Shown: positions 1 through 64,000 of the stretch, in pieces
How the letters are laid out: each line of letters begins with the position of its first letter
How positions within the stretch are numbered: position 1 is the first letter of the stretch
Origin: a virus
Lineage: Duplodnaviria > Heunggongvirae > Uroviricota > Caudoviricetes
DNA length: 64,000 nt
Direction: 5' to 3' (one strand)
IMG/VR virus record: IMGVR_UViG_3300021387_000285
The notes under the pieces: generated by a model
Told to the model about the DNA's origin: nothing
The model's database searches: none
What the model saw: the letters and a program-made list of their open reading frames with translations, nothing else
Made by a program: the position numbers and the translations under genes

Positions 1-1973
1 GGGCCATCACTAACCGCAATCAATAAGTCACCTATTTCACACACTTGACCTGCATAAGTTCCTGCATCAACAACTCTATAAGTCCAACCAGTTTGATAAC
101 TATTTGCTGGAACCGCAGTTGTTGTACCATGAGTTGCACCAAGTGTGCCTTTAAAAATTAAAGCATCATTAGCAGAAATTATATTATTCAATTCTGCTTT
201 TGTTGCATAAGTAGTTGTAATAACATTACCAGAAGCATCTTGAGTAGCTTTGGTAGCATTAGTTGCATTCACTGCATTGGCCGCATAACTTGCTGTCACT
301 GCAGCACCAGCCGTAGTTGCAGATGCAGCATAACTTGCTGTAATTGCATAAGCTGCACTATGAGCTTTAACTGCATTACTAGCAGTAATTGCCGCACTAG
401 CAGTAATCGCATAGGCTGCGCTATGTGCCTTGACTGCATTGCTTGCCGTCACAGCTGCGGTAGCAGTAACAGCATTAGCTGCATTCACAGCATTACCAGC
501 GGTAACCGCATAAGCTGCGCTACTTGCCAATGTAGCATTAGAAGCAGTGACTGCATATCCTGCAGTATCAGCCTAACCAACAATAGCTTTGCGTAATACA
601 TCAGCACTAATACTTCTTGCAGTGGTTGCAGTACCACCAGCTTGTTCAGCAGCTGTCATCTTTGCATAAGTTGTATTAGCATTATAATCAGCACGACGCC
701 ATTTCCCACCATAATAAGTGAATAAGATAGGAGTATTAGCAGCATAATGGGTAGTCAGCGCATCAGTGTTAGTTGTGTAACATTGAACTGCTCCTAATCC
801 ATTAATATTAAGAGTTACACTACCAGACTTACCAGCTACTTTTGGTACATACATAACTGTTAAACCATTATAATACTCAGTAATTTCATCTTGAGTACCA
901 GTCCAGACACCGGCCGCATCACTTGCGCTACCTTCAATATAAAAGAAAGTTTTACCATCGCTATAAGTGCTGCTTACAATATGACCAAAATTATCCAGAC
1001 TTAATGTTTTAATTATATTTTTATTATTAGCTTCTGGGTCTAATTCAGTTGTAATATCTGCGCTAGCAGGAGAATAATGACTAAAAGTAGTACCTGTTAA
1101 ATCAAGACCGTCCCCATTAGTATAAGTTGTATTACTGTTAATCCAAGGTACTAACACAGCTAACTTACCATTTTTATCAATTTCAACTGGATAAACATGA
1201 TTGGTTACATTAGCTTCATTTGTAGTTTGTGTTGTACTTAACAGACTAAGATTTACATTACTACCAGTAGTAGATAAACCTGCTCCAAAATTATAGGTAG
1301 TATCAGTAAACTTTGCGCCAGAAGGTACATCAGAATTAACTGTATGCCCATTAATTTTACCTACAAAGTTTTCAGCTGTAACAGCTCCAGTAGAAGGATT
1401 AGCATAAATCTTATTAGACCGATATGCTACATTATCTACAGTAGAAGTATTTGTCCCTTGCGTTGAGTAAGATAATAATACAGGATATTGAGCATTTGAT
1501 GCTGATAATACCTGTGAAACATTGGTATCTGTATTCACATTCTCATGTCCGACCCAAATCCAATTAGTCCCATCATACACGAATTGACAAACCATACCCG
1601 CGGTAATAGCATTAGCAGACGCTAAATTAGTTGTGCCATAACGCTTAATAGGCTTTGAACCAGTACCAGAAACATTTAATTCCAAACTTTCAGAACCAGC
1701 ACTATTGGTAAAGTTGAATTTAACAAAAACACTAACACCTACTGTTAAACCAAAACCATCAATATTAACCACTTTAATTGCGGTTCCTGCTGGCGTTGAA
1801 CATTCACCATAAAATGTCCCGTTTAATTGGCGTAATCCAGTCGCCGCATCTGTTGTATCAATATAGAACTTATTAGTATTCTTATCAAAATAACAAAATC
1901 CGGTTTTGTGGCTAGACAAAGCAGAAATAACATTTCCACTTTCAAAATTGTTTAAGATTTTAAAGAGTGCCAA
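1..1973 (-). CDS. Tail fibre protein, partial (C-terminus runs off the window start). TTG start at 1973. One in-frame TAG at 573-575 is read through. The distal part carries tandem ~20-aa Ala/Thr/Ser-rich repeats.
   Basis: Uninterrupted minus-strand frame 1973->1 if TAG is sense. RBS AAAGGGGAG sits 7 nt upstream of the TTG. The + strand ORF 240-596 is the antisense of the repeats. Confidence 0.6.
330..520 (-). repeat. In-frame tandem coding repeats of ~60 nt (AAYAITAS.. units) inside the tail-fibre gene.
   Basis: Near-identical 60-nt units are visible at about 335-395 and 395-455, with degenerate copies on both sides. Confidence 0.6.
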
Positions 1974-2067
1974 TCTTCAGCTCCCCTTTCTTTATATTTT
2001 TACTATCTCAAATAATGTAAATAAAGATTTAATTTATTTAATCTAATTCGTCCAATTAAAAAATGCC

Positions 2068-2096
2068 TTGATTTTTTAAAAAAATTATGATATAAT
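2068..2096 (+). promoter_or_regulatory. Sigma-A-type promoter, TTGATT-N17-TGaTATAAT.
   Basis: Matches the promoter family repeated through the window. It is followed by an AAAGGAG RBS. Confidence 0.6.
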
Positions 2097-2113
2097 TCTT
2101 ATAAAGAAAGGAG

Positions 2114-2638
2114 TTGATTATTATTAACCTTGGAATCTTTGATGAATTAAAAGATTATACAGATATTCCAAAAGATGGAGATTATCTTTATAGTAAAAAA
2201 GATTAGTGCATTTATCGTTATAATGAAGATGCGCATGATTGGTTAGTAGTTGATACAAACGATACAGTTGTAAATACTGGACTTACCAATTATGAATTAT
2301 AGAAATAGATAGTCGCGCAATTTCCATCTTTAATTACAGAACAACAGTTAAGTCCTGCAAAGAAAATCTTACGAGATTTTATTGATAATTACTCTAATGA
2401 TAGTTATTTCATGCTACTTTGTAATGATATCCATTATTATACAGTATTTAAAATAGAAGAAAGCGCAAATGAAAATGTAGAAGATGTAATCATTGAATGT
2501 TTACAAGATGTTGGAGTTGTGCAACATATTGAGTATGATGAAGATAATCAGCAAGTAGAATGTTGGATAAAGAATGAAAATGGAGCAATGCTATTTATGT
2601 TATTTAATTATGATTGGGGCGTTGTAAAATGTAGGTAA
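2114..2638 (+). CDS. Hypothetical protein with 3 in-frame TAG. Start is uncertain (TTG or ATT near 2114-2123).
   Basis: The frame is continuous from 2114 to the TAA at 2636-2638 only if TAG is sense. It merges the track ORF 2411-2638 with its upstream sequence. Confidence 0.45.
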
Positions 2639-2889
2639 TGTTTTGTAAATTTAACATGTTTGATATGAATACTCAAGTTTATTCTATCCAAGAGAATGAA
2701 AATACTGTGCCATTATTTAAAGGTACTGCAGATGAGATTGCTAATCTTATGAGTGCAGAATATCAAACTGGTAAATATGAAAAAATTGTTCTTGCGGGAC
2801 CCTATGGTGAGACTCTTGAACAGAAAATTAGAACTTATAGTAAAACAAATTATAATTGTGAAGATGTAAAGATTGAGGTAATAGAATGA
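2638..2889 (+). CDS. Hypothetical protein.
   Basis: ORF from the track. Its start overlaps the upstream stop (TAATG). Confidence 0.4.
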   Translation: MFCKFNMFDMNTQVYSIQENENTVPLFKGTADEIANLMSAEYQTGKYEKIVLAGPYGETLEQKIRTYSKTNYNCEDVKIEVIE

Positions 2890-3107
2890 GAAAACTTTTA
2901 ACGACAGTAGAAACATTTCGTGTCAATACAGAAAATGAAGCAAAAGAATTGATTGAAGAAGTTAAAGCAGATGCTGGTGTAGAGTATTCTGTTGCTAGCT
3001 ATACTTCTACCTATAAAGAGAAAAAGAAAAAGGGAGAAGTTATTGATTCTGGTTATCAAGTAAAAATTACAAAAAATTATGGTAGTTTCTGGCCGGAGGA
3101 CCTTTGA
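2886..3107 (+). CDS. Hypothetical small protein.
   Basis: ORF from the track with an ATGA overlap to the upstream gene. It ends in TGA. Confidence 0.4.
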   Translation: MRKLLTTVETFRVNTENEAKELIEEVKADAGVEYSVASYTSTYKEKKKKGEVIDSGYQVKITKNYGSFWPEDL

Positions 3108-3109
3108 TT

Positions 3110-3535
3110 ATGAAGTTTGAATAGGTATCTACTTATCCTTATGCAAAACTGCCCGAACGTGCTACAGCAGGTTCCGCAGGCTATGACTTTTATTGTGCCG
3201 CGCATACTGTAGTCAATCCTCATAGTATTGCTTTAATTCCAACAGGAACAAAAGCACAGATTGATGATGGCTATTGGCTTATGCTCGCAATTCGTAGTTC
3301 TACTCCTAAAAAGAAATCTTTGATGCTCGCTAATGGTATTGGGGTTATTGATGCTGATTATTACGATAATCCAGATAACGAAGGACATATTATGTTCCAA
3401 GTTTATAATTTCTCTGATGAACCAGTAGCAGTATATAAAGATGATAAAATTGGGCAGGGTATTTTTATGCCTTACTCTACTACTGGTGATGTAGTGACTA
3501 CTGTGCGCGAAGGCGGCTTTGGTAGTACCTCTTGA
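3110..3535 (+). CDS. dut: dUTP diphosphatase (dUTPase) with 1 in-frame TAG at codon 5.
   Basis: MKFE(TAG)VSTYPYAKLPERATAGSAGYDFY...IGVIDADY.. carries trimeric-dUTPase motifs. It ends in TGA. Confidence 0.8.
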
Positions 3536-4014
3536 GACTATTAGCATTAGATTAGGCTAGTAGAACTTCAGGGTGGTCGGTATTTGATAACCAAACACTT
3601 ATAGACAGTGGAACATTTACATTAACACAAGATGATGTTGGTAAGCGTTTAGCGGCTTACCGCAAGAAAATTGAAAACTTAATTAATGAATATGATGTTG
3701 AAACAGTAGTCTTTGAAGATATTCAAATGTAGTCATAGATAAATAATGTATAGACATTTAAAGTATTAGCAGAGATATTTGGAGTAACTCAAGAATACTT
3801 AGCAGAACAAGGTTATGTTTATGAGATAATTAGTTCTAACACTTGGAAATCTTAGCTAGGTATTAAAGGACGTAAAAGAGAAGAATAGAAAAAGAATGCT
3901 CAAGAATATGTGCTTCAACATTATAATAAAAAAGTTAGCCAAGATGAAGCTGATGCAATTTGTATTGGTGCTTGCGCTGTGCTAAAAAATAACTCGGTCT
4001 TTAATTGGGAGTAA
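3532..4014 (+). CDS. RuvC-like Holliday-junction resolvase (phage type) with 6 in-frame TAG. TTG start overlaps the dut stop.
   Basis: Joined translation MRLLALDQASRTSGWSVF...VVFEDIQMQSQ...SQDEADAICIGAC matches the RuvC/YqgF catalytic motifs. Confidence 0.75.
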
Positions 4015-4074
4015 GGCCGAGTTTATTAAATACCTTTATTTTGATTTTCTTTTATACTAGAAGGGAAAATTCAA

Positions 4075-4581
4075 ATGAAAGAGGTGCTGACTGTGCTAAT
4101 TGAGTTCATCACGAAATACTGGCTGGAAGTACTGTTTAGTTTAATTTGTGGTGGAGCCGCTTTTATCATTAAGCATCATATTAAATTAATTATTGCCGAT
4201 AGAAAAAGACATGAAAAAGATTTAATGGATGCTATGACGAATAAGTTAGATGAATAGAAATTAGATATGGAAAAACAAATTACAGTTTGCCATAGTAAGC
4301 TGTTGGATACTATATAGAACTATGATGAAAAATCACGCGCAGAAGATAAAATCTTGCATGAAGAAGTTGATGTAATACGAGATGGGATGTTGTCTATACA
4401 AGGGAGAGCCTTTAAAGACCAATGCCGATATCTATTAAGACCAGACCATGTTATTACTTTAAATGAATATGAAAGTATCTTACATGAACATAGTGTATAT
4501 AATAGATTAGGTGGAAATCATGAAGGTGATGGATTATTTTCATCTGTATAGGCTAAGTACCAAAATAGTTTGGGAACATAA
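4075..4581 (+). CDS. Membrane-anchored hypothetical protein with 3 in-frame TAG.
   Basis: N-terminal TM helix. The frame joins track ORFs 4075-4257 and 4354-4551 through TAG and ends at TAA 4579-4581. Confidence 0.5.
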
Positions 4582-4586
4582 ATAAA

Positions 4587-4629
4587 AAGGGAAAGAACTT
4601 ATTATTGTTCTTTCCCTTTTTTATTTTTC
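4587..4629 (+). terminator. Rho-independent terminator.
   Basis: Stem AAGGGAAAGAAC/GTTCTTTCCCTT followed by a T-run. Confidence 0.7.
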
Positions 4630-4658
4630 TTGACTTTTCGTTTTTTTTATGATATAAT
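4630..4658 (+). promoter_or_regulatory. Sigma-A-type promoter, TTGACT-N17-TGaTATAAT.
   Basis: Member of the promoter family. It drives the 4685-6607 operon. Confidence 0.6.
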
Positions 4659-4684
4659 ATGTAATAGAAAGGTGGTATGTAAAA

Positions 4685-4975
4685 ATGACAAAGATTGAAG
4701 TACCAGCTGAATTAAAAGATAAAATTCAAAAGGCTGATATAAAAAGAAGTGCAACAAGAGATTTAATTCTTCATATCCTTGCTAATGAAGTAGATATCCC
4801 AGAAGGTAGAATGGAAATGCTTAATGAGAAATATACTATGGAGTTTTATGACTTTGAGCGAGCCAAAAGTGAACTTGAAGAAAAATATATCGTTCCAACT
4901 TTTGCTGATAAAAATGTAAATTGGAATCTTGATTATAGTACAAGTATAGTTACCGTCATGGAAGATGGTGAATAA
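4685..4975 (+). CDS. Small hypothetical protein, TAG-free paralogue A.
   Basis: ORF from the track preceded by an RBS AAAGGTGG. It resembles the next gene (AKSELEEKY versus AKQELEKKY). Confidence 0.5.
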   Translation: MTKIEVPAELKDKIQKADIKRSATRDLILHILANEVDIPEGRMEMLNEKYTMEFYDFERAKSELEEKYIVPTFADKNVNWNLDYSTSIVTVMEDGE

Positions 4976-4978
4976 TTA

Positions 4979-5272
4979 ATGGAAGAAAATAAAGAAACTA
5001 TTATTGAAATACCAGGATCAGTTGTTAATTTTATTCAAAGACTTGATATTGAATGTTAGAGTTATAAAAATATAATTAGTTATATTTTAACTCATGAAGA
5101 TATGAACATATCTACTGAAAGATTTAAACAATATCAAGAAGCCTACCAGAATACTTTATACGCTTTTGAAATTGCTAAATAGGAATTAGAAAAAAAATAT
5201 CTTTATAATTTCAAAAATCCACAATGGAAATTAAACTATAAAAATTATTAGATTATAATAAAGGAGTTATAA
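4979..5272 (+). CDS. Small hypothetical protein, paralogue B, with 3 in-frame TAG.
   Basis: Continuous frame only under the TAG=sense reading. It is similar in sequence and length to 4685-4975. Confidence 0.45.
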
Positions 5273-5275
5273 ATT

Positions 5276-6607
5276 ATGATTATTCCTACTGGTGATAGAT
5301 AGTATAGTGATTGGTTAATTGAATTATATAATGAATAGTTACAAATATTTCCAAATAAAGAAATGTTAGTGCCATCTATTACATTTCAAGTAACAGATAA
5401 TTGTAATTTAAGATGCAGCTATTGTTATCAAATTAATAAGGGTAATCATAGAATGCCTTTCTCAATTGCTAAAGATTTTATTGATTTATTAATAGAAAAT
5501 AATGAAAAAACTAAACAATATATTGATACAAAAAATACCTTAGGAGTTGTACTTGATTTTATTGGAGGAGAACCTTTTTTAGAAATAGAATTAATTGATT
5601 AGATTTTAGAATATTTTTAGAAAGCCACCATTGAAGCTAATCATCCTTGGTAGTATCATTGGAAAGCTAGTTTTTCATCTAATGGAACTCTTTATTTTAA
5701 TCCAGAAGTTTAGCATTTTTTAAAAAAATATTTAGATAAAATAGGATTAAGTATCACTATTGATGGAAATAAATAGTTACATGATAGTTGTCGTAAATTT
5801 CCAGATGGCTCAGGTAGTTATGATTTAGCCATTGCGGCCGTTAAACATTATACCAATGAATTACATGGAAGAATGGGAAGTAAAATAACATTAGCTCCAG
5901 AAAATATTCAATATACTTTTGAAGCTATAAAAGAATTTATTGAATTTGGATATACTGATATTCATGGTAATTGTGTTTATGAAAAAGGTTGGGAATTAAA
6001 ACATGCTAAAATTTTTTATCAATAGTTAAAACAATTAGCAGATTATATTATTAACAACGATTTAGAAGAAAAAATATATTGTTCTTTATTTGTTCCTCAT
6101 TTTTTCCATCCAAAACCTTTAGATGATACACAAAATTGGTGTGGAGGGAATGGAAGAATGGTAGCTTTAGATTATAAAGGAGATATTTATCCTTGTATTA
6201 GATATATGGAATCTTCTTTAGGTCCTACTATTAAGCCTATCATTATTGGGAATGTTAGTAAAGGATTTTTATATACTCCAGAACAAATTGAATGTGTGAC
6301 TTGTTTAAAAAATATCAATAGATTAAATCAATCTACAGAAGAATGTATTAATTGCTCTATTGCTGAAGGATGTTCATGGTGCCAAGGATATAACTATCAA
6401 GATAGTGGAGATTTTAATCATAGAGCAACTTATATCTGTATAATGCATTAGGCAAGAGCATTAGCAAATGCTTATTATTGGAATAAATGTTATATAAAAC
6501 ATAATGATAAAGAGCGCATGCATTTATATTTAGAAGATGAAAAAGCTTTATAGATTATTTCATTAGAAGAATTAAATAAAATAAAAAAAGCAGAAATCAT
6601 ATTATAA
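5276..6607 (+). CDS. Radical SAM/SPASM-domain enzyme of the anaerobic sulfatase-maturase-like family with 10 in-frame TAG.
   Basis: CNLRCSYC (Cx3Cx2C) motif. The segment IDGNKQLHDSCRKFPDGSGSYD is anSME-like. A C-terminal SPASM cysteine cluster CVTC...CINCSIAEGCSWC is present. Track ORFs 5363-5602 and 6158-6451 are fragments of this gene. Confidence 0.85.
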
Positions 6608-6628
6608 TATGATTTCTGCTTTTTATTA
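6590..6628. terminator. Bidirectional hairpin terminator shared by the convergent + and - operons.
   Basis: Perfect inverted repeat GCAGAAATCATA/TATGATTTCTGC, T-rich on both sides. Confidence 0.65.
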
Positions 6629-7195
6629 TGTCAAAAATACTTGATTTAAAGTATTTTCAATTAACTCTTTACGTTTTAAATCATTTCCTTTAGCAATTGT
6701 TAAATGATTTTTAATTTTTGTTATTAATGTATCTGTTAAAATTTCTGAAGTATAAAAATTTAATAAAATTAATCTTAAATTTTCTTTAGCAATCCAGGCT
6801 CCTGAGTTTGTATTCACCTAAATAGATAAAATATTTTCCATATCTGATAAGAAATCAATTCGTTTATCTTTCTAAATATTTATAATACTAGAACTAATTA
6901 TTTTATAATAAAAATATTTTTTATATATTAAAATTTCTTCATTAGAATATTGGAATGATGAGTAGTGTAAGGCACGATCAATGATATCATCTAAATAAGT
7001 ATAAAAATTATCTAAATCAGTAGAAGATTTTATAATTGATGGAGACATACCTCTCTCAATTAAATATAATATATCAATACCAAAATCAAAGTTTAAAAAC
7101 TATGGATCTTGAATAATTGCTGATAATAAAGAATTTGGAATAGTATCTAAATTTGCTAAAAGAATTTTAAATTCTAAAATATCTAAATTATTCAT
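6626..7195 (-). CDS. Hypothetical protein with 3 in-frame TAG.
   Basis: ATG at 7195 is preceded by AAGGAGG. The frame is continuous to 6626 when TAG is read as sense. Confidence 0.45.
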
Positions 7196-7222
7196 TTCGT
7201 TCCTCCTTAAAAAATTTTAAAA

Positions 7223-8125
7223 TTAAGTTGTTCGTAAATCACCAGTACATTTTCCTGCACAACTTCCTCCACAAGCCCCTGTACATCCTAAACAAGTACC
7301 ATGACAAGTACCTACACATCCACTTGAACAAGACCCTTTGCATCCTCCAGAACATGGAGTACAAGTACCTTTACAAGTACTCATACATCCTTCTTCACAC
7401 TAGGTATCACACTAACCACTACATGTAAACGTACAATCATTCTTACAATAATCTTTACAAGTACCACCACAGCCATTAGTACAATCACTACCACAACCAC
7501 TACTGCATGCATTTCCACATCCACTACATCCATCATTACAACCACTACTACATGCATCTCCACAACCAGTACAAGTTCCAGTACAGCCTAAACAAGTCAT
7601 ATTACAAACCCAATTACAGTCATCTTGGCATGCATATGTGCAACCTGTTGCACAACTTCCAGTACATCCAGTACACCCAGAACATCCACCAGTGCATCCA
7701 GTACATCCTAAACAAGTACCTTTACAATCTCCAGTACAGCCAGAACAAGTACTTGTACAATCTCCAGTACAACTCGTACATAAACCAGTACAAGAACTAT
7801 TACAAGCAGAATTATTTGTTTCTCCACTTGGCTAACGATATGGTCGCGATGCATAATCATTATTGGCTATCTATAATTTAATTAGTGCTTTAATAATATC
7901 ATACTAAGCAACTTCTGAATAGTCTGTTATACTAGTATTTATCTAATTTAAAGGATGTATTAAATTATTCCAAATATTAGGGATAATTTCATCTTCTTTA
8001 ATAGCATTTATTGTATTATCAAAGGTAAAAGTATATTTATCTCGTCTCTATAACTCAGTATTTATAGCAGCTCGTAAATCATTTATTTCACTTGCTACTA
8101 TTTTATCATATTGATTTAATCCCAT
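7223..8125 (-). CDS. Cysteine-repeat (CXXX/CXX) protein, 300 aa, with 6 in-frame TAG. It has an N-terminal ~100-aa Cys-free domain and a C-terminal ~200 aa of C-x2-3-C repeats (about 50 Cys).
   Basis: ATG at 8125 with a GGAAAGGAG RBS. The translation ..CTGLCTSCTGDCTSTCSGCTGDCKGTCLGCTGC.. runs to TAA at 7223-7225. Track ORFs 7412-7600(-), 7381-7563(-) and 7507-7881(+) are fragments or antisense of it. Confidence 0.7.
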
Positions 8126-8236
8126 ACTTTGCTCTCCTTTCCCTCTAAACTATTCTATAAAAAATAAAAAAATAATTACTATTATTAACCTATTTTGACC
8201 TATTATTATAGTACCATATTTTTTCAAAAAAATAAA

Positions 8237-8277
8237 GGGATAGGCACTTAGTACCTATCCCAATTTTTTATTTTTTC
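8237..8277. terminator. Hairpin terminator, possibly bidirectional.
   Basis: Stem GGGATAGG/CCTATCCC with T-runs on both sides. It overlaps the stop of the 8248-8577 gene. Confidence 0.55.
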
Positions 8278-8577
8278 AAATACTTTATTAGTTACTTGAA
8301 TAATTTCTTTACCGTATGTTGCAATAATATCTGCAATTAATTCTTCCTAATCAATAGTTAATTTAACTCCATAGCTAAACATAGCTGCATGAGTTATTTC
8401 ATGACATAAAACTTTATAAAACATTTTCTACCCTAAGCCATCAGCAATATAAATTGTTTTATTTCTATTATTACAACATCCAAGAGCAAAGTCATCATCT
8501 GCGGTCAACAGCTCAGGATAAGTTGGTGGGACACATTTAACCCACCAAATTATCCCATTAATAATACACGCGATCAT
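8248..8577 (-). CDS. Small HExxH (zincin-like, ImmA/IrrE-like) protein with 2 in-frame TAG.
   Basis: ..KVLCHEITHAAMF.. carries an HEXXH motif. ATGA overlap with the upstream gene. Confidence 0.4.
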
Positions 8578-9140
8578 TTTGTATTATTAATTTTAGTTGC
8601 TAACTATTGTAATTTAGTTGATAAGACTTGTTTCTCTTCTTGATTAGAATGTTTTACCATATCAGTCAAGTCATCCCCTAAATCTTGAATGTAATGCTCC
8701 AATTCCTTCATTGAAGTATTATCATCACTATTATTGCTTTTCTTTTCCATATACATTCTACGAGAATAATCACTACGCCCATTGCGCCAGCCTTCATCTC
8801 GCATCATATATGGAGCATACTCCATATATGGGGTATAATTTCTGGAAGTAGAATTGTTATTAGAAGAACTATTATTATTACTACCATTATTTTCTCCTCT
8901 ATACATCATTCTATCAGGCTCCATAAAATAAGCAATATTGTTCTATGCTTGAGATTCTTTTTTCTCACTTTGTGATTTTTCCATTGCTTCAATTATAGAA
9001 CAATAATACATAGCTTCTTCTAAATCTTTAATCATATCAATTACTTCGCCTAATTCTTTTGCATCAGTCTTTTTTAAATCTCCTAATTGAGTTTGGACTG
9101 AACTTACTAAACATTGTTTGATATTTTTTAATTGTTCCAT
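8574..9140 (-). CDS. Low-complexity Asn/Ser/Tyr-rich hypothetical protein with 2 in-frame TAG.
   Basis: Joins track ORFs 8943-9140(-) and 8604-8924(-) through TAG. Confidence 0.45.
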
Positions 9141-9562
9141 TATGCCACCCTCTCTACAATAAGATTTGCATTCTGGACATCCACATCTGTAGTTCCTACA
9201 TTTTCTACACTAACTTGCGCGCAGCATCCTTGCGCCACGTCAATAAATAAAGAACGAGAAACATTATTAAACTCTTCTACTACGCCAGGAGTAGAAATCA
9301 TCATAGCAGAACCAATAGGCTCACCATTTATAGCTAATGCTAGCATAATTGGTTCTGTAGCTGTTGCATCTGCTGGTAATGCCACATTGGCCCCAAACAT
9401 AACACGAAATCTTGCTCGGCATTGATTAGTTAAACCTCTTAATCCAACTAACCCACTGCCTTCTCTGTGTAAAATAGATGGAGTTCCATTAACAGCAGTA
9501 TTAGTAAAAACCACTACATTATTAGTACTGACTGTCTATAAAGCATTTGCTGTTACTTCCAT
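9140..9562 (-). CDS. Protein with a BclA C-terminal-domain-like (TNF/C1q-like) fold signature; 1 in-frame TAG.
   Basis: C-terminus ..NANLIVERVA is like the BclA C-terminal domain ..IIIEKVA and the composition is beta-rich. GAAAGGAG RBS upstream. Confidence 0.4.
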
Positions 9563-9576
9563 ATTACTCTCCTTTC

Positions 9577-10383
9577 TTAACTAGCAAGATTGTAGTTATA
9601 AAATCCATTATACCCATAGTATCCAGTATAAGGATTTGGAACTTGGTATGCGGGAATTGGGTTTGGCTGTAAATGAGTTAATAAGTAAGCATTCTGCTCG
9701 CTCTGCGAAATCTAAGTCTTTAAAGCAGAGTTCTCACTTTGCAATGCACTTAATCTATCTTGTACTAAGAAGTCAAGAATCTGACGAGTATTATTATTGC
9801 AATTCTGCATAATATCTCGTGCGCCATCTACAACTGCCTGACGGTCAGCGCAAGCTTCTGTTGCAATATTATAATTTAATGTTGCAAAACTACTTGCAAT
9901 ATTCTGGTCAGTCTGGCAATTTGCTAACTGCTGTGCAGCTTGCATTGAGCTCAACTGTTGAGTAAGGCCAAATGTATTCTGCATTCCTGCTATAGTATTT
10001 GCATTTATTGCTTGGTTAATACTATTAGTATTCTGAAGATTTTGCATACCCATATTACAAATATCAGATTGAATAGCACTTGTACCAGCATTGATAGCTG
10101 CATTAGTAGAAGCAAAACCATTTAAAATACCAGTATTTATGTTATAGAAACCATTAGTAACATTGTCGTTGATAGAATCTAAACCATAAATAGCAGTAGC
10201 AGTTGAAGCAGCATTGCCATTGCCGCCTCCCCAACCAAATCCATTACCGCCCCATCCGCCGAGACAGAATAAGAACAGTAATACAATCCACCATCCACTT
10301 CCACCACCGAAGAAGCCATCACCACTATTACCAGTAGCAGCAGCAATATCGGCTAAAGAATAACCACTTTCACTATTGAACAT
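9577..10383 (-). CDS. Gly/Asn/Gln-rich membrane protein with 1 in-frame TAG.
   Basis: N-terminal Gly-rich region plus TM segment WWIVLLFLFCLGGW. AAAGGAGG RBS upstream. Confidence 0.45.
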
Positions 10384-10411
10384 ATAAAATGTCCTCCTTT
10401 AATATATATTT

Positions 10412-10648
10412 TTACAGCCCTAAAGTTTTCTTAAAGGCAGTAAATTCAGTATCAAAGTCTAGACCTTTCTATGCACATAAATTACGAGCGATTTTTTCAA
10501 TATCCGCACCATTGTGTGATTGGGCTAGACTCAGGAGGTTCTAACCCATTGGTGATGATTGCGCTTGTTGTTCTAAAAAAGACATTATCATTTGAGTTGG
10601 ATTTTGTTTACTCTTCACCATTGATAACATTTGTTGTACTGGATTCAT
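10412..10648 (-). CDS. Hypothetical small protein with 2 in-frame TAG.
   Basis: ATG at 10648 is preceded by TAAGGAGG. TAATG overlap with the upstream gene. Confidence 0.4.
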
Positions 10649-11001
10649 TAAAATACCTCCTTATAGTTTACAGATGGCTACTCTTTTGGTGTTAATAAAT
10701 CATTAATATGATTTAATGCCTACTCAAACTCACTCCTAGTAATATAATCACCTACTGTTGGTTCTGCGGGAATTGGCTTTAACTCATACATATTTAAAGA
10801 GGCAGTGCCATCCATATTGATTTGTTTAGTATAAATTCTTTTATTTGCCAAATCTGGAAAATAAAAAATTGAACCATCAAAATCAATAGACAATGCACGT
10901 ACTTCTTCTAATGATGACACAGGATGCCCTTTAAGTAAATATGAAGTGGCCGGCGTTCTTTGCGCGGTAGCATTTGACTACTATTGATAATAATTATACA
11001 T
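10648..11001 (-). CDS. Hypothetical protein with several in-frame TAG.
   Basis: ATG at 11001 is preceded by AAGAGGA. It extends the track ORF 10720-10920(-) in both directions. Confidence 0.4.
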
Positions 11002-11162
11002 GCGTTTTTCCTCTTTTCTGGAAAATTTTTTACAATTTTTTTCCATTTTTATGTAAGTTTTTTGGTAAAATTATTATTGCTTTTTGTCCTTATGCTACCT
11101 GCGTTTTACCAATTTTTAGTAAAATTATTGTAAAAAAATTGGGAATGCCTATTTTCGGTTTG

Positions 11163-11192
11163 TTGATTTTTTACAAAAAATATGATATTATA
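11163..11192 (+). promoter_or_regulatory. Sigma-A-type promoter within a ~60-bp conserved block.
   Basis: CGGTTTGTTGATTTTTTACAAAAAATATGATATTATATATACAGAAAAAT. One of four long paralogous promoter blocks. Confidence 0.6.
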
Positions 11193-11230
11193 TATACAGA
11201 AAAATATATAGAAAGGAGAACCCTTTTACA

Positions 11231-11983
11231 ATGCCAGTACATGATGCATTAGGTACACGAATGAAAGAGTACGAATCTAGGAATCAGTATTATCTTCAAA
11301 AACGTACTCCAGTAGCAATACGTATTGATGGTCGCGCATTTCATTCATTTACTAAAGAACTTAACAGACCATTTGATAATGTTTTTCAAACATCTATGAT
11401 TCAAACAATGGAAACACTTTGCGGGGAAGTTCAGAATTGTATTTTTGGGTATACGCAATCTGATGAAATTACTTTAATTTTAAAAGATTATAATCAATTA
11501 AATACTTCGGCATGGTTTGATTATAGGACAGATAAATTATGTAGTATTTCTGCTAGTTTAGCAACATATTATTTTAATAAATATTTTAAAGAAAATGCAG
11601 AAAAAGTTATTTGGGCCAATCCAAATAATAGTTATTCATCAACTCTTGCTAAATGCTTGAATAAACCTGCTATTTTTGATGCCCGTTGTTTTAATATTCC
11701 AAAAGAAGAAGTAGTTAATCTTATCTATTGGAGACAGTTAGATGCGGTCCGCAATTCAATTCTCTCATGCGGTCAAGCAGAATTTTCTCACAAAGAGCTT
11801 ATGAATAAATCTTGTAAAGAGATTAAAACAATGCTTGAAGATATCGGCAAATCTTGGGATAAAATTCCTATCCACAAGCAGCGTGGAACCGCATGTACAA
11901 GAGTTGAAGGAACTTGGATTACTGATTATGCGATGCCTATTCTTCTTAAAGAAGATAGAGCTTATTTGGAAGAATTGATTTAA
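11231..11983 (+). CDS. Thg1-like protein (tRNA-His guanylyltransferase family, 3'-5' polymerase). TAG-free.
   Basis: IRIDGRAFHSF, GYTQSDEITLIL and YWRQLDAV match Thg1 motifs VRLDGRNFHRF, AYGQSDEYSFVF and SWRQADCH. Confidence 0.8.
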   Translation: MPVHDALGTRMKEYESRNQYYLQKRTPVAIRIDGRAFHSFTKELNRPFDNVFQTSMIQTMETLCGEVQNCIFGYTQSDEITLILKDYNQLNTSAWFDYRTDKLCSISASLATYYFNKYFKENAEKVIWANPNNSYSSTLAKCLNKPAIFDARCFNIPKEEVVNLIYWRQLDAVRNSILSCGQAEFSHKELMNKSCKEIKTMLEDIGKSWDKIPIHKQRGTACTRVEGTWITDYAMPILLKEDRAYLEELI

Positions 11984-12438
11984 TGGAAAAATACAAAGAT
12001 TTAGTTCATTACGATCGTGACAAAGAAGAATATTATATTGATTATCCTATAGGAAATCAAACATTTCACATGGGTTTTCAAAAGTGTGAAGTTGATTCTT
12101 TTATTGATAATGGAACAGTATATTTTAATGTTTGGATAAATCTATATAATAAACGTAAAGACATGTGGCGTAATGAAGATTTACTTTTATCTACTGGATT
12201 GAACCCAATTAAAACAGTTCTTGTTGCGCGAGAATGTTTTAAAGCAATTGAAGCAGAAATTATTGAAGATATGGAATATAATAATAAAGATGTAATTATT
12301 TATTGCCATTGGGTAAATAATCGTAGACGAGATGCTTATTATAAAGTTCTCTCACGAATGGGATATAGATATGGAAGAATCCCATTGCATCCTTATAAGG
12401 TAATTATGAAGAGGTATAAAAATAATGAAAATAAATGA
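11983..12438 (+). CDS. Hypothetical protein.
   Basis: ORF from the track with an ATG/TAA overlap to the upstream gene. Confidence 0.4.
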   Translation: MEKYKDLVHYDRDKEEYYIDYPIGNQTFHMGFQKCEVDSFIDNGTVYFNVWINLYNKRKDMWRNEDLLLSTGLNPIKTVLVARECFKAIEAEIIEDMEYNNKDVIIYCHWVNNRRRDAYYKVLSRMGYRYGRIPLHPYKVIMKRYKNNENK

Positions 12439-12775
12439 TCTTTTAATTGAAGATATAGCATGGACTTTAAGAAATTTTACTGCTAAAATCATAGATTGGG
12501 AAGAAACATCTTTTTGGGAACGTGACTATAATGAAGACCCCTATAAACAAGCTGCTCATGCTATGCTAATTACTACTAAAATTGGTTATGGTGATTGTTA
12601 TCCTATTGATACTTTTATTGAAAATGTAAAAACAGGTAATTTTATTGACTATGATGGAAGTGGTTTTTGGGTTGACTCTGAAGGTAATAAAATTAATCCA
12701 ATTATATGTGATGCAAACTGGTTAAAACAAAATAAACCAGAAAATGCTAGATTTATAATGTGGTATAACAAATGA
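12425..12775 (+). CDS. Hypothetical protein.
   Basis: ORF from the track. Confidence 0.4.
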   Translation: MKINDLLIEDIAWTLRNFTAKIIDWEETSFWERDYNEDPYKQAAHAMLITTKIGYGDCYPIDTFIENVKTGNFIDYDGSGFWVDSEGNKINPIICDANWLKQNKPENARFIMWYNK

Positions 12776-13005
12776 TTTTATGTAATAAAAAATGTATCCC
12801 TTGCTGTGATTATTGTATATATGTTATTCATGATGAATGGGACGAATATGTGGATTATTGGGTAAATCCTAAACATGTAGTAGGTGGTCCCATTTGGTGT
12901 AAATTACATCAAGATAAAAAACATCAAGAAATTGCTAAAAGTTGTGGTAGTTGTGATGATTTTCATTGTTGTAATGCAAAAGAAGAAAGTTGGTATATTG
13001 TATGA
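12772..13005 (+). CDS. Cys-rich putative zinc-binding small protein.
   Basis: Multiple CxxC pairs. Confidence 0.4.
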   Translation: MILCNKKCIPCCDYCIYVIHDEWDEYVDYWVNPKHVVGGPIWCKLHQDKKHQEIAKSCGSCDDFHCCNAKEESWYIV

Positions 13006-13196
13006 CAGAGTTAGATGGTTTTATAAGTAGAATAAATCTTAATGGAAAAACTTATGGTTTAAAATGTGAAGTCGTTGAAGCGCGACCTATTACTTGTAAA
13101 AAGTGTGGGGCTTCTTTTTAGCTTCATTATGGAGAAGGACGATGTGAACATTGTGGTACATATTATACTACACACTTTTATATTGAGGAAAAATAA
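13002..13196 (+). CDS. Zinc-ribbon small protein with 1 in-frame TAG.
   Basis: CKKCG...CEHCG. ATGA and TAATG overlaps with its neighbours. Confidence 0.4.
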
Positions 13197-13399
13197 TGGA
13201 TGTTCCAAATTTAGATAATTTGATTAAAGCTATTAGTTGTGATACTTGGGCTTCTAATAAATGCAAAGAATGTCCTTATAATTATCAGCATTGGGATGAC
13301 AGTGGAGATTATGGTTTTTGGTGTTGTGATGAAGAAAAAAAATGGAATGATGCTTTATTTTATTTAAAACTTTATCAACATTTGATTAATTGGAAATAA
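13196..13399 (+). CDS. Hypothetical small protein.
   Basis: ORF from the track. Confidence 0.4.
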   Translation: MDVPNLDNLIKAISCDTWASNKCKECPYNYQHWDDSGDYGFWCCDEEKKWNDALFYLKLYQHLINWK

Positions 13400-13436
13400 T
13401 AATGAATAAAAAATATAGTTGGAGTAGTAATATAAT

Positions 13437-14243
13437 ATGAGTAAATTTTATGGAAATTATTCAGGTCGCTTTGGTGACCACTTTAAAGAATGCAAAGAAT
13501 ATTTTAAAGAATCAGAAATTGTAATGCTTGCTCTTACTGGAAGCCAAAACTATGGGCTTGATACAAAAGATAGCGATATAGATACTAAGCTTACTGTTCT
13601 TCCTTGTAAAGAAGATATTTTCTTTAATAAGCCAGCAGTATCAACAACTCATATTAGGGATAATGAAGAGCATATTGACTTTAAAGATATCCGTTTAATG
13701 CTGCCTACATTGCTTAAGCAGAATGTTAATTATCTTGAGCAACTTTTCTCTACTCAGTATCTTATTAATGAAGATTATAGTCATGAGATAGAATCTCTTC
13801 TTGATATCAGAGAAGATATTGCAAGATTCTATCCACATAAGTGTATTATGACAATGTATGGAATTGCAATGGGAAAAAAGAATAGAATCTTTAGAGAACT
13901 TCCAGAAAAGAAAGATATCTTTACATATGGATATAATCCAAAAGAAGCAATGCAGCTTTTCCGTATTGAAGAGTTTTTGCACCGATATATAAATGAAGAA
14001 CCATTTGAAGATTGTCTAAAATCTCAGCAAAGGGAACATTTATTGCTGGTTAAAAGTGGCGTTTATGATTCTCATGAAATGGTAGATATGGTAAATGCGG
14101 CAATCGCGCACGTTGAAGAAATGAAAGAAGATTATTTTGCGACTCATGAAGAAACATATAAACCTGGGGTACAGATTGTAATTTATGATGTTCAAAAAAG
14201 AATTATGGAGAAATATTTAAAAAATGTCTTTAATAATAGATGA
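13437..14243 (+). CDS. Minimal nucleotidyltransferase (Pol-beta superfamily) domain protein.
   Basis: ALTGSQNYGLDTKDSDIDT matches the GSxxxGxxxxxSDxD NTase signature. Confidence 0.6.
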   Translation: MSKFYGNYSGRFGDHFKECKEYFKESEIVMLALTGSQNYGLDTKDSDIDTKLTVLPCKEDIFFNKPAVSTTHIRDNEEHIDFKDIRLMLPTLLKQNVNYLEQLFSTQYLINEDYSHEIESLLDIREDIARFYPHKCIMTMYGIAMGKKNRIFRELPEKKDIFTYGYNPKEAMQLFRIEEFLHRYINEEPFEDCLKSQQREHLLLVKSGVYDSHEMVDMVNAAIAHVEEMKEDYFATHEETYKPGVQIVIYDVQKRIMEKYLKNVFNNR

Positions 14244-14523
14244 ATATTTTCAGAATAAAATAGATAATAAAATAGATTTTACAGAAGAAGATTTTTGGGA
14301 TTTCATAGATGAATATTCTATTGAAACTGAATATGGAGATTTACGCAGATGGTATCGTTCCGCCACTACAATCTGTGAATTTAATGGAAAATATTATGCT
14401 TGTGAATGGGATCAAGGATTAACAGAAAGACAAGAGAATCAATGGTATGGAGATCAACCATATGAAGTAATTCCTAAAGATATCGTCATAACTAAAACAG
14501 AAAGGATTTGGGAACGTGCATGA
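14224..14523 (+). CDS. Hypothetical protein.
   Basis: ORF from the track. Confidence 0.4.
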   Translation: MSLIIDEYFQNKIDNKIDFTEEDFWDFIDEYSIETEYGDLRRWYRSATTICEFNGKYYACEWDQGLTERQENQWYGDQPYEVIPKDIVITKTERIWERA

Positions 14524-14894
14524 AAATTATTATAGCAGGTGGGAGAGATTTTAATAATCGTGCCATAATGTTTCCAATTCTTTTAAAGTATATCAATAGC
14601 TCAAAAGATATTATTATAAGCGGAGATGCGCAAGGCGCTGACACACTTGGAGCAGAATGGGCAGAAACGTTTGGAATAGAAGTTTGGCATTTTCCAGCTA
14701 AATGGGAGAAATATGGTAAGTCAGCAGGATTTATTCGCAATACTGAAATGGCTGACTGCGCGGATGCTCTTATTGCCTTTTGGGATGGGAAAAGCAAAGG
14801 CACAGCCCATATGATTAAAACAATGAAATCCAAATGGAAAAAGTATTGGGTCTTTAATTATTCAGGAGAACTGATAGAAGAAGGGAGCTTATAA
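14520..14894 (+). CDS. SLOG/DUF2493-like Rossmann-fold protein.
   Basis: KIIIAGGRDF...GDAQGADTLGAEWA...WDGKSKGT. ATGA overlap with the upstream gene. Confidence 0.45.
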   Translation: MKIIIAGGRDFNNRAIMFPILLKYINSSKDIIISGDAQGADTLGAEWAETFGIEVWHFPAKWEKYGKSAGFIRNTEMADCADALIAFWDGKSKGTAHMIKTMKSKWKKYWVFNYSGELIEEGSL

Positions 14895-14899
14895 AAAAA

Positions 14900-15712
14900 A
14901 TGAAGTTCTTTATTACAGGGGACTGTCATGGTGAATTTGCACGCTTTAATGCCCCTCCAAAAGATGAAGAGTTAGGAGTAATTATTCTTGGCGATGCAGG
15001 ATTTAATTTTTATCTTAATAAAACAGATGAAAGAAAAAAGGAAGAACTTTGTACCAACCATCCTAATATGACTATATATTGCGTGCGCGGCAACCATGAA
15101 GCAAGACCTCAAGATATTGATACTATGACTACAGTATTTGATGCAACAGTTCATGGAGTAGTTTACATGGAGCCACAGTATCCTAATATCCATTATTTTC
15201 TTGATTATGGATTTTATGATATTGGTGGATATAATTGTCTTGTAATAGGCGGCGCATATTCTGTTGATAAAAAATGGCGACTGATAAGAAATGGAATGAC
15301 AGAAGAAACTAACAATCCTAAAAAAACAGGATGGTTTGCTAATGAACAACTTACTAAAGAAGAAATGGAAGATTGTTATGAACTAGTAAAAAACTTTAAC
15401 AAACCTGTAGATTTTGTCTTTACTCATACTTGTCCAACAAAATTTCAACCTACAGATATGTTCCTTCATGGAATAGACCAATCTCAAGTAGACAACTCTA
15501 TGGAAGAGTTTCTAGAAGATGTAAGTTATCAAATGGGTTGGAATATTTGGTGTTTTGGGCATTATCATGCCGACCGCATTGAACGCCCGCACGTTGAACA
15601 ATATTATAGAGATATAGAAGAGCTAGATGAAGTATATAACAGATGGAAAAATTATGATAAAACACATGAGCTTCCTTGGCATCTTGTGAAAGGACCAATG
15701 TTTGATGCATGA
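14900..15712 (+). CDS. Calcineurin-like metallophosphoesterase.
   Basis: GDCHG, GDAG and GNHE motifs. Confidence 0.7.
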   Translation: MKFFITGDCHGEFARFNAPPKDEELGVIILGDAGFNFYLNKTDERKKEELCTNHPNMTIYCVRGNHEARPQDIDTMTTVFDATVHGVVYMEPQYPNIHYFLDYGFYDIGGYNCLVIGGAYSVDKKWRLIRNGMTEETNNPKKTGWFANEQLTKEEMEDCYELVKNFNKPVDFVFTHTCPTKFQPTDMFLHGIDQSQVDNSMEEFLEDVSYQMGWNIWCFGHYHADRIERPHVEQYYRDIEELDEVYNRWKNYDKTHELPWHLVKGPMFDA

Positions 15713-15891
15713 TATTATTTCTTAAAATTATTGCACCAATTTGTTTAATTATTGCTACTATTCTCTTTTGGAAATTTGAACATAAAATCTTACATTCAAA
15801 AGAACAACATTTTACGATATTTCTTTTTATTGTTCTTGAATGCTGTATCATATTACTTTGGATGTGTTATTTAGCCTGGTTATTTCCATAA
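15709..15891 (+). CDS. Small membrane protein.
   Basis: Two hydrophobic segments. Confidence 0.35.
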   Translation: MILFLKIIAPICLIIATILFWKFEHKILHSKEQHFTIFLFIVLECCIILLWMCYLAWLFP

Positions 15892-15910
15892 TCAGGCTAT
15901 TTTCGGTTTA

Positions 15911-15939
15911 TTGATTTTTTTATAAAAATATAGTATAAT
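15911..15939 (+). promoter_or_regulatory. Sigma-A-type promoter within a ~60-bp conserved block.
   Basis: CGGTTTATTGATTTTTTTATAAAAATATAGTATAATATATATAGAAAAAT. Confidence 0.6.
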
Positions 15940-15969
15940 ATATATAGAAAAATAAAGGAGAAGCTAACT

Positions 15970-16350
15970 ATGAATATTGAAAAATTACGGTCGCTTTCTC
16001 GTAAAAAATACCAACGAGCTATGAATCAACTTGTACGCAAAATTAACAAATCCCTTAAAGATGATTGGCTTTGGGATGGAAGATTTACACTCAAACAGCA
16101 ATCTGCCTATTTTTGGTCCTATGAAGATCATAGTGGTGGGCATTTTCTTGTTTGGTTAACTTTTGTTGATAATAAAACTAGCGCAGAAGAATATATGGAT
16201 TTTGATAATTATGGCACAGAATATAATATAATGCGTTGGATAAATACTTGCATTACTGAATACTTTGATGTTTGGAAAGAAAATCCTAATCCATATAAAC
16301 AGGCAGAAATGGAGGGGAGGTATCCTGTGCCTCCTGAATCTATACTATAA
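15970..16350 (+). CDS. Hypothetical protein.
   Basis: ORF from the track preceded by an AAAGGAG RBS. Confidence 0.45.
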   Translation: MNIEKLRSLSRKKYQRAMNQLVRKINKSLKDDWLWDGRFTLKQQSAYFWSYEDHSGGHFLVWLTFVDNKTSAEEYMDFDNYGTEYNIMRWINTCITEYFDVWKENPNPYKQAEMEGRYPVPPESIL

Positions 16351-16964
16351 TGATTTTTTCAATTCTTATTCCAATTACTATTATTGGAGCAGGTCTGATT
16401 ATAACCTTAATAGACCAAAAAGTTGCATATTTAAATAGCATAAGAGAAAGATATAATTTAGAACTTAAAACTATTTGGTGCCCTTATCAATCTTTTGCTG
16501 ATGCTACCGAGGCTAAAGCTTATCAACAAAAAGTTATAGAAATGCCACAACTTACTTTTGATAGATGGTTAACTTTTTATAATAATAAACCAGAATGTTG
16601 GGTTATTCAAAAAGATCAATGGAAAAGTTTTGCTGATATTCCCTATTATGTTAAAATAAATGAACATGAAGATAGAAAAGGCAGAATAAAAAGAACTTTC
16701 TCTTTTGTCCCTACCTATTGGATAAGTCCAGAAGAAAAACAGAAATATAGAGAGTGGGTAGAGACTCAATATGAGTATGGCAAAGCGCAAATTTATGAAA
16801 ATGCGCGAAATGCCAAGCTCAAAGAACTCGCGGGATATATTGAAGAAGATATTAACGAACGTCGCAAAGTATTTGAAAAGGAGCTTGAAAAAGCAAAATC
16901 AGATATGACTTTGCAATTAAGTGATGGGACAAAAGTAGTAATACCGCAACCTACTAAAAAATAG
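16350..16964 (+). CDS. Hypothetical protein with an N-terminal TM helix.
   Basis: ORF from the track. Confidence 0.45.
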   Translation: MIFSILIPITIIGAGLIITLIDQKVAYLNSIRERYNLELKTIWCPYQSFADATEAKAYQQKVIEMPQLTFDRWLTFYNNKPECWVIQKDQWKSFADIPYYVKINEHEDRKGRIKRTFSFVPTYWISPEEKQKYREWVETQYEYGKAQIYENARNAKLKELAGYIEEDINERRKVFEKELEKAKSDMTLQLSDGTKVVIPQPTKK

Positions 16965-16974
16965 GAGTAAAATT

Positions 16975-17313
16975 ATGTATTCAATTTATGTTGATGATGA
17001 GAGAACCCCAAAGGGAAAGTTTGACATTGTTTGCCGCACAACTAATGATGCAGTAAAAGCAGTAAGACGTAAATATAAAGAGGGCGTGCGTAACTTTTAT
17101 TTAGACTTAGACCATGATGCTGGATTAGATAGTCTTACTAATGAGCATGGTGGAGATTTTATAAATGTTCTAAAACAGATAGATGCCTATGTTAATATGG
17201 GCAGAATGCGCGACCTTGATATCACAGTAAATTATCATACTGGCAATCCAGTAGGAAGAGAGAATATGCATAACTTTGTTATTAATTCTGGGTATATGCA
17301 CGAATTGGTCTAA
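16975..17313 (+). CDS. Hypothetical protein.
   Basis: ORF from the track. Confidence 0.4.
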   Translation: MYSIYVDDERTPKGKFDIVCRTTNDAVKAVRRKYKEGVRNFYLDLDHDAGLDSLTNEHGGDFINVLKQIDAYVNMGRMRDLDITVNYHTGNPVGRENMHNFVINSGYMHELV

Positions 17314-17344
17314 TAGGTTGGTAAAATTAAATCGTATATATCTA

Positions 17345-17373
17345 TTGAAAAATAAAAAAAATTATGCTATAAT
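17345..17373 (+). promoter_or_regulatory. Sigma-A-type promoter.
   Basis: TTGAAA-N17-TGcTATAAT followed by ATATATAGAAAAT. Confidence 0.55.
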
Positions 17374-17704
17374 ATATATAGAAAATTTGAGAAAGAAATA
17401 TTCAAATGGAATTGTATGATATTGATTTTATTGGTTTAATTTAGATATATGGTTCTTCAAAAGAAGAAGCATTGATTAAGTTTAAAAGATGGATTGCAAC
17501 TGCTCCAGGCATTTTATAGCTTGACGATTATGATAATGAAGATGACTAATTTAGAATTTTTAAAATATCTTAGAGAAAATAAAATAGTAGATTTTGAAGA
17601 TAATTTTAATTCTAATGAAGAAAGTAATGTTCTTTCTGTATGGGATTGGGATGGATGGCATGAAATGTTAATTTGGTTTGATAGTGAAGGGAACATTATA
17701 GAAA

Positions 17705-18277
17705 ATGATTGAAGGATTGTATGAGCCTTTCAGAACTGAATGGTCGGCAGAAGGAACCGTATGGTTATATAGTGATCCTCATTTTGATGAAGATGAAGAT
17801 CTGAGAATTGCTTTCCCTCATCGTCCTACTGCAGAAGAGCAGGTTAAAATGATCAACAGTAATGTTGGCAAAAAAGATCATCTTATTCTTCTTGGAGATA
17901 TTGGAAGTATTGAATGGGCACGTAAGCTAAGAGGACATAAGATTCTTATAGCAGGAAACCATGATATTGGTTTAAGCGCATATAAGGATATTTTTGAATA
18001 TGTATATGGTGGCCCACTTATGATTTCTGAAAAGATAATTTTATCGCATGAACCTTTAGGAATTGATTGGGCCTTCAACATTCATGGGCATACGCACATG
18101 CAGAAAGAAGATAAAAAAGGTTGTTTATGTGTATGTTCTGATGTTATAGGATATACTCCAATTAACTTTAATCAATTTATTAAGTCTGGTAGACTTACAG
18201 AAATAACTCCATTGCATCGTATAACCATTGATAAAGCCACATTAAGAAAACAAAAGAGAGGAGCATGGCGCAAATGA
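17705..18277 (+). CDS. Calcineurin-like metallophosphoesterase.
   Basis: GD..., GNHD and GHTH motifs. Confidence 0.65.
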   Translation: MIEGLYEPFRTEWSAEGTVWLYSDPHFDEDEDLRIAFPHRPTAEEQVKMINSNVGKKDHLILLGDIGSIEWARKLRGHKILIAGNHDIGLSAYKDIFEYVYGGPLMISEKIILSHEPLGIDWAFNIHGHTHMQKEDKKGCLCVCSDVIGYTPINFNQFIKSGRLTEITPLHRITIDKATLRKQKRGAWRK

Positions 18278-18522
18278 GAACTGCATATGCACTTTTTGAA
18301 GCAGAATCAAATGAAATTATTTGTGTTTCTGAATTAAGAACTAATGTTGAAGAATATTTATGCGATATATTTATGGATGATTTTTATGTAGAAGCTATCT
18401 ATAATTATTACCATAATGATACGTTAACTCCTGCTGAAATCGCTAAACAGGCATGGGATTATTGTATAAAATATTATGGTGATGAATCACTTATTTATAT
18501 TGTAGAAACAGAACTAATTTAA
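18265..18522 (+). CDS. Hypothetical protein.
   Basis: ORF from the track. Confidence 0.4.
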   Translation: MAQMRTAYALFEAESNEIICVSELRTNVEEYLCDIFMDDFYVEAIYNYYHNDTLTPAEIAKQAWDYCIKYYGDESLIYIVETELI

Positions 18523-18535
18523 GGAGTTTTTAGTT

Positions 18536-18748
18536 ATGATATTTTATAAAGTAAAACTTTGTAATGTTGAACATGAGAATTATTTTGTAGATTATGAAAA
18601 TGCTGCAAATTTTTTACTTAATTCGTATTTTGATGATACAAATGATGTGACTGATGAAGATGGAGCTATGGATATAAATAATGAAGTTGCTGATACTGGA
18701 GCAATTGAAGGCTATGGCTGCATTGAAGAATGCTGGTTTGATGATTAA
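18536..18748 (+). CDS. Hypothetical acidic small protein.
   Basis: ORF from the track. Confidence 0.35.
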   Translation: MIFYKVKLCNVEHENYFVDYENAANFLLNSYFDDTNDVTDEDGAMDINNEVADTGAIEGYGCIEECWFDD

Positions 18749-18757
18749 ATCGGCTTA

Positions 18758-18786
18758 TTGATTTTTTATAAAAAATATAATATAAT
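18758..18786 (+). promoter_or_regulatory. Sigma-A-type promoter within a ~60-bp conserved block.
   Basis: CGGCTTATTGATTTTTTATAAAAAATATAATATAATATATATAGAAAAAT. Confidence 0.6.
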
Positions 18787-18822
18787 ATATATAGAAAAAT
18801 AAAGAAAGAGAGTGTTTTTATT

Positions 18823-19023
18823 ATGACTGTATATGAAAAGATTGACCGAGCATTACGTCAACATGAGCAGCATAAATATTATGAACGCTCTCTTGATTCT
18901 ATTGCTGATTATATTGATTGGGCTTGGAAATGGCGTAAAATAACACCAAAAGAAAAAGATGAAGTATGTAACAGAGTTTGCGCTTTATATGAAGAAAAAT
19001 TAGCACTTATTAGAAAGAGTTGA
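18823..19023 (+). CDS. Hypothetical small protein.
   Basis: ORF from the track. Confidence 0.4.
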   Translation: MTVYEKIDRALRQHEQHKYYERSLDSIADYIDWAWKWRKITPKEKDEVCNRVCALYEEKLALIRKS

Positions 19024-19586
19024 TGTATATGAAAAAGTTTATATTACCAAAGCTTCATATTGATATTGAACGATGGAAATATTGTATGGCATTGGATATT
19101 TATGTCTCTAATCTTGGAAGATTTAAAGATACTCAAGGGCATCTTTTAACTGTATGCAAAAAAGATGGATACCTTTATTGTAAAGGAAAACTTGCTCATC
19201 GTTTAGTTCTTCAAACATGGAAACCAGTCCCTAATTATGCTAATCTTACAGTTGACCATAAAAATCATAATACTTGGGATAATCGTTTAAAAAATCTTGA
19301 ATGGGTAACGCTTGAAGAAAATAGAAAACGCGATGAAATAGATAAAAAAAATAATGCACCAATTAGTACAACTATCAACTCTACTATGAACGTAGATACT
19401 ATGGTTATGTTAAATACTACTCTTATGCCTATTGGTAATGCTAAAGAGATTCTTAAAAATGATAAGACAATTTCTGGAAATGCTAATATTCAACGAGCAT
19501 TTGAAAAAGCAATGAATACACCAAACAAACCAATTAAGTTTGGTGGATATTCTATTACTTGTATTAAAAAGGATAATGATAAATGA
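19020..19586 (+). CDS. HNH homing endonuclease.
   Basis: ..HRLV..VDHKNHNTWDNRLKNLEWVTLEENRKR matches the HNH_3/NUMOD-type motif. Confidence 0.75.
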   Translation: MMYMKKFILPKLHIDIERWKYCMALDIYVSNLGRFKDTQGHLLTVCKKDGYLYCKGKLAHRLVLQTWKPVPNYANLTVDHKNHNTWDNRLKNLEWVTLEENRKRDEIDKKNNAPISTTINSTMNVDTMVMLNTTLMPIGNAKEILKNDKTISGNANIQRAFEKAMNTPNKPIKFGGYSITCIKKDNDK

Positions 19587-19957
19587 ATAATCCAACTGAA
19601 GAAGGTATTTATACAACAATATTTAAAGATGGAACTATTATCCATTATAATTATTGGATGATGTTTGATGATGGCAAGGGAAAATGGTATTGGAATAGCA
19701 CAGTTAGTGGTGGAGTAATACATTGGTTTAAGCCAGAAGAAAACTATGAAATGCATACTTATTATAGATTGCCAGATTGGGAATTGCGCGAACTAATTGA
19801 GCAAGCAAAACGAGCAGAAGCATATGAGACGTATGCGGATGATATAGATAAAATATTGCAGGCTTTTCTTATAGAGCAAGGTTTTAGCACATATGAAGAT
19901 ATGGCTAATTATGAAATGAATGCGGGATATTATAAAGGCTATGAAATAAAGGAGTGA
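19583..19957 (+). CDS. Hypothetical protein.
   Basis: ORF from the track. Confidence 0.4.
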   Translation: MNNPTEEGIYTTIFKDGTIIHYNYWMMFDDGKGKWYWNSTVSGGVIHWFKPEENYEMHTYYRLPDWELRELIEQAKRAEAYETYADDIDKILQAFLIEQGFSTYEDMANYEMNAGYYKGYEIKE

Positions 19958-19963
19958 TATAAA

Positions 19964-21199
19964 ATGCTTAATAAAAATCAAGAACGAGAACTGGCATATG
20001 TTGTAGTTATAGATGAAATACGAGAGATTCCTGGCTATGATAGAGTAGAGCATGCGCGAACCGGTGGTTGGTGGTGTATTGTTCCTAAAGGACAGTTTCA
20101 TGTAGGAGATGCAGCAATCTATTTTGAAATTGATAGTAAAGTTCCTTCAACCAACCCAGCATTCGCTTTCCTTGAAAAACGTAATTATAAAATAAAAACT
20201 CAGAAGATGTGTAAGGTACTCAGCCAGGGACTTATTATGCACGCAGAAGATTTTGGATGGAAAGCGTATCAAGCTGGAGAAACTGGTTATAATGAACCAG
20301 CTTGTATTATGGATGATAATAATGCTTGTCATTATGTAGATACAGAATCCCGTTTCCTTACTAAAATTCTCGGTGTAACTTATGCGGATGAAGAAGATAA
20401 TAATCGTAAAGCTAATTCTGTAGACAAATATAAAAAGATGGCACAGCGACATCCTGCAATTTTTCGCAAACCTTTTGTGCGTTGGCTTATGAAGCGCACT
20501 TGGGGTAAGAAACTTATGTTCTTGTTTTTTGGAAAGAAAAAAGATAAGAAGAATAGCTGGCCAGAATGGGTTACTAAAACTGATGAAGAGCGCATTCAAA
20601 ACATGCCTTGGATTCTTGAAGATAATGGAGAATGGGTCGTCACTGAAAAGATAGATGGCAGCTCTACTACCTTTACGATGAAACGTGGAAAACATAATAA
20701 ATATGAGTTCTATGTATGCTCCCGTAATGTATGTTTTGACAGTGTAGATAAACGCTGCTATTATGATACTAACATTTATTGGGAAATGGCTGAAAAATAT
20801 GATATGTATAATATGTTGCTTGCTTTTCTGCTTGGACGGCCAGATGTTGAGTGGGTAACTATACAAGGAGAAACTTTCGGCGCAGGTGTGCAAAAACGTG
20901 ATTACTCTCTTGAAGGCCATGATTTCAGAGCATTTAATCTTATTACTTCTGATAGAGGTCGTTGGGGAACTCTTGAAATGAAAGAACTCCTTGAAAAGCA
21001 TTATAATATTCCCTGCGTGCCTGTTGTTCTTCCTAACTTTAAATTTGAAGGACTTGATGTAGATAAACTCCTTACTTTTGCAGAAGGAAACTCTATGATT
21101 GATGATAAGCCTCGTGAAGGTTTTGTTTTCCGTTCTAAAGATGGACAGCGTTCTTTTAAAGCAGTAAGTAATGCTTTTCTACTTAAATATCATATGTAA
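19964..21199 (+). CDS. ATP-dependent RNA ligase-like nucleotidyltransferase (Rnl family) with an N-terminal extra domain.
   Basis: KIDGSS (motif I, KxDGxx), EGFVFR (motif IV) and ..FLLKY (motif V). Confidence 0.55.
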   Translation: MLNKNQERELAYVVVIDEIREIPGYDRVEHARTGGWWCIVPKGQFHVGDAAIYFEIDSKVPSTNPAFAFLEKRNYKIKTQKMCKVLSQGLIMHAEDFGWKAYQAGETGYNEPACIMDDNNACHYVDTESRFLTKILGVTYADEEDNNRKANSVDKYKKMAQRHPAIFRKPFVRWLMKRTWGKKLMFLFFGKKKDKKNSWPEWVTKTDEERIQNMPWILEDNGEWVVTEKIDGSSTTFTMKRGKHNKYEFYVCSRNVCFDSVDKRCYYDTNIYWEMAEKYDMYNMLLAFLLGRPDVEWVTIQGETFGAGVQKRDYSLEGHDFRAFNLITSDRGRWGTLEMKELLEKHYNIPCVPVVLPNFKFEGLDVDKLLTFAEGNSMIDDKPREGFVFRSKDGQRSFKAVSNAFLLKYHM

Positions 21200-21212
21200 A
21201 GGAATAATATAA

Positions 21213-22103
21213 ATGAAAAATAAAATTATTACTACAAGTATTGTTTGTACTATTGTAATTATAGCTCTTTTAATTGTCGGATTGAGTTGTACGACTTCTG
21301 TTCCTGCTGGATTTACAGGAGTCCCTGTGACTTTTGGTAAAGTTGCTGATTATACTCTAGATAGTGGTTTCCATATAAAGGGACCTTTTACTTCTGTTAT
21401 TAAAATGGATAATCGTATTCAAAAACATACTATCCAAATGAATGCCTTTTCAAAAGATATTCAAGAGACTTCAGTAACATATACTATTAACTATCAAATT
21501 AGTAAAAATGATGCAATGACTATTTATCGTACTATTGGTAAAAATTATTTTGATACAGTAATTGCGCCTAATGTCAGTGAAGCAGTTAAAACAGCAACTG
21601 CGCATTATACAGCAGAAGGTCTTATTAATAGTCGTGATAAACTTGCTAGCGATATTGAAGAAATATTAGTTCAACTTTTAGAGAAATATAATATTGTAAT
21701 TGTTGGCACTTCTATTGAAGACCTTGACTTTACTGATGCTTTTACAAATGCGGTTGAAGCAAAGCAGGTAGCACAGCAAGATAAATTGCGCGCTGAAACA
21801 ATTCAGGCTCAGCAAACTATGGAAGAACAAGCAAAAGCAGAGCGTGCGATTATTGTTGCCGAAGCTGAAGCAAAACAGGCGATTATTGCGGCTAATGCAG
21901 ACCTTGAAGTTGTACAGATTCAAGCAGAAGCGAGCCTTTATGCAGGTGAGCGTGAGGCGCAAATGAACCAGCGTATTGCAGAAGCGCTAACTCCAGACCT
22001 TATTAAATATTATTGGATTAAACAGTGGAATGGAGAACTGCCATCAACTATGCTTAATGATAGCACAGGAATTATGTTAACTCTTGGAGAAAATATAGAA
22101 TAA
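21213..22103 (+). CDS. SPFH/band-7 (prohibitin-HflC-like) membrane protein.
   Basis: N-terminal TM helix, SPFH core, then a coiled-coil Ala/Glu/Gln-rich tail. Confidence 0.7.
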   Translation: MKNKIITTSIVCTIVIIALLIVGLSCTTSVPAGFTGVPVTFGKVADYTLDSGFHIKGPFTSVIKMDNRIQKHTIQMNAFSKDIQETSVTYTINYQISKNDAMTIYRTIGKNYFDTVIAPNVSEAVKTATAHYTAEGLINSRDKLASDIEEILVQLLEKYNIVIVGTSIEDLDFTDAFTNAVEAKQVAQQDKLRAETIQAQQTMEEQAKAERAIIVAEAEAKQAIIAANADLEVVQIQAEASLYAGEREAQMNQRIAEALTPDLIKYYWIKQWNGELPSTMLNDSTGIMLTLGENIE

Positions 22104-22104
22104 T

Positions 22105-22141
22105 AAAAAAAAAGACACAATAATTGTGTCTTTTTTTTTAT
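22105..22141 (+). terminator. Rho-independent terminator.
   Basis: AGACACAA..TTGTGTCT stem flanked by A and T runs. Confidence 0.7.
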
Positions 22142-22169
22142 TGACTTTTATATAAGGATATGGTATAAT
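22141..22169 (+). promoter_or_regulatory. Sigma-A-type promoter, TTGACT-N17-TGgTATAAT.
   Basis: Sits directly upstream of the GT2 gene. Confidence 0.6.
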
Positions 22170-22194
22170 AAAAATAAAAAAGGGGTGAAAATAA

Positions 22195-23235
22195 TTGAAT
22201 ATAAATCCATAGATAGATGTTATTATGCCATGTTATTATCAAAACAATGTAATAAAATTAGGAATTGAAAAACTTATTGCACAAACATATAAAGACAATT
22301 TAACTTTAATTATGATAAATGATTGTTCCCCTAATACCCAATGTGAATATCAAGATTTAATCAATACTTACAAAGAACAAATACATATTGAATATATTAA
22401 AACTTCTAATAATATAGGTCCTGGCTGCGTAAGACAATTAGGAATTGATAAATCTCAACATTCTTTTTTATTATTTCAAGATGACGATGATGAATTATTT
22501 GATACCAATAGTATTGAATTATTAGTATCTCAATTAAATAATAAAGATATAACAACAATTGCTTCAGTGTCAGGAGATATACAACTAATTTCATAGTATT
22601 ATTATAGTAAGTTATGGAAAAGTAATGGACTACAAGTTCAAGGAACTTTATTTAATAAAAAAATATTAAAAGATTTAAATATCCATTTTGAACCAGATTT
22701 ATCATATAAAGAAGAAGATACAGCATTTTCTGAATTATTTTGTTATAAAACTAAAAACTATGAACATCTTATAATAAATAAGCCAGTATATATTAGACGA
22801 TATTTTGATACTCATACACATATCTCTTCTATTAATTCAATTAAAGAAAACTTTATTTCAATGTTAATATTAAATGGTTATAGAATAAATTATTTTTTAC
22901 ACTATGCAACAAAAAATGATAGTATTAATGAATCATTATTTATTATAATTCCTACTTTATTAAACAACTTATTAACATATATTATATCTAATAATTTAAC
23001 AATTACTAAAAAAGAATATCAAAAAATTAATTTTACATTAGAACAATATATACAATTATATACAAAATATAAAAATAATAATTTTAATATAGTAGAATAT
23101 ATAAATAAAAACCCATTTCTTAATAACTTTTTTAATGAACAAAGTATATATGGAACAATTAATATACAAAACATTGAAGAACCTTTAGAAATATTAAAAA
23201 ACAAATTATTAATTTTTCAATCAAAAATTGAATAA
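22195..23235 (+). CDS. Family-2 (GT-A) glycosyltransferase with 2 in-frame TAG and extremely AT-rich composition.
   Basis: TTG start with an AAAAAGGGGTG RBS. DVIMPCYYQNN (GT2 N-terminal motif), INDCSPNT and a DDDDE DxD motif. Joins track ORFs 22225-22596 and 22861-23235. Confidence 0.65.
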
Positions 23236-23247
23236 AAGAACGGTTTA

Positions 23248-23276
23248 TTGATTTTTTTATAAAATTATGATATAAT
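23248..23276 (+). promoter_or_regulatory. Sigma-A-type promoter within a ~60-bp conserved block.
   Basis: CGGTTTATTGATTTTTTTATAAAATTATGATATAATATATATAGAAAAAT. Confidence 0.6.
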
Positions 23277-23288
23277 ATATATAGAAAA

Positions 23289-23504
23289 ATGAAAAGGATG
23301 GAATCAAAAATGTATTATGGTTATCGTATGACAGAAGATGGTTGGACTAGAATGAAAACCTTTGATACTATCCAAGAGTACAAAGAATATGTGGAGAAGC
23401 GAAAAGTCGTTTGGGGGCTTTGTTCTAGCGAGCCTGTTGATTTGCGAGGAGAAGCTGCTTCAGAAAAATACATGGCTCGTATGTATAAAACAGATGCAAA
23501 ATGA
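23289..23504 (+). CDS. Hypothetical small protein.
   Basis: ORF from the track. Confidence 0.4.
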   Translation: MKRMESKMYYGYRMTEDGWTRMKTFDTIQEYKEYVEKRKVVWGLCSSEPVDLRGEAASEKYMARMYKTDAK

Positions 23505-23665
23505 TTCAAATACAAGTTATTCCAGTACAAAATCAAGGGCACGCTAATGAAATATTACGTGCCTATTCTCAAAATTATCCTAAACGAAAAATTATTGGAG
23601 TATCAATGATTCCTGTTGATTTTCCAGGAGGCTGGTTTATGACAGTTACTTACGAGATTATTTAA
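23501..23665 (+). CDS. Hypothetical 54-aa protein.
   Basis: ATGA overlap with the upstream gene. It ends in TAA. Confidence 0.3.
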   Translation: MIQIQVIPVQNQGHANEILRAYSQNYPKRKIIGVSMIPVDFPGGWFMTVTYEII

Positions 23666-23679
23666 GGAAGTGATAAAAT

Positions 23680-24432
23680 ATGAGTGTTTACTGTGCTAGT
23701 GATTGGCATGGATGTTATTGGGTTTGGGAAAAAGTAAAAGAAATTCTTAAACCCGATGATAAATTATATTTTTTAGGAGACGCCGCAGATAGAGGACCAG
23801 ATGGATGGAAACTTATCAAAGAACTCCTTACAGACCCTAGAGTTATCTACATTAAGGGCAACCATGAAGATTTAATGATTGAAGCTATTGGGAAGTTTAA
23901 TCCAGAAGAAGAAGATAGTTTATGGAATGCGGACACCACCCTCTGGCATTATAATGGCGGCGACCCTACTTATGATGCTTTTCTTTTGGATGAAGATAAT
24001 TTTGGAAAAGCAAAGATTTTAAAACAAATAAAAGATTTGCCTTTTTGCGCCAATTATATCAATAAAAATAATCAACAAGTATTTCTTTGTCATGCAGGAT
24101 GTGATGGTGTAGACATTGATACTTTAGATGAATATCATGCAATATGGGATAGGGAACATTGGAGATTTCCTGATGAATGGTCTGGAGAAGATAATCAAAT
24201 AATAGTTCATGGACATACTCCTATTGACCTTATGATTGAGGAACAGGAAAATATAGCAAGATGGCATAAAGATAAATTTCAAGTAACAATACCTAAATGG
24301 ACTCCTGGTACATCTTATTGGTATGCGCAGGGGCACAAAGTCTGTATTGATATTGGTACGGTTTGGGAAAATGTAGCAATTCTTTTGAATCTTGATACTT
24401 TTGAAGATATTATATTGATGAAGAGGTATTAA
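23680..24432 (+). CDS. Ser/Thr protein phosphatase (lambda-PPase-like metallophosphoesterase).
   Basis: DWHG, GDAADRG and GNHE motifs. Confidence 0.7.
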   Translation: MSVYCASDWHGCYWVWEKVKEILKPDDKLYFLGDAADRGPDGWKLIKELLTDPRVIYIKGNHEDLMIEAIGKFNPEEEDSLWNADTTLWHYNGGDPTYDAFLLDEDNFGKAKILKQIKDLPFCANYINKNNQQVFLCHAGCDGVDIDTLDEYHAIWDREHWRFPDEWSGEDNQIIVHGHTPIDLMIEEQENIARWHKDKFQVTIPKWTPGTSYWYAQGHKVCIDIGTVWENVAILLNLDTFEDIILMKRY

Positions 24433-24433
24433 T

Positions 24434-24694
24434 ATGAAAAACTATGAATTACATAATTTTTATTGTATGAATTGTGGGCGTGAAGCTATTCCTATTCAGA
24501 GACAAATAAGTCATAAACATAGCAAACATCATCGTAAAGTTCTTTATTGTCCTTGGTGCAAACAAACTGTTAATCATATTGAATGTAGAACTAGTGAAGA
24601 AGTTTTAGAGTTTAAAGAAAATTTTGAAAAGGGGTTGTATAAAGATGAGTGCAAAGACTCTTTGGATTATGGTAGGATGTCCTGGCGCGGGTAA
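24434..24694 (+). CDS. Zinc-ribbon small protein.
   Basis: CMNCG...CPWCK. Confidence 0.4.
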   Translation: MKNYELHNFYCMNCGREAIPIQRQISHKHSKHHRKVLYCPWCKQTVNHIECRTSEEVLEFKENFEKGLYKDECKDSLDYGRMSWRG

Positions 24695-25139
24695 AAGTTA
24701 CTTCGCAAAAAATCATCTTATAAGAAATAATTTATGGAAATATGTCTCTCGTGATGAAATTAGATTTGCACTTTTAAACAGCGGAGATGAATATTTTAGT
24801 AAAGAGCGACAGGTTTTTAAAGAATTCTGTGAAAAAATTAGCATTAATCTATTAGATAATATTCATACAGATGTAATTGCTGATGCAACTCATTTAAATG
24901 AAAAAAGTCGTAATAAATTATTATATAACTTAAAAAATTATGGAATTGACTTTACTAAAATAGATGTAATTCCAGTTTATGTAAAGGCTTCTTTTGCCAC
25001 TATCCAACAGAGAAATAGCGAAAGAGAAGGACGTGCGCGAGTTCCTTATCATAACCTATGTGATATGTATGATGCTCTACAGCACCCTAATGAAGATAAT
25101 TTTAAATATACCGCAATATTGGAGGTTGATAATTCATGA
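24645..25139 (+). CDS. Polynucleotide 5'-kinase (T4 Pnk kinase-domain-like P-loop kinase).
   Basis: WIMVGCPGAGKSYFAKN...RDEIRF closely parallels T4 Pnk LTIGCPGSGKSTWA...RDDYRQ. Confidence 0.65.
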   Translation: MSAKTLWIMVGCPGAGKSYFAKNHLIRNNLWKYVSRDEIRFALLNSGDEYFSKERQVFKEFCEKISINLLDNIHTDVIADATHLNEKSRNKLLYNLKNYGIDFTKIDVIPVYVKASFATIQQRNSEREGRARVPYHNLCDMYDALQHPNEDNFKYTAILEVDNS

Positions 25140-25693
25140 TTTGGCTTTGTTCTGATTTTCATTTTTGTCATGACAAAGAGTTTGTATGGAAAGCAAGAGG
25201 ATTTTCATCCATTGATGAAATGAATAATGAAATTGTTAGACGATTTAATCTTTTTGTAAAACCTAATGATATTGTCTATATTCTTGGTGATTGCATGCTT
25301 AAAGATAATACAACTGGTATTAAGTTTCTTAGCGACCTTAAAGGTATTAAATATCTTGCTTATGGAAATCATGATACCAATGAAAGATTAAGTCTATATG
25401 AAGATGCACATATCTTTGAAGATATTCAATTTGGTTATCGGTTTAAATATAATAAATGCTCTTTTTGGCTTTCTCATTATCCAATGAAAATGGGAAACTA
25501 TAAAGATAAGCATCCAACTTGGAATCTATCAGGGCATACTCATTCAACTGAAAGTATTGATGGGGATGATTCTATCTATAATGTAGCGATGGATGCACAT
25601 AACTGCTTTCCTATTTCTATTGAGCAAATTATGGCAGAAATTAAAGTTTATAGAGATGAGCATCCTGTTCAGCCATTTAACAAAATAAAATAA
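25136..25693 (+). CDS. Metallophosphoesterase, candidate 2',3'/3'-phosphatase partner of the kinase (bacterial-Pnkp-like arrangement).
   Basis: DFHFCHD, GD and GNHD motifs. ATGA overlap with the kinase gene. Confidence 0.6.
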   Translation: MIWLCSDFHFCHDKEFVWKARGFSSIDEMNNEIVRRFNLFVKPNDIVYILGDCMLKDNTTGIKFLSDLKGIKYLAYGNHDTNERLSLYEDAHIFEDIQFGYRFKYNKCSFWLSHYPMKMGNYKDKHPTWNLSGHTHSTESIDGDDSIYNVAMDAHNCFPISIEQIMAEIKVYRDEHPVQPFNKIK

Positions 25694-25742
25694 TCATATT
25701 AAAAAAATCTCTAATATATACTGGAAAGGAGTGATTTTTATT

Positions 25743-25946
25743 ATGACTATTATGACTTTATACTATGCATTATTATGGGTAGTAATGATGGTAGTAGGTG
25801 GATTATTTTACGAATAGCCTTACTTTAGTAAAAAGCGTGGAAAAAAATATGAAACTATGGCTCATGTTGGTTGGATATTAATCATTGCTGCTACAGTAGG
25901 TTTAATCCATGGTATATTAGGATTTTTGCATTTAATAGTAATGTGA
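25743..25946 (+). CDS. Small two-TM membrane protein with 1 in-frame TAG.
   Basis: Hydrophobic segments flank a basic loop. Confidence 0.35.
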
Positions 25947-26050
25947 AAGGATATTAAATATGGGCGATGTGGTGATTGCGGGGATTATTTGCTATTCAAT
26001 TTTCATTGCATTAGTCTACTGTTGGGATAACAGACCCCCGCGGCTTTAAT

Positions 26051-26089
26051 AGGGATGTGCTTGCGCGCATCCCTTTATTGTTATTTTTT
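26051..26089 (+). terminator. Rho-independent terminator on a GC-rich island.
   Basis: AGGGATG..CATCCCT stem followed by a T-run. Confidence 0.6.
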
Positions 26090-26169
26090 GAAAACAAAAG
26101 TGGACGCCCTTTACGGCCGTTGCTGCCAAAAAAATCGCGTTAGGAAAAAAATTAGCAAAAAGGGTCAAG

Positions 26170-26198
26170 TTGATTTTTTTATATTTTTATGGTATAAT
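26170..26198 (+). promoter_or_regulatory. Sigma-A-type promoter, TTGATT-N17-TGgTATAAT.
   Basis: Member of the promoter family. An AAGGAG RBS follows. Confidence 0.6.
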
Positions 26199-26229
26199 TA
26201 TTATATAAAATATTTATAAGGAGAAAACT

Positions 26230-26676
26230 ATGTGTAAAGATCTTATTACAGAATGGGATAAAGATTCAGGAGTAAGCACTTGTACATTAAGATATCGCAG
26301 CAGTAATGATGTTGATTTTTTAGGTAATGGAGTTGCTATTTGTCATCCTAATGACCAAGACTTTAAAACTGAATTAACTGGTGCTATTATCGCTGAATAT
26401 CGTGCTGAAATTGATATATGCCGCAAAATTAGAGATTATGAATTACGTCCAGGTCTTATGGCACTTAATCACGTCCTTGGTACTATGACTAAAAGTAAAC
26501 ATTTTAATCCTAAATCATATGAAACTAAACGCCTTATAAAAGAAATCAATAGGTATAAAAAAGAAATTGAAGATACAAATGACCTTATTGCTGAACTTCA
26601 ATTAAATCTTAAAGCATATATTGATGGAAAAGATGCTATTTATAGAGAAAGAAGAGCAGAGGCCAAAAACAAATAA
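26230..26676 (+). CDS. Hypothetical protein.
   Basis: ORF from the track. Confidence 0.45.
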   Translation: MCKDLITEWDKDSGVSTCTLRYRSSNDVDFLGNGVAICHPNDQDFKTELTGAIIAEYRAEIDICRKIRDYELRPGLMALNHVLGTMTKSKHFNPKSYETKRLIKEINRYKKEIEDTNDLIAELQLNLKAYIDGKDAIYRERRAEAKNK

Positions 26677-26715
26677 AATTATTACTTATTTTTCTATTAT
26701 ACATATAGAGAGGAA

Positions 26716-26985
26716 GTGGTTATTATTCTTATATATGTATTATTAGGAATATTTATCTACGTAGTCGCTGTTCCAATAGCTGAAGGATTGGTAAATATTA
26801 TATTGCAATAGTTTGAAATAATTAAAGGCAAACAACTAGTGCATATAACAAAAATCCAAAAAGAAGTTACTGATTTAAGCGGTGAAGAAGAAGAATTACC
26901 GCAAACTAAAGTTATTGGCTTTGCTTTACCAGATGATGAAGAAGAAATCTATGAAGAAGAGGAAGACGACGATTATGGTGATTGA
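26716..26985 (+). CDS. Small membrane protein with an acidic C-terminal tail; 1 in-frame TAG.
   Basis: TM helix VIILIYVLLGIFIYVVAV then a poly-Glu/Asp tail. GTG start is uncertain. Confidence 0.35.
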
Positions 26986-28228
26986 CTATAAGTTTTATGA
27001 TACTTGTTCTTTATTATTAAAAGCAGGTACCTTATTTGATAATAACGAACCCTTTGCTATTTCATCAATTACATTAAATGAATTAGAAGATATAAAAACT
27101 TCTCCATATAAAGATGCTGAACAAAAGTATGCGGCCCGCAAATTGCTTCATACATTAAAAGAGCATAGAGGAGAATATGATGTCCATATCTTTATAGAAG
27201 ATATGCTACAACCTATTATTGATAAACATTTAACTATAACCAATGATACAAAAATCTTGGCGACTGCAATTAATTATGATAATACTGTTCATCCAGATGA
27301 AACAATATTTGTTACTGACGATAATAGTTTGTTTGAAATTGCTAATTTATTTTTTGGTGAAGATTCTATAGAAAGTGTTGGCGAAGAAGAAATAGACCAT
27401 TATTAGGGGTATTTAGATTTAACACTTAATGAATCTGAAATGGAATAGTTTTATTAGAATTGGCAATAGAATATTTATAATTTATTGCCTAATTAGTATT
27501 TAGTAATTAGAAGTTAGCAAAATGAAATAGTAGATAGATTATGCTATACTGGCACAGAATATCGTCCTATTAGTTTTGAAAGTTTTGATTCTAAACATTT
27601 TGGAGTTATTAAACCAATAGATGTTTAGTAGTAGTTTGTCGCAGATAGCTTAACTCATAACCAATTAACTATGATAAAAGGTCCTGCAGGCTCTGGTAAA
27701 ACATTGCTCGCATTTGGATTTTTGTTCCAGTAGTTAGAAAGACATAAAATAGATAAAATAATTATTTTCTGTAATACTGTTGCTGCAAAGAACGCGGCAA
27801 GGCTTGGTTATTTACCAGGAAGCAGAGAAGAAAAATTGCTAGACTCATAGATTGGTAATGTTTTAATTAGTAAACTAGGTAGCCGTTTAGAAGTTGAAAG
27901 GTTACTTGATGAAGAAAAATTAATTTTATTACCAATGAGTGATATTCGTGGTTATGATACAACAGGCTTGCGCGCAGGTATTTATTTTTCAGAAGCATAG
28001 AATCTTGATATTTCTTTAATGAAATTAGGATTATAGCGCATTGGAGAAGATAGTATTTGCATTATTGATGGTGATGAAAAAACATAGGTAGATGATATTA
28101 GTTTCGCTGGTGCTAATAATGGTATGCGGCGTGCTTCAAAAGTATTTAGGGGTTCTACTATTTATGGAGAAATTGAACTGAAAGAAATACATCGTTCAAC
28201 TATTGGAAAAATTGCAGAAAAAATGTAA
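26975..28228 (+). CDS. phoH: PIN-PhoH fusion (PhoH2/YlaK-like ATPase). The PIN domain (144 codons) is TAG-free and the PhoH part carries 14 in-frame TAG.
   Basis: GPAGSGKTLLA Walker A motif. DGDEKT(TAG)VDD aligns to the invariant PhoH GDxxQxDL, so TAG stands where Gln is expected. The track ORF 26882-27406 is its N-terminal fragment. Confidence 0.75.
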
Positions 28229-28229
28229 A

Positions 28230-28257
28230 AGGACTGATTTATTCAGTCCTTTTTTTA
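28230..28257 (+). terminator. Rho-independent terminator.
   Basis: AGGACTGA..TCAGTCCT stem followed by T7. Confidence 0.7.
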
Positions 28258-28274
28258 TAGAAGGAGGAGTCTAA

Positions 28275-29666
28275 ATGGCAAAAAACAAATATACGTTAAA
28301 GGCTGCCCCTCAATCACAGGGAAAAGTAGTTTTTAATACACCAATTGATTTTCAAGAACAAGAACAAAATTTTGAACCCGAACTTAACCCAGATTTTATC
28401 GTTGAAAATATAAAACCTGATATCCCAGCACCAACAGAAGAAGAAATATAGCAGTCTATTCCTATTGCGCCTATGGCTTAGGAAAAGAATTATTTAAGTC
28501 GTGGAGATACCGGTTATGCAGTTCAACAATTACAACAGAAGTTAATTAAAGCTGGTTATTCTGTTGGTATTGATGGGGCTGATGGAGATTTTGGTGGAAA
28601 TACTTTAGACGCTGTTATTAAATTTTAGAAAGAAAATCGCTTAACAGTTGATGGTTTAGTTGGAGAAAAAACACTCGCTAAATTAGATGAAGTTGTTTCT
28701 AAAAAATCTATTCAAATCTATCGTATTCGCAAGAATTGGTATGAACCAAAAACACAAATTGGCGCATATAATGATTTAGATAAAGCTATTGAAGCATATA
28801 ATAAATTACCAGATGGATATTATGTTTATAATAATTCTGGTAAGATTGTTTATCCAGAGGGGATACTCCAAGAGAAGAAATCTAGTGAGTTTAAACCTAT
28901 TGTGCGGCCGGCAAGATCTTACAATGATGTGGCTCTTGGTATGGCTGCTAAAGATGAAAACTGCGGGTATCGTAATGGTCTTGCAGGAGACCAATCTGGT
29001 AGTGAAGTATATATTTTAAATACTTGGTATGATTAGAGTTGGACGAATGTATTGCGTCCAGTAGATAATCAGTTAGCAGAAAAAATCGCTCAAGCAATGG
29101 AAGCAGCCTGTGAAAATAATTACATTGGATATGACCAAAATCAAAGAAATACTTTATACACAGAAGCTAAAAAAGTTGGAATGGATTTATCTAAAATCAC
29201 TACACCATGCGAATGTGATTGTAGCTCATTAGTTAGTATTTGCTGCATTTGCGCTGGATTACCTGAAAACATTTTCTTTGCTGGTGGGAATATGAGAACT
29301 ACATTTAATATGGAAGAAGCTTGCTTAAAGACTGGTAAGTTTATCAATTATGTAGATGCAAAATATACTAGACAGAAGGATTACTTAAAACGTGGTGATA
29401 TTTTAAATAATCGTAATCAACACGTTGTTGTTGTTTTAGGGAATGGTCGCTATGCTGAACAAACTGCTGATGTAAGTGCTATGAACTATAAAGTAAAAGT
29501 ATTGCCTATTTTATTAAATGTGCGCAATGCTCCTAATGGGAATGCACCAGTTGTAGGCAGATTAAGATAGAATGATACTTATACTATTGTTGAAGTCCAA
29601 GACGGTTGGGGTAAATTAAAATCTGGCGCCGGTTGGATTAACTTAGAGTTTGTTGAAAAAATATAA
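28275..29666 (+). CDS. Endolysin with an N-terminal PG_binding_1-like domain, a central Cys-containing hydrolase or amidase domain and a C-terminal SH3b domain; 5 in-frame TAG.
   Basis: GDTGYAVQQLQQKLIKAGYSVGIDGADGDFGGNTLDAV (peptidoglycan-binding). C-terminal YKVKVLP...GWGKLKSGAGWINLEFV (SH3b). GGAGGAG RBS upstream. Confidence 0.75.
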
Positions 29667-29977
29667 TGGAAACTGAAAAAAAGAAAATAGAGTTTTCAAA
29701 AACTCTATTAATTCAAGAATCTATCTTAATTTGGATACATACGATTGCCTTATTGGTATTAGCTTATATCTGTGTATTTAAAGGATTTTTTGCAGAATTA
29801 CCTTGGTTAACTGCTATGACAGCATTACCATGGACCGCTTATGGAGTTAGTCAACATGCTTATTATAAAAAGTCATAGGCAGAAAACTCTAAAGATGGTA
29901 TTGTATATGAATGCGCTATGTATGATAAGCAAATGTTAGATTATGACCCAAAAGATGATTCTATTGCTATTGGTTAA
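29666..29977 (+). CDS. Holin candidate with 2 TM helices; 1 in-frame TAG in the C-terminal tail.
   Basis: TAATG-coupled to the endolysin. TM helices ILIWIHTIALLVLAYICVF and LPWLTAMTALPWTAYGV. A terminator follows. Confidence 0.6.
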
Positions 29978-29987
29978 TATATAATAA

Positions 29988-30034
29988 AATCCCAAGATAT
30001 AATAATTTTTTTATTATTCTTGGGATTATTTTTA
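29988..30034 (+). terminator. Rho-independent terminator.
   Basis: AATCCCAAGA..TCTTGGGATT stem followed by a T-run. Confidence 0.7.
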
Positions 30035-30038
30035 TTAT

Positions 30039-30067
30039 ATTGATTTTTTATTTATTTTATGTTATAA
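30039..30067 (+). promoter_or_regulatory. Sigma-A-type promoter.
   Basis: TTGATT-N17-TGtTATAAT. Confidence 0.55.
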
Positions 30068-30160
30068 TGTATTTGTGAATGAAATAACTGAATGGCTTTC
30101 TTTCTTTCTTCTGTTATTATTATAACCTAATTTTTTTTATTTGTCAAGGAGAAACGTTTT

Positions 30161-30613
30161 ATGGGAAAGACTTATTACACAGATGGGGCTTGTTCTGGCA
30201 ATGGGTATAAACATTCATCTGGTGGATATGGTATTGTTGAAGTAGATGAAAATGATAATATAATTTGGGCATACCAAGATTTCAAAAAACCAACTACAAA
30301 TAATGAAATGGAACTAATGGCTATATTAAAAGCCTTAATTCATATACAAAATAATAACGAAGAAGATTTTTTTATCCCAATCATTTATAGTGATAGTGCT
30401 TATTGTGTTAATATAGTCAATGATTGGATGTATAGTTGGGAGCGCAATAATTGGATGCGACCAAATAACCAAGAGATTAAAAACCTTGAAATTATAAAAC
30501 AAATATATAAATTAGCACATATTGCTGATATCCGTAAAATTAAGGGTCATGCTGGTCATAAATGGAATGAGTATGCTGATAATTTAGCAACTGGAAAAAT
30601 TAAATTAACATAG
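30161..30613 (+). CDS. rnhA: Ribonuclease HI.
   Basis: YTDGAC...E..A...AL...IYSDS.Y..N....W..W...N.W....IKGHAGH.WNE.AD.LA follows the RNase H pattern. Confidence 0.8.
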   Translation: MGKTYYTDGACSGNGYKHSSGGYGIVEVDENDNIIWAYQDFKKPTTNNEMELMAILKALIHIQNNNEEDFFIPIIYSDSAYCVNIVNDWMYSWERNNWMRPNNQEIKNLEIIKQIYKLAHIADIRKIKGHAGHKWNEYADNLATGKIKLT

Positions 30614-30627
30614 GAGGAATATTAACG

Positions 30628-30837
30628 ATGGCTTTTAAACCGTATAAAATGATAACAAAATGTGAGATTTTAGATGAAGATTGGAAAACTCAATTAGCAT
30701 TAGGATATCCTTGTATTCCACCAGAGACAGAAGTACTTGTAACTGGGACTTATAATAATTTCTATGGGACTTTTGCTAAAGTTCAATGGAATGGGAATGT
30801 TTATTATACTACATTTAATAAATTAAAGAAAGGTTGA
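30628..30837 (+). CDS. Hypothetical small protein.
   Basis: ORF from the track. Confidence 0.4.
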   Translation: MAFKPYKMITKCEILDEDWKTQLALGYPCIPPETEVLVTGTYNNFYGTFAKVQWNGNVYYTTFNKLKKG

Positions 30838-31160
30838 TAGATATGCTGAATGAATTAGTGGCTAATTATTTTTATGGTAAATGCCCTGTCTGCGGCAGAT
30901 TGTATATTTCAGCTTTTGAACGTTTTGTAACTTGGTGCCCTTATTGTGGAACAGCTACTCTTACTGATAATAGCTCTACAAATGGAAGATTAACTGAAAG
31001 AGATGACCAAGGGATTGCACGTTATGTTGGTAATTTATCTCATCATAAACCAGAGTATGCTCATCAACTAACTAGAAATGCAGTAGAAGAAATCTTAGAA
31101 AAACTTTGTGTATATGAGGAAAATGAGGCTGCAGAAAACAAGACAGAAGAAGACGGTTGA
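30834..31160 (+). CDS. Zinc-ribbon protein.
   Basis: CPVCG...CPYCG. Confidence 0.4.
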   Translation: MIDMLNELVANYFYGKCPVCGRLYISAFERFVTWCPYCGTATLTDNSSTNGRLTERDDQGIARYVGNLSHHKPEYAHQLTRNAVEEILEKLCVYEENEAAENKTEEDG

Positions 31161-31185
31161 TTTTTTTAAAAAAATATGGTATAAT
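31157..31185 (+). promoter_or_regulatory. Sigma-A-type promoter.
   Basis: TTGATT-N17-TGgTATAAT. Confidence 0.6.
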
Positions 31186-31219
31186 ATAATGTAAAGAAAA
31201 AATCTAGGAGATTTGATTT

Positions 31220-33151
31220 ATGATAGATAAAACATTATATAATGAAGAATCAATTGAAAGTTTGTCTCCATTAGAGTTTACTAGATTGCGCCCAGGAGTC
31301 TATGCAGGTGATACAACTTATGCAACTCAATTAGCAGTGGAAATCTTTTCTAATGCAGTTGATGAATTTAGACTCGGCCATGGAGATAAAATTGAAGTAA
31401 GTATTAATGGCCCAAAAGTAAGAGTTAGAGACTATGGACAAGGTTTTATTCCAAATAGTTTTCGTGATGATAATAAAACAATCTTAGAAGCAGCTTTTAG
31501 TGTATTAAATACATCTGGTAAATACCGTGAAGATGGAACATATGAAGGCACTTCTCTCGGTTCATTTGGTATTGGTTCAAAAATTACAACTTATCTTTCA
31601 CATTGGTTAGATGCTACTACTTTCCGTAATGGGGAGTGGGAAACTGTTCATTTTGTTGAAGGCGAAACTTATAGCCATGACGGAGGAAAAATTGATCCTG
31701 CCGACATGGGAATTAGTAAAGATACTACTGGCACTATTGTTGAATGGGAGCCAAGTGAAGAATTTTTTACTCATCCAGAAGTAAATGTAAATGAATTGAA
31801 AACTCTCTTTAAAACAATCGCTGCGCTCTGTCCTGGTCTTACCATTGAGCTAAATGATAATTGGACTAAAACTACTTATTTTTCAAAGAATGGTATTAAT
31901 GACTTAGTTGATGAAGCAGTTGAAAATAAAGAACTGATTAAAAATCGTTTCGTAATGAATTATCAAAATGATAAGAATAAACTTGATATGGTTATGACAT
32001 ATACGTCAAATTATTCTTCAACATTAGTTCCTTATGTAAACACTGGTTTGACAGCAAATGGGCCGCATATTTCACAAGTTAAAGCATTGTTAACTCGTGA
32101 GTTTAATAAGTTTTTTAGAGATAAAAAATGGCTTAAAGATAAAGATGAAAATCTTTCTGGTGATGATGTCCAAGAAGGATTATACATTGTATTTAATATA
32201 ACTGCACCAAATGTAGCTTATGATGCTCAAGTGAAAACAAGAGTTACTAAAATTGAAATGAGTCCTTTCACTCAAGCTATTGCAGAAGATTTGCGGATTT
32301 GGTTTGCGGCAAATGAAAAAGAAGTTAAAATGATTGCTGATAAAGCAATTAATGCGCGAAAAGCTCGGCTGGCCGCGCAGAAAGCAAGAGAAGCAGTTCG
32401 TGACAAAGGACCAAAAACACCAAAAGCAAAAATGTTAAATCTTCCAACAAAATTAGTTGATTGTTGGGGAAAAGACCGTAGTAAGTGTGAACTGTTTATT
32501 GCCGAGGGTGATAGTGCAGCAAATGGACTTGTTGAAGCAAGAGATGCAGAATATGTAGCAGTATTTCCAATCCGAGGAAAAATTATTGCCGCATATAAAA
32601 ATAGTAGCGAAAAGATATTTGCCAATGCAGAAGTAACAAATATCATTAAAGCTATTGGCCTTGATTTAGATATTAAGACTCATAAATTAATTTATGATGC
32701 TAAAAAAATAAGGTATGGAAAGATTCTACTTGCGGCTGATGCTGACCCTGATGGAGCTTCAATTCGTAACTTGTTAATTGAAATGTTTTGGTGGTTATGT
32801 CCAGAACTTATTTTAAACGGACATATTTATACAACAATTCCGCCACTTTTTAGAATAACTACTAAAAAGAATGAATATATATATTTAAAAGACCAAATAG
32901 CATTAGATGAATATAAAACGAAACATGCTGGAGAAAAGTTTTTAATAAATAGAAATAAAGGTCTTGGTGAACAAGATGCAGATGAATTACATGAAGCATT
33001 ATTGAATCCAGAGACTCGTAATGTAGAACAATTGGTTATTGAAGATAAAGCAGCAACAGAAGATTTAATTGAATGTTTGATGGGACCAAGTGTCCCGCCA
33101 CGTAGAGCATATTTGTTAAAGCATAGCGAGGAGGCTAATGATAATGATTAA
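31220..33151 (+). CDS. Type IIA DNA topoisomerase, ATPase/Toprim (GyrB/T4 gp39-like) subunit. TAG-free.
   Basis: GHKL ATPase region and Toprim motif IAEGDSAANG. Confidence 0.8.
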   Translation: MIDKTLYNEESIESLSPLEFTRLRPGVYAGDTTYATQLAVEIFSNAVDEFRLGHGDKIEVSINGPKVRVRDYGQGFIPNSFRDDNKTILEAAFSVLNTSGKYREDGTYEGTSLGSFGIGSKITTYLSHWLDATTFRNGEWETVHFVEGETYSHDGGKIDPADMGISKDTTGTIVEWEPSEEFFTHPEVNVNELKTLFKTIAALCPGLTIELNDNWTKTTYFSKNGINDLVDEAVENKELIKNRFVMNYQNDKNKLDMVMTYTSNYSSTLVPYVNTGLTANGPHISQVKALLTREFNKFFRDKKWLKDKDENLSGDDVQEGLYIVFNITAPNVAYDAQVKTRVTKIEMSPFTQAIAEDLRIWFAANEKEVKMIADKAINARKARLAAQKAREAVRDKGPKTPKAKMLNLPTKLVDCWGKDRSKCELFIAEGDSAANGLVEARDAEYVAVFPIRGKIIAAYKNSSEKIFANAEVTNIIKAIGLDLDIKTHKLIYDAKKIRYGKILLAADADPDGASIRNLLIEMFWWLCPELILNGHIYTTIPPLFRITTKKNEYIYLKDQIALDEYKTKHAGEKFLINRNKGLGEQDADELHEALLNPETRNVEQLVIEDKAATEDLIECLMGPSVPPRRAYLLKHSEEANDND

Positions 33152-35492
33152 TATAAATCAAGAATTACATCAAAACTTTTTGGACTTCTCATATGAAGCT
33201 AACTCGCAACGTGCTTTTGCAGATGCACGAGATGGCCTAAAACCAGGACAGAGAGCATGTCTTTGGGAAATGTATGATAAAAAATATAGCAGTAATAAAC
33301 CACATGTAAAATCTGCAAAAATTAGTGGTGGAGTTATTGCTAACTGGTGGCCTCATGGTGATGCTGCAATATATGATACTTTTGCTCGTATGTCTCAACC
33401 TTGGATTAATAATATTCCAGAAGTTGACTGGCATGGTGCAAATGGTTCTATTCAAATTAGTGGAGAGCCTGCGGCCAGCCGATACACTGAAGCAAGATTA
33501 GCCAAGAGTACAGAAGATGGATTGCTTTTTAATATTAATAAACATACTGTACCAATGAAAATGAACTTTTCAGAAGATGCAGAATGGCCGGAGGTATTTC
33601 CTGCGATTTATCCTCGGTTGATGGTAAATGGATGTCAAGGCATTGGTTCTACAATTGCAAATGTATGGCTACCGCATAATCTCGGTGAGCTAATTGGTAT
33701 GATTGACAATTATCTTACTACTGGTAAATTAGATTATAGTAATTTAGCACCAGATTTTCCAACAGGTGGAATTATTATTAATCGTAATGAGCTTAAAGCA
33801 ATTTATGAAACTGGTAAAGGGAAAGTAGTTCTTCGTGCGCGAACCGAAATTAAAGATAATACAATTATTGTTACCGAGGTCCCTTATCAAGTTTATATTG
33901 AGCCATTAATTGATCAAATTAAAAAATTAGTTATTGATGAAACAATTCCAGACATAAATAATATCGTTAATAAGAGTGGTCGCAATAAACTTTGTATTGA
34001 AATAGAATGCGAAAAAGATCCTGCAAGAGTATTGAGTTTATTATTTAAAAATAGCGATTTACAGAAAAGTTATAGTGCAAATCAGTTTGCTTTAATTGGT
34101 AAAACCCCAGAACTTCTTACTTTGAAAAAGTATTTAGATGTATTTATCAATCATAATGTTACTTGTATTGATAATGAATATAAATATGAAGTAGAAAAAG
34201 CAAAAGATAGATTAGAAATTGTAGAAGGTCTATTAAAAGCACTTGAAGATATTGATAATGTAATTGCTCTTATTAAATCAAGTGATAGTTCTGCTGATGC
34301 GGTCCGTAGATTAATGGCAAAATATAGTTTATCTGAACGGCAAAGTAAGGCTATTGTTGATATGAAACTGGGTCGTTTGGCTAAATTAGAAAAAATTGAA
34401 TTAGAGCAAGAAAAGGCTGAATTAAATAATAAGATTACTGAATGTTTAGCAGTTCTTGAGGATAATAATAAAAAGAAAAATATTTTTCTTGATAGACTTC
34501 GTGCTTTTGGGAAAAAATATGCAATTCCTCGTAAAACAGAGTTGTAGCATATTGAATTAGGAAAGACTAAAGAAGAAAAAGAAATTGCTGAAATTCCTCC
34601 TGAGAAATGTGTTGTCGTAATTACAAAAGGAGAAAGTTTAAAGCGTATTCCAGCAACCGCTTTCCGCACACAAAGGCGCGGAGGAAAAGGCGTAAAAACT
34701 CAAGATGATATTACAGAAGCCGTAATTAGAACAAATACAATTGATAGTTTAATGTTGTTTACTAATCAAGGTAAGATGTATAGATTATTAGTAAATAACA
34801 TTCCAGAAGGAACGAATACTTCAAAAGGCACTCCTGTAAAAACTTTAATAGAAATGGAGGCAAATGAACATGTACAGACTATATATTCTATATATAGAGA
34901 TACTGATGCAAAATATGTATTATTCGTTACTAAAAAAGGCTTGGTTAAGAAAACGGCGCTTACTGAATATGTTGGAACAAAGAAAACTAAAGGGATTGGT
35001 GCGATTGCTATTAAAGAAGGAGACGCGCTCGCTGCCGTCACTTTGGTAAAAGATGAGCCATTGATTCTTTTAACTAAACAAGGATATGTGATTAAGTTTA
35101 AGATTGATGAAGTATCTACAACATCTCGTCTTACATCTGGTGTTAAAGGAATTAACTTAGGAGATGATGATGAAGTAGTTGCGGCTTTACCTTTAAGAAA
35201 CAGTGAAGACCAGTTAGCTATCTTTACTACAAAAGGTAATGGTAAAAAGATTTCTCAAAAAGAAATTACTTTACAAAAACGTGGCGGAAAAGGTTTAATG
35301 ATTCTTAAATCTGGAATTAAAGATGAATATGTGAGTGCAGCACAACTTATTAGTGATGAAGATAATGTCCTTTTAGTAGGAGATAAAAACTCTGTATGTA
35401 TTGCTGCAACTGATATTCCAGAATTAGGTCGTCAATCTATTGGAAATATAATGCTTAAAAATAATAAGATTTTAAGTGCAAGTAAAGTTTAA
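33138..35492 (+). CDS. Type IIA DNA topoisomerase, GyrA-like breakage-reunion subunit with a C-terminal beta-pinwheel; 1 in-frame TAG at 34545-34547.
   Basis: Joins track ORFs 33138-34547 and 34752-35492 in the same frame. The C-terminal part contains the GyrA-box-like QRRGGKG. Confidence 0.8.
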
Positions 35493-35505
35493 AGGAGAAA
35501 TTGAA

Positions 35506-35739
35506 ATGACTTCTTTTGAAAATAATAAAATCAAAATTATGGGTGACGCCCCTATAATTGTTTGCGCTAAATGTGGCAAAGAGTTTGTTAGTAGGGGTAA
35601 AAGAGATGAGTTTGCCATTAATAATGATGTTCCTGCTTACTGTGATGAGTGTGAAAAAGATATTAAGGGATATTATTTTGGTGGCCCATATAATGGTAGA
35701 CCAGTTTATACTGGTGAAAGCAATAGTAGAGATAAATAA
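35506..35739 (+). CDS. Zinc-ribbon small protein.
   Basis: CAKCG...CDEC. AAAGGAG RBS upstream. Confidence 0.4.
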   Translation: MTSFENNKIKIMGDAPIIVCAKCGKEFVSRGKRDEFAINNDVPAYCDECEKDIKGYYFGGPYNGRPVYTGESNSRDK

Positions 35740-35780
35740 AAAAATAGGGAAGATACATATTGTATCTTCCCTATAAATTA
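35738..35780. terminator. Hairpin terminator, mainly for the minus-strand tail-fibre gene.
   Basis: GGGAAGATA..TATCTTCCC stem. The T-run lies on the minus-strand side. Confidence 0.55.
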
Positions 35781-35785
35781 TTATA

Positions 35786-36835
35786 TTAAGGTTCTGTTGG
35801 CTCAGTAGGTTCTGAAGATGAATGATAAGATTCTAATAATTCAATACGATTTGTTATTCCATTTAAACTATCGCTCATGTCACCAATAGTATCATCAATA
35901 GTGTTATACTTAGTTTCTAAAGTAGTAATCTTACTATTTATAGTTGATAACTAAGATCCATATTGCATAAGATTATCCTATAAATTTGAAGTAGTAGCTA
36001 TATATGATGCTAGATCTAACATATTATAGAAATAAAAAACTATATTTTTAGTTTTATCATAAATAATGTATAATTCATCATATATTAATTTAATATTATT
36101 TATTATATACTCTTCAAATGTACTTTCTGGATTATCAATTTCAAACTATGTTGTTAAATCATTATAATTTGAACTAAATTTTAATGCACTTATTTGTGTA
36201 TAATTATTATTATTTAATAAATTAGTAACTATAAAATTACCATAATTACCCTATAGTATAATAATTTTATTTAAATAAAAATTTTCAATAATAGCATCAA
36301 TAAGCTCATGATTAGTTGTATTAAAAGAACTATTGCCAAAATTATTTAAATTACCATATTCATTAGAAGTAACATCTATATAAATTACTTCTGCTTTTCT
36401 ATTCTATAGTTTTTCTAAAGTATTATAATTAGATGTAACATTCTATCCAAGAATCTAATTTTTAACATTCAAAATTGCTTCATCAACAGTATCTCCTAAT
36501 TCACTTTGAATTGTTGCAGATAAATCTGGGCGATCAGGTAAATCATAATAGCTCCCTGATAATGCTACATTAGATAACTACGGTGTATTTTTTAGATCTC
36601 CATAGTCTCCTGTTAAAGCTACATCAGCAAGCTATGGAGTATTTTTTAATTTAGTATAATCTCCCGAGAAAGCAACATTATGTAGATCTGCAATTTTTGT
36701 GTATGTAGTACCAATAATTTCATTTATTCTAGCATTTAAATCACTAGTTGAAATTGTAGTAGTAGAAGTAATATAACCGCCGTTTATATTATTTATAATA
36801 AAGTTTTTTAATCCAGTTGTATAAGTATCTGCCAT
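35786..36835 (-). CDS. Tail-fibre-repeat protein with 9 in-frame TAG.
   Basis: Tandem SGDYTKLKNTPQL / TGDYGDLKNTPQL / SGSYYDLPDRPDL motifs of the phage tail-fibre-repeat type. GAAAGGAG RBS before the ATG at 36835. The track ORF 36632-36859(-) is its N-terminal fragment. Confidence 0.6.
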
Positions 36836-36920
36836 AAAAGTTAAACTCCTTTCTCTCATAATTGTTATTTCTATATAAATTAGAAAAATACTTCCTCATT
36901 ATTATTTTAATTTGTCCAAT

Positions 36921-36950
36921 TTGACTTTTTTAAAAAAATATGATAAAATA
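36921..36950 (+). promoter_or_regulatory. Sigma-A-type promoter.
   Basis: TTGACT-N18-TGaTAAAAT. Confidence 0.5.
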
Positions 36951-36977
36951 TATTAAAGTAAAAATATAGGTGATGTT

Positions 36978-38909
36978 ATGAATAAGCATGATAGAATATA
37001 TGAATTAATACAAAAATTAAATTATTATAATAAATTATATGATGAAGGGAAACCAGAAATCACCGATAAAGAATATGATGATTTATATTTTGAATTAGAA
37101 TCATTAGAAAAAGAAACTGGTTTAATTTTTGGTAATTCACCTACTCAACATATTGATTTTAAAATTGTTAATCAGTTAAATAAAGTTGAGCATAATCATC
37201 CAATGTTATCATTAGATAAAACAAAAAATCTTGAAGAAGTATTAGATTTTATGGACAATAAAGATTGCGTTGGTATGGCTAAAATGGATGGTTTAACCTG
37301 TTCCTTACATTATATTGATGGTAGACTTGTTGGTGCAGAAACTCGTGGTGACGGCACGATAGGTGAAGATATTTTAAACAATATGAAATTCGTGAAAGGC
37401 GTTCCAATAGCGTTAGATAATAAAGATGAACTAATAATTGATGGAGAAGTAATTTGTACTTATGAAGATTTTGAAAGTTTTAACAGCGATTATAAAAATC
37501 CCCGTAATTTTGCCAGTGGCTCTATACGTTTATTGGATTCACAAGAAAGCGCTCAAAGGAAGTTAACCTTTGTTGCTTGGGATTGTATTAAAGGATTAAA
37601 TGTTCCAACTTTAAACGAGAAATTAGTTGAATTAACTAGGCTTGGATTCTTACCAGTTCCTTGGTTGAATACAACTTCTAATTTCACAATTGATAAATTA
37701 GAGCATATGATTTATCTATTAAAAGATTGGGCGAAAAGTGAATCATATCCAATAGATGGAATAGTATTTAAGTATAATGATTGCGCTTACTATGATTCTC
37801 TTGGATACACGGGACATCATTTTAAAGGTGGATTAGCATATAAGTTTTATGATGAAGAATATGAATCAAAACTTCGTAATATTGAATGGTCTATGGGAAA
37901 GACAGGACAAATTACTCCTGTTGCAATATTTGATGAAATTGATGATGGAGAAAGTCTAGTAACTAGAGCATCTCTTCATAACCTAAATATTATTAATCAA
38001 ATATTGGGTCATCCTTATTGTGGGCAAGATATAAAAGTAATTAAAGCAAATCAAATTATTCCTCAAATTATTTGGGGGGATAAAAGAAATGATGATTTAC
38101 TTTGGTATTTTGATCCACCTAAAAAATGTCCTTGTTGTGGAGAAGATACTTATATTAAAGATAATTTTCTTTATTGTTCTAACCCAGATTGTGATGGTAA
38201 GTTTATCAATCGCCTTGACCATTTTGTTGGTAAAAAAGGTCTAGATATTAAAGGACTTTCAAAAGCAACTCTTCAAAAACTTATCAATTGGGAATGGGTC
38301 ACTTCATTAAAAGATATCTTCTATCTTCATAAATATCAAAATGAATGGGCCAAAAAAGATGGGTTTGGACCTAAATCAGTTATGAATATTTTAACAACAA
38401 TTGAAAACTCAAAAGAATGTGAAATGTGGCAATTTATTTCAGCATTAAGTATTCCGTTGATTGGAACAAATTATGCAAAAGAGATTTGTAGATATTGCGA
38501 AACTTGGGAACAATTTATGAAATATATAAAAGATTTTGATTTTTCAAAATGGGATAATTTTGGATATGAGATAAATAAAGCCCTTCATGCATTTGATTTT
38601 ACAGAAGCAAATGATTTAATTGATAATCAAATAATTAAATTAAATAATAGTTTATTTAATGAAAAGAAAAATGAAGGTGCTTGCGCTGGCTTGTCATTCT
38701 GCATCACAGGAAAATTAAATACTTTTAAAAATAGAGATGAAGCAAAAGCAAGAATTGAAGCAGCAGGCGGCAAAGTTGTTAGTAGTATTAGTGGAAAAAC
38801 TAATTATCTTGTAAATAATGATATTAATTCAACTTCATCAAAAAATCAAAAAGCAAAACAGCTTAATGTCAGCATTATAACAGAAGATGACCTATTAGCG
38901 ATGCTTTGA
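36978..38909 (+). CDS. ligA: NAD-dependent DNA ligase. TAG-free.
   Basis: Adenylation motif KMDG, OB and Zn-finger CPCCG, then a C-terminal BRCT-like region. Confidence 0.85.
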   Translation: MNKHDRIYELIQKLNYYNKLYDEGKPEITDKEYDDLYFELESLEKETGLIFGNSPTQHIDFKIVNQLNKVEHNHPMLSLDKTKNLEEVLDFMDNKDCVGMAKMDGLTCSLHYIDGRLVGAETRGDGTIGEDILNNMKFVKGVPIALDNKDELIIDGEVICTYEDFESFNSDYKNPRNFASGSIRLLDSQESAQRKLTFVAWDCIKGLNVPTLNEKLVELTRLGFLPVPWLNTTSNFTIDKLEHMIYLLKDWAKSESYPIDGIVFKYNDCAYYDSLGYTGHHFKGGLAYKFYDEEYESKLRNIEWSMGKTGQITPVAIFDEIDDGESLVTRASLHNLNIINQILGHPYCGQDIKVIKANQIIPQIIWGDKRNDDLLWYFDPPKKCPCCGEDTYIKDNFLYCSNPDCDGKFINRLDHFVGKKGLDIKGLSKATLQKLINWEWVTSLKDIFYLHKYQNEWAKKDGFGPKSVMNILTTIENSKECEMWQFISALSIPLIGTNYAKEICRYCETWEQFMKYIKDFDFSKWDNFGYEINKALHAFDFTEANDLIDNQIIKLNNSLFNEKKNEGACAGLSFCITGKLNTFKNRDEAKARIEAAGGKVVSSISGKTNYLVNNDINSTSSKNQKAKQLNVSIITEDDLLAML

Positions 38910-38934
38910 CTTTTTAAAAAAATTTTAGTATAAT
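38906..38934 (+). promoter_or_regulatory. Sigma-A-type promoter.
   Basis: TTGACT-N17-TATAAT. Confidence 0.55.
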
Positions 38935-38957
38935 AAATATGTAAATAAGGAAGTAAT

Positions 38958-39152
38958 ATGAAAAAGAAAGAACTCAAAAATCTTGCCAAGAAGATAGCAG
39001 ATTGTGAATATGTTATTGCCAATAGTAAAGATAAAGATGCTGTTGAAGTAGCATAGGAAGAAATTATGCGACTTTCAAGTAAGGTTCATGACTTTCAAGA
39101 TTTGGACCTAATAGATGAAATGGTTCAATCATTACTAAAAGATATGTCTTGA
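38958..39152 (+). CDS. Hypothetical small protein with 1 in-frame TAG.
   Basis: Its stop overlaps the -35 of the next promoter. Confidence 0.35.
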
Positions 39153-39177
39153 CAATTTAAATATTTTTTAGTATAAT
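39149..39177 (+). promoter_or_regulatory. Sigma-A-type promoter, TTGACA-N17-TATAAT.
   Basis: Perfect consensus hexamers. Confidence 0.65.
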
Positions 39178-39225
39178 TATTTGCGTAAAGAAAAAATATA
39201 TAATTTCAAAGGAGAAATGATTATT

Positions 39226-39492
39226 ATGGCTATGAAAGAAAATAGTAAGAACGTATTGAATTATCTTAAAGGTATTGGTGGAGCCAATGTTACCTCTGGT
39301 GATGTTGCTGATGCTCTCGGTCTTGAGAAGCGCTAGGTAGATGGTATTTTCACAAGTGCTATTCAGCGCAAGGGTCTTGGTATCCGTGTTCCCGCTGAGG
39401 TTGAACTTGATGATGGCACCCATAAGGCTGTGAAGTTCCTTCAGCTCACTCCTGCTGGTATCGCATTTGACCCAGACGCAGAAGAAGAATAA
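39226..39492 (+). CDS. Winged-helix DNA-binding protein with 1 in-frame TAG; relatively GC-rich.
   Basis: HTH segment ..GDVADALGLEKR(TAG)VDGI... The track ORF 39157-39423(-) is its antisense. Confidence 0.45.
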
Positions 39493-39512
39493 TTTTAGAT
39501 TAAAATATAACA

Positions 39513-39545
39513 GGGGTAAAAATACTTTACCCCTTTATTTTTTTA
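39513..39545 (+). terminator. Rho-independent terminator.
   Basis: GGGGTAAA..TTTACCCC stem followed by a T-run. Confidence 0.7.
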
Positions 39546-39554
39546 ATTACAGCT

Positions 39555-40706
39555 ATGAATAACGCACTTATTATAGGGATTGTCTGTCTTTTACTTGGTT
39601 TTCTAATTGGACAATTGATAAGAACTATAAAAGTTAAATAGAAAAACCAAGAGTTAGAAATAGCAGAATAGCAAATACAATTACGCATAAAAGATTTAGA
39701 AAAAGAATATATTCAAAAAAATACAGAATTAGATAAGCAGTATTCTCAATTAACAGATAAATATATAGCTGATTTTGAAGAATAGAATCAAAAATTAGAA
39801 AAAGCTGCGCGAACTGCATAGGCTGAAATTGTTAATGAACGTATTGCTTGGGACAAAGAAAAAAATCAAAAAATTATTTATTGGGCATAGCATGAATCTA
39901 ATTTAAAATCTGAAGTTTCTGGTTTAGAATAGTAGATTGAAGAAAAAAAACATTTAATTAATGATTTAGATAATTAGGCTAAAACTGCTGCTAAATTAGT
40001 TGAAGAGCAAGTTGTTAATAATATGACAACAGAAGTTGAACAGCAAAGCAAAGATTTAATCAATAAATACGAACAACTAGAAAGTGAATTATTAGTTCAT
40101 TATCAAGATTTAGCAGATGCCCAAAGAGATGAATGGTTAATTACTACAGAGAAATTAGATAATTAGATTTTAGAAAAAGAAAATCAATTAAATAATTTAC
40201 AACAAATGGCTAATGCTGCTATTGAGTCTAATAAACGTGCGGCCGCCGATAAACAACAAAAAGATTTTTATAGATTACAATTAGATGAAATTGATAAAGA
40301 AGAGATAAAACGTATTCGTTCTATTGAACCTTATTTAAGAAAGAAAGAACCATTAAATAAGGTTATTTGGAAAGTATATTATGAAAAACCATGTACTGAT
40401 TTAATTGGTAGAGTAGTAGGACAAGGACGTAAAACAGGTATTTATAAAATAACTAATATAGATAATGGAATGTGTTATGTAGGATAGGCAGTTGATATTG
40501 CAGAACGTTGGAAACAACATATTAAACGAGGCATCGGCGCAGACCCTCCTACATAGAATAAACTTTATCCTGCTATGTTAGCTATTGGTGTTGAAAACTT
40601 TATGTTTGAAATTATTGAAGAATGTTCTGGAAATCTTTTAAACGAAAAAGAAGATTATTGGTAGAACTTTTATAACGCCAAAGAATGGGGGTACAGTATT
40701 AAATAA
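39555..40706 (+). CDS. Membrane-anchored coiled-coil protein with a C-terminal GIY-YIG/T5orf172 nuclease domain; 12 in-frame TAG.
   Basis: N-terminal TM helix, a long coiled coil, then C-terminal GIYKITNIDNGMCYVG(TAG)A. Confidence 0.65.
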
Positions 40707-40984
40707 TGCATCGTATTATTGATGGAAGAGGAACTGGTAAAACTAGTAAATTGCTTTTATTAGCAAAAGAAAATAATGCCGTATTAGTATGTAGCAATCC
40801 AAGAGCAATGGAATATAAAGCCAAGCAATATGGGATAAATGATATACATATGATTTCTTATGGTGAGTTCTTAAACAATTATCGTGGTAGTAAAACATAG
40901 TATGTTATAGATGAAATTGAAAATTTTCTTGATATAGTCTATGGCGCGAACAAAGTCATTGGCTATACACTTAGTGTAGAATAA
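40706..40984 (+). CDS. Small P-loop protein with 1 in-frame TAG.
   Basis: GRGTGKTS Walker A motif. TAATG coupling to the upstream gene. Confidence 0.35.
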
Positions 40985-40986
40985 AG

Positions 40987-41015
40987 TTGATTTTTTTAAT
41001 TTTTTATGATATAAT
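40987..41015 (+). promoter_or_regulatory. Sigma-A-type promoter.
   Basis: TTGATT-N17-TGaTATAAT. Confidence 0.6.
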
Positions 41016-41053
41016 ATATTTAGAAAATTAAGAAAGCGAGTTTTTATAAAACA

Positions 41054-41419
41054 GTGAAACAAGAGTTTTTAGATTTTGTGAATAAATTGATGGATAGTAA
41101 TCCAGACTTGGTTAAAGAATTGATGACAGATAATATAAAAGCTTATCTTGATATTCTAAAAGAAGTGAAAACTGACAAGCCTGAACTAACTGAAAATGGA
41201 ATGTTAGTTCTTAAATATTTGCAGGAACATCAAGATACAAGATGCTGGAAAGCGAAAGATTTAGCCGAACAGATGGGTATTTCATCTCGTGGAGCATCTG
41301 GAACTATGCGAAAACTTGTAAATGATGGATTTTGCGAAAAACTTGGACAAGACCCTGTTATTTATGCTTTAACAGAAAAAGGAAAAAAATATGTAATTAT
41401 TGAAGGAGAAAATGAATAA
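41054..41419 (+). CDS. Winged-helix (MarR-like) protein.
   Basis: ..AEQMGISSRGASGTMRKLVNDGF.. GTG start. Confidence 0.4.
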   Translation: MKQEFLDFVNKLMDSNPDLVKELMTDNIKAYLDILKEVKTDKPELTENGMLVLKYLQEHQDTRCWKAKDLAEQMGISSRGASGTMRKLVNDGFCEKLGQDPVIYALTEKGKKYVIIEGENE

Positions 41420-42363
41420 TGAAAAATGTAATGGAAAATGTAACTCATATTGAGGGTCTTTTGTATCAGCACAATCTGTCCCTTAGAACTTCTGGAGAGA
41501 ACTCAAAGAATCCTGGGACTTAGTTTATTAACGGGACGATTGATATTGCTACTGATAATAATTTGACAAATATTGTAACAATTCATTATACATATGTCAC
41601 TGCAAAGACTTCTAAAGGTACTGACGATAGTCGTTTTGCAACCTTGTCAAACATTATGAATGGTACTATTTGTAGTGTTATGGAACATGGTGTAGATAAA
41701 GCCGCAAAACTCCGTGTTGATTCGGCAATTGGTCTTAATGAGTTCTTCTCAAATAGAACTGGTGAAGAAGTTCTTGTAAGCCAGAAGAGAAATGAAGGTG
41801 GATTTATCCATGTAACTCAGACTCTGGCAGATGATGAGAAACTTCGTAATACATTTAAGTGTGATATGATTATTACAGGTGCGGTTAGAGTAGAAGCCGA
41901 TGCAGAACGTGAACGTCCCGAAAAAGTTATTGTTAAGGGTTATGTATTTGATTTTAGAAAAGCCCTTCTTCCTGTTGAATTCACAGCACTGAATCCAGGA
42001 GCAATGGATTATTTTGAAGGACTTGATGCATCTCCAAAGAACCCTTGCTTTACAAAGGTTTGGGGTCGCCAGATTTCTCAGATTGTAACTGTAAGAAAAG
42101 TTACCGAGTCTGCTTTTGGTGAACCTTCTGTTGAAGAGTCTACTTCAACTCAGCGTGATTTTGTTATCACTGGTGGTGCACAGGAACCTTATACTTGGGA
42201 TGATGAATCTACTATTACCGCAGCCGAATATACAAAGGCACAGCAGGACCGTGAGGTTGTAATTGCAGGTATTAAACAGCGTCAGGATGAATATAATGCA
42301 TCTCGCGCACAAACTCAGGCACCTGCGGCAGCCACTGGTGGCGCAAGTGGATTTAATTTCTAA
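41419..42363 (+). CDS. Putative ssDNA-binding or annealing accessory protein (DUF669-like neighbour of Sak4); 1 in-frame TAG.
   Basis: Joins a 48-codon N-terminal segment to the track ORF 41563-42363 in one frame. It sits immediately upstream of the Sak4-like ATPase. Confidence 0.35.
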
Positions 42364-42383
42364 TTAAAAGGGAGGATTAACTT

Positions 42384-43379
42384 ATGGCTATTAACCTTTT
42401 GAGCATTCAGCCCCATAAAGTTAGTCGTGACCTTTCTGGGTATATTACTTTTGTATATGGCCCTCCTAAAACAGGTAAGACGACTCTTGCCTCTCAAATG
42501 CCAAAGCCTCTTCTTTTGGCATTTGAAAAAGGTTATAACGCAATCCCTGGTATTATGGCGCAGGATGTCACTACTTGGGGCGAAATGAAACAGATTTATA
42601 GAGAACTTAAAAAAGAAGAAGTAAAAGAAGCCTATAAAACAATTGTTATTGATACAGTTGATATTGCCGCTGACCTTTGCCAGAAATATATTTGTAGTCA
42701 GCTTGGTATTGAACAGATGGGCGATGGCGGCTGGGGGAATAACAGTTGGCCTAGATACAAGAAAGAGTTTGAAGAAGTATTCAGAGGACTTACAATGATG
42801 GGATATGCAGTTGTGTTTATTTCACACGCTTCCAGAAGTCCAATGAAAAATGCAGCAGGTAAAGAAATTGGTGAAGAAGTTAAACCTTCTATTCAGTCAT
42901 CTGCTTTGAAGATTATTGAAAATATGGCAGATATTTATGGTTATGCTTTTGCAACCACTGATGAAGAGGGCAAAACTGCCATGAAGTTGATGTTGCGGTC
43001 TCCCGCAAACTCTGGTATTTCTTGTGGTAGCCGATTTAAAAATATGGCTCCAGTTATTGACTTCAACTATGAATCTCTTGCTAAAGCACTAACTGATGCA
43101 ATTGATAGTGAAGCTAAGGAACATAATAATGAGTTTGTAACAAATGAAAGAGAAGTTACAAATATCATTAAAGATTATGATTATGATGAACTTTTCAAAG
43201 AGTTTACTGAAATTACAGGACAGCTAATGAGTAAAGACGCTGAACAGTATGCTCCAAAAGTAACACAGATTGTTGAGAAGTATTTTGGTAAAGGTAAGAA
43301 AGTATCAAATGCAACTCGTGACCAGGCAGAGCTGATTTATCTGGTAATCAATGATATTAAAGAAGATTTGATGAAGTAA
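42384..43379 (+). CDS. Sak4-like RecA-fold ATPase (AAA_24).
   Basis: YGPPKTGKTTLA Walker A motif and RecA-like core. AAAGGGAGG RBS upstream. Confidence 0.65.
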   Translation: MAINLLSIQPHKVSRDLSGYITFVYGPPKTGKTTLASQMPKPLLLAFEKGYNAIPGIMAQDVTTWGEMKQIYRELKKEEVKEAYKTIVIDTVDIAADLCQKYICSQLGIEQMGDGGWGNNSWPRYKKEFEEVFRGLTMMGYAVVFISHASRSPMKNAAGKEIGEEVKPSIQSSALKIIENMADIYGYAFATTDEEGKTAMKLMLRSPANSGISCGSRFKNMAPVIDFNYESLAKALTDAIDSEAKEHNNEFVTNEREVTNIIKDYDYDELFKEFTEITGQLMSKDAEQYAPKVTQIVEKYFGKGKKVSNATRDQAELIYLVINDIKEDLMK

Positions 43380-43410
43380 TATAAATAAAAATAGAAAAAT
43401 CAACATTGAC

Positions 43411-43439
43411 TTGATTTTTCTATTTTTTTATGTTATAAT
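43411..43439 (+). promoter_or_regulatory. Sigma-A-type promoter.
   Basis: TTGATT-N17-TGtTATAAT. Confidence 0.6.
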
Positions 43440-43472
43440 ATATATAGAGATTTTATAGAAAGAAGGAATTAA

Positions 43473-44153
43473 ATGGCTTCAATAGTAACTTGTAAATATT
43501 GCAAAAAAAAGTTTGATAAAGAAAAAGAGCCATATGTTTAGATTCCTCATGGGTCAGTATTTAGACACGGGCATGCCCAATGTTATATAGATGCAGTAGA
43601 AAATAAAACAGAAACTGAAACTTATAGAATATGGGACCCAGCCTTAACAACTAATTGTTTTTGGTGCCATCAAGCAATATATAAAGATGCAGAAGATGTT
43701 ATGCCAATGCCGCAATTAAAAAATAGATATGTCCATAAAGCATGCGCCGAACATCATCCTGCAAATGATAAAGAAGAATTAACTGTTTATATAATCAATT
43801 TATTTAAATTAAAAGATGACTATATTTTACCAAGATATGCAAAACAATTAACTCAATATGAAAAAGAGTATAATTTTACATATTCTGGGATGTTAAAGGC
43901 ATTAAAATATTGGTATGATGTAAAGAAAAAACCTGTGGATTTAGATAGAGGGGTTGGAATTATCCCTTATATTTATAAAAATGCTTATGATTATTATTAT
44001 GCTTTATGGTTAGCAGATTAGGAAAATAAACAGAAAGATTTAAATGATTATATTCCAAAAGATGTAGTTGTAGTAATCCCATCACCGAAAAGAGAAATTG
44101 AAAAAAGAAAGTTATTTTCTTTTTTAGACCAAGAGGAGGAGGAAAGTAAATGA
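43473..44153 (+). CDS. Zinc-finger hypothetical protein with 4 in-frame TAG.
   Basis: CKYCKK...HGHAQC and CFWCH. The frame joins the track ORF 43701-44021 through TAG. ATGA overlap with dnaB. Confidence 0.4.
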
Positions 44154-45679
44154 GTTCAAAATATGTAGATACACCTAGTATTGTTCAAGTAATTGGGTGT
44201 GTTTTTAAATCTCCTCAACTATTGGATTATACAGATAGATATTCAATTACTGATGATGATTTTCCAGACCAGTTTCATAAAATTGTGTTTGGAAGTATTT
44301 TTAAACTGCATGAGTTGGGCGCAGAAAAAATTACTTTAAATAGTATTTTGGATTATTTATCTTCTCGTCCAAAAAGTGAAGCTATATTTACCAAACAAAA
44401 AGGTGAAGAATGGCTATTAAAAGCTAGTGAAAATGCGGAAACTGCTTCATTTGATTATTATTATAACCGAATGAAGAAAATGACTTTATTAAGGGTTTTT
44501 GATCAATATGGGATTGACGTTAGTGATATTTATGACCCAGACAATATTGTAGATATCAAGAAACGCCAACAGCAAGAAGAGATATTAGATAACACAAGTC
44601 TTGAAAATATTGCTCAAAAAGTTCAAGATAAAGTTGACCAAATAAAATCAACATATGTAGATGATGCTTGGGGTGAAGCAACACAAGCTGGTGAAGGAAT
44701 AATTGATTTACTTCAAGAGTTAGAAAAAAGTCCAGAAGTAGGAGTACCACTTTATGGGCCATTGATTAACACAGTTACAAGAGGCGCGCGATTAAAAAAG
44801 TTTTATTTGCGCTCTGCGCCTACTGGCGTTGGTAAGTCTCGTTCTATGATTGCAGATTGTTGTAATATTGGATGCAATAAAATATATGATAATGTATTTG
44901 GTTGGAATAACAATGGAGTTGCTGAACCAGTGTTGTATATTACAACAGAGCAAGAATTAGGTGAAATACAAACAATGATGTTAGCATTTTTATCTAATGT
45001 TAATGAAGAACATATTTTAAATGGTAAATATGAAGGCGATGAAAAAGAACGAGTTTATGAGGCAGGTAGAATTTTAAAGAATAGTCCAATTTATATTGAA
45101 GTATTACCAGATTTCTCATTACAAGATGTTGAAAATAAAATCAAAAAGAATATAAGAGACCATGATATTAAGTATTGTTTCTTTGATTATATTCATACTA
45201 GTTTAAAGATATTAGAAGAAATTACTCGTAGGTCTGGTGGAGTAAAACTTCGTGAAGATACAATTCTTTTTATGTTATCAATTAGACTTAAAGATTTATG
45301 TAATAAGTATGGCATTTTTATTATGTCAGCAACTCAGTTAAATGGTGATTATCAAATAAGTGAAACGCCTGACCAAAATCTATTGCGTGGTGCAAAAGCA
45401 ATTGCAGATAAAATAGATATGGGTGCAATTTTACTTCCGGCAAAAGATGATGATATAGAAAATCTACAACGTATTTTAGCGAATAATGCATTTGATAAAC
45501 CAGATTTAAAAATGTCAATTTATAAAAATCGTCGTGGTAGATATAAAGGGATTTATCTTTGGTGTAAAGCAGACTTAGGAACTTGTCGTATCCAACCAAT
45601 GTTTGCGACAACATATAGTTATGAAATTGTACAGATTGATAATTTAAAAATATTAACAACAGAGCCAAGTGCTTTTTAA
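44150..45679 (+). CDS. dnaB: Replicative DNA helicase (DnaB-like). TAG-free.
   Basis: RecA-like core with Walker A APTGVGKS. Length and architecture are DnaB-like. Confidence 0.8.
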   Translation: MSSKYVDTPSIVQVIGCVFKSPQLLDYTDRYSITDDDFPDQFHKIVFGSIFKLHELGAEKITLNSILDYLSSRPKSEAIFTKQKGEEWLLKASENAETASFDYYYNRMKKMTLLRVFDQYGIDVSDIYDPDNIVDIKKRQQQEEILDNTSLENIAQKVQDKVDQIKSTYVDDAWGEATQAGEGIIDLLQELEKSPEVGVPLYGPLINTVTRGARLKKFYLRSAPTGVGKSRSMIADCCNIGCNKIYDNVFGWNNNGVAEPVLYITTEQELGEIQTMMLAFLSNVNEEHILNGKYEGDEKERVYEAGRILKNSPIYIEVLPDFSLQDVENKIKKNIRDHDIKYCFFDYIHTSLKILEEITRRSGGVKLREDTILFMLSIRLKDLCNKYGIFIMSATQLNGDYQISETPDQNLLRGAKAIADKIDMGAILLPAKDDDIENLQRILANNAFDKPDLKMSIYKNRRGRYKGIYLWCKADLGTCRIQPMFATTYSYEIVQIDNLKILTTEPSAF

Positions 45680-45693
45680 AAGGAGAATAAATA

Positions 45694-45912
45694 ATGAAAA
45701 AAGATAAGATTATTGAGAGTGTACCCACTACTGTATGGTCTACACCTTTTTATGGAGAAATTGAGTATGAAATGCCAAAGGCTTATGCAAAACAACTTTT
45801 AGCCACAAGAAAAGGCGATGACCAGCATAGCAATCCTCAAAAGTTCTTGTGTGATATTGTAAATACAGAGTTTAGACTTAAGGGGTATTGCACTAGGGTT
45901 GTCTTAGTATAA
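45694..45912 (+). CDS. Hypothetical small protein.
   Basis: ORF from the track. Confidence 0.35.
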   Translation: MKKDKIIESVPTTVWSTPFYGEIEYEMPKAYAKQLLATRKGDDQHSNPQKFLCDIVNTEFRLKGYCTRVVLV

Positions 45913-47009
45913 TGGTTACTTATAAAAAGTATGAAGTTAGAGAAAAATTAAAAATAGAGAACATTTTTGACTTATTGCAAGAATGGGGAGGGGATCCAGA
46001 GTATACCAGCTTTGGTATCCTTTCTTCAACTATTTGCCATAATCAACCAGGTGAAGGTAGTCGTAAATTATACTATTATGAAAATACTGGGTTGTTTCAT
46101 TGTTTTACTAACTGCGGCAGTTTTGATATATTTGAATTATTAATTAAAGTTGCTAATAACCAATGGGGCAGAGAATATGACTTAAATGATGCTGTTCGTT
46201 ATATTGCTATTAAATTTAATCTTGCTGGAGAAGAAGAGTTTGACGAACAAGAGACATTATTAGATTGGCAATTTTTTAATACATATGACCGGGTCCAAGA
46301 GATAGAAAATAAAGATTATAGAGTAACTTTAAAGCCTTATGATGATATTATTTTATCTCGTATGAATTATAATGTTAAACTTAATCCATGGTTGCGCGAA
46401 GGTATTTCTCAATCTGTAATGGATAATGCGCGAATAGGGTTTTATCCCGGTGGAGCGCAAATAACCATCCCACATTTTGATAAAGATGGGAACTTCATTG
46501 GTTTACGTGGAAGGTCTTTGTGTAAACAAGATGCTGATTTATATGGTAAATATAGACCATTGTTTGTTAATCGGCAATTATATAATCATCCTCTTGGAAT
46601 GAACTTATATAATTTAAATAATAGTAAAAATAATATCAATATTACACATCGGGCAATTATTTTTGAAAGTGAAAAAAGTTGTTTAAAATATCAATCTTTT
46701 TTTGGTTTAGATAATGATATTTCAGTCGCTTGTTGTGGGTCAAATATCTCTATTTATCAAGTACAATTACTATTAGATGCTGGGGTTAAAGAAATGACTA
46801 TTGCTTTTGATAGACAATTCCAAGCTATTGGAGATGATGAGTTCAAGCATCTAACTAGTAATTTAACCAAACTTCATAATAAGTATAAAAATTATTTAGA
46901 TATTAGTATTATATTTGACAAACAGATGTTAACAGGATATAAAGATGCTCCAGTAGATGATGGAAAGGATATATTTTTACAATTATGGAAAACAAAGATT
47001 TACTTATAA
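45912..47009 (+). CDS. dnaG: DNA primase (DnaG-like, CHC2 zinc finger plus Toprim). TAG-free.
   Basis: CHNQPGEGSRKLYYYENTGLFHCFTNCG zinc finger with a Toprim core. Confidence 0.8.
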   Translation: MVTYKKYEVREKLKIENIFDLLQEWGGDPEYTSFGILSSTICHNQPGEGSRKLYYYENTGLFHCFTNCGSFDIFELLIKVANNQWGREYDLNDAVRYIAIKFNLAGEEEFDEQETLLDWQFFNTYDRVQEIENKDYRVTLKPYDDIILSRMNYNVKLNPWLREGISQSVMDNARIGFYPGGAQITIPHFDKDGNFIGLRGRSLCKQDADLYGKYRPLFVNRQLYNHPLGMNLYNLNNSKNNINITHRAIIFESEKSCLKYQSFFGLDNDISVACCGSNISIYQVQLLLDAGVKEMTIAFDRQFQAIGDDEFKHLTSNLTKLHNKYKNYLDISIIFDKQMLTGYKDAPVDDGKDIFLQLWKTKIYL

Positions 47010-47341
47010 CAATTTTATATGATAAAGACAGTAATAGAAATTATACAGAAGCATTATTTTTTGATATTACAGCAGCACTTATTAGACGAGATTTTCATAG
47101 AAGTAGATATGAAACTGCTTATCACGATGGCAAGATTTATGGATATATGAATAATTAGAATAAGCATTGTGGAATTACAATATTAGCAGTTCCTTTTAAT
47201 CAAGATACAGCTGATAATTGTGCGAACCTATTTTTTATTGAAAATACTCTTTGTGACAAAATCAAATTAGCTAGTACTCCTTCTGTGCCAGTTTATAGAT
47301 ATAATGATAAAGGAGTATTAGATAAATGGAATATAGATTAA
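46985..47341 (+). CDS. Hypothetical protein with 1 in-frame TAG. It overlaps the primase 3' end.
   Basis: Frame is open from the ATG at 46985 to TAA 47339-47341. The start is uncertain. Confidence 0.3.
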
Positions 47342-49095
47342 TTGCACCACGACAAAATGGTATTACTTTATTACAATAGATTTTATTAAATAGAGGATTT
47401 AAAACTACTGAAGATATTATTCATTTTTTATCAACTGATGAGAATGATATCTTAAATCCATTGCTTTTAGACAATATGGTAGAAGGCTTGCAAATGTTAG
47501 CTAAACATATTAATGCTAATGATAAGGCTCTAATTGTAGTTGATGCTGATGCCGATGGTTTTTGTTCTGCTGCTATATTTATGAATTATTTCAATAAGTT
47601 CTTCCCAGGGTGGGTACAGAATAATGTTGATTATTTTATCCATACTGGTAAGTAGCATGGCTTAAAAGATGTTCTTGAACAAAGTAACTGGTTAGCTAAA
47701 GGATATAAATTAATTATAGTACCAGATGCCGCAAGTAATGATTATGAAGCACATGAGCTTTTATATAACCATCAAGTTGACTGTTTAGTTCTTGACCACC
47801 ATGAAGCAGATGAAGGATATAGTAAATACGCTTGTGTAATTAACAATCAATTATCTACACAATATCCTACAAAATCTTTATGCGGCGGTGCTATTGTTTA
47901 TAAGTTTTGCTCACAATTTGATATTTTAATGAAAACCAATTATGCAAAAGATTTTGAAGATTTAGTAGCATTATCTTTAATTAGTGATATGATGGACCAA
48001 AGAGATTTTGAGACACACGAACTTATTAAATTAGGTCTGGCAAATATTACCAATCATTTTTTTGTAGAAATGATGAATAGACAAAGATACCAATTTGAAA
48101 ATAATATTACTCCTATTGGAATTGCTTTTTACATTACTCCTTATATTAATGCTATGGTTAGAAGTGGAACACCAGAAGAAAAGTATCTAATGTTTGAAGC
48201 AATGTTAGATTGGCGTAGTGATGAACTTATTCCTTCAACCAAAAGAGGATGCAAAGGTCAAGTTGAAACAAGACACGAACAGGCCGGCCGTACTTGTATC
48301 AATGTAAAGAGTAGGTAGAAAAAAGCGCAAGATAGTAGTTTAGCTTATGTTGAAGAATTGATTTATGAAAATAATTTATTAGAAAATAAACTTTTAGTAG
48401 TATGCGTTGCCGCTGATGCAGTTGACCAAAATCTTGCTGGCTTAATTGCTAACCAAATTGCTAATAAGTATGCTAAACCTACGTTAATTTTGCGCGAAAC
48501 AATTGATGAGGAAGGAACTCCTGTCTATGCGGGGTCTGGCCGCAATTATGGTAATTCTCAATTAGAAGATTTTAGACAATTTTGTTTAGATACTGGTCTA
48601 ACATCATTAGCACAAGGCCATGCATCTGCTTTTGGATGCGCAATTCCTGTTGAAAATTATGATAAGTTTGTTGAAGTAACGAATGAAAAATTAAAAGACT
48701 TTGATTTTTCACCTTGTTATTTAGTAGATCTAGAATTAAACTTTAACCAATTAGATGATAATGATGTATTTTCTATTGGGTCTAATGCTGATTTATGGGG
48801 CCAACATTTAGACGAGCCTTTGATTGCAATTACAAATATTAAACTTACAGCTGATACAATACATTTTATTGGTTCTAATAAAAATACTTTAAAAATTAGT
48901 TTCCCAGACAGACAATTAAATATAATTAAGTTTAATATTACTGAAGAAGAAAAACAGTTACTTGACCCACAAAATGGAATTATTATAATCACAGCAATTG
49001 GTAAATGCGCTCTTAATCATTATATGGGAAACGTAACGCCACAAATTATGTTAGAAGATTTTGAAATACAAACAAGAAGTCAATGGGAGTTTTAA
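47326..49095 (+). CDS. recJ: RecJ-like DHH-family ssDNA exonuclease with 4 in-frame TAG.
   Basis: DHH motifs VVDADADGFCS and LVLDHHEAD plus a DHHA1-like C-terminus. Joins track ORFs 47461-47655, 47929-48318 and 48358-49095 in one frame. Confidence 0.7.
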
Positions 49096-49107
49096 TAATT
49101 TTATAAT

Positions 49108-49135
49108 TGAAAAAATTAAAAAATTATGATATAAT
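49108..49135 (+). promoter_or_regulatory. Sigma-A-type promoter.
   Basis: TTGAAA-N16-TGaTATAAT. Confidence 0.5.
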
Positions 49136-49141
49136 ATATAT

Positions 49142-49453
49142 ATGAAAAAATACTATACATATAATGAATCTATGAGATTAACTGAGCAAGCTTTAGACTT
49201 GTTAGATATTAAATCTTTTCTTCGTAAAGGAAGAGAAGTTTATGATATTGTTTCGGATATTGAACATTTTTTAATAATAGAACCACAAGAAAATCTTAAA
49301 GAGTTTTGGGATTATCTTACTCTCCATGAAGATTTTTTTAAAGGAGAACTTTTTAATTATATGACTGCTGATGAGCTTATAGAATACTGTCAAAAAAGAT
49401 ATCCTGATATTCATTGGCAAGAAGAAATTATTGAAAGACATTATGTAGTATAA
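49142..49453 (+). CDS. Hypothetical protein.
   Basis: ORF from the track. Confidence 0.4.
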   Translation: MKKYYTYNESMRLTEQALDLLDIKSFLRKGREVYDIVSDIEHFLIIEPQENLKEFWDYLTLHEDFFKGELFNYMTADELIEYCQKRYPDIHWQEEIIERHYVV

Positions 49454-49468
49454 GAAAGGTGAAATGAA

Positions 49469-50713
49469 GTGCAATTAACAAATAAACAAGAACAAGGATT
49501 AAAAATAGCTGTTGCTAATTATAATCTAGGACTCCCTTATACCGTAATTGCGGGATATGCTGGTTCTGGTAAATCAACATTAGTTCATTTTATTGTTGAT
49601 GCACTCCATATCTCACCAAAAGATATTGCATATGTGGCTTATACGGGAAAAGCAGCTAATGTATTACGACAAAAAGGATGCCCTAATGCAGTAACCGCGC
49701 ATAAACTTATTTATTATTCAGTTCCTCTTCCAAATGGAAAATATATGTATGAGCCTAAAAAAACATTAGACCATAAATATAAACTAATTGTTGTGGATGA
49801 AGTTAGTATGTTGCCAAAATATATGTGGGATTTGCTATTAACATATAGGGTTCATGTTCTTGCTATTGGTGACCCAGGACAGCTCCCACCAATAGGAAAA
49901 GATGAAGAAGGACGAGAAATTAACAACCATGTATTAGAGCATCCTCATATATTTTTGGATGAAATAATGCGGCAGGCGCAAGATAGTGCAATTATTCGTC
50001 TTTCTATGCATATTAGAGAAGGGAAAGATTTTATTAATTTTCAAAATGTTAGTGGAGAAGTTAGAATTATTCCTTCTATAAAACGAATGGACCCAGATGA
50101 CCTTAATGCATGTATTTTAGGAGCTGACCAAATCCTTACTGCAACTAATACTCAACGCATGAATATTAATAATCAAGCACGAACTTTATTTGGATTTGGG
50201 TCAGAACCAGAAAAGGATGACAAAATTATTGCATTAAGTAACCATTGGGATTTTACAAGTCAAAATCAAGTCCCATTAACAAATGGAGCCATTGGAAACA
50301 TTGAAAGCTTAAGACATTATGATGCTCATTATCCTAGTAGATTAGATTTACCAAATGTTGATTTATTGATGGTTAATATGAGAATACCAGAAGAAGAAGA
50401 TATGTATCTTTCTATTCCTGTAGATTATAAGTTTTTAAAAACTAATGAACCTGCGCTCACCCCTAAACAATTATATAAATTGCGACAGTATATGTCTAGA
50501 GCAATTCGTTCTAATATGGTTGATTTTATTCCTTATGATTTTACTTATGGATATGCAATTACTACTTGGAAAGCGCAAGGTAGTGAATGGAGTAAGATTT
50601 TAGGTTTTGATGGCAAATGGGTATTACATAAGAATGGAAAAGAAGAATATATTAAATATCTTTATACTTTAGTAACTCGTGCAAGCGATACTATTATTTT
50701 AATAGGAGATTAA
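49469..50713 (+). CDS. recD: RecD-like SF1 DNA helicase. TAG-free.
   Basis: AAA_30 Walker A GYAGSGKST and a UvrD_C_2-like C-terminus. Confidence 0.7.
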   Translation: MQLTNKQEQGLKIAVANYNLGLPYTVIAGYAGSGKSTLVHFIVDALHISPKDIAYVAYTGKAANVLRQKGCPNAVTAHKLIYYSVPLPNGKYMYEPKKTLDHKYKLIVVDEVSMLPKYMWDLLLTYRVHVLAIGDPGQLPPIGKDEEGREINNHVLEHPHIFLDEIMRQAQDSAIIRLSMHIREGKDFINFQNVSGEVRIIPSIKRMDPDDLNACILGADQILTATNTQRMNINNQARTLFGFGSEPEKDDKIIALSNHWDFTSQNQVPLTNGAIGNIESLRHYDAHYPSRLDLPNVDLLMVNMRIPEEEDMYLSIPVDYKFLKTNEPALTPKQLYKLRQYMSRAIRSNMVDFIPYDFTYGYAITTWKAQGSEWSKILGFDGKWVLHKNGKEEYIKYLYTLVTRASDTIILIGD

Positions 50714-50714
50714 T

Positions 50715-50913
50715 ATGCAAATAGAAATTACACAAGAATTATTGGATGAAATGCGGAAAATCCTTTATAATAATGATGAAAATAATCTTATTGGTTATTT
50801 GCTTTCTAAAACTGATAATGCAGGTGCAGTTGCTGTGATGACACAGATACTTGTAGAAGGTATTGACAGTTTGCAGGAACAACTTGACACATAGGAAAAA
50901 ATATGATATAATA
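50715..50913 (+). CDS. Hypothetical small protein.
   Basis: ATG overlaps the recD stop. Its 3' end overlaps the polymerase promoter. Confidence 0.35.
50883..50911 (+). promoter_or_regulatory. Sigma-A-type promoter, TTGACA-N17-TGaTATAAT.
   Basis: Drives the DNA polymerase gene. Confidence 0.65.
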
Positions 50914-50947
50914 TAATAAAGAAAAATAGCGAAAAGGAGTTTTTAGT

Positions 50948-53900
50948 TTGATAGATACATTTTTTGATGTGCATGCACATACAGAATATAGTAATATTAG
51001 GTTAATAGATTGTATAAATCATCCTAAGGACTTAATAAACAGAGCAATAGAAGTAGGGCTAAGTGGATGTAGTATAACAGACCACGAGGCTCTATGTTCG
51101 CATATAATTGTAAATAAATATGCGAAAGAAATTAAAGAAAAGTATCCTGATTTCACGATTGCATTAGGAAATGAGATATATTTAACAGAGACAAGAGATA
51201 GAGGACAAAAATATTATCATTTTATTTTATTAGCAAAAGATAGATTGGGATATAAAGGATTATGTGAATTATCTTCAACAGCTTGGTATAATGTTTATAC
51301 AGACAGGCGTCTTGAAAGAGTTCCAACTTTGAAAAGTGAACTTAAAGAGATAATGAAGAAATATAAAGGTCATATAATTGCAACTACCGCATGTATGGGC
51401 GGTGAATTATCAACAAATCTTTATGGATTGGCATTAGCAAGAAAAGAACAAGATAAAGAAAAAGAATTAGAATATTATAATAATGCTTGTGAGTTTATAA
51501 ACTTTTGTGTTGATGTATTTGGAAAAGAAGATTTCTATATAGAATGCGCGCCAAGTACAAAAGCAGACCAAGTATTAGTAAATAAACAATTATTAAATGT
51601 TGCTCATGCTTTTGGTTTAAAGATGGTTGTAGGAACTGATGCTCATTATTTAAAAAAAGAAGATAGGTATGTTCATAAATCATATCTTAATTCTAAACAA
51701 GAAGAACGTGAAGTTGATGATTTCTATGAATATGCTTATATGCAGTCGCCAGATGAAGTAAGAGAGCATCTGAGCGCCGCAATGAGTGATAGAGATATTG
51801 ATTGGATATTTGAAAACTCATTAGAAGTAAAAAAGAAAATAGATTTTTATAGTTTAGAGAAACATCAGCATATTCCAGAAGTAGCAGTAAAAAATTATCA
51901 AAAAGGTAAAAACTTTGATGTTGGTAATCGTACGGTCTTAAATGAATTATTTGAAAGTGATAATGTTCAAGAAAGATATTGGGTTAATCAATGTTGTGAA
52001 GCATTGATAAATAAAGGTATTGGATTAAAAGATAAATATCTTGACAGATTAGAAGAAGAAGCACGAGTTAAAAAAGTAATTGGTGAAAAACTTGAAACTT
52101 GTATGTTTGCATATCCTAATACTTTGCAGCATTATATTGATTTGTTTTGGCGATGCGGCAGTACGGTCGGCGCGGGACGTGGTTCCGCATGTTCTGGTTT
52201 AAATCATTATCTTTTGGGTGTAACTCAACTTGACCCGATTGAATGGTCATTACCATTCTGGAGATATCTTAATGATGAACGTGTTGAGTTAGGTGATATT
52301 GACCTTGATTTGGCACCGAGTAAACTTCCAAAGATATTTGAAGAAATTAGAAAAGAACGTGGAGAACTTGGAATAGTTCAAGTATGTACTTTTGGAACAG
52401 AGGCAACAAAATCAGCAGTATTGACAGCATGTCGTGGATATAGAAGTGAAGATTATCCAGATGGAATTGATGTTGATGATGCACAGTATATATCTTCGTT
52501 GGTTCCACAAGAGAGAGGATTTTTATGGGATTTACATGATATGATTGAAGGTAATCCTGATAAAGGCCGTATGCCGCAAAAACAATTTATTAATGCAGTT
52601 AATCAATATCCTGGATTATTAGATATTATGAGGGGTATTGAAGGTCTAGTGTCTCGTAGAGGTATTCATGCTTCTGGTGTTATTTTATTTGATGAAGATA
52701 TTTTTGATGAAGCAGCAATTATGCGAGCCAGAAATGGTAATTTAACAACTCAATGGGATTTGCATGACCAAGAAGCCGCAGGTAGTGTAAAATATGACTT
52801 TTTGTTAACAGCGGTTCAAGATATTATTATTGAGACAATTGATTTGTTACAGGCAGATGAAGTAATTGACCCAAAACTTTCATTAAGAGAAGTTTATGAT
52901 AAATATCTGCATCCAAATGTTCTTCCAAAAGACGATAAGAAAATGTGGGATGCACTTGCGGCCGGCAGTGTATTAGGAGTATTTCAGTTTGAAGGTTCTG
53001 TTGGTGCGCAAGCAGCAAAAAAGATTCGTCCGCAATCTCCATTGGAAATGGCAGACGCGAATGGATTGATGCGTTTGATGGCGAGCGAGCAAGGGGCAGA
53101 AATGCCATTGGATAAATATGTAAGATATAAAAATAATATCTCATTATGGTATAAAGAGATGGAAAGATGTGGTTTAACAGAAGATGAACAAAAAGTAGTT
53201 GAGCCATATTTTAAATCATCATATGGAGTTCCACCAAGTCAAGAACAATTAATGAGAATGTTAATGGATGAACATATTTGCGGTTTTTCATTAGCAGAAG
53301 CAAATGCAGCTCGTAAGATTGTTGGTAAGAAACAAATGTCAAAGATTCCAGGATTGAAACAGAAAGTATTAGAGAGCGCAACTTCAAAAAATCTTGGAGA
53401 ATATATTTGGAAATATGGCGCAGGACCGCAGATGGGTTATTCGTTTAGTATTATTCATGCGTTGGCATATTCATTCATTGGTATGCAAACTTTGTATTTA
53501 GGAACTCATTTTAATCCAGTCTATTGGAATACAGCATATTTAATTGTAAATAGTGGTGCATTAGATAGTGGAGAAGATGAAGATAACGATAAACAAGATG
53601 GAACAAATTATACAAAGTTAGCAAAAGCGATAGGGCAGATTAGGGCAGCAGGTATTCAAGTAAGTTTGGCAGATATAAACCGAAGCGAGTTTGGATTTGT
53701 CCCTGACCCAGAGAATAATCAAATCTTGTTTGGTATGAAAGGTATGTTAAATGTTGGTGATGATGTAATTGAAGAAATTATTTCAAATCGCCCATATGTA
53801 TCACCACGAGATTTTGTAAATAAAGTAAAACCAAAGAAGAATGTAATGATGTCTCTTATTAAAGGTGGAGCTTTTGATAAGATGATGGATAGAAAAGAAT

Positions 53901-54835
53901 GCATGGCTTGGTATATTTGGGAGACCTGTGATAAAAAACAAAAAGTGAATCTTCAAAATATGGCAGGTTTAATGCAATATAAATTAGTTCCAGAAGATAC
54001 AGAAGAGCGAATAATGGCGCGACGCATATATGAGTTTAATAGATATTTAAAAGCAATTACAATTAGTGCAAATAAATTAAAACCATATTATGTTTTAGAT
54101 GAGCGCGCAATGTCATTCTTAATAGATATTCAACAAGAACAATTGATTTGTCAAAATGGTAATATATATTGTATTTTAAAAACAGACTGGGATAAAATAT
54201 ATCAAAAATGGATGGATGTATTTAGAACTTGGATGACAGAAAATCAACAATATATTTTACATGAATATAATAAATTGATATTCTTAAATGATTGGAATAA
54301 ATATGCAAAAGGAACAATTTCAGCTTGGGAAATGGAAGCATTATGTTTTTATTATCATGAGCATGAATTAAGTAATATAAATAATAATCAATATGGGTTT
54401 GTTAATTTTTATGATTTACCAACAGACCCAGAGATAGATAGAAGTTTCACAAAAAATGGTAAAACAATTAACTTATATAAATTATATAAGATTTGCGGGA
54501 CTTGTATTGCAAAGAATAAAAATAAAAGTACAGTTAGTTTATTAACAACAAATGGTGTTGTTGATGTTAAGTTTAGAAAAGAGTATTTCGCTTTGTTTGA
54601 TAAACAAATATCAGCAAGGGGAGATGATGGGAAAAAACATATTGTTGAAAAATCTTGGTTTAATCGTGGAAGTATGATTATTGTTCAAGGAATTAGATGT
54701 GATGATATGTTCGTAGCGAAAAAATATGCATCAAGTGGCGGGCATCAGTTATATAAAATTGATGAAGTAATTGATAATGAAATTAAAATTAGAACCACAA
54801 GAGCACAAGGAGATATGGAAGATGAAGACGATTAA
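50948..54835 (+). CDS. dnaE: DNA polymerase III alpha subunit (DnaE-type, N-terminal PHP domain), 1295 aa. TAG-free.
   Basis: PHP motifs FFDVHAHTEYS and ..TDHEAL.. then the Pol III alpha core. A single uninterrupted ORF. Confidence 0.85.
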   Translation: MIDTFFDVHAHTEYSNIRLIDCINHPKDLINRAIEVGLSGCSITDHEALCSHIIVNKYAKEIKEKYPDFTIALGNEIYLTETRDRGQKYYHFILLAKDRLGYKGLCELSSTAWYNVYTDRRLERVPTLKSELKEIMKKYKGHIIATTACMGGELSTNLYGLALARKEQDKEKELEYYNNACEFINFCVDVFGKEDFYIECAPSTKADQVLVNKQLLNVAHAFGLKMVVGTDAHYLKKEDRYVHKSYLNSKQEEREVDDFYEYAYMQSPDEVREHLSAAMSDRDIDWIFENSLEVKKKIDFYSLEKHQHIPEVAVKNYQKGKNFDVGNRTVLNELFESDNVQERYWVNQCCEALINKGIGLKDKYLDRLEEEARVKKVIGEKLETCMFAYPNTLQHYIDLFWRCGSTVGAGRGSACSGLNHYLLGVTQLDPIEWSLPFWRYLNDERVELGDIDLDLAPSKLPKIFEEIRKERGELGIVQVCTFGTEATKSAVLTACRGYRSEDYPDGIDVDDAQYISSLVPQERGFLWDLHDMIEGNPDKGRMPQKQFINAVNQYPGLLDIMRGIEGLVSRRGIHASGVILFDEDIFDEAAIMRARNGNLTTQWDLHDQEAAGSVKYDFLLTAVQDIIIETIDLLQADEVIDPKLSLREVYDKYLHPNVLPKDDKKMWDALAAGSVLGVFQFEGSVGAQAAKKIRPQSPLEMADANGLMRLMASEQGAEMPLDKYVRYKNNISLWYKEMERCGLTEDEQKVVEPYFKSSYGVPPSQEQLMRMLMDEHICGFSLAEANAARKIVGKKQMSKIPGLKQKVLESATSKNLGEYIWKYGAGPQMGYSFSIIHALAYSFIGMQTLYLGTHFNPVYWNTAYLIVNSGALDSGEDEDNDKQDGTNYTKLAKAIGQIRAAGIQVSLADINRSEFGFVPDPENNQILFGMKGMLNVGDDVIEEIISNRPYVSPRDFVNKVKPKKNVMMSLIKGGAFDKMMDRKECMAWYIWETCDKKQKVNLQNMAGLMQYKLVPEDTEERIMARRIYEFNRYLKAITISANKLKPYYVLDERAMSFLIDIQQEQLICQNGNIYCILKTDWDKIYQKWMDVFRTWMTENQQYILHEYNKLIFLNDWNKYAKGTISAWEMEALCFYYHEHELSNINNNQYGFVNFYDLPTDPEIDRSFTKNGKTINLYKLYKICGTCIAKNKNKSTVSLLTTNGVVDVKFRKEYFALFDKQISARGDDGKKHIVEKSWFNRGSMIIVQGIRCDDMFVAKKYASSGGHQLYKIDEVIDNEIKIRTTRAQGDMEDEDD

Positions 54836-55049
54836 TAATAAAGTGTGTATAGAAATTAACCGTACTGATATTTTATGCGATAATTGTAATAGTGTTTTAA
54901 AAATACAGAAAAATAAATATCACCACTGGTGGCAATTTTGGAAAACGCCACCAATAGGATATCAATATAAATGCCCTAAATGCGGACAGATAACGCATAA
55001 TGAAAAATGTTATCCAATTATAAGGACGATAAAAGAATGGAAAGTATAA
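54822..55049 (+). CDS. Zinc-ribbon small protein.
   Basis: CDNCN...CPKCG. AAGGAG RBS upstream. Confidence 0.4.
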   Translation: MKTINNKVCIEINRTDILCDNCNSVLKIQKNKYHHWWQFWKTPPIGYQYKCPKCGQITHNEKCYPIIRTIKEWKV

Positions 55050-55204
55050 AAAGATATAATAATTTACAAAAAATAGTACATAATATATGTTGTGATATTT
55101 GTAATAAAGAAATGGTACAAGATGATTCAATTGTATTAACAACATATCCAGTTCAATATAAATATATTTGTAAAGAATGCGGGTATACAACTACATCTTT
55201 TTAG
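55037..55204 (+). CDS. Zinc-ribbon small protein.
   Basis: CCDICN...CKECG. Confidence 0.35.
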   Translation: MESIKRYNNLQKIVHNICCDICNKEMVQDDSIVLTTYPVQYKYICKECGYTTTSF

Positions 55205-55242
55205 CCATATCCTTGGATAGAAATTATAGGAGATGAGGTATT

Positions 55243-55836
55243 ATGAATGATTATAATATTATTGCGATAATGGGAAAAGCTGGTTCTGGAAAAGATACTC
55301 TATTAAAAGCTTTACTTCAAGAATTGACTTTTACTAATATTGCGCGACCTATTATTAGTTGTACGACTCGTCCTATTAGAGAAGGAGAAGTTGATGGAGT
55401 TGATTACCATTATCTTACAAAAGAACAATTTACTGATTAGGTTCTTAATGGAGATATGTTAGAAGCAACAGTTTTTAATAGCTGGTGTTATGGTACATCT
55501 TTAACTAATCTTTCATAGAACCATTTAAATATTGGAGTATTTAATCCAGAAGGCGTAGAAATACTTCGTGATAATAACCATATAAATCTATTTGTAATTT
55601 ATATACAAGCAGATGATAAAACAAGATTATTAAGATAGCTGAATAGAGAAGGTAATCCAGACTGTCATGAAATAGTTAGACGATTTGGAACTGACGAAAC
55701 AGATTTTAATGATGAAGTAATAGATTATATTCAACCTGACTTATATGTAGCCAATGGTGATGGTGTAGATATACATAATATCGCTAAATAGATTGCGGCC
55801 GCATGGGAGTCAGGGCAAATCTCATTAAAAAAATAA
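55243..55836 (+). CDS. gmk: Guanylate kinase with 4 in-frame TAG.
   Basis: GKAGSGKDTL and TTRPIREGEVDGVDYHYL. The track ORF is only the first 65 codons. Confidence 0.7.
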
Positions 55837-55902
55837 AAAGAAAAACTAAATATAATGATACCCTAGAGAAGACATTAACTATATTTAGTTGGAGGAATTA
55901 AA

Positions 55903-58152
55903 ATGACAATTATTAAACGAGATGGAACAGCAGTTCCATTTGATTGTAATAAGATTATAAGTGCAATAAATAAAGCATTTAAAGAAGTTGATGGAGAAGT
56001 ATTTGAAAATGATACCGCAACTGATATAGCTTTAGAGATTAGTCATAAAGTTGATAACAGTCCTGTGGCAGTAACGGTAGAAACGATATAGGATTGGGTA
56101 GAACAATATCTAATGCGCTCTGAGCGTCCAGATGTAGCAAGAGCTTATATTAGATATAGATATAGAAAAGAAGTTGCAAGAGATTTTTAGAGTGACTTTA
56201 TTGATACAATTATTGAAAAATTAGAAGCAGATGATGTTCAAAATCAAAATGCTAATGTTGATGAGCATTCATTTGGCGGGCGCACAGGTGAAGCCAGCAG
56301 TGTAATGACTAAAAAATTAGCATTGGAACATTTAGTATCTCCAATGGCAAGAGCAAACCATGAAAATAATGAAATCTATATTCATGATTTAGATGCATAT
56401 TATGTTGGCTCTCATAACTGTTTGAGTATTCCTTTTGATGAATTACTTGCTAATGGATTCAATACCAGATAGACAGATGTGCGGCCGGCCGGTTCTGTGA
56501 ATACTGCATGTCAGTTAACTGCTGTTATTTTTCAACTTTAGTCTTTACAACAGTTCGGTGGAGTAAGTGCGACTCATATAGATTGGACAATGGTTCCCTA
56601 TATCCGTAAAAGTTTTTATAAACACTTTAAAGATGGAGTCCACTATATTGAAAATAAAATAATTGACAGTCTTTCAAGTGATGTAGATAGTAAAAATATA
56701 TCTATTGACAGTGATTTTTATAAAGATTTAAATTGCCCTAGAGCCTATGATTATGCTATGGATATGACAGAAAAAGAAACTCATTAGGCAGTAGAAGGTC
56801 TTTATCATAACCTTAATACTTTACAAAGTCGTTCTGGTAACTAGTTACCTTTTACATCTTTAAATTATGGTACCTGTACTCTTCCAGAAGGAAGAATGTT
56901 TACTCAAGCACTCTTGGATGTAAGCATTGAAGGACTTGGTAAAATCCATAAAACTAGTATTTTCCCATGTGGGATTTTCCAGTATATGAAAGGTGTAAAT
57001 AATAAACCTGGTACACCCAACTATGATTTATATCAACTAGCATTACAAAGCACTGCTAAAAGGTTATATCCAAATTATGCTAATGTAGATTGGTCTGGAA
57101 ATGCAGGATATGATAGAAATGACCCTTGCACTTATTTTTCAACCATGGGTTGTAGAACGGTCAATGGGGCAGACATTAATGCAAATCCAGGAGTCAATCC
57201 TCAGCGTAAAGATGGCCGTGGTAATATATGTCCTGTAACTATTATTCTTCCTACACTTGCCATGGAAGCTGTATAGAATATAGACGATGATGAATATGCT
57301 AATGGAAAAGAAAGTATTATTAATGCTTTCATGGAGCTTTTGGATAAAAAAATCTATGAAGCAAGAGATATGCTTCTTGAGAGATTTGATTGGATTTGTT
57401 CTCAATCTCCAGCCAGTGCAAAATTTATGTATGAAAATAATACAATGAGTGGGTATATTCCAGAAGAAGGAATATATAGTGCGCTCAAGCATGGTACTCT
57501 TGTTATTGGACAATTAGGCTTAGCAGAAGCATTACAGATTTTAATTGGCTGCGACCATACAACTGAAAAAGGTATGGAACTTGCAAAGAGAATTGAGCAG
57601 TTATTTAAAGATAGATGCGCTCAATTTAAACAGGAAGAACATTTAAACTTTGGTGTTTATTATACGCCTGCTGAAAACCTTTGTTATACAGCATTAAAGA
57701 AGTTTAGAGATAAATATGGAGTTATTAAAAACGTGAGTGATAAAGAATTCTTTACAAATAGCATGCATGTACCTGTATGGAAGAAACTTTCTCCTTTTGA
57801 TAAAATTGATATTGAGAGTCAATTAACGGGATATAGCAATGCTGGATGCATTACTTATGTTGAATTAGAAAGTTCTGTTCGTAATAATTTAACTGCTTTG
57901 GAACAAATTGTTAACTATGCTATGGACCATGATATTCCATATTTTGCTGTTAATGTTCCTAATGATACTTGCTTGGATTGCGGTTTTACTGGTGAGTTTA
58001 ATGGCAAATGTCCTATTTGCGGCAGCACCCATATCCAGCAATTACGTAGAGTAACTGGTTATTTAACTGGTGACTATACATCAGCATTTAATTTAGGAAA
58101 ACAAGATGAGGTACATCATCGTGTAAAACATACTGGAGATTTAGAGCAATAA
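55903..58152 (+). CDS. nrdD: Anaerobic ribonucleoside-triphosphate reductase (class III, NrdD) with 7 in-frame TAG.
   Basis: N-terminal ATP cone, C-terminal Zn site CLDCG...CPICG and a glycyl-radical RVTGYL. Joins four track ORFs in one frame. Confidence 0.8.
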
Positions 58153-58168
58153 GACAGGAGGGATATAT

Positions 58169-58654
58169 ATGAGATACGCAGGTATTATTCGTAATGATAT
58201 CTCTGCTGGTGAAGGAGTATGCGTCACATTCTTTTTACAAGGATGTGACCTCCATTGCCCCGGTTGTCATAATCAACAAACTTGGGATTTTAATGGTGGT
58301 TATGAGTTTACTCAAGAGACATTAGATAATATAATAAATGCTTTATCTGCTAATGGCGTTCAACGTAATTTTTGTATTATGGGTGGAGAGCCATTACATG
58401 AAAATAATTTATTTTTAACTAATTTAGTAATTACAGAAGTTAAAAAACATTATCCTGATATTAAGATTTACTTATGGACAGGATATAAATATGAACAATT
58501 AATTGACAAATAGGAAAAATTATTGTAGAATATATTAAAGAATATAAATGTTTTAGTTGATGGGCCTTTTATTTTAGAACAAAGAGATATCACTTTACCA
58601 ATGAGAGGTTCTAAGAATCAACGTGTTATAGTGTTAAAGGAGAATGATAAATGA
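58169..58654 (+). CDS. nrdG: Anaerobic RNR activating enzyme (NrdG, radical SAM) with 2 in-frame TAG.
   Basis: CVTFFLQGCDLHCPGCHN cluster. Confidence 0.75.
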
Positions 58655-59022
58655 TTATTACTTTATGTGGCAGCACAAGATTTAAAAATGAATTTGAAAT
58701 GGCAAATAAAACTTTAACAATGTAGGGACATATTGTTCTTGCTCCTGGTATTTTTCATCATGCAGATGGTGATGAATTAACTACTGAAGATAAAATTAGA
58801 TTAGACAATTTACATAAACAGAAAATCAATATGAGTGATGCTATCTTTGTAATCAATCAAGATGGTTATATTGGTGAAAGCACATTCGGTGAAATTGACT
58901 GGGCGCAGCGTATGGATAAAAAGATTTTCTTTTTGATTGATCCAGAGAAGGAGAATAATGATACTTCTGCTCCAGATGTTGAGCCAGTGGTAAATAGTGA
59001 GGAAGAGGAAAGTGCCGAGTAA
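58651..59022 (+). CDS. Nucleoside 2-deoxyribosyltransferase-like superfamily (DUF4406-like) protein with 1 in-frame TAG.
   Basis: LCGSTRF...DGYIGESTFGEIDWA (catalytic-Glu-like motif). ATGA overlap with nrdG. Confidence 0.4.
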
Positions 59023-59038
59023 CACTAATGAAGATTTA

Positions 59039-59734
59039 ATGTTTAATTTTGATTGTCTAAATAATAAAATGTAGGCAATCAATAAAATGAATTAGATTAC
59101 AAAAGCAGAAGCATTAAATCAAATGGAAATTGTAAAATAGGATAAATTACTCCCATTATGCGAAGGCTTCACTGTTGATAATGAAGATGAAGAAGATGAT
59201 TGCGATACTTTAATATGCGAGTAGTATTGGCCTGGGATATATTATCTTAGTGAAGATGGAGAAATCCCTATTCCTTTACCATTATATCACCCAGATTGCG
59301 AATGCTTTATTACTCCTTTTGGAGGTCAATTAATGCCAATAGATAATCATGGTATTGTATCTGAAGCATTATATCAATTATAGTTAGAAATAAAAACTAT
59401 TCAAGAAAAATATTTAGAATCTATAACGTCTAAATTAATTAATTACTATAATTTTGTTAAAGAAACAAAACCAGAATTATTAACAGACAAAGATAAATGG
59501 ATGAAAGATAACCATGATATAGATATTTATAATAAATGGCATGATAATGTTAAAGAAGATATTTTAGATTTATTAAATGATATGATGGAAGAAGTTTATA
59601 GCACTACTTCTTCAGAGCTTAGAACAATTTATGGAGATTATGATTATCCTGTAAGTAAAATTGCTTTTTATGATAAAGATGGAAAAACAATAGAAGAACG
59701 TTTAGACCGCTGGTTTAATTTTTACAAAGAGTAA
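59039..59734 (+). CDS. Hypothetical protein with 5 in-frame TAG.
   Basis: Frame is open from the ATG at 59039 to the TAA. The track ORF 59501-59734 is its tail. Confidence 0.35.
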
Positions 59735-59748
59735 AAGGAGTAACATAT

Positions 59749-60270
59749 ATGAAAATATATTTAGCTGGCCCAATTTTCTTTTATGGTGATTATTTAAGAA
59801 ATATTGAATGGGCAAATAAAATTAGGCAAGCATTTCCTGATGCTTATGTTTATAGCCCAGTAGAAAATACTGATATAAATGGTGTAGAAGGAAAGAAGAA
59901 GTTTGCCGGTTCATAGGAGATTGCTAATGGTGATAACATTCGGTTAGACAATACTGATGTGCTTATCGCTTGTATTGATGGGGATGTTCTTCCTTCTGGC
60001 ACGTGCGCTGAAGTGGGAAAATTCCACGAAAAAATAGCAAGGGGAGACAATAAGTATATTATTGGTGTTTGTACTGATACTCGTCAGTGCTTTAATACTC
60101 ATAGCGATGCAAAAGATAGAGGAGGTGCCGCAAGTCTCGGCGAGCAGCAATACTCTTATTAGAATCTCTATGTCACTGGCTTAATCAAACAAGCAGGCGT
60201 ATTAGTAAGTGATATTGATGAAGTTATCAAAGTATTAAGAAAAGTCTACGATACTTACGATAATGATTAA
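59749..60270 (+). CDS. Nucleoside 2-deoxyribosyltransferase (NDT family) with 2 in-frame TAG.
   Basis: MKIYLAGPIFF is the NDT family signature. AAAGGAG RBS upstream. Confidence 0.65.
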
Positions 60271-60466
60271 TATTTTAAAAGTTGATACTAATAAGATAGA
60301 TACAGATACAACATATAAAGTAGCTACACAATTACGTAAAGTCCTTAATGAAGAAGACGTTGTTCTAGTTCTACCTTATGGTATAGATGTATTATTAGAT
60401 GTTCCAATAGAAGAAATAATTTCTATTAGAGATAATTTAAATGAAATTATCAAATCAAGGAGTTAA
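60263..60466 (+). CDS. Hypothetical small protein.
   Basis: ORF from the track. Confidence 0.35.
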   Translation: MINILKVDTNKIDTDTTYKVATQLRKVLNEEDVVLVLPYGIDVLLDVPIEEIISIRDNLNEIIKSRS

Positions 60467-60473
60467 AATAAAA

Positions 60474-61733
60474 ATGATTTATAATATAAATGACAGATTG
60501 CCTTTTGGTAAATTAGTTTCATTCTCAGTACAATTGATGTTATCTGTTTTTGTAGCAACAGTTTTAATTGCAAATATTTGCGGTGTCGCGGTTAGTGGAG
60601 CACTGGTTGGTGCAGGACTTTCCACCATTTGTTATCTCTTAATTACTGGTTTTAAGTCTCCTATGTTTATCTCAAACAGCGGAGCATTTGTTGCGCCAGT
60701 AATGGCCGCGTTGGCTTTAGGCGGTTATACTGCAGTTGCTATTGGTGGACTTGTGACTTGTGTAATTTATAGTTTATTTGGAATTATTTTTACTCGCATT
60801 CCAGTAGATAAGATATACAAAGTTTTCCCACCTGCGCTCATTGGTGCCGTAACTGTAGTTATTGGTGTTAACTTAATGCCATTTATTCTTAGTTATGTGC
60901 AGATTGCAGGAGTAACTAGTCAATGGGGCATTATAGTTGCGCTGATTACTATGCTTGCAATTGCGCTTATTAGCCACTATGCTAAAGGGATGCTAAAGAT
61001 TCTCCCATTTTTACTTGGAACTTTAGTTGGATATGTAGTTGCTATTATCCTTACAGTTAGTGGCGTATATGAAATAGTTGATTTTTCCGTTTTTAAGGAT
61101 TTAAAATTATTTATCGTCCCAGACTTCGCATTTCTACATTGGACTTCTGTGCAGCTCTCTACAATTCTTCCAGTTATAATTATGTACATAGCATACACAA
61201 TTTCTGCAATGATGGAATGTTTATCTGACCATGCTGCTTTAGGAGGAATTATTGGTGTAGACTTATACAGAAATCCTGGCTTAGGAAGAATCTTTATTGG
61301 AGAAGGGTTTGCCAACTTAGTAGGTTCAGTATTCGGCGGGCTTGGTGAATGTTCCTATGGAGAAGGGGTAGCCTGTGTAGGATTTAGCAAAGTAGCTTCA
61401 ACCTTTGTCACCGTAGGTGCCGCAATTATCCTTATCCTCTTAGGATTTCTCGCTCCGGTTCAAGCTTTTATCGCATCAATTCCAAGTTGTGTATTCGCAG
61501 GTGCCGCTATCATATTATACGGTTTCATCGCTTGTAGTGGAATAAAGATGCTGCAAAAAACTGATTTAAATATCCAAAAGAACTTAATTATTGTATCTTC
61601 TGTTCTTTCTCTTGGTATTAGTGGTCTTGTAGTCGGCGGTACAACAATTAGTTTCTCAGCAACAGCACTTGCCTTAATCGTGGGAATTATTTTAAATATC
61701 TGTTTGCGTGATAAAAGCGTAAAAAATGGTTGA
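60474..61733 (+). CDS. NCS2-family nucleobase (uracil/xanthine-type) permease. TAG-free.
   Basis: About 12 TM helices. QLMLSVFVATVLIA resembles the NCS2 QHxxAMFGATV signature. Confidence 0.65.
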   Translation: MIYNINDRLPFGKLVSFSVQLMLSVFVATVLIANICGVAVSGALVGAGLSTICYLLITGFKSPMFISNSGAFVAPVMAALALGGYTAVAIGGLVTCVIYSLFGIIFTRIPVDKIYKVFPPALIGAVTVVIGVNLMPFILSYVQIAGVTSQWGIIVALITMLAIALISHYAKGMLKILPFLLGTLVGYVVAIILTVSGVYEIVDFSVFKDLKLFIVPDFAFLHWTSVQLSTILPVIIMYIAYTISAMMECLSDHAALGGIIGVDLYRNPGLGRIFIGEGFANLVGSVFGGLGECSYGEGVACVGFSKVASTFVTVGAAIILILLGFLAPVQAFIASIPSCVFAGAAIILYGFIACSGIKMLQKTDLNIQKNLIIVSSVLSLGISGLVVGGTTISFSATALALIVGIILNICLRDKSVKNG

Positions 61734-61830
61734 AACTTGGCGGACGCAAGAACTCCTCCGGCCGCTGGGGGATGTCTCAACCGAAATCCAAAATAAAAAA
61801 TCCGTTGGGTATTTTTTAACCAAAAACAAG

Positions 61831-61877
61831 AAAAAAGGGTTAGACTTATAAAAAGTCTAACCCTTTATTTTATTTTA
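61831..61877. terminator. Bidirectional hairpin terminator.
   Basis: AAGGGTTAGACT..AGTCTAACCCTT stem with A6 upstream and a T-run downstream. Confidence 0.7.
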
Positions 61878-64000
61878 CCTTAATCCAAATACGTCCGTCA
61901 ACCTAAACATTGTCACTACCCCATTCTGTATAGTCAGGTATTTCACTAACAATACCTACTATACAATCTGGATAGTCTTTAATTTCTTCTCGGGACATAA
62001 TATCAACTGTCCCGCCTGGGGCAGTACAGACTGCCATCCCAGCATGATATTCCTTTCTATTTTTGTATGGGTATACCAATACTCGTCCCGCCACGGCCAA
62101 TGGTGTCTTACACTCATTCGTTTCGCCCATGCAAGTACCAAAAGTATCTGATATAACCTATGCGCCTGGCATCAAACGTTCATTAGCAATTGTTAAAGAA
62201 CCATCATCATTATCAACAACGCAGAAACCTGGTTTAGCATCAATAGTTTTGCGGTATTCAGCATAATCATTAAATACAGCATTATATACTTTACGAGACT
62301 AGAAGTCTACAGTATCTCCTTCACCACTGATGTTGTAAGTTCTAATTCTAGTATTAGTACCATCATAATAAAAACCAGCAGAACTATTTGGAGACATTTC
62401 TGGATATCCTCTTAAAGCTAAATATGTGCTTGCGATAACTGCGCCACCATTCGCAAAGATATGCCCATTACTGGTAACAATACTACCAGCTTGCGCTATA
62501 CTGCCTAATAAGTTTAAGCTAACATTATCTTGCGTCCAACCTTGTGCATTAGGAGAAATCTCCAAAGGTCCTGTCATAGTGTCGCCTGCAATTTTTACAT
62601 ACTTATCACTAATCTTTACTTTTGGATTTTTAGTTTTTTCACTATCATCATAAACAGCATATTGTGCTGTGATATTAAATGTATCGCCAGAACCACTAGT
62701 TAATCCCTTAATAGGAACATCATAAGTATGCCCATTAGTTGTTACCCTAAATGTACCAGTGGCCTGCACATTATTTGGATTAACTTCAGTCAAATTATTA
62801 CCATTAGAATCAGTAAATTTAATACTACTACCAACTTTAACATATTTATAACCGACCATTGTTTTATCAGTTCCACCAGCCATAGGCTCAATGCCAGTTC
62901 CAGTAGAGTTTAATTTATATTCTCCTGTGGCAATCTTTTTAATCCAATCATTCCACGTTTCAATGTTAGCTTTTAATGTAGTAATTTGAGAAGTTAAACT
63001 AACAGATTGATTAATTAAACTCCTCTTCGCTAATAAGGCTGCATCTCTTTTAGCTAAAGCTGCATTAACAACAAGATTTAAATAAGCAGTAACATATTGC
63101 TAGATAGTAATAATATCAGCTGCTGCAGCTACAGTATCAGATTGTTCATACTCTGGATAATTTGTAACTGAGTCTTCTAATTGTATTAAAGCTTGATGTT
63201 CTTCTGGAGTTAAATAACCAGTAGAACGTAATGCAGCAATTAATTCAGAACGTTCTCTTAAAATAGGAACAAAGATAGCATAATGTTTATAAATTTTTTC
63301 ATTCTCTAAATCTTCTGTCCATTTAGCAGCAGTAGAATAAGTATATTCATTATATACATTACCATTTTTAGTATAGTATGTAATACGATTATCATATTCT
63401 TCAAGTCTATTAACAATTAAATAATTGTTCTAGGCAACATTCTTCCATTGTTCTTCAAAGACTGCATATACATGGTTAGGCTCAGGAGACCACCAACTAC
63501 CACTTAAGCTTTGGCCTAAACCATATTTTAAATCATCAACTAATTGGCCTAATGCCATAATAGCATCTCTATCATTCATAGCATCGGCGCTAATACTGCC
63601 ACCATAGGCATCTAACACTGCGCGCCTGCTTTGATAGATTTCATTATTTACTTCATAAACTTTATTCCAATGGGATACTCTATTTTGATAATCGGCAATT
63701 GTGTTTGTTTTTGTAATAATTGCCTTTTTTGCTTCATTAATTCTAACTTTTAATGATTCAGCAAAAATGATATTACCTTTTAGTGTTTCGCTATCACCAT
63801 ATGTTATTTTAATACAAGGAGACCCATCTGTATAATCTTCCCAAATAGGTAAGTCTGTACTGATATCACGCTCATCTTCTTGTATATATTCTATATCTGT
63901 AATAGGATAATTTTTTATGTTAGTTAATAATGATTGTAATGTTGCTTTCTACAACACTACATTATCTACATATCTAGAATCAGATAACATAAACTTTCTC
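61870..64000 (-). CDS. Tail fibre protein with at least 5 in-frame TAG. Its N-terminus lies at or beyond the window end.
   Basis: A single minus frame joins track ORFs 63430-63618, 62299-62883 and 61903-62130. It carries the GDTMTGPL tail-fibre motif and a Cys-containing C-terminal domain. A candidate ATG lies at 63989. Confidence 0.6.

Follow-up and report, generated by a model that had tools for sequence, protein, structure and literature searches.

A lysin-holin cassette among the TAG-using genes of a large phage that reads TAG as glutamine

In phages that use genetic code 15, such as the crAss-like, Lak, Garnet, Amethyst, Jade and Sapphire phages, in-frame TAG codons are read as glutamine; replication genes keep the standard code, and lysis genes and tail-fibre-like ORFs use TAG. 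Decoding of TAG as glutamine has proteomic support (Peters et al., PMC9523058), and Phassvirus is another TAG-recoded group, associated with Bacillota (PMC10607447). Lysis genes are preferentially recoded in crAss-like and Agate phages, and recoding of a lysis cassette has already been proposed to keep lysis from starting too early (Borges et al., bioRxiv 10.1101/2021.08.26.457843). Single elements of such a cassette also have described counterparts. Class II holins of Gram-positive phages (two transmembrane segments, N-in/C-in), like S21 of phage 21, are small hairpins with a hydrophilic, charged C-terminus, encoded by a gene that overlaps that of the endolysin. In λ, the pR'-tR' region with Q antitermination lies ahead of S-R-Rz. 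Programmed read-through in the Qβ A1 gene yields both a short and a C-terminally extended product from one ORF.

We analysed a stretch of 64,000 nucleotides of Caudoviricetes DNA (IMG/VR record IMGVR_UViG_3300021387_000285), hereafter the window. The source is a large phage: related contigs reach about 193-241 kb. Like the code-15 phages, it reads in-frame TAG as glutamine, keeps its replication genes in the standard code and uses TAG in lysis and tail-fibre-like ORFs. Unlike in those phages, the lysis genes are not preferentially recoded, and NrdD, guanylate kinase, PhoH and a radical-SAM enzyme are among the genes that use TAG. We saw neither a suppressor tRNA nor a code-change module beside the lysis cassette, which stands alone between standard-code operons, with terminators on both sides. 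A sequence-only reading of the cassette had proposed that amber codons gate lysis, through an early TAG in the endolysin and a TAG that changes the C-terminal tail of the holin. The features that bear on this proposal are as follows.

26170-26198, plus strand: nearest sigma-70-like promoter on the 5' side (TTGATT-17-TATAAT, with a TG extension), one of 15 copies
26933-28228, plus strand: PIN and PhoH-like gene directly 5' of the lysin, with 14 in-frame TAGs (70% of its Gln codons), all past codon 158
28227-28258, plus strand: hairpin with a U7 run, resembling an intrinsic terminator, in the gap between PhoH and lysin (dG -14.8 kcal/mol, z = -4.5)
28275-29666, plus strand: endolysin gene, 463 codons, an open frame once TAG is taken as a sense codon
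29666-29977, plus strand: putative holin gene, 103 codons, with TAG (Gln) at codon 71 (29876-29878)
29988-30027, assigned to neither strand in particular: hairpin terminator 3' of the holin (dG -18.2 kcal/mol), with U-rich runs on both strands
30040-30068, plus strand: sigma-70-like promoter of the next operon (RNase H, topoisomerase; TAG-free)
30119-30147, minus strand: perfect-consensus promoter facing the lysis cassette (TTGACA-17-TATAAT, 12/12 match)

When TAG was opened, the summed length of plus-strand ORFs of at least 100 codons rose from 62% to 80% of the window. When PhoH, holin and RNase H were aligned with their orthologues from two related contigs, the residue opposite TAG was most often Gln (14 cases, with the next commonest residues at 4 each), including at motif sites conserved in three orthologues (LLDSQIGN and LQRIGED). 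We conclude that TAG is a glutamine codon in this phage (genetic code 15). On a crude map of 74 ORFs in the window, 37 use TAG, and the genes fall into a TAG-free and a TAG-using class. The TAG-free class holds the replication genes: none of the Gln codons is TAG in Pol III alpha (0/51), DnaB (0/22), primase (0/17), NAD-ligase (0/17) or a GyrB-like gene (0/11). TAG makes up 28% of Gln codons, on average, in TAG-using genes, and at that share the complete absence from Pol III alpha would arise by chance with a probability of about 5e-8. Genes that come first behind the conserved sigma-70-like promoters mostly lack internal TAGs (11 of 14). At the other extreme, TAG accounts for 70-78% of Gln codons in PhoH (14/20), in ORF 35786-36859 (9/12) and in ORF 7223-8125.

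The lysis genes are ordinary members of the TAG-using class. TAG represents 19% of Gln codons in the lysin (5/27) and 25% in the holin (1/4), shares that do not exceed the mean of TAG-using genes; hence, we find no preferential recoding of lysis. Beyond lysis genes and structural-looking ORFs, the class includes genes for the anaerobic ribonucleotide reductase NrdD (7 TAGs), guanylate kinase (4), a radical-SAM enzyme (10) and a GIY-YIG protein (12), and NrdD, PhoH, guanylate kinase and the radical-SAM enzyme are intact with read-through only. The idea of a recoding gate dedicated to lysis is therefore not borne out: recoding would be only a permissive gate, not a lysis clock. This locus is an exception to the view that recoding is always strongest in lysis genes.

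Among these genes, PhoH combines a TAG-free PIN domain with a TAG-rich PhoH domain. We considered a programmed two-product gene as the reason for this arrangement, and rejected it on the basis of two related loci (L003 and L004) in which TAGs occur within the PIN domain.

We consider it probable that the lysin-holin pair is simply part of the TAG-using class of a TAG-to-Gln phage, that recoding provides a shared gate of the kind "not before the code switch", and that the TAG at holin codon 71 is an ordinary, labile Gln codon. On this explanation, the TAG-free genes would be translatable by an unmodified host, and the TAG-using genes would be completed once amber suppression is active. The gate would be common to many genes rather than a timer specific to lysis, and the actual timing of lysis would presumably be set by the holin itself. 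This temporal order is an inference, and the TAG-using genes can be called "late" only tentatively, since NrdD and guanylate kinase are expected to act during replication; the code switch may come well before lysis.

The temporal order would disappear under constitutive suppression of TAG, whether by a host that decodes TAG or by a suppressor that acts immediately on infection; the ambers would then be synonymous Gln codons and would impose no gate in time. Several observations are consistent with this. The TAG-using genes include nucleotide-metabolism enzymes needed in early or middle infection, in the related locus L004 the RNase H and topoisomerase genes carry TAGs too, and the window shows neither a suppressor gene nor a code-change module. 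ARAGORN detected no tRNA in the 64-kb window, in 48 related loci or in three loci that reach 7.6 kb past the 5' end of the window. Genes for a suppressor tRNA, a release factor or GlnRS were likewise absent from the window, from the 7.6 kb beyond its 5' end and from about 50 related loci, a search limited by the fact that the window is only about one third of a genome of ~195 kb. Rfam at gathering thresholds returned no family in the window, and a pattern scan of IMG/VR for tRNAs with a CTA anticodon included no relative found earlier among the matches listed. However, it is hard to see why long replication genes should lack TAG so strictly unless there is a phase in which TAG cannot be read. 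Moreover, the reading frames of RNase H (at 30161) and ORF 16350-16970, genes that otherwise count as TAG-free, appear to stop at TAG, and a backup TAA follows 1-3 codons further on, an arrangement that fits a phase in which TAG still terminates. The hosts of such phages are also reported to use the standard code (Borges et al., bioRxiv 10.1101/2021.08.26.457843). We consider constitutive suppression unlikely.

The 463-codon lysin frame contains no TAA or TGA, which has a probability of ~1e-12 by chance, as estimated from base composition (31.6% GC). It contains five in-frame TAGs, at codons 59 (28449-51), 69 (28479-81), 118 (28626-28), 254 (29034-36) and 432 (29568-70). With TAG replaced by Q, Pfam profiles matched PG_binding_1 at aa 80-137 (5e-16), ELLD (PF25309) at aa 222-393 (E=1e-57) and SH3_3 at aa 414-459 (5e-7), which span TAG118, TAG254 and TAG432, respectively. 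The product therefore joins cell-wall binding and peptidoglycan-hydrolase domains as an endolysin does, and its PHROG matches are endolysins and amidases. A PDB sequence search with the ELLD region matched no solved structure. Since the Pfam domains are continuous across the TAGs, we conclude that these codons are translated. Four TAGs precede or sit within ELLD, so an ELLD-containing product is impossible without read-through, as the earlier claim that no active lysin is made without suppression requires. The earlier placement of a TAG ahead of the catalytic domain was also correct, with the position corrected from about codon 62 to codon 59. Without suppression, translation of the lysin would stop at that codon. 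In a related contig that is 98% identical, codon 59 encodes K rather than being TAG.

Could the TAGs instead be real stops, leaving a lysin pseudogene or fragments and a 70-aa protein followed by non-coding sequence, or be errors of assembly? Standard-code ORF calling does fragment the region, and one database entry (P0067) is the 70-aa form of the small ORF. However, the lysin domains run uninterrupted through the TAGs, independent assemblies (L085-L089) repeat the pattern, alignments across the genome place TAG opposite Gln, and homologues of the small ORF in standard-code phages have sense codons through the point of TAG71 and on through the tail. Domain continuity and the independent assemblies lead us to reject a pseudogene or an assembly error, and we regard this alternative as effectively refuted.

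The lysin stop codon TAA (29664-66) overlaps the ATG of the next gene (29666-68), giving TAATG. This small ORF has a single TAG, and its product is 103 aa long if that codon is read through and 70 aa long if it is not. The first transmembrane segment, TM1 (aa 20-38), has a Kyte-Doolittle mean of 2.57; a second segment (aa 45-61) carries no charges and is weakly hydrophobic; and the tail (aa 71-103) is acidic, with a net charge of -5. An AlphaFold2 model built from 45 sequences is a helical hairpin (H2-39 and H42-74), with pLDDT of 80-89 over residues 11-60, 78 over residues 61-70 and low confidence in the tail. The description that we set out from thus survives in its main lines: the TAATG overlap, the TAG at codon 71, the two possible product lengths, the helices 5' of the TAG, of which the first is strong and the second weak, and a charged tail past it.

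We found no match for the small protein in Pfam, NCBIfam or annotated PHROG, and only weak matches to PHROGs of unknown function; a fold search of its model against BFVD viral models gave no informative match. A database search nonetheless recovered at least 928 relatives of ~91-127 aa. In ten of ten diverse IMG/VR loci that we sampled, the ORF ending at the start of the homologue encodes a peptidoglycan hydrolase. The catalytic types of these ten hydrolases are CHAP, ELLD, Amidase_2 and Amidase_3, with Phage_lysozyme2 in addition in one; one has PG_binding_1 only. Homologues from two GenBank records also belong to lysis cassettes. The one in Dulem virus 33 has 107 aa, and its gene overlaps the end of a gene for a PGRP amidase. 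The one in MT838639 has 95 aa; next comes a 63-aa ORF with a hydrophobic stretch, and after that a 216-aa ORF, which we read as a putative lysin. Because a family of two-helix hairpins consistently sits directly 3' of endolysins of differing types, the small ORF is probably the holin of an unannotated family, and the earlier call of this ORF as a holin is very probably right. The analysis adds a widespread putative holin family (at least 928 proteins) to those described.

The putative holin resembles class II holins and S21 in its small hairpin, its hydrophilic charged C-terminus and the overlap of its gene with that of the endolysin. It differs from them in that its gene lies 3' rather than 5' of the lysin, its tail is acidic rather than basic, its second helix is weakly hydrophobic, it matches no known family and it lacks a dual-start motif; we found no such motif anywhere in the family. 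The lysin architecture, together with the fact that no gene lies between the holin and the terminator, suggests that the host is probably Gram-positive (Bacillota). Pol III alpha is ~39% identical to the versions in Enterococcus and Bacillus phages. A blastn search of 27000-31200 against a collection of GenBank phage records gave no match. The locus is a clear, well-bounded lysis cassette of the Gram-positive type in a large phage with TAG-to-Gln recoding.

The lysin has a strong Shine-Dalgarno sequence (AAGGAGG, 28261-28267, plus strand). The holin has none of its own in the window or in four relatives (five in all). An overlap of stop and start is kept in four distinct relatives checked (TAATG here; ATGA in L003, L004 and L086). 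Since the holin start lacks a Shine-Dalgarno sequence and overlaps the lysin stop, translation of the holin is likely to be coupled to that of the lysin, and the lysin ambers should then be polar on the holin. The holin would depend on ribosomes that complete the lysin, and its synthesis would be restrained by the five lysin ambers besides its own TAG71. Little of the 70-aa product is to be expected, because, without suppression, ribosomes leave the lysin at codon 59 and the holin offers them no Shine-Dalgarno sequence.

A run of 33 stop-free codons past the holin TAG would occur in ~14% of cases by chance alone. The tail that these codons encode is present in homologues as ordinary coding sequence. 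It contains a conserved motif (Q71-E82), and alignments of 16 and 45 family members show residues E73, N74, G78 and I79 to be either invariant or conserved to 90% or more. Because the residues right after the TAG are near-invariant across the family, comparison of homologues points to the full 103-aa form as the conserved, selected product; the 70-aa form would be without the conserved motif.

The TAG itself shows a different pattern. A 98%-identical contig keeps TAG71, but a lineage that is 84% identical has a non-TAG Gln codon at this site, with TAGs at codons 63 and 89. L004 has TAG71; L003 has GAA at 71 and TAG at 91. Other relatives have E, K, M, S or L at this site and carry their TAGs elsewhere, within TM1, in the loop or far along the tail. 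Across 66 distinct IMG/VR homologues, holin TAGs occur at positions 5, 25, 39/40, 63, 71 and 86-96. Among the metagenome loci, which are closer relatives, site 71 is TAG in 19 and CAA or CAG in 15, the rest having another residue; pooling 114 distinct sequences gives 19 TAG and 17 CAA or CAG, again with another residue in the rest. The state of site 71 never differs between pairs with at least 88% core identity; between pairs at 80-88% core identity it differs in 34 and agrees in 16. Finally, of the holins from 53 recoded loci, 25 have at least one TAG, compared with 25.4 expected from the TAG share of each locus. Programmed read-through needs a stop conserved at a fixed position among relatives, and site 71 shows no such conservation. 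A tolerant position at which TAG and CAR codons are freely interchanged fits these comparisons better than a conserved regulatory stop, and codon 71 would be an evolutionarily labile Gln codon like others in the phage.

We weighed these data against the proposal that TAG71 is a purpose-built switch, which would yield a 70-aa holin before suppression and a 103-aa holin with an acidic tail after it, so that the ratio of the two isoforms tunes lysis in the manner of a holin/antiholin pair. The TAG does lie right after the helical hairpin, and the absence of a dual-start motif leaves the family without that other possible source of an antiholin. TAG is also frequent at this site, accounting for 19 of the 36 Gln codons (53%) among distinct sequences, in counts that ignore kinship. 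This exceeds the TAG frequency at the invariant columns Q17 (1/114) and Q63 (17/114), and that at other variable Gln columns pooled (~25%, our own sum of the listed columns); a modest preference for TAG at site 71 is possible. However, columns 25, 40, 5, 89 and 91 have TAG shares of 47-100%, similar or higher, so that site 71 is not unique. Relatives at 80-88% identity mostly differ in state, the site is occupied by E, K, M, S or L in many lineages, and lineages with a TAG elsewhere (position 25 in TM1, position 40 in the loop, or Q63) would make truncations that are not equivalent. Furthermore, few parts of the protein are as well conserved as the residues just after the TAG. The likeness to Qβ A1 is limited in the same way: this ORF could in principle give a short and a C-terminally extended product, but in A1-type systems the stop and its context are conserved and read-through is partial, whereas here TAG alternates with CAA and CAG and is a general Gln codon. 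With the tail conserved, the position of TAG labile and no enrichment of TAG in holins, the claim that TAG71 serves as a two-tail device is not supported, and we regard a purpose-built switch as quite improbable. The general idea of recoded lysis is already published; our literature search found no paper on a two-isoform holin mechanism, which would be new and is unsupported here.

A further role for codon 71 can also be imagined, in which toggling between TAG and CAA or CAG is an evolvable tuning knob. TAG would lower or delay the full-length holin, or yield some 70-aa product, and lineages would flip the codon to retune lysis, on top of terminator read-through, amber polarity through coupling and an antisense-facing promoter. 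We offer this as speculation, and think it very unlikely to be the correct account of the site.

In our preferred explanation, the shared code-switch gate would operate within the following regulatory layout. The conserved sigma-70-like promoter motif (TTGAYTTTTT...TATGnTATAAT and variants) has 15 copies in the window, all on the plus strand, and none lies between the PhoH-lysin hairpin and the lysin. The lysin Shine-Dalgarno sequence begins a few bases past the U-run of this hairpin; since that leaves no space for a promoter, transcription has to reach the cassette by read-through from upstream. The hairpin is kept with different stem sequences in L086 and L003. L004 lacks it, and PhoH there runs straight into the lysin ribosome-binding site. 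A conserved terminator directly 5' of lysis genes, with no promoter between, resembles the λ arrangement. Unlike in λ, no antiterminator was identified here, and the likeness is one of sequence layout only. By eye, we saw no late-promoter motif shared by the regions 5' of the TAG-rich operons and of the lysin.

From 5' to 3', the order is terminator, lysin with a strong Shine-Dalgarno sequence, coupled holin, bidirectional terminator and face-to-face consensus promoters. This layout offers a compact setting in which to study how the code switch, the termination of transcription and the coupling of translation could act together against premature lysis. The minus-strand promoter at 30119-30147 is the only full-consensus promoter on that strand in the window; a looser regular expression also matches 12032-12060. 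Among 104 distinct related loci, 52 have a minus-strand promoter that matches the consensus at 11 or more of 12 positions no more than 320 nt 3' of the holin, and 36 of these 52 are perfect matches.

Between the gene encoding a PIN + PhoH-like protein (PhoH) and the lysin gene of the lysis cassette, we identified a hairpin resembling an intrinsic terminator, and equivalent structures occur in two related loci:

28227-28258 of the window: terminator-like hairpin with a U7 run, between PhoH and lysin
about 1498-1525 of L086: equivalent hairpin
about 3486-3512 of L003: equivalent hairpin

The structure is common to three lineages, with stem sequences that differ; it is absent from L004, a further related locus. 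The gap from the hairpin and U7 run to the lysin Shine-Dalgarno sequence is too short for any promoter. This arrangement implies that the lysis genes would be transcribed by terminator read-through.

Downstream of the putative holin gene, we detected a sigma-70-type promoter directed back toward the lysis cassette:

30119-30147, minus strand: TTGACA-17-TATAAT, 12/12 consensus match

It is the only full-consensus sigma-70-type promoter on the minus strand in the 64 kb, lies 140-170 nt 3' of the holin gene, and stands face-to-face with a + strand promoter (30040-30068). Of 104 distinct related loci, 52, including L006, L009-L017 and L020-L034, carry a minus-strand promoter 3' of the holin gene that matches at 11/12 positions or better. 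We speculate that the promoter might give rise to an antisense or small RNA, or cause transcription interference.

A second promoter-like motif, TTGAYTTTTT(n)TATGnTATAAT, has fifteen conserved copies in the window, every one on the + strand:

2068, 4630, 15911, 18758, 22141, 23248, 26170, 30040; + strand: motif copies
31157, 36921, 38906, 39149, 40987, 43411, 50884; + strand: remaining copies

The first genes after the motif are mostly free of amber codons (TAG, decoded as Gln in the phage); TAG use is frequent in operon-distal genes, examples being PhoH, behind the 26170 copy, and the radical-SAM gene, behind the 4630 copy. In PhoH (26933-28228), 70% of the Gln codons are TAG; the 14 TAGs all lie past codon 158, and the gene hence would yield a stand-alone PIN domain product if TAG were not suppressed. 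We rejected such a product as a conserved trait, since the L003 and L004 orthologs have TAGs within the PIN part. We also noted a minus-strand ORF (7223-8125; 300 aa) in which 7 of the Gln codons (78%) are TAG and which contains a long Cys/Gly/Thr/Ser-rich region of CTGxC-type repeats.

Two nucleotide-metabolism genes are among those that use TAG: guanylate kinase, with 4 TAGs, and anaerobic ribonucleotide reductase (NrdD), with 7; an adjoining xanthine/uracil-type permease gene is TAG-free. A cluster of RNA/tRNA-repair-type genes (Thg1-like guanylyltransferase, RlaP, metallophosphatase, RNA ligase and AAA_33 kinase-like) is likewise TAG-free:

55243-58152 and 60441-61733: guanylate kinase/NrdD regions
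11231-11983, 13437-14243, 14900-15712, 19964-21199 and 24645-25139: RNA/tRNA-repair-type genes

Since nucleotide-metabolism genes sit in the recoded class, we argue that the onset of amber suppression probably falls well before lysis. The TAG-free repair-type cluster suggests that tRNA repair may occur early in infection.

RNase H (30161-30625) and the gene at 16350-16970, both in a class that otherwise lacks TAG, terminate in TAG, with a TAA located 1-3 codons further on. They look like genes with a TAG terminator and a backup stop, predicted to be safe under both coding states. The L003 RNase H ortholog stops two residues ahead of the TAG position.

In the L009-L018 clade (IMG/VR contigs of 39-132 kb), TAG accounts for only 1-4% of Gln codons per 10-kb locus, but the holin homologues have a conserved TAG within TM1, aligning to window residue 25. 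This lineage could be a case of genuine holin-preferential recoding.

The GyrA/topoisomerase-IV-A-like gene of the window (33138-35492) is one uninterrupted 784-codon ORF with one TAG; in L085 (13457-16743), a 98%-identical relative, a LAGLIDADG-type ORF splits this gene.
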